Assembly (NCBI RefSeq): GCF_006345805.1
Contig: NC_043002.1
Span: 85,994,001 to 86,058,000 of the forward strand
Reading direction: 5' to 3'
Length of the DNA stretch: 64,000 bases
Source of the DNA: Octopus sinensis
Lineage: Eukaryota
Shown piece after piece: positions 1 to 64,000 of the stretch. Below the pieces are notes generated by a model. It did not search any database, was not told the origin of the DNA, and was given only the letters and a program-made list of their open reading frames with translations. How positions within the stretch are numbered: position 1 is the first letter of the stretch; each line of letters begins with the position of its first letter. A program made the position numbers and the translations under genes.

Positions 1-296
1 ACTTGTGTCTCTCCTTACTAACCGTCAGCCATTTTGTATTTCTATTGTATGTCTTCATTTACGCATGCTTATATCTCTATGTGCGTCTGTGTTTATTTAG
101 TGTGTGTGTGGGGGGGGTGCCTGTAATATTTGTATCTTCTGGTTATATACATTCTTGTAATTTGTATTTTGTTTTTGTTGTTGTTGCTTTTGTTCTAATT
201 TTGTTCATGTGTTTACATCCACCCATTATTATCATTACATATGCTTGTATGTATGTGTAACAACAATATTAGTAATAATAATAATAAATCTAATTG

Positions 297-386
<90 letters not shown>

Positions 387-684
387 TTTCAATTAGATTT
401 ATTATTATTATTACTAATATTGTTGTTATACATACATACAAGCATATGTAATGATAATAATGGGTGGATGTAAACACATGAACAAAATTAGAACAAAAGC
501 AATAACAAAAACAAAATACAAATTACAAGAATGTATATAACCAGAAGATACAAATATTACAGGCACCCCCCCCACACACACACACTAAATAAACATAGAC
601 GCACATAGAGATATAAGCATGCGTAAATGAAGACATACAATAGAAATACAAAATGGCTGACGGTTAGTAAGGAGAGACACAAGT
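1..684. repeat. long near-perfect inverted repeat centred on a (TA)n tract
   Basis: 1-30 acttgtgtctctccttactaaccgtcagcc is the reverse complement of 655-684. Arms are ~310 bp with a few substitutions/indels. The left arm is cut by the window edge. Confidence 0.95.
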
Positions 685-702
685 AAGTGAGAAGAAAACA
701 AA

Positions 703-747
703 GGACCACTGATGCGGTCACAGGAGTGTGACGAAAGAACTTTGGCC
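703..747 (+). ncRNA. hammerhead-like motif with deviant core
   Basis: GGACCA-CTGATGCG-GTCACA(GGAG)TGTGAC-GAAA-GAACTT-TGGCC. Stems I and II are present, but A9 is replaced and stem III is poor. Confidence 0.4.
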
Positions 748-920
748 GAAATAAGATTAAGATTAATGTAAAAAATAAATATCACTGAAGCAAAATAACA
801 CCAAATATATAGTGCGTGTGTTTTTATTGGCTAAACTGGCAATATGACCATTCCGAAATATAACAATATCTGTTTCAACACACGACTTCACATAAAAAAT
901 CTTGCACAACAATATTTAAA

Positions 921-1068
921 CGTACATATATATATATAATATATATATATATATGTATACATGTATATGTACTTATATATATATATATATATAGATGTAT
1001 ATGTATATATATATATAGATGTATATGTATATATATATATATGTATACATGTATATGTAGATATATGT

Positions 1069-1125
<57 letters not shown>

Positions 1126-1134
1126 CATACATAC

Positions 1135-1167
<33 letters not shown>

Positions 1168-1281
1168 GATAGATATGTATATATATGTATACATATATAT
1201 AGACATATGTATACACACACACATATATATACATATAAATATATATGTATACACACACACACACATATATATATATATATG
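921..1281. repeat. compound (TA)n/(TACA)n microsatellite
   Basis: Directly visible. Similar tracts at 1838-2180, 3163-3276, 6342-6378, 28242-28322, 28486-28610, 51595-51735 and 60148-60290. Confidence 0.95.
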
Positions 1282-1838
1282 TAAAATACAAAATGGGACA
1301 AGAATGCAAAACATATGGACAGTTAGGTGATACAAAAATGAAACAACAAAACATCCAGATAGACGATACAAAGAATACAAGGATGGGTCATTCGATATTT
1401 CCTTTCCTCAGCTGAGTTCCAGATTATCTTCCCAATTTTTGGCAGATTGCTCCAATCTGGCCAGCCCCAAAGGAAAACTAAGCTAAGAGCATTAGATTCC
1501 TTGGAAGAAAGTAGTGAATGTATACAAAAACAAGGTCGGAAAAAAACGGACAATGTTACACAAATACAATAAAAATAATAACAAGACATAATAGCAGGTG
1601 TCTTATGAGTAAGGACGAATTAAATTAAGCTGGCATGTGTGGAAATAAAGCCTTACGGTAGGGATGCAAGATTTCACAGGCACAGGGAGGAATATCGATG
1701 TTGCACAGACAACGGCCAGACCAAGAAAGAAAGATCAGGTTTGGCCGAATGCCGGTCACGTGGGAAGAGAAGAGGGTGAGGTAGAGGCAGAGGGACAGAA
1801 GAATTAAGGAAGGGTTAAAAAAATGACAGGGACACAAC
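1282..1838. repeat. unclassified sequence between TA tracts, probably an interspersed repeat
   Basis: Non-coding, moderately GC-rich block embedded between microsatellites. No family assignment is possible from the sequence alone. Confidence 0.3.
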
Positions 1839-1982
1839 ATATATATAGATATACATCTATACATATGTATTCATATATATACATATATATATATGTATAT
1901 ATATATGTATACATATATATATGTATATATATGTATACATATATATACATATATATATATGTATATATATGATGTATACATA

Positions 1983-2021
<39 letters not shown>

Positions 2022-2053
2022 AGATATATGTCTATATGTATAAATATATATAA

Positions 2054-2106
<53 letters not shown>

Positions 2107-2225
2107 TATGAATATGTATACATATATATATATGTATAGATATATATATATATGTAAATATAAATATAAAAATATATATGTGTTTGTGTATAATTCTCAT
2201 AATTATATAAAAAGAATAATATGAA

Positions 2226-3162
2226 CTACTGCAAGGAATGAAGCCAGCATGCTCCGATGGATGTGAAATATCAGTGTGCATACTCGACGGAGTGTTAATG
2301 CCGTGAGAGAAAAGTTGGACCTAAGAAGCATCAGATGTGGTGTGCAAAAGAGACGACTGCGCTGGTATGACCATGTGGCAAGAATGAATGTGGATAGCTG
2401 TGTGAAAAAGTGCCACACCCTAGCAGTTGAGGGAACCCGTGGAAGAGGTAGACCCAGGAAGACCTGGGATGAGGTGGTGAAGCATGACCTTCGAACATTG
2501 GCCCTCACCGAAGCAATGACTAGTGACTGGGACCTTTGGAAATATGCTGTGCTTGAGAAAACTTGGCAAGCTCAAGTGAGACCATAATCTTGTGGCCTAT
2601 GCCAGGGGTGTAACCAGCCCACTTATGTGTACCTTACCTTCATTGGACACCAAACTCTGCTTGCGAAGACCTGTTGAGGCAAGTGAAATTGAAATCAAAT
2701 TCAATGACTGGCATCCATGCTAGTGGAGCGTTAAGTGTACCATACGAGTGGGATCGTTGCCCGGGGGAAAAAAGTTGGCCTCCGTTCCAATGGCACGTAA
2801 AAAGTACCATTTGTGATCATTACCTGCGTCGCCTTACTGGCACTTGTGCTGGTAGCACATGAAAAACATTCGAGTGAGGTTGTTGCCAGTGCCGCTGGAC
2901 TGGCTCCTGTGCAGGTGGCACATAAGCACCATTTGAGTGTGGCCGTTGCCAGTACCGCATGACCGGCCCTTGTGCTGGTGGCACATAAAAGCACCTACTA
3001 CACTCTCGGAGTGGTTGGCGTTAGGAAGGGCATCCAGCTGTAGAAACTCTGCCAGATGAGATTGGAGTCTGGTGCAGCCATCTGTTTCACCAGACCTCAG
3101 TCAAATCGTCCAACCCATGCTAGCATGGAAAGCGGACATTAAACGATGATGATGATGATGAC
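2226..3162 (+). mobile_element. 5'-truncated RTE-clade LINE (ORF C-terminus, 3' UTR, (GAT)n tail)
   Basis: ORF 2276..2587 RLRWYDHVARM...VEGTRGRGRPRKTW is a typical RTE C-terminus. The 3' UTR has internal ggcacgtaaaaagcacc repeats and ends GGACATTAAAC(GAT)n. Confidence 0.9.
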
Positions 3163-3240
3163 GATATATATATATGTATGTATATACATATATATATATG
3201 TATTCACATATATATATATATATGTATATACATATATGTA

Positions 3241-3276
<36 letters not shown>

Positions 3277-3677
3277 GCAAACATCAGTGCAGGTCCAAAA
3301 TTCGTCACAGTGAGGCATGAGAGGTGTGAAGTGGAGACTCCTGGAGAATGTCTTTAACAGGATATCATACTCTAATCTGGTGGTCGCAAAGAAAAATTGA
3401 AATATAGATGAAGCAGCCTTCTTAAGAAACAGACTACTTAACTACACAACCACAACTATGCTTTTACAGATTGATAAATTTAAAAAATAGACTGAAATAA
3501 GTATAGGGCCTGATACAATTCACTAAACCCTTCAAGGTAGTACCCCATCATAGCTGCAGCCCAATGACTAAGACCAGTAAAGAAAAAAAGAAACAAAAAA
3601 TGAATTAAACTAAATATCAATTAATATTTAATGTAAATCTTTAAAGATAAAAAATATTTCAATATTTACAAGTACAC

Positions 3678-3984
3678 AGGAGTTGCAATGGCCCAGGGAT
3701 TAGGGCAGCAGACTTGCAGTCGTAGGATTGCAGTTTTGATTCCCAGACTGGGCGTTGTGAGTGTTTATTGAGCGAAAACACCTAAAAAGCTCCACGACAC
3801 TCCAGCAGGGGGTGGTGGCAATCCCTGCTGTACTCTTTCGCTGCAACTTTCTCTCACTCTTTCTTCTGTTGGCCTGCTCGCTTAGACAGCAGGGTGGCGT
3901 CATTTGAAGGTTAAAACAATGCGAAGTGCATTGTGACTGGCGATGTGTAACAACATCTGATAGCCTGGTCGGTCACGTGATCAC
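3678..3984 (+). mobile_element. tRNA-derived SINE
   Basis: tRNA-like head with a body shared with the SINEs at 8347 and 52208, but a different tail. Confidence 0.7.
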
Positions 3985-4502
3985 ATGTACACAACACTTT
4001 GATCAGTTTGGGCTCTGATCGTCATCAGATGTCTTATTTCTGGATATTTTCATAGAACCAGATTGGATTTGAACTAAGGATATATATTTAAAATTAAGAG
4101 AAGTAACACTCTTGCCCACTTGGCCACTGATACAAAAACAAAGGAATGAGACACCTAATGACTATTGGAGGTCAAAATGATTGATGAGCTGTGTTTGTTT
4201 AATGCCCATTGTTTTCATGGACAGGGATTTATTTGGGACAGCATTTTTACATGTAGATTACACCTTTTGTGGTTCTTTTGTGCCTGATTTTCTAGTAAGG
4301 GATCTTTTATTCCACTAGACTTTGAAAGCACAGAATGGCTGGTCATAACATCAACAAAGAATGTAAACACCATATAACATTTTCACTTAGGCAGCAGTGA
4401 AAAGCAAAGCTGTGTAATATCAATATACATGCAAATACACACATACAGAAATGTACATATATACACAGATATCTAAACACACACAGACATGTACATTCAT
4501 AC

Positions 4503-4720
4503 ATCATCATCATTTAACATCTGCTTTCCATGCTGGCATGAGTTGGACGGTTCGACTAGAGCTGGTAAGCTGGAGTGCTGTACCAGGTTCCAGTCTGGTT
4601 TGGCTTGGTTTCTATGGCTGGATACCCTGCCTAATACCAGCCACTTTACAGTGTGTGCTGGGTACTTTTAATATGGCATTGACATGTGTACATTTATATG
4701 GCACTAGCACAAATGTTTTT
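4503..4720 (-). mobile_element. RTE 3'-tail fragment
   Basis: (CAT)n-TTAACATC...CATGCTGGCATG, the reverse complement of 3000-3160. Confidence 0.75.
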
Positions 4721-4901
4721 TACATGGTTCTGGTGCAGGTTTCTTGCAAATCAATCCTCTTTATCAAGAGGAGCAGCATTAACACTTCTGCTGTGGAGGA
4801 CGGATTTTCTTGACATATTTAAATAACAATATATGATGGGCTTCCACACAGTTTCTGCCTCTCAGTTTTACTTGCAAGGTATTGGTCAGTCAGAATGCAA
4901 T

Positions 4902-5115
4902 GAGCTGGCAGAACTGTTAGCATGCCGGGTGAAATGCTTAGCGGTATTTCGTCTGCCGCTACGTTCTGAGTTCAAATTCCGCCAAGGTCAACTTTGCCTT
5001 TCATTGATTAAATAAGTACCAGTTACGCACTGGGGTCGATATAATTGACTTAATCTGTGTGTCTGTCCTTGTTTGTCCTCTCTGTGTTTGGCCCCTTGTG
5101 GGTAGTAAAGAAATA
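4902..5115 (+). mobile_element. tRNA-derived SINE (gagctggcagaa...gagttcaaattcc family)
   Basis: A/B-box-like head, nested in a degraded SINE of another family. Further copies near 5305-5520(-), 15020-15210(-), 15560-15760(-), 21660-21890(-), 45585-45800(+) and 46710-46912(-). Confidence 0.75.
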
Positions 5116-5540
5116 GGTATTGGTCAATCTGAGGCTACAGTTGAAGACACTTTTCAAAGGTGACTCACAGTGGCACTTTGGGCTAGTGTTTTCTACTATG
5201 GCTCTAAGAACTTCATAATGATACAGCTATGAAGATGTAAACATCAAACCTTTTGTTGTTTCTGCAGATGAGCATAATACTCTGCAAAAATCATTATCAT
5301 ATTAATAATCCTTCCTACTATAGGCACAAGGCCCGGAACTTTAAGGGAGGTGGCTAGTTGTTTACACTGACTCCAGTGTCTGACTGGTACTTAATGTAAT
5401 GTCTCTGAAAGGATGAAAAGCAAAGTTGACCTCGGTGGGTGGAACTTGAAATCAGAATGTAAAGAGGGATGATATGCCATGAAACACTGCCTGGCATGCT
5501 AACAATTCTGCCAACTTACTGTCTTTAAGATCATATTAAT

Positions 5541-5772
5541 TGTTTCTTTATTACCCACAAGGGGCTAAACATAGAGGGGACAAACAAGGACAGACAAAAG
5601 GATTAAGTCGATTACATCGATCCCAGTGCGAAACTGGTACTTTATTTATCGACCCTGAAAGGATGAAAGGCAAAGTCGACCTTGGCGGAATTTGAACTCA
5701 GAACGTAATGGCAGACGAAATACGGCTACGCATTTCACCCAGTGTGCTAACGTTTCTGCCAGTTCGTCACCA
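5541..5772 (-). mobile_element. tRNA-derived SINE, inverted relative to the 4902 copy
   Basis: Reverse-complement similarity to 4902-5115. Confidence 0.8.
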
Positions 5773-5877
5773 TAAAAAGATCATATTGATATCTCATCTC
5801 AGACATTAAGATATTTAACCAAAAATGATACATGAAAGAATTAAAAAAGCATGCAGAGTATTGAAAGCTTATTTTAC

Positions 5878-6045
5878 TCTCTTCTTTTCTTCTTCTTCAG
5901 ATTTTGCCTTCTCTGCCATCTGCCGTGCTAATACATGCCGTTTCCATGGAGGAATGATTCGCCCAGCAGGATCTTTATCAGGAACTTGATCTAAGAAATT
6001 CTTAGGATCAAAGTTACCTTCCAGTATTGTTCGCTCTGACCGTTC
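5878..6045 (-). CDS. ESPN: espin/forked-like gene, actin-bundling module exon
   Basis: Acceptor tttcttattag, donor AGA|GTAAAA, 168 nt, phase 0/0. ERSERTILEGNFDPKNFLDQVPDKDPAGRIIPPWKRHVLARQMAEKAKSEEEEKKR matches the espin/forked signature (GRPIPEWKRQVM / IPPWKRQML). Not in the ORF track. Confidence 0.9.
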
Positions 6046-6162
6046 CTAATAAGAAACAGAATTAGAAAGTGGTTATCCATGAAACCATTACATTACAACA
6101 TGTATATATGGAAAAAAAAAGTCAAGATAGAAAATGCTAAAATAATTTTATAAAAAACATTT

Positions 6163-6198
6163 CAGTACCGGTTTCAGTCATTGAGACTTTTTCAACTG
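6163..6198 (-). ncRNA. minimal type I hammerhead ribozyme, U3-A8 variant
   Basis: CAG-TTGAAAA-AGTC(TCAAT)GACT-GAAA-CCGG-TA-CTG: stem I of 3 bp, stem II of 4 bp, palindromic stem III, GUA cleavage triplet. Confidence 0.6.
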
Positions 6199-6338
6199 TA
6201 ACAATTAAATAATTAAATTTAGAAAAATTAAAAGAAAAGGTTTTTAAAAGAATATTTGTATAGTGTTCAAATACAAGTGGCATTTTCCTTGTTTCTGCCT
6301 GTCTCTGTCTCTCTTGTTTACTCTTGTGGGTTCAAGGT

Positions 6339-6381
<43 letters not shown>

Positions 6382-6749
6382 CAGTATATAGTAACTAATA
6401 TAAAGATGTATTGTGCAATCATATTTTTATACCTATATGTGAATGTGTGTTTCTGTGAGTGTGTGTGTGAGAGGCTATACATGTATGTAGTATATATATG
6501 TATATATATATATGAACATTGATCAGATGAAAGAAGTGAAGCAAAGGCATAAATGTTTATTATGTTGACAATTGTTTCGTAATCTATGTTAGTTACACAA
6601 ATAATGTTACATCATCTGTCACACATATAAATGGATATACATACTACTATGTATACAAATATAATTATGCCACAACATAATGAACAAATTATACTTCAGA
6701 ACATTTCATAGCAGATTAGCTCCAGATGCTCTCTCTCTCTCTCTCATGC

Positions 6750-6780
<31 letters not shown>

Positions 6781-8346
6781 ATATACACAAAGGTGGTTGT
6801 ATGATTGTGAATAGAGGGATATATATTATTCAAAGGAATTCCAACTCTGTCTGTTTTTTATGTTTTATTTGTATTCTTTATAATATTAATGTAGAATATA
6901 GAATATATAGTATAAATAGTATATATAGTAAAATGAAATGAATTATTGATTGTCTTATTGAATAGATGAAATATTGAATATCAAATATTAAGGGACAAGT
7001 ATACTTTATTGCATTTAAGCAGTCTTCAAGGTCCCAGGTTGTGACAGGAGTTATTATAAGACTTAGGACCTAAATTTTAAAGTGAAAATTCTCTATTTAC
7101 TAATGTATAGGTTGACATTTTGTTATCAATTTTTAAATCTATAATTAGGATTTCAGACACTCCAAGTCTTCAGATGTTGCCTAGGGCCAAAATCTTATAA
7201 GTTAAAAAAAAAATATCTGGTGTAATGTTTGCATCTAGACAAACACACACTAATTACAGATTTAAAAATTTGATCTCAAAAAGCATTGACATATATAAGT
7301 GTGTTCCGTGTATTGAATCAAGAATGCTAAATGAGAGGAAAAAAAAGCCACAAAGCTAATTAAAATTAAATAATATACAATTATACTCAAAAATTATGAA
7401 TTAGGAAACTAAGCAAAAATAAATGGACAACATGGTTTTGTGACAACCCCACACCCTAAAAAAACTGTGAAATGTAAAATGTTGGAATTTAAGTGAACTG
7501 AGTATAAGAAGCTTGCAACTATTATATTATCTAACATTTCTCGAAGTGACATGCTTTTAGGAAGGTGAAGCTATTAACTGTGTTTTTTCTCCAAATGGCA
7601 AAGCATTCAAACAGTGTTTTTTTACCCTGAATGTTCATGAGATTAATGAATTGTGGTTACATGCTGTTAAAATTTCTAAGTTATATTTAACAGAGAAAGT
7701 GAAAGTAATTGCTTTATAATGAATTCTGTCAAGTGACCACTCAGAATACACAACATATATACTCGCTATGAAAACATTGCTTCTGAAAATATTCTTTAAA
7801 TATATAATGCTGTTACAATGAAACACTTCAATATTAAACTGTGTTTTCTTTTTTGAAGAATTCCAATTTTAACCCAACAATAGTTTAGAAAAGGTAAACC
7901 CATGAGATACCAACCACCTGAAGTTATTACTGGTTTTATGATAACAAACAATTTGTTTTATAACATTCATATATTAAACTAAAAAAAAATCTATAAATTT
8001 AATCGTTCTTTCATAATTATATGAAAGAACCTTTTGTAATATTCCAAACATCATCTCAATAATGTAGTTTTTAGTCAATTTACTTAATCCTTCCAAATAC
8101 TTGATCATTTTCAAATTTAATCGAAATAAATAGACAGCGCATTTCATTAGAAATATGTTAACGAAAATGTTTAGCAGCTCTTTAATTAAGAGTCCTGATT
8201 TTAAACATGTACAAAAATAAATCCGGATTTTAGGATATATGAAAATATATTTTTGTGAATTAGAAATAATTTAGAAAATAAGTTTACAGTTTTAATTGAA
8301 TTCCATAATATATTTTAAAATAAATTTCAAACATTATATTTATATG

Positions 8347-8654
8347 TTTGTTGTTTGTTCCTTCTCAAGCCATGCCTGGCTCATATGGGCCGGTTTCCCG
8401 GTTTCTTGGCGTATAGGTTCCCCACATGGACGGGATGCCAGTCCATTGCAGGTGAGCTGCAAGATGCAGGAGGAAAGAGTGAGAGAAAGTTGTGGCGAAA
8501 GAGTCAGCAGAAGTTTCGCTATAACCTTCTGCCGGAGCCGTGTGGAGCTTAGGTGTTTTGCTCATAAACACACACATCGTCCGGTCTGAGACTGGAACCC
8601 GCGATCCCTCGTCCGCGAGTCTGCTGCTCTAACCACTAGGCCATGTGCCTCCAC
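8347..8654 (-). mobile_element. full-length tRNA-derived SINE with 13-bp TSD
   Basis: Head GTGGAGGCACATGGCCTAGTGGTTAGAGC (A box) plus B-box-like GGTTCCAGTC. TSD ttatatttatatg at 8334-8346 and 8655-8667. Confidence 0.9.
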
Positions 8655-11512
8655 TTATATTTATATGAATACAATCTTCTTATATTGACTTCCATTGGAC
8701 ACAGTTATGTATGTACTGCAAACCTTGTCACTTATAAGGTTATTTATGGAATGTTCTATCATTATGTCTTTCTAAGTTATAATGACTGGGGCCACTTCTC
8801 ACAGAAATATGTGGTGGCATGGTATGTGTGTGTGTGCATGGCATCACAGCCTTGTCTGCTTTTAAAGCACACGCAAATAATGCTGTAAAGATGGGATTCT
8901 CAGCTGTGGTCTCTTTAAGAAAATCTCATGAGAGACTAGTATCTGTTGATTAAACCAATCCAAGTTCTTGATTTTATTTTATGAATTATGAAAAGTTGGA
9001 ATTCAATAGCTATACAACAGAGAATTCCCCAAAAAAGAGAACACATTCTTTATTTTAGGTAACCAGTCTCTAACCATTGTTTAAAATATGTATTCTCTCA
9101 ATCCTAGTTGTTGTTGTTTAACCATAAGTCAATTCTGACAGAGCAGACCTATGATCATAGATGTACCAGTTGTGACCATCACAATTTTCATATATCCAGA
9201 CTTATGTTATCCAATTTATCCCTTCTTGTTTTAAGAAGGTAAGGTTTTCTTCAGAGGGAAATTTAAGGAGATTTGATAGCCATTTCTAGCAGATTGAGCA
9301 ACTGCATATAAGCTTCCCTTGTTGTTTCTTTAATCAATCTTAGTTCTCAAACAAGATGCAAATTTAAATATTTAATTTAATGTAATATACTCAAAATATT
9401 ACTTGTTTTTGAGAGATAAATTTAACAACAAAGTAATTAAATTTACTGAATATCAATTAACTAATCCAGTCTGAAGTTTTTAACTTGAAAATAATTAGTA
9501 TCAGATAATAGACTTTAATGAAGCATACATTTCTAATTAATCTTGAACATTATGCACCAAGATCTTATAAAATAAGCAGGTTTCAAAAAGCTATTAATTA
9601 CTAATAAAGATGAACTGAACATTTCTCAGTAAATTTAATTTTATAAAAATCTTAATGAATATATGCTAACTAATGGTAATTTTTTTAATTTTTACAAAAC
9701 ATTTTTTTTTACAGTTTTATATACATTTTCCATGCAATCATATTTGAGATGGCAATTTCAACATTTGTATATTTCTGGAGTAATGGCCAATACAGATCTG
9801 TGGTTTTCTTAGTGCTAATCAAACAACTATAAGGTGGAAGTAGACCCAATAAAAACCTAACAGACTGTGGCAACAGAATATTGTCTTCCTTTAAAGCACT
9901 GCTCAATGACTGTGACAAAGTTTGAATCATTGACCTTGTGTAGTCCAGCACTCTGAAAAACATACCCATTATATTAATAAAAAATATATATATATTGTTG
10001 TTTTATAAAGTTAATTTTCCTACAAGAACACAAAATTTTAAACTTAAAAATAGGATTTCAAAAAAAGGTGTGTGATTATCATTAATAGAAAAAAAAAGTA
10101 AATTATAAAAGAATATTTCATTGTACAGCAATTACATATTACAAGTTACAGAGCATGTTTTGTGAGTTCCTGATTTTTATGGAGTTTTTACTGCTCCTTT
10201 ATCAGGGATCAAGATGTGACATCACCACAACTGCTTGTGTGACTACTTAGTGAATTACAATCTTTGTAGTGCTCTGATAAAAACAACCAGAAAGGTGTTA
10301 CCTTTATATGCAGAAATGGGCACCAACACCGATAGCTTCATAGATCAAGAAACTTTCTGGTATATCCAATATTTACATATAAGTAGAGATCCCATTTCAT
10401 AGAAAACTATTTAGAATTCAGAGTTTTGCAACATATATTCTTGCAAATATATTTATGCATTCACCAGTATCACAAATCACACAATATTACTTTTTTTTTC
10501 TTCTGTCTCATAGAATAGTTTCATGATATAGGAAAAAGTTTTTTTTTTAATATTCAGATTAGCAAGCAAAGCAATGGATTTCAACAAAAATAAACACCAA
10601 TTTTGTTATTATTTCTATGCATTTTCCCCCAAATAAATTTTTTTTTTTTTATGTAAGTATCATTTCATTCAGACAATTGGCATTAACAAAATTATATACA
10701 TAACATCTGGAAAGTTTCTTTTTAATGTTTCAAGTTCAAGCTATATAAGACTAAAATATATTTCCTTTAATTCTAAATTTCTCTTTTAGATTGGGCCCAG
10801 ATTTCAAGAAAAAAATATTTGTTTACTGTATTTAATTATGAAAATATTCACTAATCACTAAATCTCAGTGAATTCGAAGAGTAAATATGATTAGTATAAA
10901 ATTTTACTTCCATATGGAATATTGCTATGGTTGTAAATTTAAGAATCCATTATTATATTTCTCTAAAATAAATTATAACAAAGTTTGAAAATATGATACT
11001 ATCTAATTTTTAAAGCTTTCTAAATAAAAGAGATAACAAAAAAAATATCAATATTGTGAAATTATAAATTACAAATCCTTTTGTAACATGTGATTTCACA
11101 ATACATTGATTTTCATCTATTAACATATCAATGTTATGATATATATGATAAAAGTTAAGGATCTGAAATTTCTTTTAAGAAGCCAGAATAGAGTAAAACA
11201 TAGAAGAGGGTCTTGACATGTTAAATATAAAAAAAAACTTTTGTAAACTGACACTTGATAGAATGAGTAAATGTAAATAATGAAATTAAAGTTAAATTTT
11301 TCCCGAATCATGAATTCTCTTCTCTTTTGAAATATATTCTGGATAATGTTATCAGGAGGGAAAATAGTCCCCATCAAAGTCTTTCTAAAATGAAATAAAA
11401 TAAAAAATGAAAATATATATTAAACCCCATCCCATGATTGCTGTATGCAAGAAAGCATAACTTGACAGTAGCACATGTTGTGCTTCTGCTCATTTTTTTT
11501 TTTTTTACACAT

Positions 11513-11772
11513 CTATGTAGTTGCGGACAAGCATAGACAGACACTCTCTGAACCCTCTCACCTTTGACCCAGTGAAACATCCAGGATGTGACAGCTAGAG
11601 GGTGGGTGGTGATGGAGGAGAAAGTGCTGAAGCAACAGTTGGTACTCATTTTCAGCTGAGTACACTGGAGCAATGTGAAATGAAGTGCCTTGCTCAAGGA
11701 CACAATGCACTTTCTGGCCCAGGAATCAAATTCACAACCTTATGATTGTGGGTTTGATTCCTGGACCGGGCA
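11513..11772 (-). mobile_element. SINE with cagctgagt..actggagcaa..tgaaatgaagtg central domain
   Basis: Central domain shared with the copies at 17170, 22853, 39090-39317, 42262, 47020-47222 and 61600. Confidence 0.65.
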
Positions 11773-11900
11773 GCAAAAATACAATAAATTTATTATATAG
11801 ATTTCTAGACATTTTAATGAAATTTTCTTTGGATTAAGCTACAAGAATTGTTCTTAACAAGGATAAACAATCATTTCCTAAGTTTAAATGAGAAGCCTAT

Positions 11901-13839
11901 TCAATTAATGAAGGTTTCATAATGTGATTTTCTAGGCAAATTTTTATATCTTGTTTGACCATAATCTCTAAAGTTAGTGCCAATCTGAATATGTCTCCTA
12001 TCAACAAGACTTCTAAATTGCCTAGTTTTCAATGGATGCTCTATTGGCTGTTTACATATATTAAATTCAAGCATGTGGTTGCTCATTGTTTTATTCCTTT
12101 CCTCAATATAATTTCTGTTATCGTAATCGGAATAATAATAACAATCATCATAATCATCATCGACATCTTCCACATATAATCCTTGATTGAAGTTAACTAA
12201 GCTCTTTGTAAAATTATAGGTTTCCTTTTTTAATGACTCTGCTTTGTATTTGATCTCATTAACGACTGGTCCAATCCTTCGGCCACTACATCTATCATAA
12301 ACTCCCCCATTGTAAGCATAATCTGATTCAGACTCATCAGTCTCATTACCCGCAGATGTCTCACTGTCGTCATATTTGTAATGCTTGGAATCTAGAGACA
12401 TTTCTGATGATATACTATAATCTTTAACCATTACATCATCAGAGACATCAGCAAATCTTATACTTCTAGAATCTGTTGATGCTTCTGAAGACATACTGGA
12501 CTGTTTTATTAATCTTCTCTCATACGAATCCATTGATCTAAAATTCTTGGATTCAGTAGATGTTTCTGAAGAAAAACTAGATTGTAAAGAGAATCTGTTT
12601 TCGGAAATCCCCAAAGACTTTGTATATCTGGATTCTGTGGATGTTTCTGATGACAGACTAGATTCTTTGAGTCTTCCTCTTAGACTTTTAAATGTCTCTG
12701 GTCTGCCTAACCTAGACTCTTTTACATTCCTTTTTATGCCATTATTGGTTTGTGGAGAAACTAATGTAGCTTCTTTTACTTTCCCATTTAAACCTACACT
12801 AGGCTTTTTCAATAAGGTTTTTAGATCACTATCATCAATTTTCTTTTGTTTCGTTTCATTACTTTTATCATAAACATCTGATGGTATTTCTATGATTTCT
12901 TGACTTATTCTAGACAAAATATTATGCTTCTTTTTAGGAAGTTCAAAGCTTCTCTTCCCTCCCATTTGCCAAAATGTAGATATTTTTCCATTCAACATTG
13001 GTAATTTCCTTCCAGAAGGAAGAAGCTTACTTTCCCAACTATTTCCTGAATGAAAAGTTTTACAATCTACTGCTGACTTTATTTCTTTTGAAGTATCCTC
13101 TGTTTGTTTTTTATCTGTCTCCCTGTCATCCTGATTACTGTCCCCTGAATGTGTTGGGGAAATTGTTTTCTCATTAACAGACACCTCCTCTTCTATTTCA
13201 ATAAGAGAATTATTTTTATGACTTTCCAGTAACTTCTGTCGACGCAATGAAGTACTAGTAACAGTATCTTCATAGTGTCCATTTCCTACCTTTGCTTTAG
13301 GCAGTGGCTGTGGAGCAGCTGCTGGCATTGGGGTTGGTGCCTCACTGGTGTTGTTGGTGATAGTGGCAATAGGCGTGCTGGCAGTAATGACATGGCTTGT
13401 GTTTGCTGATACATTTGGTGAGAAATTTGTTGTAGGATTTGTCTTTATGTCATTCAACTTGATATTACTACTACTACGAGTAGTAGTAGTGGTAGTAGTA
13501 ATACTGGTTACAGTACTGTTGTTGTTGTTAGAAGAAGTGCTAATATCTGTTGTTGGTGTTGTGGTAGTGGTTGTTGTTGTTGGTGTTGCAGTTGAATATG
13601 TAGGAGAAACTGCAGCTGACAATGGTGAGGTAGTTGTTACAGGGACCATGCCTTTTTCAGTGTAAATCATCACAGTAGGTTCTGGTCGTGGAGTTCTCTT
13701 CAAAGTAGACTTTCCTTTTGCAGTGATCTCTGCAATTAAATCAGCACTAGAGCTTCCAGTGGAAGCATTTGGAATTGATGCTCTGCTCGGACTGTTCATT
13801 TTAGCTTCGTTGACAGTGAAACCCAGTGAATTTCTGGAA
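11901..13839 (-). CDS. read-through form of WH2 exon: alternative terminal exon with long Ser/Lys/Glu-rich C-terminus
   Basis: Uninterrupted 632-aa ORF in AT-rich DNA, stop at 11901-11903, AATAAA on the minus strand at 11789-11794. Confidence 0.7.
13290..13839 (-). CDS. ESPN: espin/forked-like gene, WH2-domain exon (spliced form)
   Basis: Acceptor tttttatcttttaaag, phase 2, matching the previous exon. ADLIAEITAKGKSTLKRTP is WH2-like (compare espin LLAEIKAGKSLKPT). A phase-0 donor AAG|GTAGGA at 13290/13289 matches the phase-0 exon at 6045. The donor position is inferred. Confidence 0.7.
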
Positions 13840-16800
13840 CTTTAAAAGATAAAAATAATTAACAGTAAAGCAAAAGCACATGAAAACAATGACAAAAAAA
13901 AAACAATGACAAAAAAGAAAAGCAATTCCAAAAAAAACCTTGAAAATATCTAAAGAAATTGTTGTATTAATGTTGTAATAGAAATAAACATGAATAAATG
14001 AAAGAACATGAGGTAAATAACTCTAAAGGAAGCTATAATGAAGTAGTTAACTTTAAAAAAGATAAATATTAATGCTCTAAAATGCAACTTTTGCAGGAAT
14101 TTGTTTCTTCTTATGGAATAGAAGACATCTTGATAACTGTGAGAGAGTTCAAAGGGTAAATAAAAATGTTTTGAGTAAGTGAATAACTCTGATTATATAA
14201 ATCAAACAGAAGAAAATTGATGAAAAGACACTTGCTGTCAGGTGGAAAATTTTTTAAAATCTATTTGAAGTCTTCAAACTGAACTTTACCAACTATAAAT
14301 CTCAAACTTCATCTTTGGCCACAAATTAGTATGTCAAAGACATTGAAATGACAGGAAAAAAAAAGATGTAAAATAAGTAAATAAATAAATAAAACAGTAA
14401 ACACAATTACAAGCCTTTGTTTTTTCATTTTCTTTGAGAAATTTTAATATTATTTATTACCTAAGATTACAGAAATAATAGAGAATAAACATTTCTTTCC
14501 TGGTACCAGCAAAGGAATCAACCACATTTAAAAGTTCAAGAGTTTTTTAAAAAAATAAACACAATAAAAATACAATAATTTTATCCTAGAACAACTAAAT
14601 TTAAATGAAACTGAAGAATAAATAATTATAAACAAATATACTTTTTCTAATTTCATATTCCAACTTTATGAATATATATATACAGTAAGAGAGCCAGCAA
14701 GGAATGGTAAAAGCTATACTTCCACTGACAATGGTTAAGAATCTGGAATTGCTTGACCAGAGAATAATGTTAGTTAACTGTAATATTTTTTGCCTAATTA
14801 CCTAATTTAATCTTAATTATTTGATATTTTCTATTACTGGAATATCAAGGTTCAATTTGAATAAACTAGAAAATGTATGTGGCTCTGAAGAAGGCTGAAG
14901 GTTCTTAACCATAGATGTTCAGATTATACTCAGATTAGAAAATTTGAATGGTGCAAAATATGACATATTTTGCTTTTAGTTTAGTACTAACTTCGGGTTA
15001 CATAATATTTGTTTCTAACATAGGGATTCAAATGTGGAAGGTGGATATAGCCAGTTAAGTCAATCTCAGTACTCAACTGGTACACATTTTATCAACCCCA
15101 AAGGGATGAATAGCAAAGTTGACCACAGCAGGATTTGAACTCAGAGCATTGAGATATGTAATTTAAATACCACAAAATATTTTGTGCCATTCAACTGATT
15201 CTGCCACTATTCTTATATTCTCAACCGTCCATCTTTTCTGTCCACTATTCCTGGGAGGGTTGTTGAAGTGGAATTCTCAGGTACCTCCTCTATAGGGTCC
15301 TATCAGTAGCAACAGTCTTTCCAGCTAGATTCCCAAGTGTCCCCAGCAGAGACTAGTGAGACTATTCTATGGATATTAACAATAATAACACTAACAAAAT
15401 TGGTGTCCAATAACTAATAAGAATTACAATTAATACAATATAAAATAGAAGAAACTAAATATTAAAAAAAATATTTTCTTTTCTAAAACCTAATTATTGA
15501 TAAAACACTTAAAAACCATAATCATTAAACTAATAATAATGATAATAATGCTTTCAATTTTGCCACAAGGGCAGCAATCTGGGAGGAAAGGATGAGTTGA
15601 TTACATCAACCCCAGTCTTCAACTGGTACTTATTTTACTAACCCCGAAAGGATGAAAGGCAAAGTCAACCTTGGCGGAATTTGAACTGAGAACAGTGACA
15701 GGCGAAATACTGGTGAGCGTTTTGCTCGGCATGATAACAATTCTGCCAGCTCACTGCCTAAAGAATAATAATAATAATCATCTTCTACACTTTCAGTTCA
15801 GGAAAACCTAAATAGAATACATCAATACAATCATTCTTACAAGATTAATGTATATTTATGAATAAAAAAAACAATATTTGAATAAGTTTGAAACATACCA
15901 AAGATATTTACCAAGACATATCAAAATTATAAACACATTTCTATGGGTATATAATATGAAAAGATAAAATACCCACGAAGAAAAAAAAACAAAATATACT
16001 GAAAATTACAGGATTAAGCATATTTTTTTTTTTAATTAAGAGTTTCCTCATAAAATTTGTTAAACCAATTTCTATCTAATATTTTCAGAAAAATGTGTAA
16101 TATTGTTTGCAAATTATCCATCACCATCAAATTTTTCCATTTTCCTCACATGACAATTTTTCCATTTTCCCCACATTTTCTTACTATACAAAGTAATACC
16201 ACTAAATTGTAAGAAATATATTTTTTAAAGAATTTCGCACATGGTTTTCCCACATAGTGCTTATTAGAACTTGTCACCCTTCACCCTGGTATAAGTTATC
16301 TAACTATAATTCATAGTTCTTAAATATGTATTAAAAAAAGAAAGAAATGTATGAAAAATGATAGGTGACAAATTAACATTTACTAATGAAGGGGTGAAAT
16401 AATATCAATATTAGCCAATGACCAATATTATTTTCATTTCTTTGGTAAGTATGGAAGACAACTCAAGACATATTTTGGCCTTATTCTGACTTCCTCCAGA
16501 AGATTAGCCTTTACTGTTCTTGTTGAAGTAGCATGATTTAATTTGAAAATATTAAGATGTCAATAATTAAACATTGCAATTTAATATGGCACTTTACCAT
16601 TTCTGCCGCTCTGTCAAACCATAGATATACCAAATATTGATTTTTAACTTGGGTGCAAGTTTGAAGGATGGTATATAGTTGATTATATATATCAACTGAA
16701 GTACTTCATGGACAATTTATTTTATTTACTACAGAAAAAGATAAGGCTCATGTTATTTTTAAGAATTAGAAAGTGTAGTTCATTGACTCTGTATGTTATT

Positions 16801-16913
16801 AGTATATCTGAACATCCCTTGGGATGTTCAGATATATTAATGGAAACTGAGGATCTGATAAATTGATTACAGCAAAAGTGGGTGACATAGCTGTAGTAGG
16901 TTAGCAGGATTAC

Positions 16914-17118
16914 TTAACCCTTTGAACCCGTGAGTACACTTTAGTAGGTAAAAGTGGGTGTTCACACAGTTTTGAGTTTATCGCTGAAAACAACACTGTT
17001 TCTGTTAGTCTGTAAACTGTAAACATAAAACCATGTAGCCAGCTGCTTTTACATCTTCCAGGTGTATAGTCAAATTGAATTATGCCTGGTAAAGTTTACT
17101 TGTGGAGTCAAAGGGTTA
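16914..17118. mobile_element. piggyBac-like MITE
   Basis: Termini ttaaCCCTTTGAacc...ggagTCAAAGGGttag are imperfect TIRs with TTAA-like flanks. Confidence 0.5.
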
Positions 17119-17169
17119 GTGTCACTAAATCTCTGTTTTCAATAGATATGTGTTTATTACACTAAAATT

Positions 17170-17478
17170 TGGCTTAGTGGTTAGGGTATTTAGCTCATGA
17201 TTGTGAGGTCATAAGTTCGATTCCTGGTGGCACATCGTGTCCTTGAGCAAGACACTTTATTTCATGTTACTTCAGTTCACTCAGCTGGCAAAGATGAGTA
17301 GTACTTGTATTTCAAAGGGCCAGCCTTGTCACACTGTGTCATGCTGAATCTCCCTGAGAATGCTAAGGATATGTGTAACTGTGGAATGCTCAGCCACTTG
17401 CATGTTAATTTCATGAGCAGGCTGTCCTGTTGAACAGGTCAACTGAAACCTTCATTGTCATAAGCGATGGAGCGTTAG
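17170..17478 (+). mobile_element. tRNA-derived SINE
   Basis: tggcttagtggttaggg (A box) and agttcgattcc (B box). The body is shared with 61230-61635. Confidence 0.75.
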
Positions 17479-19107
17479 TTAGTTACACTAAAATCTTGGT
17501 GCCACAGGTTCCAACCTTGGGTAATTTTAAGCTGTATTTATATATCATAAGGATATTTTTAGAAGTCAATTTTTCCACATTTTATAAATCATACACTGTT
17601 GCCAAACCCATTGAAAGGAGTAAAGGTCTACTGACTTTAAGTTATCCTAATTGCCCACAAAATCTCTTTTGGTAAAGACTGACCATAATTGGCAACAAAT
17701 AATAGAAAGATGTTTGAACAATGACAAGGTAAAAAAGAATTAAAACATCATAGTTTGCTAATTGGACTATTTTAAGTATTCAGAAGTAGATTTTCTTAGT
17801 AATACTAACTTTGCTTTTAGCTTTTAATTACCCTGAGAGATTTGGTTGGAAGAAAGAAAGTAGGATTGTTTAAAAATTCTACTCATTTATTAATCCTCTT
17901 GCTGCTTAAACCATTTCATGATAGCATTGGGATCAAATTTGAATAAGGAATGGGTGATACTGTTTATTGTGATTACTATTAAATTTTTATTTTTAAAATT
18001 TTGAATCCTATGGTAAGATTCTAGTTTTACTAAACACAAACTCATTTGTCAGATCAGAAAATACTCAGTATAGTTCCTTAGAGAACATCACTCATGACTT
18101 TGCTCAGCTAGGCATACTCCACCAATTATGATACACTGCATGTAATTTATCCAGCATAATAATTTGCTACTATTTGATATGTTTCTAACTATATTGTGTT
18201 GCTGATAGAGAAATGTCTTGTTGATGTCTAAGTGTACAGCAGTGACATTTGCTAACATTTGGTTTCATAAATGCAACATATTAAACAAGATATGTTTGAT
18301 TTGGTATCAGTTATTTTAAGATATTTTTATCTAATTTAACGAAATGCCAGAAAAATGCCAGAAAACTCTTGGAGCCCCAAACACTACAATATGTCTGTTT
18401 CTGCTTTTACCACTTCATTAATTTGATTCAATTTAAGGATATTTTTGTCAACAGTATTATGTTTCTGCTAGAATTTTTCCCAAAGCATAAAAAACAAACA
18501 AAAACATTTAGCATTTTTGAAAATAAAAGAAACTACCTAAGGGAAAATATTTTCTATATCAAGTTATGGATGTGTGGAAGAGAAGTTATGTGATAAAGAG
18601 TTATTTTAAATTAGATTCCACTGGGCAGCAACAACATGGATAAGTACCTTCTATCATAGCCAAAGGTTAACCAAAGTCTTGTGAGTGAAATTGAGTAAGA
18701 GAAAGTATGTAGCACCCAGCAAAAGAGACAATTCCTGTTTAGAAGTGTGAAATAAACTTAATTTCTACTTTAACACCAGGGCTTGACACCTAGTTGCCTT
18801 TAGTAGAGTACACTGTTACAAGAACTCTGGCTAGGTCTTTGGTTCAAAAAAATTTTCCACTCTTCCTTCCACCAGTTACAGAGTTCTGAGTAAGTCATTG
18901 GAAATGTAATTTTGGGGATAAAATAAAATAAAACTAATTTCCTTTGAATTTCTGAGGACATATTCTACCTAGTGTCCTCAACTTGCTTGTTATGGACACT
19001 ACATTTCAGCCATAAAACCCAACGACCTTCCTTAGATACCTGCTGTTTTCAATAATGTTCTTAGAATTTTAAAATGAAATCACAAGAACAGTAGCAAATA
19101 TAACAGG

Positions 19108-19149
19108 CACCTGAGGATGACTGGAAGGTACTACAGCCAAAACATAGTG
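19108..19149 (+). ncRNA. decayed minimal hammerhead motif
   Basis: CAC-CTGAGGA-T-GACTG(10 nt)CAGCC-AAAA-CA-TA-GTG. G12 is replaced by A, consistent with CpG decay. Confidence 0.4.
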
Positions 19150-20298
19150 ACTATAACAACTGATATTAGAACACTAGCCTGAATATGTCAGTGTACAATA
19201 AAAATAATACAACTTTAGTGTTTTACATAATCAATGATATTGAAACTGTGGAAATAAAAACCTGACTATAAGAAAGATACACCAAAACTAATAAATTTAT
19301 TCAAAGAACTTGATGAGACCAGTTCAAATACAAACTGAATAAGATTAGTTCAAATAGAAATTTATTATAATAATTTTAAATTAAACTATATTAGAACAAT
19401 ATTCTTGGCTTGAGTCTAATTTGTTTAGTTACTTAAGTAAGGATCCTACTCTTCACTAGGGTGAAGGAATTAGAAATTAGGTGTTAGTTACATTTCACTA
19501 GAACTTCTGAACTATTCTAAAACTACAACAATCATCATAATTTTCAAACCATATAAGTACAGTTTAGTTCAAGAGTTTATGTGTATTTAATATATATTAT
19601 ATGTGTGTGTGTGTTAAACTAATAATAAATGAAAAGCAAATGAAGACGCTGAAAGCAAAAAGAAAAGAAAAAAGGAAGGGATGTAATTATTGAAGAAATA
19701 AAAGAAGGGTAGGTAATCATTGGGGAAACAAGGAACAATAAGGTAAAAGGAGCCAAATAAAAGCTAAATGTCAACAGCAAAAAATAAAAAATTTATTGCC
19801 ACAATATAAAATTATTGCAAAATAAAGCAAAACAAATGTATTTTCCATTCCAAGCAAACAAATATCACGAGAATATAGCTGACCTAGAAGGTGGTGTGAG
19901 GAATGCCAGCAAAGACCTAAAAAAGGAATTGAAAGCAATTCAAACACTAAAAATTAATATCACTGCAAAAGGAAATGTGATTCTTTTTTTAAATTTTTTT
20001 TTAATCAACAAATTAGAATTCTGATTACATTTTACATCACTGCTAATTGCAGTAAAAGTTTTAAATTCTTATAATAATAGTCTTGTTAAGAAAATCTGAC
20101 AGGAAATAAAAAAAGAAAATCAAAGGTAATAATAAAAGAAAAATAAACAACATAATACTACTGGAGCAATTCTATAGTGTTGTGTTTTTATTTTGGAGGG
20201 AAGAGAACTATATATTAATTTAATTCTATGATATATAAATATCACAAGGCATTATTTTGCCATCTTGTTTCACTATTTGTTAATTTGTGATAAACATT

Positions 20299-20333
<35 letters not shown>

Positions 20334-21892
20334 ATTAAACTTCAACACATTAACAAAAGCTTCATTTTTCACATGAACGATAAATATAACTACTATAAAA
20401 GAACATTAGATTATTTTAAAGAGTTTTTATAGTAAATGAACAATCAAATGAAAATCAAGAGAGAAAATATTGCAAGCAAATTATCTATATATTTATTAAT
20501 TACATCTATTGATTTAACATTTCACAGTTTTAAAACATTAAAGTTTAATTGCCAGTGGCTTATATACACAGGCTCTATAGAAAACAAGGAAAACTAACAG
20601 GATAATGCTTTGATGCATATTCCTAATTAATATTATGATATATATATATATCATAATATTAATTAGAAGTATCAAAGCATATATATTCTAATATGATATA
20701 CATATATTCTAATTAAAAGAAAAATTAATTTATTCTATTTACTAATCAAAATACAATATTAAAAAAAAGTTTAAAATATCAACTAACTTTTAAATGTAAT
20801 ATATCAGCCAAATGAGACTTATGAGGGAAATTAAATTAACCCTTTTGTTATCATGTTTCTGTTGAAATATACTACTTTTATATTTCAATTAATTTTGAAA
20901 ATAATAAAGAATTCAATAAATAAGTTTATTAAAATAATTTTATTATTATTAAGTTGGAATTTAGAACATAAATTAACATAAAATTTTGATGGAAGGATTT
21001 CATCTAGAACACTTTAAACTCATATGGTTTTGTATTTTAGAACCAAGGGTAGTCTTGTTAAGATATAGTAACTGCAAATGATAACATTAAAGTTATAAGC
21101 TTACGTCATAATATGTACATGTATTTTATTTGTCAGGATAAAAATTTTTATGCAATTCAGGTTTTTGGTTCTTGTAGACTTAAATGAAATAATGGAGTAA
21201 GTGTTTAATTCAAATGAAACTATTGCAAATTATATTTTCTCCCATGTGATAGATTAAACCATGTAAACATTTTTTTTTATAAATTTTTTTTTATGATGAA
21301 ATAATTATAAGTTTAAAAAGACAAACTTTTAGTTTGAGAACAAGTCTTTCAACAATGAACTTCCTAGGATAACTGAGTTCTCATGTCATCTTAGCAAAAG
21401 GTCTATGTATTTGTATCCAGAAATGTAAATATCACACTCTATAAGTACAGTCATGGCTATGAAGTTAAGAATTTCACTTCTCAACCATATAGTGTTGGGT
21501 TCAGTCCCACAGTGTGACAACTTGGGCAAGCCCCTTCTATTGTAGCCCCAAGCTGTCCAATGCCTTATGAGTGAATTTAGTAGTCAGAAATACTATTTAG
21601 AAGCTTTTCATACAATATATGCATACATATATACATACATATGTGTGTATACACACAATAATCCTTTCTACTATAGGTCCAAAGCCTGTAATTTTGCAGG
21701 GTCAATGAAATACCAGTTGCATACGGGGGGTGGGGTGATTACATTGTCAATGGTATGCAACTGGTACTTCATTGACCATGAAAGGATGGAAGACAAACAT
21801 TACCTTGATGAAATTTGAACTCAGAATGTAAAGACAGAGGAAATGCTGCTAAGCATTTTGTCCAATGCATTAACAATTCTGCCAATTCGCCT

Positions 21893-21931
<39 letters not shown>

Positions 21932-21933
<2 letters not shown>

Positions 21934-22400
21934 TATTATTATTATTATTATTTATGGGTTTTTCTTCTTCTTTCAAATTTGCTTCCATTTCTTGCCGAAT
22001 GTCTTCCCGACTCCTAGGGCAAAGAAACTCATAGTATACATTGGTAGGCCATTAAACTAAACTCACTAGTTCGTTCATTTTTTTTTTTTTGATAGAAATA
22101 AAGTTAAATTAAAATACATGAGTAGTAATAGTTCTCACATCGACAATGCTCTTCTCAATACGTGTGATGTACCAGTTAAGATAATCTTTTGCATTTCTTG
22201 CAGGGATGGTAAGCCAGGGATCATTCTCATATAATTTTCAGTTCCCTTCTTGATCATTCCTAGTGCTCCTACGATTACTGATATTGTAACCGCCTTGAGA
22301 TGCCACATTTTCTCAATTTCAATGAGCAGGTCTTTATATTTTCTGAGCTTGTCAAATTCTTTCGCCGAGATATTATGATCGCAGGGGATGCTCATGCTTA
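21932..22400 (-). mobile_element. 5'-truncated R4/Dong-clade non-LTR retrotransposon in a (TAA)n site
   Basis: SIPCDHNISAKEFDKLRKYKDLLIEIEKMW...VIVGALG is the C-terminus of a restriction-like endonuclease. The 3' UTR ends in (TAA)n, and (TAA)n also lies on the 5' flank (22404-22426). Confidence 0.8.
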
Positions 22401-22629
22401 TCTTTATTATTATTATTATTATTATTAAAAACAATTTGATTCAGTTCTGAGCAGGTTAATTTTTTTTTTTAAGTTCATAACAGGAACTAGTTTGTTTAGG
22501 CACTTGAACCTAGTGAGCTACAAAACTTGTAAGTTGCATGGAGCTAAATCAAACTGTTTTAAATAATATATGTAACTTCTACTAAATATGCTGAGTGCTT
22601 CTTTCTGTCACTCATCTGTGGCTAGAGTT

Positions 22630-22790
22630 GCAGGCATGGCTGTGTGGTAAGAAGCTTGTTTCTCAACCACATGGTTCCTGACTCAGTTTCACTCTATGGC
22701 ACCTTGGGCAAGTGTCTTCTATTATAGCCTTGGACCAACCAAATCCTTGTGAGTGGATTTGGTAGACAGAAACTGAATGAAACCTGTCGT
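22630..22790 (+). mobile_element. tRNA-derived SINE 5' part (tggctgtgtggtaag family)
   Basis: Matches the 5' half of the copies at 25037 and 48200. Confidence 0.75.
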
Positions 22791-22852
22791 ATATGTAAAT
22801 ATACAAAAGATACATATATATAGCTGAATATATATATATATATATAATAATA

Positions 22853-23096
22853 AATGCGCCCATTTAAAGCCTAGCCAGGCTCATGGGCCCGGTTTCCTGG
22901 TTTCTATGGCATATGTGTTCCCCAGCTGGACGGGACACCAATCCATCGCAGCGTTACTTATTTTTGCCAGCTGAGTCAACTGGAGCAACGTGAAATGAAG
23001 TGTTTTGCTCAAGAACACAACGCGTCGCCAGGTCCAGGAATCGAAACCGCAATCTTAGAATCATGATGCTGACACCCTAACCACTAAGCCACGTGC

Positions 23097-23100
<4 letters not shown>
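22853..23100 (-). mobile_element. tRNA-derived SINE (chimeric head/tail)
   Basis: tRNA head and central domain as in the 42262 copy, tail as in the 8347 copy. Confidence 0.8.
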
Positions 23101-23173
<73 letters not shown>

Positions 23174-24497
23174 ATGTGTGTGTGTATGCATGACTGTTCA
23201 GAGTCTATGCTTTGCAATAGAAAGCAGTGAGTTGTAAATGATATTCCCTGTCAGTGAACCCCACCTAGCTCTGCACTTTTAAAGTAAAAGTGGAATGAAT
23301 AATCTCTTAGTTGAGAAACAAGTGAGCTAACATGAGAAAAGTTATCTGGCTATAAAATAAAGCTTCAATAACATGTATTCATCTAACTCATACCAGCATG
23401 GAAAAAAAGATATAAAATGAATAAACTTAGTTAACATGTTAATATGCTTTCGTCAGGAACTCTTACAAATCAACTAACTCGATATTTTACAAATTTAGTT
23501 TTTGAAATTTCATACCCATAAGATTATTTCCAAACTAAATATTTAAATAATAAAAATGAAAGACATGTTTCCAAATATAAAAAATAATAAAAAAATTCTG
23601 CACTAGTCAAATATTCATATTATAAGAGAGCTTTTTTGGTACTAAATAAAGCACTAAAATACAGGATGAGTATCAAAAAGAACACAAATAGGCAGAGGTA
23701 ATGAGTCATAGCGGCATATTTCAACAGTTTAAAAATATTTGAAATCTAAAAGTAATGTATTTACAAATCATTTGGTTTATAAACATTATGTAATTTAGTA
23801 ATTTATAAATATAAGTGAATACAGGAATAACACTTGAAGTAATAGAGAATTTGGCAAAAACAGACTTAGCACCATTTTTGCTAAACCAGCACACTCCAGA
23901 GTTAGTCCCTATTTGAGGAATGAGGAAGCTGATAGCTAAAATTGGTGGCTTTGTTGGTTTGGGAGCAGCAAGAAGTGTTTCTATACTTGGTATGTAGTGG
24001 TGAGATTGATGGAGTGGATAAGAAAAATTTGGAAGGGATTTTATCAAGTGTTTGCCTTGGATGCAAAGTGGGTAGCATACATGAAAGGTCCGTCCATGGG
24101 CAAACTGCTTATAGAGTCATATAGGTCAAGGGGTTATGTAAGTCTGTAAATTTAGAGAAAATTTTCAGAAGGGATGCAATTGGAGGTGGGAAAGATTGCA
24201 GGCTGAGTCATGCATGAAAGCAGTGTTATCTTAAGGTATGGACACACTGGACTGTCATACGGGGATGCCATGGGTTTAGGAGCCCAATACTGACCTACAC
24301 ATGCTGTGGCTTGTTGTCAATAAATAAATACTATAGGGCCTAGTGCATAATTTGGCCAAGGGGTTATAATGCTGCTAAGATGGCCTAGCATGGAGGCATT
24401 GATTTTTACCTTTTCAGAGGGTAGTATTATAAGAATTGGTGGGGGATGGGGAGGGGAAGAAATTTTCTTTCATTTGTTGTTGGCCTTGTTTGGTGCC

Positions 24498-24810
24498 TGA
24501 ACTACTACAACATAGCTACATGTGAATTGCTGCAGCAGTGTGTGGCTGCATGTGAAATACTGCAGCAACACAACTACATGTGAGCTACCATAGCAACAAC
24601 AGCTGCATGTGAACTAATGTAGCAATATAGCTACATATGAACCACTGCAGTAATACAGTTGCATGTGAACTATGGTTGCAACACACTTACATGTGAATGA
24701 TGGCAATAGCTACATGTAACCTACGGTAGTATCACTGCTACATACAAACTATGGCAGCAATTCTGCGACATGTGAACTACTTAGGTAACACAGCTACATG
24801 TGGACTACTT
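24498..24810. repeat. degenerate ~28-bp minisatellite, ~11 units
   Basis: Recurrent unit approximately gcaacacagctacatgtgaactactgca. Confidence 0.85.
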
Positions 24811-24974
24811 GGCGAATTTTAGGTTACAGACTTTGGTTGTATCTGGAATGAGCAAAGACATTTAAATGAAGATAGTTCCAGTTGTTCCAGCTCTGACTAT
24901 GCAGATTAAAATCAAAGGTATTCCATCAGCAACAATTCTCTTAGCTTCCTTTGGGCAAGAAATCCAAAACCGTA

Positions 24975-25595
24975 TTAACTCTTTTGTTACCATATTTCTG
25001 TTGAGATATTCTGTGTTTCTTTCAATTAATTTTAAGATGTAGGAGTGGCTGTGTGGTAAGTAGCTTGCTTACCAACCACATGGTCCCGGGTTCAGTCCTA
25101 CTGCATGGCACCTTGGGCAAGTGTCTTCTATTATAGCCTCAGGCTGACCAAAGCCTTGTGAGTGGATTTGGTAGACGGAAACTGAAAGAAGCCTGTCATA
25201 TATATGTATGTGTGTGTTTGTGTGTCTGAGTTTGTCCTCCCAACATCGCTTGACAACCGATGCTGGTGTGTTTGCGTCCCCGTAACTTAGCGGTTCAGCA
25301 AAAGAGATTGAAAGAATAAGTACTAGGCTTCCAAAGAATAAGTCCTGGGGTCGATTTGCTCGATTAAAGGTGGTGCTCCAGCATGGCCACAGTCAAATGA
25401 CTGAAACAAGTAAAAGAGTAAAAGAGTATAACAAAGAATTTCGTGAAAATAACTTAGTTATCATTAAGCTAGTGCTAGGAACATAAATTGTGACTATGGT
25501 TTGGTGGAAGATTTTAATTCAAAACTTTTGCAAACAAAACATTTGTACTACAGAGCCAGGGGCAGTTTCAGGCAGGTTGATATCAAAAGGGTTAA
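24975..25595. mobile_element. TTAA-flanked MITE interrupted by a SINE
   Basis: Ends ttaactcttttgttacca...tgatatcaaaagggttaa. A related 5' fragment lies at ~20836-21060. Confidence 0.65.
25037..25426 (+). mobile_element. full-length tRNA-derived SINE (octopus OR-like)
   Basis: ggagtggctgtgtggtaag...gggttcagtcc head, internal (TG)n, tail aagtaaaagagtaaaagag. Near-identical to 48200-48603. Confidence 0.85.
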
Positions 25596-28240
25596 GCATA
25601 TCCTTTTTTCCTAGGTCAGGAAAATGTGATTTGAGCAAGATTTGGCTACTACTTCTAGCATGATGGTCTGCCATCATTTATTCTGTACAGGATAAGTTAC
25701 AGGCAAGGTATGATTGATGCTTGCAATCATAGGAAGCTTAGAACTGGTCTAGTTTCGATCAATTAGCTGACTTGATGAGATACAACTGTTTGTGGCAGGG
25801 TCAGGTGAGTTGATTTGGTGTGGTTGGAAATTTCTTTGATGTACAGACAGAGGTAGTTTAGTGCAGAAGAAATCAAAAGTATGAGTGTGTGTGTGTGTGA
25901 CAGAAAGAGAGAGAGAGAGAGAGAGTGTGTCAGGGATAAGGGCGGATGAAAGCATTAGCTGCAAGATTAAATATCTGTGACATCTTGAAACAGGACCTAA
26001 CTCAGAGAAGATATGGAAGTGAGTACTGCTCCAGTAGTCAACAGGAAAAAATGGTTGGTTGATGTCTTTTTCCCGCAATTAGTTGAAGCCTGAAAAGTTG
26101 GGTTAACTACAATAGGAATATTTGTATTTCCTATATGTCTCTATCTTTTCCTAAATTCCAGTATGATGTTATTAGTATCAAACAATGATATAATAGAGAG
26201 TTTCTATTTTCAGGATCCATGTAGAGGAATGCATCTTTGACCGCCACTATTTCTTTGTTCATACAAAGTCTAGAGACAGAACTTATCCTAAAGCTGTTGT
26301 TTGTTGATAACTGAGTTCCCCTTATCCATATTTACAGACAAGAAAACAATCCAAGCACGTAGGGTGCATTACAAGCTTTTTTATTTTCTATTCCCAAGAA
26401 AAACCATCCAAAAGAGTACAGATGATCTCAGATCTGCACTTTAGTAATAGACCCAGTTTCCTGGGTTAATATCACAATGAAGTCATTGGATATATTGAAT
26501 AGAATCCATTCCATCACAAGCATTTGGATCAGGTCTCCAGTTAGAGGATAATTTTCTTGTACCAGTTTGGCAGCACTTCCTTTTTTTCTTCTGACTAAAT
26601 TAGTTATAGTAAAAGTTCTGTGGTTCCCTTTTCAATCTAGACAATTCATGAGATACAAGGCTACTGTAATTAAAAATGCAGAAAATGGATTTATTCATTC
26701 CAGTAGTTCTTTTGAGGCATCTGCAGAAATGTGTGTGATAGTCTAGTCCTTATATCTATGTCAAAATGGTTGTCAACATCACTATGTTGTTGAAAGCAAC
26801 CAGAAAAACTAAACAGTACAATCACCAACTTATTTAGAAAATAAAAAAAAGCTGCAACTGGCTTCTAAAAGTAATGGATGGAGTAATAATATAATGAAAA
26901 CAATCAAAGTATTGAACTGTCAGAAAGACATGCTTTGGAAGGAAACAAAATACAAAATAAGAGGACTAGTTTGTTGCTCCAACCACCAAAACAATCTATT
27001 TCTATAATTCTAGTTATTCTAGTATCAATGGGTTCACAGTTAGCTTATACAGCCATCAAATGACATGTTAACATCAAAGAGGATATATTTCTTCCTATTG
27101 ATTTTTGTAAGCAATAACTTTATTATCATCACCATCTTCATCATTGTAATCATTTAAATTTTAATCACAAAATATAGCCTCTGATGAAAACATGACATAA
27201 ATTTGAAAATAAGAAAACAAATGCATGGGATAGGAAATCACAAGTTTATGTTTTAACATTGTCAGATATAAATTTTACAAGACATGCAAGTCAGTTTAAA
27301 CATCAAAATAAAAGCAAACCATTTATAAATGCAGGCATATAAAATAACAGTTTATTCAATCTCCATTGTTTAGGTTTATGATTATTCTATTAAAATAAAT
27401 TATTATCTCTGTAGCTAATATTTTTGTTATCCCTATTTCAAATAGCAAAATTTAGATATTAAGCCAAAAGGAAATTTAGATTGATATCAATAAAGTAAAA
27501 AACAAACACTCATCTAGATTCTAATTAATAAATACTATAGAAGCTAATCTGAACTACAAAATAACAACATAAAAACTGTGTCATATTTTGACCAACCAAT
27601 AATTTCTTTGTTCTGCTCTTTGCAGACATTCACAATATGTAAAAATTGTATTATACATTTTATTTCTATATTGCTAACATAATATAGATGAATACAATTT
27701 TTTCAATCCATTTATTTTCTCATTAAAAAATTGCATGGCTTATATTTTATATTCCACAAAATATTTGCTTCTGTTGTTAAGTATTTATTTTAAATCTAAA
27801 TAAGATAGAAAAATTAAAATGTTAATTAAATCTAATTTGGGACAAATTATTTTTTGTGAACATTGGATCATGTAACTTTAAACAAATTACACCAGATTGC
27901 ATTAAATTTCATTTTCATTTTGAGAAGTGATTTTAAAGCTATTTGGTATGCCATATAAAAGAAAAAACTATATGCATTCCCTGCCCCCATCCACAGTTTA
28001 ATAGCTATTACTGAAACCTTTTTGTATTTTCGTATGTTTTTATACATTCTTTGAACACTTATCCCATTAACTGACAAAATGTACAATAAAGCTTTTTGAT
28101 GTATATTTTGCGAACTTAAATACCATATTAGCTTTAAATAATCTAATTTACATTTGTTTTTATATTTCAGGAATTTTTAGAGATAAATCATAAAATCACT
28201 TTTCAGTTTTATTAATAGTGTCTAGTCTATATATATTTTG

Positions 28241-28326
<86 letters not shown>

Positions 28327-28479
28327 GGAATATAACTCCAAACTTATAGGGAAAAATTCAATTTAGTATTAAATCAAATTTCACAATATAAAGATATGAA
28401 ATATATATTATTGTTATTTATGTTTTGGTTTTTGTCTATCACTGTTTGAGTTGCATAATAATGGTTTGATCTCTAATTC

Positions 28480-28595
<116 letters not shown>

Positions 28596-30427
28596 TGTGT
28601 GTATGTGTGTGGTATATCTGCTGCTAAAAGCAAAGACAAGATGTAACAAACTTTTTTAATCAACATTTTTTTTATCATGCTTACTTCAAAATAAAAGTAG
28701 GAGACCATGACAAAAGTTGTTGTACACCAAATTTGTCACATAAGAGTTGCTGCATTGAGAAACTGAAGTCATGGTAAAAAGAAAACACTTGACTTTTAGA
28801 ATCGTGATGGTATATGAACCATGAAATCCTATCACTGACTACAACTTCTGTGCATGCAACGTTCAAGGTTATAGTTCTAAGAATACAGAAAGCTTTTAGT
28901 ACCCAGATGTAATCAGTAATCAAATCTGTACTCTTTGATCTAGTTATTCTAGTTACTCATCTACTCAACAGCCTGGATCATTATAATCCCGGTTAAGATC
29001 TAAATTTAGACAATGATAATAGTTTTGAAGAAGGCATAAATCATTAACATAAGCCTAGGTGACAGAATCTGCTCCCTAAATTCAACAGAACATTTGAAGT
29101 CCAACCTGCTTGAAAACAATCTACAGGCATTCAATGTCTTTGCTTGATACAGAAAGTATGAGAAAGATTTTGTTTAATTTTCAAGATGAGAGAGTCTCTT
29201 TCTGTTTTTCCAAAGACATTTTGGAATTGGTGTGGAAGCTAAGTACTGAATGTTGAAGAGTGATATAGACATTTATGCCAGAAGTTTGTTTTGTTCATTT
29301 AAAAGGAAGTAATGAAATTGTAAGTTTGCATAAAAAAGAAGAAAGAAATAATATGAATGGATGTTGTGTAAAGATCTCAAAGTGATTTACATGTTACTTG
29401 GCTAACAAAAGCCATAATTCATTTGTGAATAGGTTAGAAGAGCGTGCAATCAGCATTGGCAGATGGCAAAAAAATGGTTTCTCAGAAAGGATTGTATTTC
29501 TGGATTGAAGAACACTTAACATGGACAACTAGTTGAACCTAATGTTATAACCATTGCATAACAAAGCTTAATGAAGCAAATTACAGTAAATTAAATATAA
29601 CCAACTTAAAATTCATGAATATTATGAATTTTCATTCAAATATGAATATAACATATAGAAACAATATTTTATATTTTTCATATAAACGGAAAATATCAGA
29701 AAATAATTATCTCTCTACATATATATAAAACATTCTCAAGGCTGCTGTCCTTGCCTTGTGGGTAAAGTTGGCACATCATTAGGTGAGAATAAAAGGGACT
29801 AGCCATATAGTAAATTTTCCTCCATACATTAAAAGTTGGCACAAGTCCTTCTTACACATGGCCTGTAATACCAAATGAAGTCATTGAAAGCTGGGGTTGT
29901 ACAATATTACAATATATATATATATATATATCCCCTATATATATATGTGAGCTTTTCGGCACCTCAATAGTGCTGATGATCCCAAAATACATCCAGTACA
30001 CACTGCAACCTAGTTGGTATTAGGAAGGGCATCCAGTCATAAACACCTTGCCAAAGAAGATATTGATCTTTGGACCTATCAGATCCAGTCAAGCTATCTA
30101 CTCCATGTCAGCATGGAATATGAGCATGAAATAATGACGATAATGATGATGTTGATACTCATATTTGGAGTTCTATCTCTCCTGTTTGAAGTACCGAACC
30201 AATATATATATGCATATGTATATGCTAAGAAGAAGCTGTGTATGGTACCAGGACTTTTGACTCATGTTGAATTTCACAAACTATTCCAAATCATTGTTAG
30301 AGGACCTGCATGAGTGGAATCTCTGCTGGCTAGTTTGTACTGGTATCAAGTTGTATACGTTGTAATAACAAAGCCAAACCAATTCAAAATACCACTATTT
30401 GGTTTGACTTCATCATTACAACTGTGT

Positions 30428-30469
<42 letters not shown>

Positions 30470-31423
30470 TGTGTGTGCATGCATGCACATACATGTGGAT
30501 CAGTCTGATTCATAGAGCATAATACCTGACTATTTTATAAACAAAGTTAATTGTGAAGCAAATTATGTTCTGAGATGAAAGTTGATTTGGTATGCTATCT
30601 TTTCAATAATGTTTATAGTATTCAAATGATGTTATGTATACAATGTAATCAAAAAAAGATAGGTGAGAAAGGGGGAGAGAGAGAGAGAGAGAGAGAGAGA
30701 GTGTGTGTGCACATAAGGGAGAGAGAAATTAGGGTGAGAAAGAGACAAAAAGGCAGAGCTTACCACTCCATTACAACTATCAGTCTTTCACCATCTCTTT
30801 TCATGAAACCTCCTGATTTTTACTCCAGGTGAGTGAGGGCCTGGGTAAAGGTGACAGTATTTACCATCATGGAGATGGCTCACAAGTGTCACTAGTCCTC
30901 TCCACAAAGGTGAATGCTATCATGTTTTCAATCTGATAGTATTACATATGATAGTTAAATGTCTCTGACAATTTGACAGTAAGTGTTGATTATTTAATCT
31001 GCATTATGCAACCTATAATCACCTATGTTAATGAAATGTATGTGAGATGGTGTAACTAAATATCATATAAACAATTTTTCATATAGTAGCATGAACCAAA
31101 GTAAAGATGTGTACATTTATTTTTAATACGTTTTTGCACACTAGAATGAGAAAAGCATCTGCAGTAAGATTTTCTCAGAGAAAAATATCTCCCCATAGAT
31201 TTTGCATGAAAAATGCATCTAGCTGAGTTCCAATATTAGGAGCTTGGCTTGGCTTGGTGTCTTTTCAAACATAAAGCCTGTTAGGAGCAATTATTCCCAG
31301 AGACAAAATTCTAAGAAATTAATTTCATTGTTTTTATGTCTTTGCAAACCAAATCCCAAAACAAAACAAATCTATAGTTATCTATTTTCTGCACAGGAAC
31401 AGTTGTTCCAGCTTAGCTCTAAA

Positions 31424-31463
31424 TGATACTGAGGAGGCAAAACTACACTGAAACACTGTGTCA
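31424..31463 (+). ncRNA. decayed hammerhead-like motif
   Basis: TGATA-CTGAGGA-GGCAAAACTACACT-GAAA-CACTG-TGTCA. Stem I and core are present, stem II is weak, and there is no clean NUH. Confidence 0.3.
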
Positions 31464-31699
31464 GGTAGTTCACTGATGTAATTTGGAGTCTAGTTTGATG
31501 AGTTTTTGCAAAGGCAATAATGAAAAATACTGAAAAATTTTGCAGCCAACACTATATTCGTTCTAGTGTAAAGGAATGTGTTAACTACACACACACAGAC
31601 ACATGCACTCATGCACACACACGCACGTGTATATGTCACCTTCAACTTCAGAAATATGTTACATTGGTGGTTGGCCTGTTGAAAACCTACAGCCAATTG

Positions 31700-32830
31700 C
31701 ACTGTTTTTTTACTAACAATTTCTGGAAGAGAATAACAGAAATTCCAAAGACAGAAGCAAAACCTAGAATCTAAGGCCTTAAAGTAAACCCAGAGCAACA
31801 AAAATTTGTGTTAGTAGGAAAGAAGATAGGACAATATAGCCAAATGGGAAAGTGGTCACACTTGGTATACAGGAAAAGAGTAAGTTGAGAACTTCATGTG
31901 GTGTATCCAACATAATCCATGGGAGCATTAGAGTTACAGTGGTATTATAACTGAACTGGTAGAAAAGAGAAACTTTGTAGGTAGCAAGTGGGTAGGAGTG
32001 GTTAGTAATAAGAGCATCTGCAAAATTTTTTTCAAATGATTAAGAGTTGATAGCTTCTATTATCTAGGTCAGTGGTTTTCAACCAGGGTTCCGCGGAACC
32101 TTAGGGTTCCGCCAGTACAGTCTAGGGGTTCTGCAAGAAGTTACAAAACTGCTAAAATTGGCAGTAATTTTTAATTCTCTTGTGCAGATATGTGTGCATA
32201 AGACTATTAAATTATTGCACAGGGGTTCCTCGAGCCAGTGGAATGTTTCCTTGGGGTTCCGCTCCAGCAAAAAGTTTGAAAAGCACTGATCTAGGTTACC
32301 TATATAGCAGTGGAGGTGAGTATTCCAAAAGCATAAAATCCAGAGTAAGAACAGAATGGGAACATTCAGGGAGCTAGTGAATTATCTCACTGAGTGAAGA
32401 GCAGATTATACAATGCTTGTGTATGGAGTGTAATGTTGTATGGCAATAATACATAGGCAGTGAATGTGGAGGAGGTGAAAAAGCTGCAAAGAATTGAATC
32501 AAGCAAGCTCTGCTTTGTGTGTAATGTTAGTGTGCATGAATGGTAAACCCCAAATGTGTTGAGAGAAAAGGTGGATATAAAGAAAATCAGATGTGTGCAA
32601 GAAAGCAGCTGTTTTGGTATGGATATGCGATACATATGGAGGAATATAGCTAAATAGAGGAGTGCCAAGAGATCCCACGGAAGGAGTCTGTGGAAAATGA
32701 AGACCAAAGAAGACAGATACTGAACCTCACAAAGGTGATATCATAGAATCACAACTAGTGACAAAATGCTGTGTTGATGAATCTAATCAACCCACACAAG
32801 CATAGAAAAGTGGATGTAAAAATGATGACT
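31700..32830 (+). mobile_element. degraded RTE LINE 3' portion
   Basis: VDSFYYLG|YLYSSGG...SRVR and LYNACVWSVMLYG remnants. The tail resembles 3110-3160. Confidence 0.65.
32070..32288. mobile_element. hAT (Charlie-like) MITE inserted in the RTE remnant
   Basis: TIRs CAGTGGTTTTCAA / TTGAAAAGCACTG. 8-bp TSD atctaggt at 32062-32069 and 32289-32296. Confidence 0.9.
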
Positions 32831-33230
32831 ATGATATGTATTAGAACAAATTAAATATATGTGTGCATGTGTATGACTATGTATGGCACACTCAAATGTC
32901 TCATGTTTATAGATAAAGGAAAATAATCATGTTTACCTTCCTGATGTGAATTAGAGATGTAAGTGAAATGGTTACAGCTGGAGCTTGAATTCAAAGCTAA
33001 ATTATAAATTTAGCTCTCCAAAAACTTACTTCAAGACTATACTGTGACTTTTATAATCACATTGTAAATATCATCACTAAATAATGGGGAGTTGAAAATA
33101 TATGAATGTATATGCATTTAATGAAGATATGCTTAATAATGATGTTTTTGTTGAAATTTTATGATAATTGTTAGTTGAAAACAAAACAGAAAATTTTAAA
33201 AGAAAAGAAATTTAAAAGGTATATATCTAC

Positions 33231-34284
33231 CTTGATTTGGACAATGACGGTGCAGTTCTGTTTACTTCGCAAGCAGCAGACATGGGAGAGGATGATGATG
33301 GTAAAGAATGTTGAAAGAGAGGAGGTGGAGGCAGCGGAGGCGGCGGCGGAGGAGGAGGTGGTGGAGGTGGTGGCGGCGGTAGGTCATCAGTATCACTTTG
33401 CATAGAGAGGCTGTCAGTGTCCTGTGATGATGAAAAGCTTTTCTCCAGCTCTTCAATAAGAGACTGTGGTGGTGGTGGTGGAGGAGGTGGCGGCGAAGGA
33501 GAACAGCCCATTTCTCTACTTGGGTTACTTAAGTGTAAGTATTTGGGCATGTCTGAAGTCATTCGAGCAATCTCCTCCTCTTCTTTATCAAAGTGACTTG
33601 GCAGCTTCTCAGCATTGGCTTCTGAGAGTTTCTTGGAACCCACTTGGATGGAGGTTGTATAGTTATTATTAATTTTACTAATTTGCACAGGATCCATTTT
33701 TCGAGCAAACTTTTTATTTATCTGGATTTTCTCAATAGATGAACGCCCACTACAATCTCCTTTGCTAGACCAGGAATAGAAGTCTTCAGAACCTTCTATT
33801 GGACGGCTACGATAGTCAGAAGATGGAAGGACCTGTGAAGGATTCATTTTTTGACCTGGAGAAGTGGAAGAATGTTCTGCATCTTGCTTGTCATCTTCAG
33901 CAGCATTCAATGAACTCGAAGTCGATGGCTGATTACTATTGGAAGCTCCTGGAATTATCGCAGATTTCTCTGCTAAATATGGGAAGCTGAATGGGGCAGG
34001 TGGTGTTGGTGGAGGAGGAGGTGTTGGTGGAATAATGTTTGTTGTTAGTGGGGGCAAAATTCTCACTGCAGAAGCTGGTAATGAAATCGTATGTGCTGGC
34101 AAGCTGGCTCCAATGCTCAGAGAAGCAGAATTGTGGGGTGATGCAGAAGGAGACGAGGAGGAGTTGAAACTTACACACGTTGAGTGACGGTTAGAGCGAG
34201 ATGAAGAAGTCTTCCAATAAGAACTGGCTGCTGGTGGAGGTGGAGGGGGTGGTATTGACGACGACTGTTTTATGTGTTCTGCAA
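33231..34284 (-). CDS. ESPN: espin/forked-like gene, proline-rich exon
   Basis: ORF 33227..34300. Acceptor tattttatctcag (alternative AG 6 nt downstream, same phase), donor AAG|GTAGAT, phase 1/2. Four polyproline tracts including DDLPPPPP. Confidence 0.85.
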
Positions 34285-34681
34285 CTGAGATAAAATACAA
34301 CTGCGTGTTAGATACTGAAAATTTGATAATTCATCTGCAAGTTAATTGGGAAATAATAGCAATGATAATATTACATAATGATGAACAGCTTGAGGAATAC
34401 TGTTTCAATATTATGCATTGATAATTAATAACGTAACATAAATAATTTTTTTTTACATTTGGAATATTGATTTTTTTTGCTATTTATTTTAACATTTGTA
34501 TTAAATGGGATTTATATAATTTGAAAAGGATTTAAATTTTACATATAAAACCATTAAATAATAATATAAAAAATAATTTCGAAATGTAGAAATTATAGGT
34601 ACAGATCCTCTATTCCTAGAATGAACAGTTGGATGTTACATGTATATGCATGTACATCTGTATGCATAGGTACATATATAG

Positions 34682-34684
<3 letters not shown>

Positions 34685-34752
<68 letters not shown>

Positions 34753-34783
34753 GAGACAGACAGACAGACAGACAGGCAGAGAG
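34685..34783. repeat. (GA)n/(GACA)n microsatellite
   Basis: Directly visible. Confidence 0.95.
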
Positions 34784-36249
34784 AAGGAATATAAATAAAT
34801 GAGTACAGAAATATAAGTATTTTTTTTAAATGAATTTACAGTGCACTCAGAAATTTTTTACACAAGAGCAAAACAAACATTTTTGTGTCTTACTTAATCG
34901 GAACCATTTTAGTTTATTTAAGATACAATGCAAAGAAGTCAATAATCATTCCAGTTATATATGTTTTAACAAATCTTCTCTAGTGTCATTTTCCATTACT
35001 GAAAGGTAATGTACAAGAGCTTTCATCATTTTTACTTGCTTGGTAGATTTATTCTATCTAAGTGCTTTTTACTTCTGTCCATATTATGTAGTCAGCACAC
35101 ACAGGAACACCTAAACTATTAGTTTCTTCAAAGATAAAATTATTATATATTGACAAGTGGTTGACATATTTTTTGATTGTTTATTTTTGGTCATTTTATG
35201 TTTTCTAAATATCATACTTAGTACAAAAGTAGTAAAAGTACTGAAAATGCTGATAGCTTAACATAATCATTTCTATCTTTTCTTTTTTCTTTTGAACAAA
35301 AATGGAAATCAGTTAAAGAGGAAAATATTTTGCTTCTATAGTAAAAAAACCCCACAAACATCCATATTAATAATAAATCTCACATCGCACATTTATTCTT
35401 CAATAACTGGATTTTCAAGTAAGAAAATTCAATTTTTAAATACCTCCCTATGTGGATTTCTAATCAAGATTCAACTTTCAAGCCCTTTTTGATGCCCAAA
35501 TATTCATTCACCCATCCATTATTATCATTACCATCATCATCATTTTAACATCTATTTTTCCATACAGGCATAGAGTGAGACAAAACTTAAACAGGCAGCT
35601 TTTTTTACAGCTAGACACTCTTCCTATTGTCAACTCTCACTTATTTCTATGTAAGGTAATATTTCCTCTAGCCTTTCAAACAACAGACAGCTTATTGGCT
35701 GGACATGTTTCTATAGCAAATTGTGACAAAAAAACCAAAACAAACAAACTGTTTTTATGACTAGTTCAGTGACTTTGTTTTTACATAATATGTATGTACA
35801 CAACACCTAAGCAAAAAAACAAACACATACACCCACATATATAAACAATAGACCTCTTACACTTTCTGTGTACCAGTTCCACTCACAAAGCATTGGTCAG
35901 CCTAAGACCGAAGAAGAAAAAAGATCCTTACAGTTTTCTTCTTTTGTTGAAATTAGATGATCTTGATTAAAATATTACCATTCCTCAAAAGTATAATCAA
36001 CTCCTTTAATCTACTTTCACTTTAAAAATGTGGCATGGTTGTGTGGTAAGAAGCTTGCATCCCAACTACCTGGCTTTTAAGTCCAGTCACACTGTGTGGT
36101 ATGTTGGGTAAGTGTCTTCTACTACAGCCCCAGGCTGACCAATGTCTTACGAGTGGATTTGGTAGATGGAAACGGAAAGATGTCTGTTGTGTATATCAAA
36201 CAAACATATACATAAATATACACATGCACACACATATATGCATATATCC

Positions 36250-36987
36250 TCATAGGCCACTTTGGTCATGGCTGACCATGGGTATCACGTTGTTGCCCAT
36301 GCAACTTGTCCCCCCTCTCCACCTTGCTGACGAACCCAAAGAAACAGCAGGCCACTACAGTTTGGTGCCAACATGGTTGCAGGAGTTGCCAGGACGAAGT
36401 TGAAGTCAACATCGAGCTGCCTTAGGGGATCCAATTCCTGATTTTTCCTCGAGGTTTACTCCTGAAGTCATCTCTGTGATCAGGTATCCCACAAGACAGC
36501 AGAGGTTTGAAATCAGTGTTTCCCTTCCCCCAGGTGGGCTGCCCTCCTGGGTTGATGAGCCCCACCTGCCCAAAGCAACTGATTTTGAGGTGTCAGATAC
36601 CCACCTTTGCCCCTTCTCTTGTCAGTGGTAGCACACCCTCTGGGCTTAAAGTGTATATATATACACTTTAATAACACAATAAACAATATGTATACACATA
36701 TGCTGAAATACAATATATATAATATGCACACACACAGAATTTAAAATGCAATATATACACTACGCACACAAGCACTCCACAAACACACATAGTTGAATGG
36801 CCATTGACTACATTGTAGTTCCTTTGCTCTTTGATGGTTCATATTTTTTGTCTTGCAGGGTGTTCAACAAGCACCCATCTCACCAAGCAGGCCTGATGGG
36901 GTTGCCAGTTTAGTCGCTGATGATCTGACCATGGAACAGGTTGTACTGGACTATATGGTACCAGTAGCACTCAAGAGCAACCTGACA
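36250..36987 (-). mobile_element. non-autonomous RTE-related element split by a low-complexity tract
   Basis: GC-rich and non-coding. GGGCAGGTGGGGCTCATCAACC...GGGAAACACTGATTTCAAACCTC resembles RTE 5'-UTR sequence. The 3' end is similar to the tail of the SINE at 42262. Confidence 0.5.
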
Positions 36988-37850
36988 TAGATGCATATAT
37001 ATATATATAAATATACATACACACACACACACACACACAAATATATATATGCTTACATGCATACATATATATACATGTGTGTGTGTGCATGCATATGGAC
37101 GCTACTGTCTTCTTGCCTTGATATCGCATGATGTCTGGTAATGGAGAAGTATTACTGTGCTTTGAAACAGGCATGGGCTGGTGATATGAATGGCATCTAG
37201 TCTTAGAAAATCCACTTCAACAGAATTCCACATGACCCATGCGAGTATGGAAAAATGGATGTTAAACCGAAGATGAACTACAGAAGCTCTAACAGTCGAC
37301 GAGTGAATACTACGTTCCCAGAGCAACCAATTAATTGATCGGTCGACGTCTTTCTACTCATCTATTGTTTGTAACTACTCTATGCAATATTGACATCAAT
37401 CTCTACATAAGTTCTTTTCTGCAAAATCAGGTTTTAGTGCTACAGGTAATCTAGTATATATAAATAGCAGCATGTGCATGTATAATGACTAACGCATACA
37501 TTTCCACAATTCTCAACCGATTTTCACCAATCTTTATGTACACATTACTTATATCCCAAGGATAATCATGCATTATAACATTTTGCCCAGAGCTCCCATG
37601 TAAGTGGAAATAGTTTTTTGTATGTAGGATTTCCATATGTTTTTAATCTTTTCATAAAAGTGAAAGGATTTTGTCTATTTATTTCCACTGTCCACATACA
37701 AAGGTGATTCAATTGACTAGGAACACTGTACATGATGAATATCCAATACCAAACTATTTACATCTACATATTTAAACTGCATTAAACTTTGGCAAGCTTA
37801 CCTTTACCTATCCTGAGTTACTCGAAAGGTGATGTTCCCTCCATTCTCTT

Positions 37851-38245
37851 ATCATCATCATCATCATCATCATCATTTAACGTCCATTCTCCATGCTAGC
37901 ATGGGTTGAACGGTTCGACCGGGGATCTGGGAAGCCAGAAGGCTGCACCAGGCTCCAGTCTGATCTGGCAGTGTTTCTACAGCTGGATGCCCTTCCTAAT
38001 GCCAACCACTCTGTGAGTGTAGTGGGTGCTTTTTACGTACCAAGCGAGGCTGGCAACGGCCACGATCGGATTGGTGCTTTTTACGTGCCACGGGCATGGA
38101 AGCCAGTCAAGGCAAAGCTGACATTGGCCACGTTCGGATGGTGCTTTTTACGTGCCCCTGGCACAGAAGCCAGTCTAGGTGGCGCTGGTATCGGCCACAT
38201 TCGGATGGTGCTTTTTACGTGCCACTGGCACAGGGATCACAACTG
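37851..38245 (-). mobile_element. RTE 3'-UTR/tail with internal tandem repeats
   Basis: Same family as 2700-3162. Other copies at 38626-38910(-), 40257-40676(-), 50395-50735(-), 54940-55133(+), 30000-30150(+) and 37160-37270(+). Confidence 0.85.
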
Positions 38246-40686
38246 CGGTTTCCAGATGGATCAGTATCCATGACATCTACTTTTCCTAAGAAATTTCAAT
38301 TAACAGATAAGCAAAGGGGTCAGTTCTATGAGCCCGTCAAGCAGGTTAGTTTAAGAATTGATGGTTTTAATATAATGAAGGTGACATTCTAACACTTCAG
38401 TATTCAGATTACTCTGTTGAATGTAATGCTTAATTATTCAAATTGTTTTGAATAAACTAAGAATTCTCTTGTAACTATAAGATTTCAATGATATGATTGT
38501 TTATTTTTAGGATGAAATTGTAGGATAGGAGTAATAGGTCAGATCTGGCCAGTTTGTACATAAAACAGGTAGAATATTTTGGCCAAATATAGCTGTTTAA
38601 ATGCCATGGGAAACATGAGTGTATATCATCATCATCATCCTCATCATCGTTTAACGTCCGTTTTCCGTGCTAGCACAGGTTGGACGGTTCGACAGGGGTC
38701 TGGGAAGCCAGGAGGCTGCACCAGGCTCCAGTCTGATCTGGCAGTGTTTGTATAGCTGGATGCCCTTCCTAACTCCAACCACTACGTGCCAGGGGAAGCT
38801 GGCAGCGGCCACGATCGGTTGGTGCTTTTTACGTGCCACTGGCACAGAAGCCAGTCAAGGCGGCACTGGCATCGGCCACATTCAGATGGTACTTTTTACG
38901 TGCCACCGGCATATATATATATATATGCACATACACATGCATATAAATACAACAGGCTACTTTCAGTTTCTGTCTGCCAAATACACTCACAAGACCATGT
39001 GGTTGGGAAGCAAACTTCTTACCACAGAGTCACACCTGTGCCTAGATAGAAAGCAAATCCTTGGGCGTTGCTGTCTTGAGTCCTAGAACTCATAGTTCTG
39101 GAAATCCAGTTTTCATGGCCTATATAAGTAACCAAGATCCCAGCATTATTCCAAGAATGGGACACCAGTCCATCACAAGGTTATTCATTTACAGCTGAGT
39201 GGACTGAAACATTGTGAAATGAAAAAGCAAGAATACAATGCACCACTCAGTCAGGATTGAAATCACGATCTTGTGATAATGAATACAACAACCTAATCAC
39301 CAGGCCACATACCTTCAAATAAAGACACACACACACACACACACACACACATTATTAGCTAGTTTGCAAACTCAAACTGGTACTAGTTTCTTTATTATTG
39401 CAGCAAAGTTTAATTACAGAACAAAACTCTATACATTCCCTGAATGGCTGTTATCAGTTCAAACAAATCTTGCTGTTGCTTGGTTTGGCACTTTCATCTC
39501 ATTATTTTTTCACTCCAGTGAAGAAAACAGAACAAGAACAAAAGCAAAAACAAAACAAAACAAACTATATTTAAAACCAATTATTCTGCATTTAGGTTGC
39601 AGTTAGCCACTCTTGACTGGTTGAAAATTTCCATTAGGGAGAGAATGAGATAATATAATCTTTCAGAAAGTTTGTATTAAAATTACAAATCTGCAAACTG
39701 TCATTTGATAATCAAATTATGGCAACAAGCAGTGCTAAAAATAAAATGTTGCTCTTACCACAAGGCAGAAGAAACAAATATGGTTTTCAAGTAATGAAAA
39801 ATGTAAGTGCTTTATATTGATTAAGAGTAAAATTTGAAATCTGAGGAAACTGCAGAAAATCTGTGTTGACAACAATCTTAATAAAATGCCAGAATGTACA
39901 TGTCAATAAGTTTAGTTCCCATGAGGTTTAGGGATCTGTGCCTGAAATATCAAGAATTTTCACTCTTCACAGCAACAAAAATTATTGGCACTTGTTAATT
40001 CACTTTCACTACATGAGGGTTTTTAATGCATTACTGTAAAATGATTGAAAGTTATTACAGAATTGGAAAATAAGTCTTGATTTATATAACTAAATAAATT
40101 TATTTTTTTAAAGAATAAATTTAATGAAGAATATAAAAGTGTATTATAATATACAGGAGACTCAAGAAAGAAATTCTAAATAGATATGCGTAAAAGCATA
40201 TAGTAATGTAAGTCATTCATGTAAACTGTTTCTAAGTCATGCAGTCATACATGTTTATCATCATCATCATCATCATTGTTTAACATCCGCTTTCCATGCT
40301 AGCATGGGTTGGACGATTTTGACTAAGGGCTGGTGAACCAGATGGTTGAACCAGGCTCCAGTCTTGATTTGGCAGAGTTTCTACAGCTGGATGCCCTTCC
40401 TAACGCCAACCACTCTGAGAGTGTAGTGGGTGCTTTTACGTGCCACTGGCACGGGGCCAGTCAGGCGGTACTGGCAACGACCTCGCTTGAATCCTTTTAC
40501 ACATGCCACCAGCACAGGTGCCAGTAAGGCGACTTTGGTAACGATCACGCTCGAATGGTGCCCTTTTACATGCCACTGGCACGGAAGCCAGTTGGCTGCT
40601 CTGGCAACGATCACACTCGGATCGTGTTCTTGGCACCCTACTAGCACAGGTACAAGTGCCAGTAAGGCGACGCTGGTTTATACATA

Positions 40687-41010
40687 TCTTATATATATAT
40701 ATATATAAAACTGAGAATGTATGTCTGTCTATCTGTGTGTATGTGTGCATCACTAAAACTCAAGAATTACTCAACCGATTTCATTCAAATTTTATATATG
40801 CATTACTTAGGGTCCATTGAGTGTCATGGGCAAGAAAACTTTTAAACTTCTTACCTAATGCAAGCCCAGAGCGATCTCTTACACTGTTTCAGTATTACGT
40901 GCCAAAAGTGAAAAAATAACATCTCTGTTGTAATGTGATCTAATAGTTTCACTTTTATTTTGTTTCACTTTCAATGGTTTCACTTTGAATACTTTCATTT
41001 CTATTTCACT
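40687..41010 (+). mobile_element. Helitron-like 5' fragment
   Basis: A|TC-(TA)n-AAACTG..TGTCTGT start similar to the 44781-45172 element. A related fragment lies at ~37449-37640. No 3' CTAG end found. Confidence 0.45.
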
Positions 41011-41047
41011 ATGTATGTATATACATGTTTGTATATATGTATATATG

Positions 41048-41165
41048 TGGGTTCAGTCCCACTGCGTGGAACCTTGGGCAAGTGTCTTCTACTATAGCCT
41101 TGGGCCAATTAAAGCCTTGTGATTGGATTTGGTAGACGGAAACTGAAAAAAGCCCGTTGATTATG

Positions 41166-41196
<31 letters not shown>

Positions 41197-41365
41197 TTGT
41201 ATGTTGGTGTGTTTGTCTCTGTAACTTAGTGTTTCAGTAAAAAGACCAATAGAATAAGTACTAGGCTTACAAAGAATAAGTCCTGGGGTCGATTTGTTCG
41301 ACAAAAAAGGTGATGCTCCAGCATGGCCACAGTCAGATGACTGAAACAAGTAAAAGAATAAAAGA
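41048..41365 (+). mobile_element. 5'-truncated OR-like SINE
   Basis: Similar to the 25037 copy. Confidence 0.8.
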
Positions 41366-41399
41366 ATATGTATGTATATATATAAGTTGAGTAGTCCTT

Positions 41400-42770
41400 T
41401 TCTGGATGGAACCTAAGATGTCTCTCTGTGCAACAGCAGCTGTACCAGATGTGAAAGCAATACACCATTGAGGGCTTCATTTAGGTTTTGTAGATTGACT
41501 GCAGTTTGGAAGGTAGAAAAAACTTGTGTGATGTGCAATGAATGAATCGATCTTTTATGGTTTGGATGATGGGCTTGTAAGCATTGTGGTGCTGAGTAAG
41601 AGCCGCCCATAACTACATTATCCAAGGAACTTCCATTTCTAAGATGGTAGGACATAATTCAGGCCAAACTTAGCAACTGTTTCTAGCAAGTCAGTGTCCA
41701 CATTGAGGCTCTCTAATTGGTTCATAGATAGGTAAAGTGATTGTATCTTAGTGTTGTGATTCCACTATAGTGTGATTTACTATGTTTCTGTTCATAGAAA
41801 CAGTGTACATTTGATAAAAGGTGCCTAGATTGAATGTGGATGACTCCTTAATGATGCATAAATAATGGGGTTATCTGCATAGAAGTGTATGTAGTTAGCA
41901 ATAATAGTATATAGATAATTAATCTATAGAAAGAAGAGTGTAAGAGACCGAATGAACTCTACGTGTACACCAGAGTTGATAACATGTTGATTAGAGAGAG
42001 CCTTGTCTATGAACACAGCAATGAAGTCTGACAGACGCCTCCAATCCAGGAGATAACAGATGGATTCCATGGACTTGCAGCTTAGCAATAAATTTATGCT
42101 AATAATAGTCAAAGGCTTTGCATCAATTTTAATTTCATCAATGTTCTCAAAATGAGAGACCACTAATGTGTGATACGAGAAGGTCTCTGATAGACCTGAT
42201 TCTATAGAAACTGTCCTAACAGACAGTAAGGAGGAGAAATTGAAAGTGATAAAAGAGATGATTATTTTCCAGCACCTTTCCAGACCCCCTTCGGTCATGA
42301 CACTGACCATGGGATTGCACCTAGAAAGTTACCCTCCCAAGCACAAGTCTGGGCAAGGTGGTTTATGGAAGACCAGCAGTTGCCCATGCATACCGGCCTC
42401 CCCTCTCCACGCCACCAGTGTTATCGAAGGGAAAGGCAGCAGCCGATACAGCTTGGCACCTGTGACGTCGCAACTCATTTCTACAGCTGAGTTAACTGGA
42501 GCAACGTGAAATAAAGTGTCTTGCTCAAGAACACAACATGCAGCCCAGTCCGGGATTTGAGCTCACAACCTCACGATCGTAAGCTCGACACTCTAACCAC
42601 TGAGCCATGCGCCTTCAAGATATTGGAAAACAGAGCAGTAAATCAGTAGCTAGGGTGGATCAGAGAGGTTGTCCTTCTTGGGAATGGAACATATTGTCAT
42701 TTATGTCAGGGAGAAGGATGTTGAAGAGATTTGGTGAAGATAAAAGATAGTTATACAACAGGCATGACAG
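41400..42770 (-). mobile_element. highly degraded CR1/L2-group LINE RT remnant interrupted by a SINE
   Basis: Frameshifted remnants KAFD..KL...GI and LSDFIAVFIDKALSNQHVINSGV resembling RT motifs. Confidence 0.45.
42262..42617 (-). mobile_element. tRNA-derived SINE with RTE-related tail
   Basis: Head TGAAGGCGCATGGCTCAGTGGTTAGAG..., shared central domain, tail similar to 36250-36370. Confidence 0.8.
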
Positions 42771-42879
42771 AAGTAAATAGACACACCATAAAACGTTGTT
42801 TTATGCTTATTCTAACTTAGGTTTACAGTTTGTATTAATTGACATTTTTATGCTTCAGCTTCTATATGTGACTTTAATC

Positions 42880-43815
42880 ATGCCATGTACAAAAGAAACC
42901 TTGGACCTATTTGAATTTCAAACAGGCTACATTGTGGGTTTTCTGCAGGTGGACATAATCAATGTAAAATTGCAGAAAACCTTGGGATCCCATTTGCTAC
43001 AGTTAATAGAGTGATTGTGCAATTCACCAGAGAGGGGAAGGAGTCCACATCGCTTCATGCAGATCAACTAGGGCCCTCTGACAGGACCCTTCTCTTTGTT
43101 AAGAGAAGTGTGGAGGATAATCTTTGTTGCAAGGCCTCTGACATAGCAGAACAAGTTGATGTCAGTCCCAGAACAGCTGTTAGGTATCTCCACAAACTTA
43201 GTTACTATGGCAGAGCAGCAAGAAGGAAGCCATTTCTTTGACCAAATGGAGAAAAAATTGAGCCTGTAAGATGGTGGAGAAGCCACTAGCATTTTGGGAC
43301 ACTGTCATATTCTCTGTTGAGTCCAGATTTGCTGTATTTCTTGACAGTAGTCGAGTGTAGGTCTGGAGACTCTGTGATTAAGAATTTGATGTGCAAAGAT
43401 TGCAGCCAATAATGAAACATGGTCTGAGGAGCAATTTGAAGCAATAGTTGATCAGAGCTGATGGAGTGTGAGAGGAACATAAACTCAGATAAATACATAT
43501 CCATATTGGAGAAAGGACTCCTTCCAACCTTTTCCTGTGGTGAAATGATTAAAGAAGACTCTTTATTTATGGAAGATGGGGCTCCTTGTCACACAGGTAA
43601 AAGACCCAAGATTTGTTGGGTGAGAATGGCATTAAAAAGCTTCCATGGCCAAACCAGTCACCAGATATGGACCCTATTGAACTCTTCTGGGACATAATGG
43701 ACAAGACACTTCATAAAAAGAACAAGAAAGCATCTTCAAAGCTAGATCTTTTGAGATTACTGCATGAAACTTGGCAAGAAATTCCACAAGAGAATATTCA
43801 TCATCTGATCATGCC
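42880..43815 (+). pseudogene. Tc1-family transposase remnant
   Basis: Frameshifted pieces [13 protein letters not shown]...ARRKPFL, WDTVIFSVESRF, FMEDGAPCHT and WPNQSPDMDPIELFW (DD34E-type motifs). Confidence 0.9.
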
Positions 43816-44032
43816 TAACAGCAGGATTTGAACTCAAAACATAAAAGGATTTAACTAATGACCATGCCGCATATTGTTTGTTGCCCAACCAATTCTGCCA
43901 TTCTAGCTTCATTACAGAAATTATCAACAATAAACACTTAGTTTCTATATTGGTGTCAACACATATCTAACTTGTGTAGCTAAAAAAACAAAAACAAAAC
44001 AGATAAGCCACTGAATAAATACATATACTTAC

Positions 44033-44141
44033 CAGGGTAGGAATGTCGTTTAAATGGAGAATTTTGGCGATGATGCAGACTTCTATTTATATTAGTTGTT
44101 GAGTGCACGTTATTGTTGTTGTTGCTGTTTTCAGAATGTAC
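44033..44141 (-). CDS. ESPN: espin/forked-like gene, linker exon
   Basis: Acceptor ttttaatctttag, consensus donor CTG|GTAAGT, 109 nt, phase 0/1. VHSENSNNNNNVHSTTNINRSLHHRQNSPFKRHSYP. Phases fit both neighbouring exons. Confidence 0.7.
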
Positions 44142-44780
44142 CTAAAGATTAAAATCAAAAATAAATTTTCTTCTCAACTGGAGTAAATAGTTTTATGACT
44201 TTAAAGGTCACATTAGTAAATGGAATGAAACAGGCAAAAAGACAGAAGTTTCTCATCATTAATATCATTAATGTTATATGTTAGCTAATTATCAGTAGCA
44301 TAACTTAAGATGAAATTAAAGAAAAAAACAAAATAAACAATATGCAATCAATATTAGTGTGAAGTATTAACTCTTGGAAGCAAGTAGAAAATTCTATAAT
44401 CAATTTTCATCATGAAAGAGAAAAGAGTTTTAGTCATTACTTCAATCATTTAGTTAAATGGGGGAGGTTTAATACACTTTATGTAGTAAGCCCATACATT
44501 TTTTAACCAACTAAAATTATGCTGGCAATGAAAAGAAATATCATAGGTGTTAATTATAATCCTTGACAAAAAAGGCAAGGGAAACAACTCTGAAATCTAA
44601 ATTAATTAAAGATTGTATAGGGGTATGGATGATACAGTATACAGGGGAAAATGAGTCTGATCATTTGGATCAATTTTTATATATATTAAAGAATGTTATT
44701 GTACTAACAAACTGATTTTAATGAGTTAAGTGAATTTTCTAATATGATGTAAACGTCAATATTGACAAATATATGTATAA

Positions 44781-45172
44781 CTAGCAGTATCGCCCGGTGT
44801 TGCTTGGGTTTGTTTCAACCCTTTAGAATTGGAATTTTTGAAAAGTAAAAATTTTGCATTATGTAGCTTGTTATTCTCTTTAAGTGAATATTTTTCTTGT
44901 TGAAATACACCGAAAAATGGCGATACAGCAGCAAAAAAATCGTAAAAAATAGGGATTTTCATAAAAAAGAAGCACCTTTATGATGTAAATAATTTTTGGT
45001 CTTAACATGGTCCGATTTGAATTTCATCTTCTACAGAATGAAGAGCAAGCCTTCTTCTATCATACTCTCAATTTTGGTCAACTTGCACCACAGGGTCTCG
45101 AAGAAGATAGTGTTAGTTGAAGGCTACCAAACCTGCCACACACAGACAACTTCAGCTTTATATATATATAGA
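44781..45172 (-). mobile_element. non-autonomous Helitron
   Basis: A|TC start at 45172, subterminal hairpin CCCAAGCAACACCGGG, CTAG|T end at 44781, no TSD. Confidence 0.8.
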
Positions 45173-45805
45173 TTTGCAATAGATTTGTGATTTAAATAGT
45201 CCTGATCGAAATATCTGCTCATCTTAATTCAGTACTAACAACATAATAATCCAAAAGATGAACTCATATGGACTAATACAATATGGATTTAATGAGAAAA
45301 CAACATATATTTCCAAAGTAATTAAACTAATACATACAACAAGACCGCACCCATTACATAATGAAGACCACTTTTTTGTCATTAACTAATGAAATAATAA
45401 TAAATGTAGTCAAATGAAATATGTAAGTCAATCTATAACAATGAAGATTAAAATTATATTGGTTATCATGACAATAAAAGAAGGAAGTAACCTTAAATTA
45501 AGAGATAAGAATCGTCAATTGATTAGCTATCTTTTCAACTGAACAATATAAAAAAATTCATTTATTTGATTACCTATATCTTAGGGTGGTGAGCTGGCAG
45601 AAACTTTAGCATGCCGGGCGAAATGCTTAGCAGTATTTCGTCTGTCTTTATGTTCTGAGTTAAAATTCTACCAAGGTCGACTTTACCTTTCATCCTTTTG
45701 GAGTCGATAAATTAAGTACCAGTTGCATACTGGAGTTGATCTAAGCGACTGGCCCCCTCCCCCGAAATTTCAGGCATTGTGCCTAGAGTAAAAAAGATTA
45801 TCTAT

Positions 45806-46317
45806 TGTAGTAAAGATTGTTTGCCAACATGACATTGCAGTCCTGGTTTAAGATGAATGTTTCTGTAATTTAGCCCCAGGAGACATTATCTCCAGCTGGC
45901 TATACAACACGATCTGTGTCCTTATATTTTCAAACAAGGGAATCTAGCATCCCCACTCTGGGGAAAAATTTGGACTGGTATTTGAAGAAGATATAGATAA
46001 TCTCACTATTTCTAAATCTCACAACATGAGATATTGAGCAACAGTGCTGTGTAGTAAAGATTGTTTGCCAACATGACATGGCAGTCATGCTAGATTCCCT
46101 TGTTTGAAAATATAAGGACACAGATCGTGTTGTATAGCCAGCTGGAGACGATGTCTCCTGGGGCTAAATTACAGAAACATTCATCCTAAAACAAGACTGC
46201 CATGTCATGTTGGCAAACAATCTTTACTACACAGCACTGTTGCTCAATATCTCACATTGTGAGATTTAGAAATAGTGAGATTATCTATATCTTCTTCAAA
46301 TACCAGTCCAAATTTTT
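45806..46317. repeat. 244-bp structured unit: partial tandem plus inverted permuted copy
   Basis: 45806-45842 is repeated at 46050-46086. 46087-46317 is the reverse complement of the unit. Confidence 0.9.
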
Positions 46318-47382
46318 GCTTTGTAATAGAAGGGCAGAGTTAAATGATTTGATCTTATTATATCATGTATTTTCCATACATAATTTACATTCATTTTGCC
46401 ATCATGCTAGCAAATTTAAATGCTCTTACTCCATGATGGCGTTCCCAAAACTAATCCTTTAAAATATAATAAGCAGTGACCCTGTTGTCAGTCAAGTACA
46501 TTGAGAAAAACTGAGTTATGTAAATAGAATTGGGAAATAATGTAATGAGTTGTGGATCTAAGTGACAATAAGGTGACAAAGTAGTTACAACAAATGAGCT
46601 GAAGTGGGAATCATTTGCAGAAAACCGAAGGAAATAATTACAACTGTACAAGTAGTAGAGATGATAAAGAGAATTTCCAGGCCAATTGTAGATCAGCTGT
46701 AAACTATTGGTTTGAAATTTTGGCCCAAGGCCATCAATTTTGGGATGGGGATAAGTTGATTACAGCAACACCAGTCTCGACTGGTACCTATTTCATCAAT
46801 CCCAAAATGGATGAAAGGCTAAGTCAGCCTTGGTGGGATTTGAACTTAGAATGTAAAGATGGATGAAATACCAGTAAACATTTTGCCCAGTGAGCTAATG
46901 GTTCTGCCAGCTATGAAATATTTGTGAATGAATGTCAGTGCATCAAGTTGTGTGTGTTAGAGGGAGAGAGCAGGAGTGAGAGAGCGATGGGAAGACAATC
47001 CAGGCTGTGTAAGTAGTCATGGGTCAGTCATGAGCCTTTGAAATCATAAGGTTACACCTTATTCTGGTTTCCAAGTTATATAAGTGACCAAGAGTACAAT
47101 ACACCCTATTGAATGAGATACCAGTCCGTTATATGGTTAATTTCCTGCTGTTGCAGGTACTCATTTTCAGCTCAGTGGACTGGAACAGTGTGAAATAAAG
47201 TATTTTGCTCAAGGAAACAATGTATAGAGAGTCTGCATTTCCTCAGGTTTGAATAATGTCTGACAGCCCTGTTGCCCTGGAAATTTAGACAGATTTTGAC
47301 AGTTTTAAGTGAGTATGCATAAACCTTCAAAATTTTCAAAGCTAAACAACAACATGCAATGAGTATAATTTCACTTCAAAGT

Positions 47383-47760
47383 CCAGTCCTTGTTGCAGCG
47401 AGGTAACTCATACACTCCAATGACCCTGAGAGTTATGCTAATGAAGTGCAAGCTCCTGTTAGGGCCTCCTATGCAGGTCAAGTTAAAGGATAGAGGCCAA
47501 TATGAACTAATATGGTTTACCTCTTCCTAACTGTAAAAGTAGGTATGCCTAGGGTCAACACAACTATCTAGTGAAAAAGCAAAATTACAGAAGCATAGAT
47601 GATAATTGAAAAAGATTTTTCTCAGGGAAGGCACGATACTGAGGCAGTGATGAAAAAGCAAGGGTCCAACTGGAGAGGAGCAGAAAAGACAGCCCAGAAT
47701 TGAGAACAGTGGAGAAAAGTCATTGAAGTCCTATGTTCAATAAGGAATGAAGGGATTGAG
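47383..47760 (+). mobile_element. internally deleted (bipartite) RTE element
   Basis: RTE-like 5' UTR (aatgaccctgagagttatgc...gctcctgttagggcctcc) joined to an RTE ORF end (EAVMKKQGSNWRGAEKTAQN*EQWRKVIEVLCS). Confidence 0.55.
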
Positions 47761-48199
47761 CATAATTAGACTAAAAATTTATTTGGAAAGAAATCCTATA
47801 GAAATTTAGATATTTAGTTCAATATCTCATTATTTAGTTCAATCTCAAAAGCATATGATAAATGCACAAACCAAAGGAAAACAGACGCAGAAAGCTGCCA
47901 AATCCTAATCAGTTATTGGCCAGTGGATCAAACGCAATCTTGCACCTTCAAAAATAATATAGATCCCCTCTGGTGTCACCAGCAGCAAGAAACTGCTGTG
48001 AAATGGTAAGCCAACAAACGGGATTAAACATAAAAGAAAGTGAACAAACAAAAAAATAAACAAATATGCAATACAGAAAGTGAACATACAAACATGAAAT
48101 AAATGTGATTCAAGAGAAGATCATCAGTGGATGGACAAAGGACAAAGACAAAAACAAACAAGATGGTACTGAGTTAGTTATGGGACTTAAAGGAATGCA

Positions 48200-48603
48200 A
48201 CATAGGAGTGGCTGTGTGGTAAGTAGCTTGCTTACCAACCACATGGTTCCGGGTTCAGTCCCACTGCGTGGCATCTTGGGCAAGTGTCTTCTGCTATAGC
48301 CTCGGGCCGACCAATGCCTTGTGACTGGATTTGGTAGACGGAAACTGAAAGAAGCCTGTCATATATATGTATATATATATGTATGTGTGTATATGTTTGT
48401 GTGTCTGTGTTTGTCTCCCCAACATCGCTTGACAACCGATGCTGGTGTGTTTACGTCCCCATCACTCAGCGGTTCGGCAAAAGAGACCAATAGAATAAGT
48501 ACTAGGATTACAAAGAATAAGTCCTGGGGTTGATTTGCTCGACTAAAGGCGGTGCTCCAGCATGGCCGCAGTCAAATAACTGAAGCAAGTAAAAGAGTCA
48601 AGA
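48200..48603 (+). mobile_element. full-length OR-like tRNA-derived SINE
   Basis: Near-identical to 25037-25426. Confidence 0.85.
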
Positions 48604-49937
48604 GATTTACATATAAAGAACCTCTACATAGTTTCCATTTCTCAAGTTCCAATTAGAAAGTATTGATCAACCCAAGGCTACAAGTAAAGACACTAGTCAA
48701 AGATGATGTGCTGTGCAGTAGAATCAAATTCAAAACTAGATGGTTTCTAAGCAAACTTCTTAACCACACAGCTATACCTGCATCTTTACACATATTTTCA
48801 TTATAAACAGTAAAAAACCCAATTTTATTTTGAAATATTTAATGATTTTATCAATTATCATGAATTTAATAACTAATGGCAAATATAAGCAGCATGCTAT
48901 CAACAAACAGACTTGTTATGACAGTAAGGTTTTTTTTTTATATAATCTCATTATATTTGATTTTAACTGACAGTTTAAATATTTTAAACATGTGCACAAA
49001 TATTTTGTTCTTTCTTGTTCAACTATATTGGTGAATTTGTTATTTTAGTGAAACCAAAATTAAAAGGTTTTCATGGTTTTTTTGTATTTTTTCCTATATA
49101 AATATTTCAAAATGATGTTATAGCTCATTTGCTAAAATCCTCTACACTTTTAACATTCAGCTTAAAGTGTCAAATTTAGTTTTAAAAAACCCCCCAACTT
49201 TTTAAATACAATATTCCAGACATTTCTGTTTATAACTAGTTTTGCAATTCTGTTTCTTTGATTCTTTTAAATGCTTCATTTACTCAACTGTAGCTATGCC
49301 GAGGCTCTGCCTTGAAGGGTTTAGTTGATTAATCTGACCTTAGTGCTTATTTTAAGCCTAATGCTTATATTGGTCTCTTTGTGCTAAGCCACTCAGTTAC
49401 AAGAATGTAAACAAACTAACACCAGCTGTCAATCAATTTGGGACAAACACAACTATTACATACAGACACACATGTATTAGCCTGGAGGTATAGTAGAAGA
49501 GACTCATCCAAGATGCTGTGCATTAGGACTGAACCCAAAGCCATTCAGTTGCCAAGTGAACTTCCAACCATACAGCCATACCAACACAATTTTTTTTAAC
49601 TTACTGGCTTTGGAGGAAGAACCAGTGCCATGGCTTACACAAGCCCTTAACGTCTGGTAAGACTTATCTCGAATAAATCTCTTTGGAGCTGTTTAGATTT
49701 TAAGGATGGATAACAGTGTAAACCTTAAAGACCACATAATCCTGTGAGGAACAGAAATCCCTAGGAACAATGCCACACAAATCGTATAATTAATGGGATT
49801 TGAGGCACATTCATCATAGAGTTTGACAGAAGTTGAATACAGAAAGTTGATATTAAATTATGTGATGAATTCAGTCAAGTGACCTACTGTCTTGGCTACT
49901 TGATCTACCCTATATAACTACTAAATACTGACCTAAC

Positions 49938-50357
49938 TTTTTACCTGTGTTTCAGTCATATGACGGTGTCCATGCTGGAGCACCACCTTGAAGGATTTTT
50001 TGTTGAACAAATCTTAGTTTTTAAACCTGGTACTTATTCTAAAGGCCTCTTTTGCCAAACTGCTATGTTATGGGGATGTAAACACACCAACACTGGTTGT
50101 CAAGCAGTGATTGGGGGACAAATACAGACACAGAGACACATACACATAAATATATACACACACACACACACATATATATATATAGATAGATAGATATGTA
50201 TACACTGGGTTTCTTTCAGTTTCCGTCTACCAAATCCACTCACAAGACTTTGGTTGGCCTGAGGATATAGTGGAAGACATTTGTCCAAGGTGTCACACAG
50301 TGTGACTGAATGTGGAACCATGTGGTTGAGAAGCAACCTTCATATCACACAGCCACA
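49938..50357 (-). mobile_element. OR-like SINE
   Basis: Reverse-complement similarity to the 48200 copy. An older copy lies at ~49255-49580. Confidence 0.75.
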
Positions 50358-51623
50358 CCACGTCTGCACCTTATTTTTATCAACTCCAAAAGGATCATCA
50401 TCATTTAACGTCTGTTGTCCATGCTGGCATGGGTTGGACAGTTTGACTGGGCTGGCATGCTGGAAGGCTGTGCCAGGATCCAATCTGATTTAGCATGGTT
50501 TTCTATGGCTGGATGTCCTTCCTAATGTCAACCATTCCGAGAGTGTAATGGGCGTTTTTACATGCCATTGGCACGGGTACCATTTGTATGACAGCGGTAT
50601 CTGCCATGACTGCGATTTTGCTTGGCTTGATGGGTTTTCTTCTCAAGCATGACATAATATCAAAGGTCTTGGCCATTGCCTCCTTCAGGCCCAACACTCG
50701 AAAGGAACTCAGCCACTTTGCCTCCATGAGGCCTAAACAAAATTGAACTCAGTGACATTTGAACTTAGAATGCAGAAAGTTGGAACAAAGACCATAATTC
50801 TGTACAATGCACAGATGATTCCACCAATTTTCCACATGAGAGAGGAGACTTGCATACATAAGCAACCACCAGAATTCGATAAAAAAGACTTTGTCCATGC
50901 CTGCACATAGTAAGGTGAAAACTACATAGACAACTCCAACTGAAAGAGCTTCCTCCATCACTGTAACAATACCTGATAACTGGAACAGCTATGGTCTTGA
51001 GATCTGCTAGCATTTATTTAACATAGAGTTTATTTTTAAATATTAACCTGAAGCATCTATAATATTCTTTCCTAACCATTTTATTCATTTCTGCATCAGA
51101 TATCAATAATGTCAACATCACCAGTAAAGGTGAATCACCTCCTCAGATTAATATATTTTTAATCTAGTTCATTGATCCTTAAGTTACACCATGGTCTAAT
51201 TCTTTTATTTCTGTGTCTGTGTATAGTAATATATCATTTGGTTTCTGAGTTGTATTTCCCTTCAAAGTTGCTTTATTATTTCTTTGCTACTAAAGCATGA
51301 AGAAAAGCAAAAAATGAAAAACCACAACAACATTACAATTCAATATAACCAGTCACAAAAACAGATTATGATATAACACGCACACATACACACATCTTTA
51401 TATTTGTGTTCATATCTATCTATCTATCTATCTATCTAAATATATATTGATACACACACAATCACAAAAGACAGAAGAGAGAGAGATAGAGAGAGAAAGA
51501 TTAACACATACATGAATAGTAAATGAATATATGTTAATAAAAATCAATATGCACACAGATGAATAGTGAATGAATATATATGATTGTAAAAATCAATATA
51601 TATGTAGATGTATACACACATAC

Positions 51624-51667
<44 letters not shown>

Positions 51668-51694
51668 GTATGTATATATATATATGTATGTATG

Positions 51695-51737
<43 letters not shown>

Positions 51738-51880
51738 TTCTTAAAATAGAGTTTTCCAAAAAAGAAAAGAAAACAGCTTCAGTAAGGATTGATATATAAA
51801 CATTATACAGGTGGAAAAAAAAGGAAGAAAAAAAAAGAAACAGAGTTCAAAGAAACTGGTGGTGGTCAGTTGTCAATTAC

Positions 51881-51946
51881 CCGGTGAAATTGTTGAGTTT
51901 GAATAAGTTTGTATGTCATGGATAAAAGAGGAAGCCATTCTTTTGT
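51881..51946 (-). CDS. candidate alternative 66-nt exon of the espin-like gene
   Basis: Strong pyrimidine tract tttgttttctttctctcag and donor CGG|GTAATT. Open in two frames: TKEWLPLLSMTYKLIQTQQFHR (phase 0/0) or ATG-started MASSFIHDIQTYSNSTISP (ends phase 1). Confidence 0.4.
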
Positions 51947-52207
51947 CTGAGAGAAAGAAAACAAACAGGAAATATAACAGAAAATATTTCTCTCTTAATC
52001 AGAGAGGTAGTCCTGAAACATCAAAGACTATATCTCAGCTGTAGCTAGTACCTTAATGTCAATAGCCTGTATATTGAATAATGTCAAACACCTGTTACAT
52101 AATGTAGATGGTGTTGTCAGCCCAATTAATCTGCATCATCATCATTTTACATGTTTTTCCATGTTTGCAAGAGCCAGATGAGTACTCCCCCACATCCAAC
52201 ACAGCAT

Positions 52208-52512
52208 GTTGTTGTTCCTTCTCGAGCCATGCCTGGCTCATAAGGGCCGGTTTTCCGGTTTCTTGGTGCATAGGTTCCCCACCTGAGCGGAACACCGGTC
52301 CGTCGCAGGTGAGCTGCAAGATGCAGGAGGAAAGTGTGAGAGAAAGTTGTGGTGAAAGAATCAGCAGAAGTTTCGCCATTACCTTCTGCTGGAGCTGCGT
52401 GGAGCTTAGGTGTTTCGCTAATAAACACACACATCGCCCGGTCTGAGATTTGAACCCACAATCCCTCGACCGTGAGTCCGCTGCTCTAACCACTAGGCCA
52501 TGTGCCTCCACT
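52208..52512 (-). mobile_element. full-length tRNA-derived SINE with 10-bp TSD, inserted in a degraded RTE
   Basis: Same family as 8347-8654. TSD aacacagcat at 52198-52207 and 52513-52522. Confidence 0.9.
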
Positions 52513-54307
52513 AACACAGCATCCTATCACTTGTTGTATTCCATTGTCATCTTCTTTGTGAGGTTCAGCTTCCTGAGATTAGTCTTCACTATTTCTACCC
52601 ATGTCTTCCTTGATCTTTCTCATCCACTGGTTCCTTCTACATGAGTCTCTGGATCTCCTGGCATTTCTATACTTATCTGTCATCATTTAGATGTATTGTA
52701 TGCCTGTACCAACATAGTCATCTCTCTTGTTCATTACATATGGTTCCTTTTCTACCCCGTTTTTTCCTCACTTTATTTGTGCTTTATCATTCATACTCAC
52801 TAACTAACATTACATATCAAGCAGATTATGCTTGCACCATTTATTTCCAGCCTTCACACATCCTCTGCATACTATTTTTACATCTCATTATTGTGCAGCA
52901 TTGCAGTTCATTGTAGCATCATGCCCATTGCTTTTCATGAAGGAAACTCAAACAGCATTTGTAATGCTTGGTGTCCAAGTGCTGCTGCCAGGTGGTACTT
53001 CATTTAAATGTATTGAGCAATCCGTAAGTTAATGATTGCTTTCTAATATAAGTTGTACTGTTGTCAAAGCATAACATAAAGAGAACCTCTTTATGCTTAA
53101 AAAAAAAAGAACAGTAATAGACAGCATGTATTATGTGTAATAAATATGATTGACGTACATTTTAGTGAAACATAAACATTGAATGGAGATGTGGATAACA
53201 GAAATGCACAAATAACCAAAAGAGCAAGAAAGACAACTATATTTGTTTGGTATGTGATATAAATAAATGATGAGTGTTGGCTAATACTGATAAGAAGTAA
53301 AGACAGAAGGGGAAGTCTGTGAAAAGTAGTGATGAGTTCAGATCTTAGGATTTTGGATTTTCAAATCAGTTCATTCACTTGTTCATTTGTTTAATATCTG
53401 TTTTACCATACTAGCATGGGTTGGAAAAGGATTTATTTTAAGGCAACATTTTACAGCTAGATGTTTTCCCTGTTGTCAACCCTTAACTGTTTTGCAATAA
53501 AGGGTTTTAAAAAAAATTTTATCAGCAGTCAAAGATGCAGAAAAACTAGCTGTAATGTCAATACAGAATGTCAAAATCATATCACTGCTTTGCTTAGATG
53601 GTAACAAGAGAAGCTGTGGGATGTCTACCTTTAGACATACATACATGCATAGATGTTGGTGCATGCATGCATGTGCACACACACACACACACCAAATTCA
53701 CCCACATGGCATTCGTTGGACTGGCGGGGTATAGTACCCTAGGTGCTTCACAGTAGGACTGAACCTGAAACTATATAGTTACAAAGCAAACTTCATAGGC
53801 TCACAGATGATAACTATCCAAAATTACTAATGGCATATCATAATGCCAACCCATAGAACATAAATGATGAAACACTGCTGTTGATATAGAAGCTGCTGCT
53901 AATAAAGATGAGGGATTAAAAAAAGGTTTTAGTAAAAGAAAGGCAGTGTTCAAGACCTTTTTTTTTTTGTGGACTGACAATATTGTTTAGGGAAAAGGCT
54001 TGATGGTATGTTTAAATCTTGATGCAATGTGTCATACTACAAACAGACTGTAAGTCAGGAGCATTTTCTCCAAACCAGTCTTGGAGATCTTGCAAATAGG
54101 AAGAACCCATGAGTTACAGATGTAAGAAGTAGAACCTGAAGATATCAAGATATACTCAAACTGGAACTCTGATCTAAATGATTATAACAGAATAGATTCC
54201 TCTAATGGCACCCAAGAGCATGACAGTTATGTGAAAAACTGCAACAGTTCAATTGTGAATTATTTTTTAAATTTTTATTTTTTGATATCTTTCAATTGTG
54301 AATAATG

Positions 54308-54720
54308 TGTCCCCAAAGTCCATCCCCTCCTCACCGTGGTGGGGATGCTGGCAACGGGTAGTGCCGTCAGGAACTTCGGTTCCTGGTAGGGCCACCCAAA
54401 GCAGATTGGTCTGACACCGAGTGGTATTAGGGCCACAACCCGGCAGACGGGGCTCTGGTGAAAATCCTCGGAGTGTCTGTTTTGGCAACCGGTGGCTCCT
54501 TGGTCGTTCTGTCCCTGCGTCTGTGGACAATCTGTGGCAAACAGGATGTCTCTACATGCAGGATTGTTGGGGACTGCTTGTGAAATCCACATATTCCCAT
54601 AAAACTTCTTCCATGAATTCTCAATGGTGAATGTTCGAGATGCCTTGAGGGTGGTAGAAGAAGCTGACTCAACCCGTCCAGGGTGAATGTTGCCACAAGT
54701 ACAAGTACAAGTAAGTAAGT
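54308..54720 (+). mobile_element. short non-autonomous RTE-type retroelement with 14-bp TSD
   Basis: TSD aattgtgaataatg at 54294-54307 and 54721-54734. RTE-like 5' motif TCCTGGTAGGGCCACCCAA and (CAAGTA)n tail. No tRNA head. Confidence 0.75.
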
Positions 54721-57700
54721 AATTGTGAATAATGGACAGTTCCTTTTCCTGTAATATTTTCTTTTTAATGAGAATAGTCAAGTAGTTCCTTACAGCAAGA
54801 AACCTGCTCAGCTCTGGCCCCTTCTCTCATACTATTTCCCATCTTTTGCCCTTAATCTACTAACATGAAGTTGTCCCCGCTACTTCATCATGAATTTGTA
54901 GTCTTGCAGCCTGCATGATGACCTCACTCGTGTTGATAGCACCAGAAAAAGCACTCAGTACATGCTGCAAAGAAGTTAACATTAGAAAGGACACCACAGA
55001 AACCACGCCAAAGCAGGTAATGGAGTATGATGCAGTCTTCAGGCCTATTGGATCCTGTGAAACTGTCCAACACATGCCAGCATGGAACATGGACATTAAA
55101 TAATGTTGATGAAGATGATGATGATGATGATGATATATGGAGTTTTACTTGTTTGGCAACTAATTTCATTTTTCAAATCTTTTTGTCAAGAGGAAAAGCA
55201 GGGTCCACAACCCCTCTGAAGGTCTCTGAGACTGGTGGGAAGAAGGAATGGGGTAAGACATTCTCAAAGCCTGGCTTGAATATTTACAAGACAATTCATT
55301 GAGAATTTACAACACACTGGGACTCTGTTAAAGACATCCAAGGTGCCAGGTAGTGATGGTAAACAAGGTGAGAAATTAAGTTTACCATTCAAGATTACTA
55401 CCAGAGGGAAATTTGAACTCAGAATGCAAAGAATTCAAACAAATACCAGAAATTGCCAGATCTGACTTTTTATATCATTCTGCCAATCTACTGTCCTGAA
55501 TTTGTACCTGAATTATTGATCCCTGAAAGAGTTAAAAGGCAAAGGATGACCTCAGTGTGATATGAATTTAGAGAGTAGAGAGTTGGAACAAATAATGTGG
55601 AGTATTCTATTCAATGAAGCAGTTATATCATGGAAGAGTCATATTAATCATTTAACAACACAAAAATCTATTATATTCATTCTTCAATTATTTCTTGATG
55701 TGATGATGTAATTGATTGTAAATTTCTTTCATACATAAAGAAAACACACACATGAACACACACAAATGTAAACACACATTTAAGTAAAAACACCAATTAT
55801 AATATCTAAAAATTATAAGATTAATACTGAACAACCAACGTGTTGCTAAAGGTGCAAAATTATGATTGCTTTAGTTTCTGTGTGAAGGTGCATGGCCTAA
55901 TGGTAATAAATTTGGACTCACAATCATTAACTCATGAGATCAATTCCTAGATCAAGTGCTACATTTTTTATTTTTTTTAGCAAGGCATTTTATGTTTCCA
56001 GTCTACTCACGTAAAAATAAATACAAATAGTGGTAGATGAGAGTTAAACATGATGAACTGGTGTGCCAATCAAGGCTGAGAGAGGGACTTTTATATTCTC
56101 AGTCACTTAAATATCTAGAAAACCAAGTCAAGCTCAGATCTAATAAGCCTGTTGTCTTGAGACAAACATTAGTCTGCGTAAGTAAGATTGAAGAGGTAAG
56201 TAAAACAGGAAGGGTATCTAGCTGTAAAAACATATATTTTAACAAAAGCCAGCTTTCCAGAAATAGCATGAAAAAAATGTTTTAAATCTTAGAAAAATAC
56301 AATGAAACATTTTCTCCTTTTCTCCAATATTGTATTAAAGTGATATGAAATATTGATTGAATTTTACTTATGCATTTATTTGATTTATTTTTATCTTGGA
56401 GGAGGAAGAGCAATAATCACCTCTCCAAAATATTGCAGAGGAATAAAGTTTGGTTTCAACACGGAACACAATAAACCTATGGCTGACATACTAGACTTTA
56501 TCGATTTCTTTCCTTGCTCTGACAGCCACTTTATAATGAACGCAACCAAAAACATATGAACTGCAAGCAGGAACCTTTACATGTTTTCTTGACATGCTAT
56601 AAATAGCAGCCAGATTTTCTTCAACTAACATCTTATCTTTGAAAAGGAGAGAACATACTGGCTTTTGAAGTTTACATGCATCCCAAAAGATGAGATAGTC
56701 ATAGCAGGAATGCGTTAAATCATAGGTTCCCAACAACAACAACAACAACAACCACCACCACTAAATGCATAAATTTAAAAAGCTGCTACATGTTACATTA
56801 TAGATAATTTTTTTAAGTTTTACAGAATATTGTTTTAGCTAAACTGTGTGTTTGTAAACAGAAACATGCACATAGTTCACTGTCCTTCGTAATATCTATA
56901 GAAAGGAGTATTAGGTACAAGGTACATTTCTATCAATATTTTAATCTTGATAAATAAATCATTAATCCAGCTGAATATAAAGCAATATTGTATTTTGGAT
57001 CCATTGATCTCTTTCTGAATATCTCGAGTCGCTTGGCATCCTGTTTCCATGCTGACATAGAAATGGCAGACAGTCACAAAACTAACTATACAAATATAAT
57101 ACATATAGTGTTACAGTTTCAATAAGATACGAAATACTTTTTATACACACAAACACACACACACACACATGCATACATGCACACACACACACACAGAGGT
57201 ATACATGCACACATACACATGCGTACACATCTCTCATAACCAGGCTATAGATTTTCATTTGTTCCTATTATCATAGGTGCAGTGGGCTACATAACAACAG
57301 AGATGCATAGAAAACTGGAAAAGCTTGGGTTCTACAAAAAAACAAAAGAGCAGACTGATTTGTATCCTTGAAATACAATCGATTAGAGAAACAGAAAATT
57401 TGGAAAACATTTCAGGGATTCTCCATTTGAGGTTCCTGGGGTGAAAATATGCATACAATCACTACACAGAAAAATATGACTAATATTTACTACACTAGGC
57501 TGAAAAAACAAGTTTAAAATGATAACCTTCACCCAACAATATTACCACACCTAAATCAAACTATGCCACTAGTGAAATTCAAAGTAAAGGGCTCACTACT
57601 TCTGATAACAATTATGTCTCTATTAATTATGTAACTTGGGCTACAAATGGAAGGCACTTGATATGGTCAGCCCTGGTAAACACTTCCCACTTAAAATACA

Positions 57701-57914
57701 GTGGAAATAATAAGAAAAATTGGAAGCATGAAGTCCTGTGGTTCACACATCATTCTCTTTAATGAGTTACAGCCCAACATAAACTCTTTAAAATCTTTAA
57801 GTTAAATTTCCCATCCCAACAAGCCCACTATCAAACTCTCCTTTTCCACTACACTTAAGCTCAGCCCTATACTCATAACATTGAATGATGAAAGTAAGGG
57901 CTTGTAGAAAAGAA

Positions 57915-58570
57915 CCCTAATAATACCAATAACAACTGTTGTGATTATAATAATAGTAATGATTATTTTCATAACTGTTCCCATAAAAGCAATAATGACA
58001 GAGATAATATCACTTGTAAGAAAAGCATAAAAATGACAACCCTCAGTAACGATAACAACTGTAGAGACAATATGGACAAATGTCTCCAAAAATCATGGAA
58101 TAACAACCATGATAGAGCTAAAAATAAAACAATACTGATCCTAGTATTGGTAACACTGATTGGAGCAATAATGATAATAGCATTAATGGCAACAATAATG
58201 ATATAGGTATCCATAAGAATAATAACTATAATAAATGTAATCTTAACTATACTATTAATAACTCCTATAGTAATATTATATATCAATCTTGCAATAACAA
58301 ACATAGTCAACCAACCCTAGCTAATAAAGAAACTCCTGCACATTCAAAATTAGGACAGTATCATAAACAGTGTTAATGGTTATGATAAGAATAATAATAA
58401 TATGAGCAGTGGCTCACATAGCAGTAGTTATAATCATTATAATGATTATAATCATAATAATAATATTTATTGTTAACGTAATGATTCTAATAATAATTAT
58501 AATACTAACAATGATATTAGCGATAAAGATATTATTAATAATAGGATTGATAATATGGGTACATATAATG
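57915..58570. repeat. degenerate (ATA)n low-complexity tract
   Basis: Explains the Ile-rich spurious ORFs here. Confidence 0.75.
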
Positions 58571-59311
58571 ATCTTGACAAGACAAACAGAGCATCCTGTG
58601 TATGTGAGATAGGAAGACATGCAACATCAGAATATCTACTAATTGTCCCTTGGAGAGCTACTGTCTATGCTGTGATATTGTGTATAAGTGTATAGTTACC
58701 ACAGCACACTTATATTCCTTCAGAATTTACATTGGCTCAATGACTAATTTTAAATGTCAATACCATACACATATTAGCTAATTCTTAAACACTAAATGAA
58801 GATTCTCTATCACCCTAACTGTCACTGCTTTTACAAAACTTTTTCATATTACCATAAATTGTTATGCTCTGATTGAACAAGTCAAGTCTTTGTACTCAAC
58901 TTTCACCCTTTGGCCATTCTTCCACTTCCTCCATAACACTTGTCTACTGATTATGTCATTCCAATGACCATCATCTCATCTCATCTCTCAAACTCTATAT
59001 TCCTTTATGTTACGCTTACATATGTTGTGCCCTGAAGGAAATCTTGTCCATTGCACACTCCTATTTATTTCCCCTTCTCTTCCCTCAAGTTAGCAGTTCA
59101 CTGTTATTCTCCCAACTCACCTTCCTCCTCCCTCATATCTTATGCAACTGCTATATTATACAATGCTTGCCTCTATACTTTGACAGGGCTTGTTTTTATT
59201 TCCTACCCATCCTTAGTCTGATATGATTAATGTGGTGATTCTTTTGAGCTGGTCCACCTCACAATATCTGTCTCTTACTTAGCTTTATAGTCATTGTCCA
59301 GTGGTGGAGCG

Positions 59312-59807
59312 AGGAAGCATCGATGTTTCCTAGGGCTATATAGCGGTGGTGTAATTCCCTCTACGAGACTGTCACGTTATGTTGACTTTATACAACCACT
59401 CTATCACTCCACCACCGCTCGTGTCTCTTTGAGACATTTAGAAATTCAATATTTCTAATTATGGTGACCAGTGAATAGATTTCAGTGTAAATAGATAAAT
59501 TTGCGAAGGTTTGGCAAGTATCACCACTAGCGGGGACTCGCTACCCTGGATTGATGACGGACAAGACCCAGAAACATGCATGTCTTCAGGTTGCTAGTCC
59601 TAGCTGGTGGGGGTGCTTGCCTCCCCTTTGCAAATATAAGGACACAGGAAATGTGTCAAAGCCGACAGGAAGTGTCAATGCTTCCTAGGGCTATATAGCG
59701 GTGGTGTAATTCCCTCTACGGGACTGTCACATTATGTTGACTTTATACAACCACTCTATTGCTCCACCACCGCTCATGTCTCTTTGAGACATTTAGAAAT
59801 TCAATAT
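59312..59807 (+). mobile_element. retrozyme-like element: 355-bp unit (1.4 copies) containing a hammerhead
   Basis: 59312-59452 is repeated at 59667-59807. A hammerhead lies at 59545-59590 and the unit has many hairpins. Confidence 0.7.
59545..59590 (+). ncRNA. type I hammerhead ribozyme (slightly mutated)
   Basis: CCTGGA-TTGATGA-CGG(ACAAGAC)CCA-GAAA-CATGCATG-TC-TTCAGG: 6-bp stem I, palindromic stem III, GUC triplet. C3 is replaced by U and stem II has one mismatch. Confidence 0.65.
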
Positions 59808-59843
59808 ATATATATATATATATATAATAATAAATATTAGGGA

Positions 59844-60149
59844 GTCTCCTCAACTTTATCATCTAGGTCAAATATTATTTGACCAAAGGTTATTGATTAG
59901 AAATAATGTTTCTGATCAATAGTCTTAGTTCAAATGTTTGACTTATTTGATTAAAAAGCTGTTAATGTTGAACAAATAAATGACAACAATTGATCAGATT
60001 GAACCACCTGATGAATGTCCAGAGAAGTGACAAGAAACGATCGTAGTGGATATCTTAATTATATTTAATTTATATAAAATTTTTTATGTATTGGATTAAG
60101 TCTTTCTTTGTTTGATTTGCATAATAGTGGTTTTGTCTCTAATTAATAT

Positions 60150-60180
<31 letters not shown>

Positions 60181-60535
60181 TTATATATAAATATATATAT
60201 AAATATATATATAATTATATATAATATATAATTATATATATAATATATATAATTATATATATATATATATGTATATATATTAAAATATAAAATAATTTTC
60301 TATTATACCAAGAAATTACAGACTTCATAAAGCATATATAATATATTATTATTAGGTTAAAGGTGTCTCCTCAACTTTATCATCTGCATAATTAACTAGG
60401 TCAAATATTATTTGACCAAAGGTTATTGATTAGAAATAATGTTTCTGATCAATAGTCTTAGTTCAAATGTTTGACTTATTTGATTAAAAAGCTGTTAATG
60501 TTGAACAAATAAATGACAACAATTGATCAGATTGA
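59844..60535 (+). repeat. ~160-bp direct repeats (period ~521-533) bracketing a hammerhead; Penelope-pLTR/retrozyme-like
   Basis: 59844-60002 recurs at 60365-60535 with a 12-nt insertion. Confidence 0.8.
60004..60049 (+). ncRNA. minimal type I hammerhead ribozyme
   Basis: CCAC-CTGATGA-A-TGTC(CAGAGAAGT)GACA-A-GAAA-CGATCG-TA-GTGG. The core is canonical, stem III is palindromic, and there is an A.A mismatch at the base of stem II. Confidence 0.75.
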
Positions 60536-60807
60536 TCAAACATGACGTAGACATTTTGAAATCTATTAATATGGTGACTAACTTGAATAGCAGGTCACAA
60601 GAGTGATGAGACAGGATCTGAGTACTATAGGCATTGTCTGCTGGCTGATTAGGACACATTATGTATATGGATGACAAGTGTAGAGTGGAAAAGACTCACA
60701 CATTAGCAATAAAGTACCCAAAACAGATGAAGCAGAGCAAAAAAATTATGTACATAGATTTCAGCATGTTGGACATCACAAGTAAGGCGACAAAGGATTA
60801 TGATGAG

Positions 60808-61077
60808 CACTGGCTTGGGAAGGAAATTTCCTTAGGGGGTGCAAACCCCGGTCCAAAAATACTTACAAACAAGGTCTTATTTTTTTTTTTTTGTTATTTT
60901 TGTGTTTGGTTCTTTGAGATGGAACCTAACTTCAAGCTACTTTTTACACATCACTTTTTATTTACCATTTTCTAAACCTGAGAAAAATTAGTAGGGCTGC
61001 AAATTTTCGTTCTGCACTCTGCAAAAATTCTAGAGGGTGCGCTTGCACCACCTGCACCCCCTGTTCCCGGGCCCATG
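60808..61077. mobile_element. hAT-superfamily MITE
   Basis: 8-bp TSD atgatgag at 60800-60807 and 61078-61085. Imperfect TIRs CACTGGCTTGGGAA / TTCCCGGGCCCATG. Confidence 0.75.
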
Positions 61078-61229
61078 ATGATGAGTGACTGATACAAAAG
61101 GTACATAATCCAATGCATCTCAGTAAGTTTGACTGACAACAAGTTCTAATTTTATCTTACAGATGAAAGAGTAGTAATAGAAAGAGTATCTAGTTATAAA
61201 TCCAAACTCTAAAAGTGCATGCTATGAAC

Positions 61230-61596
61230 AGTGCCTGTATTTCAAAGGGTCAGCTTTGTCACATTCTGTGTCATGCTGAATTTTCCTGTGAACTACATTA
61301 AGGGTATATGTTTCTGTGGAGTGCTTAGCCATTTGCATGTTAATTTCATGAACAGGCTGTTGTCTTGATGGCATGGAGAAATGGATTTAAAAATAATTGC
61401 GTGTGAATAAAACTGGCACTCCATCAGTTATGATGATGAGGGTTCCAGTTGATCAGATCAAGAGAACAGCCTGCTCATGAAATTAACATGCAAATGGCTA
61501 AGCACTCCACAGAAACATATACCCTTAATGTAGTTCACAGGGAAATTCAGCATGACACAGAATGTTTCAAGGCTGACCCTTTGAAATACAGGCACT
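61230..61596. repeat. inverted pair of SINE bodies (~120-bp arms)
   Basis: 61230-61351 is the reverse complement of ~61465-61596. Same family as the 17170 SINE. Confidence 0.85.
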
Positions 61597-61693
61597 ATTC
61601 ACTTTTCCCAGCTGAGTGGACTGGAGCAATTGGAAATAAATATGCCCATTCAAGTATCATAATAGCATAATAATAGCACTTTTGATTGTGTAT

Positions 61694-61732
<39 letters not shown>

Positions 61733-62779
61733 CTACTTATCCCACTACTTCTACCACACCCTTACACGCTCCCACCCCTTATTACTTTAGTTCACTGGAA
61801 GTGAAAAGCTGACACTGTAGTACATCTCCAGCTTATAAAACTTATAAAACATCACTCATTTTAAGAAAGTTTCTGTCTTTTAGTATGAAATCATGGAAAA
61901 CAACATTGATATTGAACAATGAGAAGAAATCTCTGAACGTAGATGATGTTGAAATCTCATGTATTTTTCAGCATTATTCTCTGTCATTCCTCCTCTTTTG
62001 TCTAGTTCTGATGCCTCTACCAATATTACTCAGTTAAACACAATATGGCTATAAATTTTATGAGAAAACTATTGGCCATCTTTTTCACATGGATAATAAA
62101 GAGCCGGTGGCAAGATGGGAACCACTGGCCTATAGACTGGTTGTACATAATGCTATTAATTCAGCCATCCATGTCTTCTGAATCATGGAACACATTTGCA
62201 TCTGTTGATATCAAAAACATAAATAGTGAATTTGGTAAGAGGTTGGAAGGGGGAATAATAAAAACACATAGAAATTCCTGGTTTCCTACAGATTTACATC
62301 TGAAGGACTTTGCTCAAATACCTTATCAGCTGTTCTAATAGTCAGCCTTTTGAATGTAATAGGTTATTTCAGACAAATGAATCGATATTTAGACATTTGT
62401 ACATATTGATGCGTGTGAAAGAGAGAGAGAGAGGGGAGAGAAATAGGGAGAAAGAGAGAGAGAAAGAGGGAGGAAGAGAAAGACAATGAGGAAGAGGGGG
62501 ATTTAAATTTTGAATTCGCAAATTTTAAAACAATATGGATATTTACACAAGCATTTTCTGCGTTTAAGAATGGATTCTCTTCCAAAAGTAACCACTTAAC
62601 TCTTACAGCAATAGAAATTGTACTTATTTTACAGTTATAGTGATTCAAGCCAGTGGAGTTCATGTAACTTCAAATTAAATTCAAAACAATTATGATTCAA
62701 GTGTATTGAAATAACATGTATAATCATGGTTAATCTTGGGTTACAAATGAGAGAAGTAAATAAAAAACAAACTACATAC

Positions 62780-62914
62780 TGGTTTATATGGATACTCTTT
62801 GATGGCTTTGGAACAACTTGGTTGGCAGCAGCGGTCAGCCACATCAGCAGCTGTTTGGCCAGTGCTGTCTTTGATATTTGGATTGCAATTATGCCTCAGC
62901 AGGATTAAAACACA
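62780..62914 (-). CDS. ESPN: espin/forked-like gene, exon encoding last ankyrin repeat
   Basis: Acceptor tttcag, donor CCA|GTATGT, 135 nt, phase 0/0. Translates CVLILLRHNCNPNIKDSTGQTAADVADRCCQPSCSKAIKEYPYKP, an ankyrin pattern (LL...NPNIKD..GQTAAD) resembling espin's last ANK repeat. Upstream ANK exons presumably lie beyond the window. Confidence 0.85.
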
Positions 62915-64000
62915 CTGAAATTAGATTAAATAGTTGAAAAGATGAAATATTCAGCAAAAGAAGATAAATTTATTTAAAAAATTTTTTTTTAAATATATTT
63001 TATCAAAAGAAGAATGAAATAAAATTTATTAAGAAAATTTTTTAAATATATTTTATCAAAAGAAGAATGAAATACTTGTCAGAGTGGTAGCATATAGTAA
63101 ATATCTCTAATCAATGATTTAGATAGCTTGAATATTTATTAGGCTTTTGAATAATAAACTCTTTCTCAGCTATACATAATTTGCAATGAGTTGTCATATT
63201 TCTGTATGACCTGCATCCCTTTGAGGATCTTCCATTTGATACTGAAATCAGTAGCATGTTCTTTGATACTTTCACTGTATTCCTATTTTCTATATAGGAG
63301 GAAGTATAACTAAAGTATCTTTGTTTAAATTTTTTTTCTACAATATCTACATAGTGTTCATCATATTATGTGGTTTACTATATGATCACCATAGGAGTAG
63401 TAGTATAAGAAGTAACAATTTCCTTGCAAAAATAAACAAGAGTACTTACTACTATAGTTGAGTGATACACACATGCATGCATATATATAATGATATATCC
63501 TATTATTACAACATCTAGTTTCATACCTACCCAATGCTAACCAATGTCAAATACCCAATTACTCAAATATCAACAACGTATATGTTGTAAGAATAGAATG
63601 TTTCAGGTAGTTCATTGTGGATTAAAAATACTTTGTAAGGGGTGTAACCCATTACATATTACTGTTGTTGAGATTAGCTATTTCCCTCAGGTAGTTAGAA
63701 ACTCAGGTGGTTTGCAAAACTTAAAAATATAACGGTTGGAGAACATAAATAAAACATAAAATATGAAGAGAAAAGAAAAAAACAAGGAAATGAAGATATG
63801 AAAGAACATGTAACATCCTCAAGAGATGCACACCACACAGAAATGACAAACTGTTGCAGGTTATTATCTTTTTACTATCTTAGTCATTGGACTGTGATAT
63901 TACGAGGAAACTGCTTTGAAGGGTTAAATCAATCAAATCAAACCAACTCCAGTACTTATTTTAAAATCTGGTGCTTATTCTATCAATCTCTTTTGCTGAA

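Follow-up and report, generated by a model that had tools for sequence, protein, structure and literature searches.

A minimal type I hammerhead motif with a U3-A8 core in a high-copy octopus repeat, likely a passenger in an espin-like intron

We analysed a window of 64,000 nucleotides from Octopus sinensis (contig NC_043002.1, positions 85,994,001 to 86,058,000), and all coordinates below are positions within this window. The minus strand holds part of an espin-like gene. One exon of 56 codons (5878 to 6045) is open in one frame and is presumably the actin-bundling module of espin. A contig from a probable RNA run (X8 record 26, depth 104.6) covered this exon, spliced on both sides, and continued into other sequence in both directions. 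Its upstream side led to a GT donor at 13289, within a long ORF (11901 to 13841), and its downstream side does not occur in the window. The loose end of this contig defined the junction of a 7,244-nt intron (6046 to 13289, minus strand), which contains the repeat described below. The upstream exon, drawn from the ORF (11901 to 13799, minus strand), either uses the internal donor at 13289 to reach the exon at 5878 to 6045 or reads through for 462 further codons to a stop at 11901. For the read-through isoform, a sequence scan located AATAAA, a candidate poly(A) signal, at 11789 to 11794 on the minus strand. The initial annotation had described an alternative terminal exon here. The alternative end was found as the read-through ORF, but there is no separate exon, as the ORF extends the upstream exon past its donor.

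The exon at 5878 to 6045 matched mollusc espin-like proteins at 57-69% identity over 32-37 aa. A search with a relative of the exon returned 6 proteins among 268 candidates, all molluscan, and four of the six were named espin-like with ankyrin repeats. The same mollusc proteins also matched 62798 to 62917 on the minus strand, and an atlas search via a relative gave Espin as the top match (0.92). Pfam showed no WH2 or espin family in the pieces of the window searched, and espin was not identified by Pfam, by PDB or by an atlas search restricted to the exon. The read-through frame was also open in a 634-aa relative with 92% identity over 636 positions, which suggests that the frame is real. The read-through region (11901 to 13289) had no other homologue among 5219 candidates and likely encodes a lineage-specific espin isoform without the bundling module. 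A proline-rich ORF of 367 codons at 33227 to 34330 (minus strand) was also observed; this ORF and the match at 62798 to 62917 are likely further exons of the same gene.

Two smaller observations were made around the exon. A low-depth contig (5.1) from the probable RNA run, spanning 5780 to 5906, crossed the donor at 5877 unspliced, where the frame would stop three codons later; this contig could represent pre-mRNA, DNA or a short, minor isoform. At 6059, a polypyrimidine-tract position 13 nt ahead of the exon, one DNA run differed by a letter. Elsewhere, two adjacent copies of an interspersed repeat similar to an octopus SINE-like repeat lie at 5284 to 5775; the repeat has as many as 7 matches across the window. 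Three fragments resemble parts of other elements: one at 22135 to 22440 (minus strand) resembling an R4/NeSL-type endonuclease end, one at 2267 to 2587 (plus strand) resembling an RTE-type ORF end, and one at 42915 to 43241 (plus strand) resembling a Tc1 transposase. Pfam gave no endonuclease match for 22135 to 22440 and no RTE-type match for 2267 to 2587.

Read directly from the sequence, the minus strand from 6198 to 6163 forms a 36-nt minimal type I hammerhead motif, with exactly the letters previously described. Stem I consists of three base pairs, CAG with CUG (6198-6196 with 6165-6163). The core heptamer from U3 to A9, UUGAAAA, occupies 6189 to 6195, with U3 at 6195 and A8 at 6190. Helix II (6176 to 6188) pairs AGUC with GACU over 4 bp below a 5-nt loop 2 and is closed by A10.1-U11.1, and G12 to A15.1 read GAAA (6175-6172). 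The hexamer ACCGGU (6167 to 6172) is self-complementary and, on sequence and folding, would form helix III only between two molecules. By hammerhead numbering, the predicted cleavage site lies 3' of A17 (6166, the cut falling at 6165 to 6166) in a GUA triplet. Core positions 3-9 and 12-15.1, U16.1, H17 (A at 6166) and the 3-8 pair are all present, the last as U3-A8. No loop 1-loop 2 contact was evident. On both strands of the window, 6163 to 6198 was the sole match to a descriptor accepting either core, and neither a second copy in the window nor a partner hammerhead in the intron or window was found at up to 11 substitutions. The motif is in sense orientation in the espin-like intron, and 121 nt separate the predicted cut from the acceptor AG (6047-6046), in agreement with the distance of about 120 nt from the bundling exon given by the initial annotation. 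Two candidate branch points, 6075 and 6065, are located 3' of the predicted cut, as is the acceptor.

Folding of the motif depended on its context. Helix I had a pair probability of 0.69 locally and of 0.003-0.006 in the wider or element context, while helix II went from 0.94-0.96 locally to 0.38-0.49 in the wider context. The pair probability of helix III in the monomer was 0.0, which bears out the earlier expectation that the palindromic stem III needs a dimer. The ACCGGU self-duplex gave -8.3 kcal/mol, and when two copies were cofolded, pairing ran through the palindromes. The sense strand of the espin-like intron contains a single such palindrome. Small PLE hammerhead variants reportedly cleave as dimers, going by the title of a paper by Lünse et al.

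The motif lies in a high-copy repeat of about 240 bp (6103 to 6341, minus strand), for which depth defines 6103 to 6289 and 6290 to 6341 is inferred; these bounds agree with the 6104 to 6343 first proposed. Contigs from three DNA runs (X1, X3 and X6) and the probable RNA run (X8) were placed on 5780 to 6336 at 80% likeness, a placement that skipped 6290 to 6336 and favoured copies resembling the reference copy. The numbers of contigs matching the region in the three DNA runs were 4238, 2598 and 1173. Summed contig depth stepped up at 6103 in all three DNA runs, from 46.2 in the unique flank to 0.2-1.7 million in the element in X1, from 4.2 to 15,000-311,000 in X3 and from 8.88 to 7,900-61,000 in X6. 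Across the motif itself depth was 31,000-1,100,000 in the three DNA runs, with motif to flank ratios of 13,400-24,000 (X1), 26,800-44,900 (X3) and 3,500-6,000 (X6). With a depth of 3,500 to 45,000 times the unique flank in every DNA run, the U3-A8 hammerhead is repeat-borne, as had been claimed. Because summed depth is not a copy number, the number of copies, which the initial annotation had left to be counted, is estimated only as thousands to tens of thousands.

A (TA)18.5 microsatellite (6342 to 6378) abuts the element, which probably runs up to it at 6342. This tract, found as a repeat, is the likely insertion target, given the TA-rich ends of other copies. Beyond 6103 the other copies were TA-rich and heterogeneous, with TA-rich loose ends at 6103 to 6114, and agreement of the loose-end consensus in the flanks was only about 0.5-0.7. 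An extension of at least 30 letters beyond 6114 was shared by some copies, seen in 57, 30 and 22 records of the respective DNA runs. In some copies, at 6103 to 6114 and 6337 to 6345, TA repeats were followed by a 4-base inverted match at both ends; this is faintly MITE-like and could have arisen by chance. Two other subfamilies, marked by loose ends behind 6197 and 6201 in each of the three DNA runs, have additional sequence immediately 5' of helix I (on the RNA strand), and helix I therefore varies between subfamilies. The espin-intron copy departs from the family majority at 6203 and 6240 and is thus an ordinary, slightly diverged member of the family. The left junction of this copy was found in all three DNA runs, where the unique-flank contig extends 30 bases into the element. 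The three runs were 0-1 letters apart over 353 bases, and the junction therefore carries no information on deep conservation.

Variation across the family was assessed on the 40 of 47 variant rows listed, to which all statements on variants refer. Neither 6195 (U3) nor 6190 (A8) had a variant among these rows, so U3-A8 is the family state among the matched copies. The whole core heptamer (6189 to 6195) was likewise without variants among the 40 of 47 rows, and among the rows listed no variant reached 1% of DNA-run depth at any of the 13 core positions. G12 (6175) supplied the sole core row listed: in one DNA run the variant accounted for 0.01% of depth, and in the RNA run it was seen in one contig. 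Helix II did vary. A variant at 6188, giving G10.1, made up 33, 59 and 19% of depth in the three DNA runs, and a variant at 6176, giving C11.1, made up 8, 12 and 7%. These two main helix II variants are both sides of the single pair 10.1-11.1, which across the family is A-U versus G-C or G-U. The loose ends showed that each of the two changes comes with a longer loop 2; evidence for their phase on one molecule is indirect only. G10.1 was more frequent than C11.1, which may reflect G-U pairs arising by CpG decay. Zero variable sites in the 13 core positions had a P of 0.12-0.24 against the flanks and of 0.02 against the non-core motif positions. This suggests constraint on the hammerhead core, but with no significant difference from the flanks we do not take the invariance of the core as proof of selection. 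Conservation of UUGAAAA, a concern of the initial annotation, was thus seen as an absence of variants in the rows listed but did not stand out significantly from the flanks.

Hammerheads of this kind have been described before. In the available text of PMC4209133, Cervera and De la Peña describe minimal hammerheads that occur across animals in the pLTRs of PLEs, most of them single dispersed copies tied to truncated PLEs, with about 1,300 matches to the U3-A8 variant in Schistosoma mansoni. The rarity attributed to the U3-A8 variant was therefore not upheld, as it is published in PLEs (PMC4209133) and in other natural hammerheads; in the text available, Perreault et al. found natural U3-A8 cores and mention an earlier proof of in vitro activity (PMC3088659). 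Cleavage was absent in an S. mansoni minimal monomer and weak in dimers and trimers, according to the available part of PMC4209133; the in vitro activity of such hammerheads may be above what that study suggests. In the same partial source, the S. mansoni Cercyon PLE hammerheads share with the octopus motif the type I form, U3-A8, mostly single dispersed copies and the palindromic helix III positions, and family 4 (Fig. S3) has the identical UUGAAAA heptamer. In the Cercyon motifs helix II is longer, A9 is followed by an extra nucleotide and helix III lacks an insert, whereas the octopus motif has a helix II of 4 bp, lacks the extra nucleotide and carries a palindromic insert of 2 nt. The PLE motif of the shrimp Marsupenaeus japonicus, as given in Fig. 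S3 of PMC4209133, also lacks the extra nucleotide and has A10.1-U11.1, a 4-bp helix II, a small palindromic helix III insert and A at position 17; it differs in its C3-G8 core, its 5-bp helix I and its tie to a PLE ORF. Penelope is an expanded family in coleoids in the part of PMC8967140 available. Among the papers listed by a full-text literature search, no octopus hammerhead repeat family of such kind was apparent.

We consider it probable that this is a minimal type I hammerhead within a high-copy repeat, likely a truncated or non-autonomous PLE, and that the lone copy in the espin-like intron is likely a passenger. A PLE origin of the repeat is what we infer from its features, with the repeat likely being a PLE pLTR in truncated or non-autonomous form. 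The element has the traits of PLE minimal hammerheads, namely a short helix I, a palindromic helix III, U-rich and AU-rich flanks and a large dispersed family, and in the published consensus, as far as the text is available, the same architecture appears with the U-rich flank 5' and the AU-rich flank 3'. Two traits of that consensus, for which the available text lists exceptions, are missing from the motif, an extra nucleotide after A9 and a G10.1-C11.1 pair; G10.1 is present in 19-59% of family depth, though absent in the espin-intron copy. The TA-repeat flanks and the shared extension beyond 6114 fit the microsatellite insertion bias and the one-sided 30-40 bp tail of PLEs described in the available part of bioRxiv 10.1101/2021.04.23.441226. 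A motif scan of the window showed no evident PLE reverse transcriptase or endonuclease (RT, GIY-YIG). For a 33-aa open frame at the element's 5' end, the one protein found was a tandem-repeat artefact with no pairwise alignment. The same ribozyme might instead belong to another carrier, which we regard as improbable: either the monomer of a non-LTR retrozyme, or a SINE- or MITE-like element having acquired a hammerhead. The 4-base inverted match in the TA flanks could point to such a carrier, no ORF was linked to the repeat, and about 240 bp falls in the 170-400 nt range of retrozymes in the partially available sources. According to the same sources (PMC7229834; bioRxiv 10.64898/2026.07.22.740005), animal non-LTR retrozymes are short non-coding repeats with a type I hammerhead, they occur as many solo monomers and are often intronic, with 42-44% of Xenopus retrozyme copies lying in introns. 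However, the octopus hammerhead is minimal, no head-to-tail joint occurred among the 7 joints listed (6290 to 6336 being outside coverage), and the loose ends in the flanks were heterogeneous. In the literature available, canonical hammerheads are found in coral retrozymes, and minimal forms are attributed to PLEs and Terminons. Retrozymes are themselves proposed there as PLE derivatives, so the PLE and retrozyme readings overlap. A chance look-alike in an AT-rich repeat, never a ribozyme, appears very unlikely. Matches to the relaxed descriptor did occur in 15 of 300 block-wise dinucleotide shuffles, folding energy was unremarkable (z-scores of 0.15, -0.89 and -0.50), and Rfam returned only weak matches (20 and 9), none of them to a hammerhead family at E up to 10, as anticipated for a variant missed by standard models. 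Against this, any palindromic helix III was found in 3 of 300 shuffles and the 6-nt palindrome in none of 300, although these stricter tiers were chosen after the motif was seen and flatter it. The family changes at 10.1 and 11.1 also go towards the canonical G-C pair, and the motif closely resembles the PLE motifs in the available published text. Strict pattern scans for the motif gave 0 metagenome loci and 0 viral loci. A relaxed scan gave 15 metagenome loci, which we rejected as chance matches, as 14 of the 15 had fewer than 4 helix II pairs and none of the 15 showed more than short weak alignments to the element.

For the likely PLE, we propose that two tandem or partially tandem copies in the parent element would pair through ACCGGU to form helix III as a double hammerhead. 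This double hammerhead would cut the element RNA after A17 and so release the unit for retrotransposition. Dimer cleavage in the parent element is thus presumed by analogy, and cleavage of the espin-intron copy is presumably negligible. The initial annotation had instead suggested that cleavage could bias isoform choice. In such a scenario, an exapted copy would cut nascent espin pre-mRNA, alone or in trans, and favour the read-through isoform without the bundling exon. The motif is indeed in sense orientation with an intact core close to the acceptor, the competing read-through ORF exists and is still open in the 92% identical relative, and the left junction recurs in each DNA run. Precedents are the CPEB3 intronic ribozyme and the conserved intronic hammerheads of amniotes (e.g. 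RECK), which in the available part of the literature are hypothesised to influence splicing. The amniote hammerheads resemble the octopus motif in their host-intron location and proposed splicing role, but they are few-copy and deeply conserved in the available text of PMC6155905, whereas the octopus motif is one copy of an abundant repeat and the near-identity of the three DNA runs says nothing on deep conservation. We give this exaptation very little credence, and the proposed bias is poorly supported. There is no in-cis partner in the intron or window, and helix I nearly disappears in context. Transcription runs for 5.6 kb from the upstream candidate poly(A) signal to the predicted cut, leaving the signal exposed over that length, so the choice between isoforms probably precedes transcription of the motif. 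Both candidate branch points are 3' of the cut, which to matter must outpace splicing to an acceptor just 121 nt further on, and the spliced contig at depth 104.6 spans the intron. The placement itself is not unusual either. If 3,500-30,000 copies are spread over an assumed 2.3-2.8 Gb, the probability of a sense copy was 0.5-4.6% per intron of 7,244-nt size, and that of a sense copy within 150 nt of a given acceptor was 0.0001-0.001. On an assumed 200,000 introns, roughly 20-200 similar placements would be expected genome-wide. Such placements are expected by chance, and the position of the motif therefore needs no functional explanation. It is similarly far-fetched, in our estimate, that trans pairing of hammerheads on different nascent RNAs via the common palindrome could cut host pre-mRNAs and tilt espin-like output to the read-through isoform. 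If this were true, the transposon family would be a dispersed, dose-dependent ribozyme network.

For espin, a passenger copy matters little. The family is a modest addition, an abundant and apparently young hammerhead-bearing repeat in a mollusc that is invisible to Rfam and CUGANGA searches. With the U3-A8 core itself already published, in the sources as far as available, the octopus repeat family adds another carrier of minimal hammerheads. Its high copy number would permit a strong test of purging of sense intronic minimal hammerheads, and such purging bears on in vivo cutting by minimal hammerheads. Zero RNA depth at 6065 to 6102 in X8 was discarded as evidence of cleavage, as the contigs show presence only. 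A 2,122-nt contig of the same probable RNA run (record 27, 6103 to 6265, depth 40.9) bears a family copy, and a contig of this depth has a change at G12, in line with transcribed passenger copies.

What the first reader, a model, noticed from the sequence alone, without database searches (positions are those of the whole stretch)
45806..46317. 244-nt ribozyme-less relative of the 355-nt unit, with co-varying hairpins
Seen: four collinear blocks are shared between 46087-46317 (plus the unit junction) and the 355 unit. (1) gtggggatgctagattccctt vs gtgggggtgcttgcctcccctt. (2) TTTG(A/C)AAATATAAGGACACAG..GTGT(T/C)..AGCC..GGA..TCCT(G/A)GGGCTA (46103-46166 vs 59627-59693), with stems GGAGAC/GTCTCC vs GGAAG/CTTCC. 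(3) gactgccatgtcatgttg vs gactgtcacgttatgttg. (4) a hairpin followed by ATTTAGAAAT. The hammerhead arm is absent from the 244 unit. Inference: a family of small structured mobile RNAs whose conserved non-ribozyme module may be the recognition signal for a helper reverse transcriptase, or an unrecognised RNA motif. I do not recognise it as a described family.
Basis: partly seen in the sequence, partly recalled or inferred. Interest (0 to 1): 0.85.

Follow-up and report, generated by a model that had tools for sequence, protein, structure and literature searches.

The report
Truncated retrozyme insertion with copied flank
The supposed ribozyme-free 244-base RNA is one scrambled, shortened copy of an abundant ~352-base mobile repeat whose fuller copies carry a hammerhead ribozyme motif, joined to 41 bases of its own neighbouring DNA; the hairpins it shares with the 355-base unit are real, recur in at least four related families, and likely guide a borrowed Penelope-type reverse transcriptase.

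Summary
The shared blocks are real (z = 18, 0 of 1000 shuffles), but there is no ribozyme-less family. The 244-nt period exists at this locus only. It joins 5'-truncated pieces of a ~352-nt repeat (family A) to 41 nt of single-copy host flank, copied in inverted form, inside an 11-bp target-site duplication. Of 29 other family A loci, 14 carry an intact type I hammerhead motif upstream, and full A is collinear with the 355-nt unit (family B) end to end. These are non-LTR retrozymes. What survives is the module: families A-D (A-C 54-60% identical) share one predicted fold, with 15 of 27 pairs changed on both sides. All four end at two preferred sites 46-59 nt apart, with inverted 5' copies: the Penelope-like 'tail' signature. 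That is locus-level evidence that Penelope-like machinery inserts retrozymes. No helper element was found among the Penelope-like lineages checked, Rfam hammerhead models do not match, and cleavage and expression are untested. The scan noted similar Penelope-like palindromic stumps in another genome. Verdict: new member of a known kind.

The parts
45590..45805 (.). High-copy host repeat (SINE-like; the label is recalled) into whose end the element landed
   Evidence: Summed contig depth 2e5 to 1e7 over 45576-45795 in four runs; other matches in the window
45795..45805 (+). Left copy of the 11-bp target-site duplication AGATTATCTAT
   Evidence: Identical to 46278-46288; 17 of 20000 random flank pairs share an 11-mer
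45806..45958 (-). Inverted 5'-truncated piece of family A (unit positions ~156-309), ending at the 'short' 3' site
   Evidence: 16 of 20 inverted left pieces in A end at 300-315
45959..45963 (+). 5-nt filler TGGGG, complement of 45951-45955; likely a self-primed fold-back of the cDNA end
   Evidence: Sequence; mechanism inferred
45964..46004 (-). Inverted copy of the 41-nt right-hand host flank 46277-46317; this makes the apparent 244-nt unit
   Evidence: Exact match over 45964-46013 / 46268-46317; only 2 places in the genome; depth doubles over 46280-46323 in runs X3 and X6 but not X2
46005..46089 (-). Inverted copy of the element's own 3' part (46192-46276)
   Evidence: 3 differences in 126 nt including the flank copy; shares private variants with the plus piece
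46087..46276 (+). Main 5'-truncated piece of family A retrozyme (unit ~165-352); no hammerhead because of truncation; ends ~9 nt before the modal 'long' 3' site
46116..46131 (+). Hairpin H1 (GGACAC / GTGTY); stem nearly invariant across families, so no covariation support
   Evidence: Folds; not in the RNAalifold consensus
46135..46166 (+). Hairpin H2 with internal loop
   Evidence: 4 of 9 pairs change on both sides, 98-100% of cells paired
46172..46245 (+). Multibranch domain P3 holding hairpins H3a and H3b (46198-46215) and the short 3' site (~46231)
   Evidence: 7 of 8 closing pairs change on both sides; end mapping
46250..46264 (+). Hairpin H4 in the 'tail' between the two 3' sites
   Evidence: weaker support, 82% of cells paired
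46277..46317 (+). Single-copy host flank, beginning with the right target-site duplication (46278-46288); not part of the element
   Evidence: contigs of organisms B, C and D run from about 46250 on to 46700
59312..59807 (+). Family B retrozyme, partial tandem with period 355
59546..59589 (+). Type I hammerhead motif of family B with palindromic stem/loop III; this copy has U3 opposite G8, most family copies have C3
   Evidence: Motif scan; no Rfam hammerhead model hit

Best explanation
The stretch is a single insertion of 5'-truncated pieces of a ~352-nt hammerhead-motif repeat (a non-LTR retrozyme) plus an inverted copy of 41 bases of its own flank, likely built by a Penelope-like reverse transcriptase/endonuclease acting in trans. 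SHOWN: piece order, target-site duplication, single-copy flank, hammerhead motif in fuller copies, two preferred 3' ends, and a shared predicted fold with compensatory changes in four families. INFERRED: (1) a tandem transcript or circle is bound by the helper protein through the conserved 3' module; (2) the target is cut on both strands 11 bp apart; (3) one nick primes cDNA at the short internal site (unit ~309) and the other near the long site (~352-361); (4) both cDNAs stop in the G-rich arm before reaching the hammerhead; (5) the right-hand cDNA folds back and copies 85 nt of itself plus 41 nt of flank, the left-hand cDNA folds back for 5 nt, and the ends are joined. Step 5 produces the one-off 244-nt period.
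For: Flank single-copy. Other copies stop matching at query 190-210 and continue upstream into a hammerhead (14 of 29 intact). Full A and B are collinear over ~350 nt, z 26. 11-bp duplication; boundary repeats of 11-14 bp at 9 of 30 A loci. Outward 3' ends: A, 20 of 30 right ends at 360-364 and 16 of 20 inverted left ends at 300-315; B, 22 of 30 right ends at 361-364, 4 of 30 at 302-308; C, 13 of 38 at 304-314 and 19 of 38 at 357-359; D, 11 of 34 at 299-304 and 17 of 34 at 356-368. The non-family G at 46277 is in both the junction and its inverted copy, so the copy was made from the finished junction. In the first 30 of 3674 pattern matches, 11 have an intact and 5 a decayed hammerhead at -87 to -100, and 14 have none (background 0 and 10 of 300); by eye those 14 are cut off by flank or an inverted piece. 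Penelope-like elements show 5' truncation, partial tandems, an inverted 5' copy and a tail at one end (PMC8557442; PMC3846280); the purified protein cuts and extends both strands and starts at two internal sites (PMC11167929). The genome holds intact RT + GIY-YIG frames of 775-883 aa.
Against: No helper found: the ends of the Penelope-like lineages sampled do not match the module (best z 2.6 in 20 tests). The tail here is 46-59 nt, against 30-40 bp in the papers. No Rfam hammerhead model hits at E up to 1, so the ribozyme call rests on motif, spacing and stem pairing. Flank copying was seen at 1 of 30 A loci (this one), so step 5 has no replicate. Divergence between pieces (6 of 145 vs 3 of 126) cannot date the flank copy. 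Long-end counts in C and D are partly selected because the queries ended there. Covariation rests on about five lineages, and the structure came from the same alignment. Of 7 further copies folded singly, 1 recovered all helices, 5 some and 1 few.
Confidence: 0.85

Rival explanations
1. One reading: a true 244-nt ribozyme-less RNA family that moves or circularises on its own unit.
For: A 244-nt period is present on the minus strand. The shared blocks are significant.
Against: The unit-specific 41 nt occur only here and continue into host DNA in three other organisms. They begin with the target-site duplication. No hammerhead-less sense tandem was seen among 29 other A loci or 30 unselected pattern loci (by eye). 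Fold z -1.5.
Confidence: 0.02
2. The insertion is as described, but the inverted copy of the 3' part plus flank arose later, by replication template switching or repair at the palindrome, not during integration.
For: Seen at 1 of 30 A loci. The middle piece is slightly closer to the plus piece (3 of 126) than the left piece is (6 of 145). Such a copy would also carry the G at 46277.
Against: The copy sits exactly at the inversion centre where both cDNA ends would meet, next to a second small fold-back (45959-45963). The divergence difference is too small to mean anything. Depth doubling in two other organisms shows it is shared.
Confidence: 0.15
3. The conserved 3' fold serves RNA stability, circularisation or a host protein, not recognition by the helper reverse transcriptase.
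For: No match to any Penelope-like end sampled. The whole unit, not only the 3' part, keeps its fold. Retrozyme circles are predicted to be highly self-paired in general (PMC7229834).
Against: Both preferred 3' ends lie at homologous places inside and just after this module in all four families. In the green anole element the region holding the start sites is required for activity (PMC11167929).
Confidence: 0.3
4. The inverted duplication is an assembly artefact.
For: Palindromic Penelope-type insertions are hard to assemble (PMC8557442). No listed contig spans the whole stretch.
Against: The copies differ at 3-6 sites, including CpG-type changes. Depth over the duplicated flank doubles in runs X3 and X6.
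Confidence: 0.02

Closest known systems
Metazoan non-LTR retrozymes (Cervera and de la Pena 2020, PMC7229834; mussel units of ~350-390 bp)
   Same: Non-coding units of ~350-375 nt, GC under 50%, type I hammerhead motif with palindromic stem/loop III, partial tandems, thousands of first-look candidates per family, target-site duplications longer than 4 bp, strongly self-paired predicted fold.
   Different: In the sections read, no mollusc other than mussel, no cross-family conserved 3' fold, no mapped insertion ends and no inverted copies are reported. Cleavage and circular RNA were shown there and are untested here. Copies here are mostly truncated monomers and dimers.
Endonuclease-bearing Penelope-like elements: pLTR, inverted 5' copy and 'tail' (PMC3846280, PMC8557442); two-site internal initiation by the green anole Poseidon protein (PMC11167929)
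   Same: 5' truncation, partial tandems, an inverted copy lacking the tail, two 3' ends downstream of the hammerhead, target-site duplications near 10 bp, AT-rich or microsatellite targets.
   Different: No ORF. The tail is 46-59 nt rather than 30-40 bp, and duplications are 11-14 bp rather than 8-10. No autonomous partner sharing the sequence was found.
Retrozymes as non-autonomous Penelope-like derivatives (Li, Clavereau, Pollet 2026, bioRxiv 10.64898/2026.07.22.740005)
   Same: Same conclusion about the helper class.
   Different: That work uses co-occurrence and pLTR homology in vertebrates; 24 of 57 Xenopus families had a TE homolog. Here the evidence is the insertion footprint itself, and no pLTR homolog was found.

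Membership tests
Non-LTR retrozyme | Type I hammerhead motif in the unit | tested here: met
   Core, stems I-III and cleavage triplet in 14 of 29 other A loci and 26 of 30 B loci, and in C and D. The window's own A copy lacks it through truncation. Rfam models do not hit.
Non-LTR retrozyme | Short (150-450 bp) non-coding unit in tandem copies | tested here: met
   Periods 351-352 (A; L007, L026), 355 (B), 356 (D); head-to-tail junctions in all four families. No long arrays among the loci fetched.
Non-LTR retrozyme | Target-site duplication longer than 4 bp | tested here: met
   11-14-bp boundary repeats at 9 of 30 A loci and 4 of 30 B loci, microsatellite matches not counted.
Non-LTR retrozyme | Self-cleavage and accumulation as circular RNA | not testable with these tools
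   Needs in vitro transcription and northern blot or RT-PCR.
Penelope-like mobilised element | Inverted 5'-truncated copy at the 5' end | tested here: met
   20 of 30 A and 12 of 30 B loci begin with an inverted piece; also in C and D.
Penelope-like mobilised element | Optional 3' tail: two preferred 3' ends | tested here: met
   Two end clusters in A, B, C and D; spacing 46-59 nt, longer than the 30-40 bp in print.
Penelope-like mobilised element | Sequence shared with the pLTR of an autonomous partner | tested here: inconclusive
   No match in the lineages sampled; sampling was partial (best hits of three searches plus ten fetched regions).
Autonomous Penelope-like element | RT + GIY-YIG open reading frame in the element | tested here: not met
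   The 60 longest of 73 open frames around A/B loci and in the window were scanned; the RT and GIY-YIG hits lie outside the elements.
   2 matches, both in the window.

The most novel reading that the evidence does not exclude
These retrozymes are an old lineage of small circular RNAs, not recent pLTR deletions. They keep a conserved ~180-nt fold as a structure-encoded loading and two-site start signal for a Penelope-like reverse transcriptase whose own ends look nothing like it: an RNA parasite that recruits a telomerase-related enzyme by shape.
Probability: 0.3. Interest if true: 0.7.

Novelty: new member of a known kind. Interest (0 to 1): 0.4.

Why it matters
The headline claim, a ribozyme-free relative, fails and should not be pursued. 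What remains is useful to specialists. How animal retrozymes get back into the genome has been inferred from co-occurrence and homology; here four families carry the Penelope-like insertion footprint at mapped positions. They also share a co-varying RNA fold around both start sites. That gives a short, defined template and specific stems to mutate in the existing in vitro Penelope-like assay, making the question of what RNA feature this enzyme recognises directly testable. The locus also warns that palindromic insertions can fake a tandem unit.

Tried and rejected
Helper search. Penelope-like loci were collected with an endonuclease found beside a B copy, Pfam GIY-YIG, ten fetched regions and a second endonuclease type. 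None had the module at its end. Module hits in L118, L128, L159 and L229 are separate retrozyme insertions nearby (L159 and L118 read). Five element ends versus four families gave best z 2.6; a short resemblance I saw by eye in the 781-aa element's end is not significant. Coding remnant: reading the module by eye from the hammerhead ATG gave different frames and early stops in A and B; rejected. Empty allele: laying runs X2, X3, X6 and X12 showed none; organisms B, C and D carry the 3' junction, organism E covers the right flank poorly, and 196 joints were not shown. Expression: no RNA holder listed; no conclusion. Rfam: nothing at gathering score; at E up to 1 only microsatellite- and palindrome-driven microRNA-type hits. 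Breadth: the module pattern gave 6 metagenome hits and 0 viral hits; none scored convincingly with the model (best 13 bits). A hand-made helix table (191 of 216 cells paired) had register errors in three helices and is not relied on. A genome-wide scan with the structure model was not done, so distant families and a remote helper end remain open. Paper search for C3U/G8A found nothing.

Full report
Verdict. It is a one-locus by-product of how a hammerhead-bearing retrozyme was inserted. The conserved hairpins are real and extend to at least four families.

Setting. The window lies at G000:C6:85994001-86058000 in a 2.72-Gb animal genome. That it looks like an octopus genome is my guess from size and composition; no call shows it.

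Anatomy of the locus. Self-comparison and mapping to real family copies give, left to right: the end of a high-copy host repeat; an 11-mer at 45795-45805; an inverted piece of the unit (45806-45958, unit ~156-309); 5 nt of filler; an inverted copy of 41 nt (45964-46004); an inverted copy of the unit's last 85 nt (46005-46089); the plus piece (46087-46276, unit ~165-352); then the same 11-mer at 46278-46288, which starts the 41 nt at 46277-46317. Read on the minus strand this gives a 244-nt period once. The 11-mer is identical on both sides, and 17 of 20000 random flank pairs share an 11-mer.

The 41 nt are host DNA. A search with 46268-46400 returns 2 matches in the genome: itself and the inverted copy. 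The other 39 best family places match query 1-190, at most 1-210. Contigs from organisms B, C and D run from about 46250 on to 46700 with 0, 1 and 7 differences. Depth over 46280-46323 is about twice the flank depth in X3 (85.9 vs 43.8) and X6 (10.1 vs 5.26), but not in X2. No empty allele was seen.

The family has a hammerhead motif. Upstream of the shared part, other copies carry a type I core with five paired bases in stem I, a short stem II and a palindromic stem/loop III. It is intact in 14 of 29 other A loci and in 26 of 30 B loci. Tandem junctions give a period of 351-352 nt. Full A and B align end to end, z 26.4, 0 of 1000 shuffles; the window piece versus B gives z 18.2; the 41 nt versus B give z 1.0. 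Hammerhead-less copies are routine. A pattern for the shared core gives 3674 exact matches and 0 for the reversed control. Of the first 30 along contig C1 (five pairs come from the same insertion), 11 have an intact and 5 a decayed core at the expected distance and 14 have none. By eye those 14 are cut off by flank or an inverted piece. Against the ribozyme call: no Rfam hammerhead model matches, at gathering score or at E up to 1 on five loci.

More families and one fold. Exclusion patterns and chance neighbours yielded variants A2 and B2, family C, a C variant and family D. First-look candidate counts are 2281, 2758, 3342 and 2741 for A-D; these are not copy numbers. Majority sequences of A, B and C are 54-60% identical, yet fold independently into the same layout, as does a real D copy: a small hairpin, a long rod with the hammerhead at its tip, H1, H2, a multibranch domain P3, and H4. 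On a sequence-only alignment of 17 copies (4 each of A-D and one C variant, chosen from the loci held), RNAalifold predicts 27 pairs. 94.1% of cells pair and 15 pairs change on both sides. 0 of 500 shuffles reach the covariation score and 5 of 500 reach the pair count; slid controls pair 35-46%. Limits: about five lineages; the structure came from the same alignment; H1 hardly varies; and of 7 further copies folded singly, 1 recovered all helices, 5 some and 1 few.

Penelope-like footprint. Outward-facing 3' ends fall in two clusters in every family. In A, 20 of 30 right ends are at 360-364 and 16 of 20 inverted left ends at 300-315. In B, 22 of 30 right ends are at 361-364 and 4 at 302-308; of 12 inverted left ends, 4 are short, 4 long and 4 elsewhere. 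In C, 13 of 38 ends are at 304-314 and 19 at 357-359; in D, 11 of 34 are at 299-304 and 17 at 356-368. Long-end counts for C and D are partly selected by the queries. Boundary repeats of 11-14 bp occur at 9 of 30 A loci. This matches the description of Penelope-like insertions: truncation, partial tandems, an inverted 5' copy and a tail at one end (PMC8557442, passages; PMC3846280, passages). The purified green anole protein cuts and extends both strands and starts at two internal sites that bound the tail (PMC11167929, parts 1-2 of 4). The tail here is longer than the 30-40 bp in those papers.

Mechanism. Shown: the pieces, the duplication, the ends and the conserved pairing. Inferred: a staggered 11-bp cut; priming of both strands at the two sites; early stops in the G-rich arm; fold-back of the right-hand cDNA through its own junction into 41 nt of flank; and joining. 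The pieces share private variants, and the non-family G at 46277 is present in both the junction and its inverted copy, so the copy was made from the finished junction. Whether this happened during integration or later cannot be dated. It is seen at 1 of 30 A loci. I put the whole at 0.85. That the module is the enzyme's recognition signal is about 0.6; a role in RNA stability or circularisation is the main rival.

Helper. The genome holds intact RT + GIY-YIG frames of 775, 781 and 883 aa. None of the element ends sampled matches the module by BLAST, profile HMM or covariance model, and 20 shuffle tests gave a best z of 2.6. Sampling was partial, and no genome-wide structure search was done. 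Family D and the 781-aa lineage both carry a U3-A8 core. That variant is already reported from a schistosome Penelope-like family (PMC4209133, passages), so it is a lead only.

Comparison with print. Non-LTR retrozymes are described from coral, mussel and axolotl, with Penelope-like elements proposed as the helper (PMC7229834: passages, results part 1 of 3 and discussion). A 2026 preprint links vertebrate retrozymes to pLTRs by co-occurrence and homology (10.64898/2026.07.22.740005, parts 1-3 of 5). Searches (listings) showed no paper on cephalopod retrozymes, on a conserved non-ribozyme fold, or on tails in retrozymes. I opened no supplements, and Repbase and Dfam could not be searched; these families may be curated there. 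One earlier scan note (e1-7858806, another genome) reports similar palindromic Penelope-like stumps; it led me to PMC3846280 and was not tested here.

Scores. Observation partly confirmed; interpretation partly supported; new member of a known kind; interest 0.4. Most novel reading: a shape-encoded start signal with no pLTR counterpart, probability 0.3, interest 0.7 if true.

Noticed in passing
L167-L186 (family D), e.g. L170:1501-1856: Young family (96-98% identity among the 40 best places) with a U3-A8 hammerhead core in nearly all copies read; the 781-aa Penelope-like lineage has the same core variant and the same palindromic loop III.
   Followed up: partly
L157:2221-4563 (+): Intact 781-aa RT + GIY-YIG frame (Neptune-like by recalled motifs); many copies score identically, so the lineage looks recently active. 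A 320-aa frame overlaps it upstream.
   Followed up: partly
L159:1945-4269 (-) and 4179-5018 (-): Intact 775-aa Penelope-like frame preceded by an overlapping 280-aa basic frame without a Pfam match; a two-frame layout, as in L157.
   Followed up: no
L159:6290-6430 (+) with inverted copy 5490-5660: End of another element with a hammerhead-like motif whose stem II is unusually long.
   Followed up: no
L217-L241: Very abundant Penelope-like lineage (35761 first-look candidates) whose 3' region contains an internal microsatellite before a hammerhead-like motif.
   Followed up: partly
L191, L192, L212, L193, L198, L204, L214, L196, L211: Further divergent subfamilies of the same retrozyme superfamily, with different palindromes in stem/loop III.
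   Followed up: partly
L195-L196 (G000:C1, about 15115000): Adjacent tandem units belong to two different D-type variants (different stems II and III), which suggests template switching between related RNAs.
   Followed up: no
window 11904-13841 (-) and 33230-34330 (-): Stop-free frames of 646 and 367 codons with no Pfam match.
   Followed up: no
window 59845-60000 and 60365-60535: Local direct duplication of about 170 nt just right of the family B element (seen).
   Followed up: no
window 61300-61500: Inverted repeat arms about 60 nt long around a short spacer, resembling a miniature inverted-repeat element (seen).
   Followed up: no

Follow-up and report, generated by a model that had tools for sequence, protein, structure and literature searches.

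How did a hammerhead ribozyme motif that is present only once come to lie next to two nearly identical direct repeats at 60 kb in a 64,000-nucleotide stretch of the Octopus sinensis genome (NCBI RefSeq assembly GCF_006345805.1, contig NC_043002.1, positions 85,994,001 to 86,058,000; the whole stretch is referred to below as the window), and to what class of element does it belong? We regard it as very probable that the hammerhead is of the Penelope-derived class. The fuller account favoured here, in which a Penelope-like retroelement (PLE) that targets (TA)n gave rise to a short non-coding derivative and this was copied in trans over more than one unit, is evenly balanced in our judgement between being right and being wrong in one or more of its parts. 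Animal genomes contain thousands of dimer-type hammerheads at the ends of PLEs (PMC4209133, PMC7229834), and a further solo copy is of little importance in itself; the element is a real but ordinary case of a very large known class, probably silent at this locus. The broader interest lies in the role of the ribozyme in Penelope retrotransposition: in one reconstituted system, that of Frangieh et al. for a Poseidon element, ribozyme cleavage was dispensable for insertion in vitro and reverse transcription was initiated internally (PMC11167929). Here the repeat boundary falls two bases short of stem I, and this element and an unrelated neighbour have their layout in common; if such a boundary were found to recur genome-wide, it would be a clue to where reverse transcription starts.

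The features of the locus, with the two direct repeats designated R1 and R2, are as follows.

59804-59825 (no strand): (TA)n run, 18 nt to the left of R1 and also the right end of a neighbouring 355-nt element
59826-59843 (+): AT-rich leader, ending in a word common to the left end of a piece at 28.3 kb
59844-60002 (+): direct repeat R1, 159 nt, without 12 nt found in R2
60004-60049 (+): type I hammerhead with core, stems and palindrome, cut predicted after A60045
60004-07 and 60046-49 (+): stem I, CCAC/GUGG, 4 bp
60008-14 (+): core word CUGAUGA, followed by A60015
60016-19 and 60029-32 (+): stem II, UGUC/GACA, 4 bp with a 9-nt loop
60034-37 (+): core word GAAA, preceded by A60033
60037-44 (+): palindrome ACGAUCGU, stem III, 8 nt and perfect
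ending at A60045 (+): triplet GUA, with the predicted cut after A60045
60050-60147 (+): 3' tail, rich in AT and running up to (TA)n, with homology to 28394-28481
60146-60280 (no strand): degenerate (TA)n array between the repeats, from a microsatellite scan
60281-60364 (no strand): AT-rich spacer, with no other copy in the window besides low-complexity TA-like matches
60365-60535 (+): direct repeat R2, 171 nt, containing an intact 134-nt imperfect rod hairpin at 60371-60504
28394-28481 (+): sole relative in the window, a tail without ribozyme or R, in a 165-nt piece between two (TA)n runs

The hammerhead motif

The hammerhead motif is real. The core (CUGANGA, GAAA and UH) stands in type I order at 60004-60049, and stems I, II and III can be formed with 4, 4 and 2 bp, respectively, in the monomer, stem III extending to 8 bp in a homodimer, although the stems are weak in longer context. 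An earlier note on this DNA had reported a full CUGAUGA/GAAA core with a palindrome and had predicted a cut after A60045; all of the core bases and the 8-nt palindrome are indeed present, and the GUA triplet puts the predicted cut at the same position. The same note called the hammerhead canonical, and here the description is overstated. A canonical type I hammerhead requires a paired 10.1-11.1 (usually G-C), a 6-bp helix I and contact between loops 1 and 2, whereas here positions 10.1/11.1 at the base of stem II are an A60015·A60033 mismatch, stem I has 4 bp and the monomer adopts the hammerhead fold with a probability of 2e-4 (-2.0 kcal/mol versus -6.5 for the fold that competes with it). 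Cleavage is slowed when the purine-pyrimidine pair at 10.1/11.1 is lost. The Rfam hammerhead families have the same catalytic core, but no Rfam family matched in the window at the gathering score, and the 12 matches at E<=10 in 59200-60700 included no hammerhead family, only chance hairpins and snoRNAs.

The thought that such a motif simply arose by chance draws on this empty Rfam search and on several other results. The two core words alone occur at chance level in the window (11 matches at 5 places versus 6.96 expected, with 23 of 100 shuffles reaching 11), the monomer folds no better than shuffled sequence (z -0.34), and both descriptors used for the counts that follow, which allow the first stem II pair to mismatch, were written after the motif had been seen. 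At matched stringency the picture is different. The core with all three stems is matched once in the window, while any match at all was found in 1 of 200 locally shuffled windows and a match with the palindrome in none of the 200. A looser descriptor has 4 matches in the window (mean in shuffles 0.71, maximum 4, n=100), among which the 60004 motif alone has the exact core; 4 of 100 shuffles have such an exact-core match, and none of the 100 has one in which stems I and II are also at least 4 bp long. The palindrome is perfect and correctly placed and the distance to the shared (TA)n end fits, and we consider a chance origin extremely improbable. Both descriptors miss the more decayed ribozyme of the neighbouring element.

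A second hammerhead-like motif lies at 703-748 (+), just beyond the right arm of an inverted repeat at 1-684. Its core departs at a single position, where C stands for A9; one additional base precedes stem II, which has 5 bp and is closed by G-C, and loop 3 measures 2 nt. Homology between this motif and that at 60004 was considered and rejected as not significant (720 and 144 of 2000 shuffles).

Folding as a dimer

In the 46-nt homodimer, the double hammerhead is the lowest-energy fold, at -21.2 kcal/mol versus -6.5 for each monomer in another fold, with pair probabilities of 0.91-1.0 for the palindrome, 0.90-0.95 for the crossed stem I and 0.73-0.90 for stem II. When 73 nt of context are added to the dimer, the palindrome pairs at 0.81-0.90 and stems I and II at only 0.13-0.20. 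In silico, then, the hammerhead is predicted to fold only as a homodimer. A heterodimer with the ribozyme of the neighbouring element was rejected: the palindromes of the two cross-pair at +0.4 kcal/mol, compared to -10.0 and -13.3 for self-pairing, so that the two palindromes cannot pair and the ribozymes, which lie some 450 nt from each other, cannot be partners. The reading of the 60004 motif as a Penelope-type, dimer-dependent type I hammerhead unrelated to its 355-nt neighbour is supported.

The neighbouring 355-nt element

The neighbour's ribozyme lies within 59500-59625 (+) at the tip of a long rod, with its core beginning at 59551, a U at position 3, a 2-bp stem II and a 10-nt palindrome. 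The circular 355-nt unit folds at z -6.3 without any microsatellite, which makes the neighbour the better retrozyme candidate of the two. Its repeats are 132/141 identical and the order repeat-ribozyme-repeat is common to both elements, although their sequences show no significant similarity (an equally good score in 299 and 211 of 2000 shuffles). That a second, unrelated hammerhead family was inserted beside the first, as had been suggested, is half borne out: the two are unrelated in sequence and in palindrome pairing, and for 'family' it is the shared tail described below that gives support.

Homology of the DNA after R2 (60548-60590, +) to 59432-59478 of the 355-nt element was set aside, being borderline (with two scorings, 3/2000 and 44/2000 shuffles); in a comparison of 629 windows a stretch at 6.7-6.9 kb scores higher. 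The 60548-60590 stretch is possibly an old relative of the 355-nt element.

The direct repeats

R1 and R2 are identical at 159/159 aligned positions and their sole difference is one 12-nt indel, so the near-identical direct repeats of about 160 bp described around the hammerhead are confirmed. The last base of R2 corresponds to 60002 in R1, two bases ahead of where a stem I would start, again in agreement with the observation that the second repeat stops just short of the ribozyme. The 12-nt gap in R1 is flanked by CT dinucleotides (CT microhomology) and the missing 12 nt pair partly in the R2 rod, for which reasons R1 is probably the derived copy.

The rod of R, a hairpin that the earlier note does not mention, is an imperfect 134-nt palindrome in which 49 of 65 aligned positions are complementary. 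In R2 it folds at z -5.2 (1/200 shuffles), with a second run giving z -6.6 (0/200) on the + strand and -2.6 (2/200) on the - strand, and its energy is the lowest among 170 comparable windows (-47.2, the next being -47.1). The preference of the hairpin for the + strand (6 G·U versus 1 A·C, p=0.125, with 33 of 343 windows equally asymmetric) is suggestive, and an RNA-strand or A-to-I signature was rejected as not significant on the same counts.

No third copy of R is found in the 64-kb window. Nor is there an inverted partner of the left end of R2 in the window, which speaks against a Kolobok-like or other TIR end at that position. A MITE or other TIR element is defined by terminal inverted repeats with a target duplication; of R alone, the imperfect palindrome might be read in this way, but the left end of R2 lacks the inverted partner. 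A search of the DNA after R2 for a decayed ribozyme or tail found none (543 of 1500 nulls as good in an anchored alignment, 1500 of 1500 under two other scorings). To the left, the similarity of R1 and R2 may extend weakly for 24-31 nt into TA-rich sequence, the leader at 59826-59843 resembling the corresponding stretch left of R2 (30-50 of 1000 nulls as good). Among 140 self-matches of the window, long (>100 nt) local direct repeats of high identity occur only as R1/R2 and the neighbour's pair; a 40-nt direct pair is also present within an inversion at 45.8-46.2 kb.

Local inverted duplications, in turn, are a recurrent feature of the window. That at 1-684 is near-perfect (333/346 columns complementary) and centred on (TA)n at 311-378, with its left arm leaving the window. 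Those at 45806-46317 and 61225-61601 have 95-96% identity; the former contains a 41-nt match to the 355-nt element and the latter is an inverted fragment of an interspersed repeat that is found again at 17256-17480. With near-perfect inverted duplications at three other places, two of them lacking any ribozyme-like match, local copying must be considered common here.

The tail, its relative and the (TA)n runs

Between 60061 and 60147, the tail matches 28394-28481 in 68 of 88 columns (0/2000 shuffles as good), and both tail copies enter (TA)n at the same point, which supports this point as the 3' end of the family. The earlier note had found a resemblance between 60110-60150 and 28443-28485 and had taken this to mean that relatives exist in the window. 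The similarity is real and longer than stated, but it is confined to the tail and an 8-nt word: neither the ribozyme nor R was found in the 28.4-kb relative, and the 8-nt word shared by the leader and the 28.3-kb piece is not significant (978/2000 shuffles). A family of ribozyme-bearing copies would be more than the shared tail shows, the window containing no second core-bearing copy.

The (TA)n run at 59804-59825 is likely to be the left remnant of the target. That the element sits in (TA)n is true of this run and of the array between the repeats but not of the right end at 60535, where no TA run is seen. A 5-nt word shared at TA-run junctions occurs at 9 of 54 junctions against a background of 3.9% (p=2e-4, or 0.004 after two mirror copies are dropped), although the word was chosen after the fact and ranks 14th among all 5-mers; a longer junction word is not enriched (20/100 shuffles). 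At 20580-20690, a small inverted repeat surrounds a short TA run, and its arms have their final word in common with the tail at 60138-60150.

Comparison with known elements

The closest likeness is to the Hydra clade of PLEs described by Craig et al. (2021), which targets (TA)n and carries a hammerhead near the 3' end (PMC8557442). As at the 3' ends of Hydra/Neptune-type PLEs, a sense hammerhead starts here within about 200 nt of a 3' end abutting (TA)n, at a distance of 164 nt; in a hand count of the table of Hydra families (25 rows, after removal of an antisense duplicate from 26), 23 rows have a motif start at 87-210 nt from the 3' end, and (TA)n is the preferred target of 26 of the 27 families listed (PMC8557442). 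Elements such as Penelope-1_HM and Hydra-1_Obim share with the present one a sense type I hammerhead some 90-210 nt from the 3' end, an AT-rich tail, a (TA)n target and a self-complementary stem III, as well as 4-bp stems I and II (in many families) and a frequent mismatch at 10.1/11.1 (PMC8557442). The mismatch is no proof of decay, for 15 of the 25 rows have one (14 U·U and one U·C) and 11 of these 15 then have a U-A pair, as here, yet A·A is found in none of the 25 (PMC8557442). An axolotl ribozyme with U·U at the base of helix II still cleaves, and does so better as a dimer (PMC7229834). The octopus element differs from Hydra-clade PLEs in having no ORF, in its A·A and in its palindrome, which is perfect and of even length, without the single central base of theirs, and by eye it has no sequence match to the Hydra-1_Obim 3' end that is shown (PMC8557442). 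Of six short words from the window compared with one supplement of that paper, five were absent or at an unrelated place and the sixth had 28 matches (PMC8557442). Neptune elements favour microsatellites too, so that Hydra is not the only candidate clade.

Cervera and de la Pena reported that both repeats of PLEs carry type I hammerheads of minimal and small-palindrome form, which occur mostly as solo motifs that are weakly active and only as dimers, and called G10.1-C11.1 highly conserved (PMC4209133). The 60004 motif resembles these in being type I, with a short stem I, a palindromic 15.2-16.2 region and predicted dimer activity, and in being a single motif of the kind left by truncated elements; it departs from them in the lack of G10.1-C11.1, in a stem II of 4 bp rather than 7-8 and in lying outside the repeats (PMC4209133). 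In PLE pseudo-LTRs (pLTRs), each of the two repeats includes the ribozyme (PMC4209133, PMC6765202), and a short copy of the 3' end stands upstream of a longer one. The classical form of the partially tandem pseudo-LTR reading that had been proposed for this locus fails: here neither repeat includes the ribozyme, and the short copy lies downstream.

Animal retrozymes were derived from pLTRs according to Li et al., who state that an active one needs two ribozymes and who observed cleavage in one of nine dimers tested (bioRxiv 10.64898/2026.07.22.740005). Metazoan non-LTR retrozymes are, like the octopus element, non-coding and low in GC, with a type I hammerhead, and a derivation from PLEs has been proposed for them; unlike them, the element has about 1.3 units and a single ribozyme, and its unit, which includes a microsatellite, is above the usual 150-450 nt (PMC7229834; bioRxiv 10.64898/2026.07.22.740005). 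Long rods are typical of retrozyme RNAs (PMC7229834). A highly self-paired unit RNA, another retrozyme trait, may be present here too: the circular 521-mer folds at z -6.7 and 59844-60147 at z -4.5 (0/60 shuffles each), values driven by the R hairpin and the TA run. An active retrozyme, defined by tandem units with at least two complete ribozymes, is not what is found at 60 kb.

Bacterial and archaeal genomes gave 0 matches for the ribozyme pattern and 0 for the tail pattern, phages gave no match to the element, and six plasmid records with AT-rich matches of 31-42 nt (E>=2e-3) were taken as chance. A squid genome paper lists 235 hammerhead-1 hits (PMC6962438) and an Octopus vulgaris repeat annotation reports 31 recently active Penelope-like families, with none of the terms hammerhead, ribozyme or retrozyme in its main text (PMC13282606). 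A literature search covering mainly papers outside subscription journals found no paper devoted to such hammerhead elements in octopus or other cephalopods.

Coding capacity

The element is not overlapped by any ORF of at least 100 aa, and a six-frame Pfam scan of 52001-64000 gave 0 families in each of the 12 read-through frames, hence no reverse transcriptase or endonuclease (elsewhere in the window, Pfam was applied to seven chosen ORFs). An autonomous PLE, which needs an ORF with PLE reverse transcriptase and GIY-YIG endonuclease, is therefore rejected for lack of such an ORF. At about 63100-63600 (-), a frameshifted and decayed piece looks by eye like the GIY-YIG end of Hydra-clade elements in a published alignment (PMC8557442). 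It receives no support from Pfam, from phmmer over 1.84 billion proteins (0 matches) or from the ESM Atlas, where recognition was low and the clusters were of unrelated phage. Being on the strand opposite to the ribozyme and 2.6 kb away, the piece at most hints that such elements were once present in this genome.

How the layout may have arisen

According to the account that we favour, the unit would be a ribozyme about 100 nt upstream of a tail ending in (TA)n, and a reverse transcriptase with its gene elsewhere would probably have copied it in. Where transcripts of the family are tandem or multimeric, two ribozymes would pair and cut after GUA to give unit RNAs that may circularise, whereupon a Penelope-type RT/GIY-YIG protein acting in trans would nick (TA)n and prime reverse transcription. 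Copying beyond one unit (about 1.3 units of 521-533 nt), or a jump to a second template, would then yield two copies of R but a single ribozyme, R1 having undergone a slip of 12 nt. The copy at 60 kb would itself probably be silent, because it has one ribozyme, A·A at the base of stem II and no compatible partner nearby, and is probably antisense in a host intron. The account as a whole is supported by a motif that exceeds chance and prefers the double hammerhead as a homodimer, by the fit of its distance from the 3' end and of a mismatch at 10.1/11.1 to the Hydra table, by the same repeat-ribozyme-repeat order in the neighbour and by the common point at which the two tail copies end at (TA)n; more-than-unit copying from circles is, moreover, a published model for PLEs (PMC4209133) and internal initiation has been demonstrated (PMC11167929). 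It is weakened by the position of the ribozyme, outside the repeats and present once, by the roughly 135 nt of (TA)n that a 1.3-unit reading puts inside the unit while the right end at 60535 has no TA run, and by a sole in-window relative that lacks the ribozyme. The A·A mismatch, absent from the Hydra rows and at a pair called highly conserved (PMC4209133), the low pairing of stems I and II in longer context, the lack of any reverse transcriptase or endonuclease by Pfam in 52001-64000 (the Hydra-like piece being unsupported and on the other strand), the non-significant strand preference of the hairpin and the frequency of local inverted duplications in the window all count against it as well.

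The main rival, which we judge rather unlikely, limits the element to ribozyme and tail (60003-60147), a 5'-truncated Penelope-like 3' end inserted in (TA)n, and takes R to be local hairpin DNA, R1 having been template-switched from R2 while the 5' junction was joined. This would account for R1 as a deleted copy with a gap bounded by microhomology, for the bases after R2, which by eye complete a small hairpin that is broken in R1, for a tail-(TA)n end that looks like a normal family 3' end and for the want of a third copy of R in 64 kb, all in a window where local duplication is common. It has the drawback that truncation must fall within two bases of stem I by chance, while the 355-nt neighbour has the same layout and long rods are what retrozyme RNAs typically contain (PMC7229834). 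Next comes the possibility, a distinctly unlikely one, of two side-by-side insertions of one family, or of an old dimer that subsequently lost its second ribozyme, gene conversion having homogenised the R copies. PLEs tend to insert beside existing copies (PMC6765202) and TA-rich sequence ending in a similar word is found, weakly, to the left of both R copies; however, no decayed ribozyme or tail follows R2 and identity at 159/159 positions needs a very recent event. A duplication produced by assembly, with two haplotypes or contig ends joined at (TA)n, would leave the ribozyme real and the layout not. Zero substitutions between R1 and R2, the long TA run between them and several near-perfect local inverted repeats in the window are what such a join might yield, but the window contains no N, the repeats differ by the 12-nt indel and on both flanks, and the neighbour's repeats have diverged enough to indicate that such a layout can be old and real; we hold an assembly join to be very unlikely. 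Behind all of these comes chance, as discussed above.

A bolder reading is that the 521-533-nt unit is a circle-forming retrozyme carrying its own (TA)n target, with reverse transcription starting exactly at the 5' edge of the hammerhead. We consider it improbable. Were it true, the ribozyme fold would be a landmark for internal initiation and every new copy would end short of a second ribozyme; copies would be born with a single ribozyme and could cut only by pairing in trans with those of other loci. An active stem II closed by A·A would, if real, be a new natural variant.

Host setting and other repeats

The window is AT-rich animal-type DNA (GC 0.27-0.41) with many microsatellites and interspersed repeats. 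Three minus-strand ORFs are likely to be host exons.

62780-62914 (-): ankyrin-like exon with AG/GT ends (Ank_5 E=9e-4, below the cut-off)
33227-34330 (-): proline-rich ORF, from the ORF list
11901-13841 (-): long ORF with one 92%-identical protein match and none among longer proteins

If the three belong to one gene, the element would be intronic and its ribozyme antisense to the pre-mRNA. The candidate parts of the host gene (ankyrin, proline-rich and possibly WH2-like) may form an espin/forked-like layout on the minus strand. A bacterial promoter scan, a method not applicable to this DNA, was at chance level. Two further traces of mobile elements were noted: the stretch at 22135-22440 (-) resembles the restriction-like endonuclease end of a Dong/R4 non-LTR element, with no Pfam match, and a Tc1/mariner-like helix-turn-helix remnant lies at 42915-43241 (+) (HTH_23, E=3e-7).
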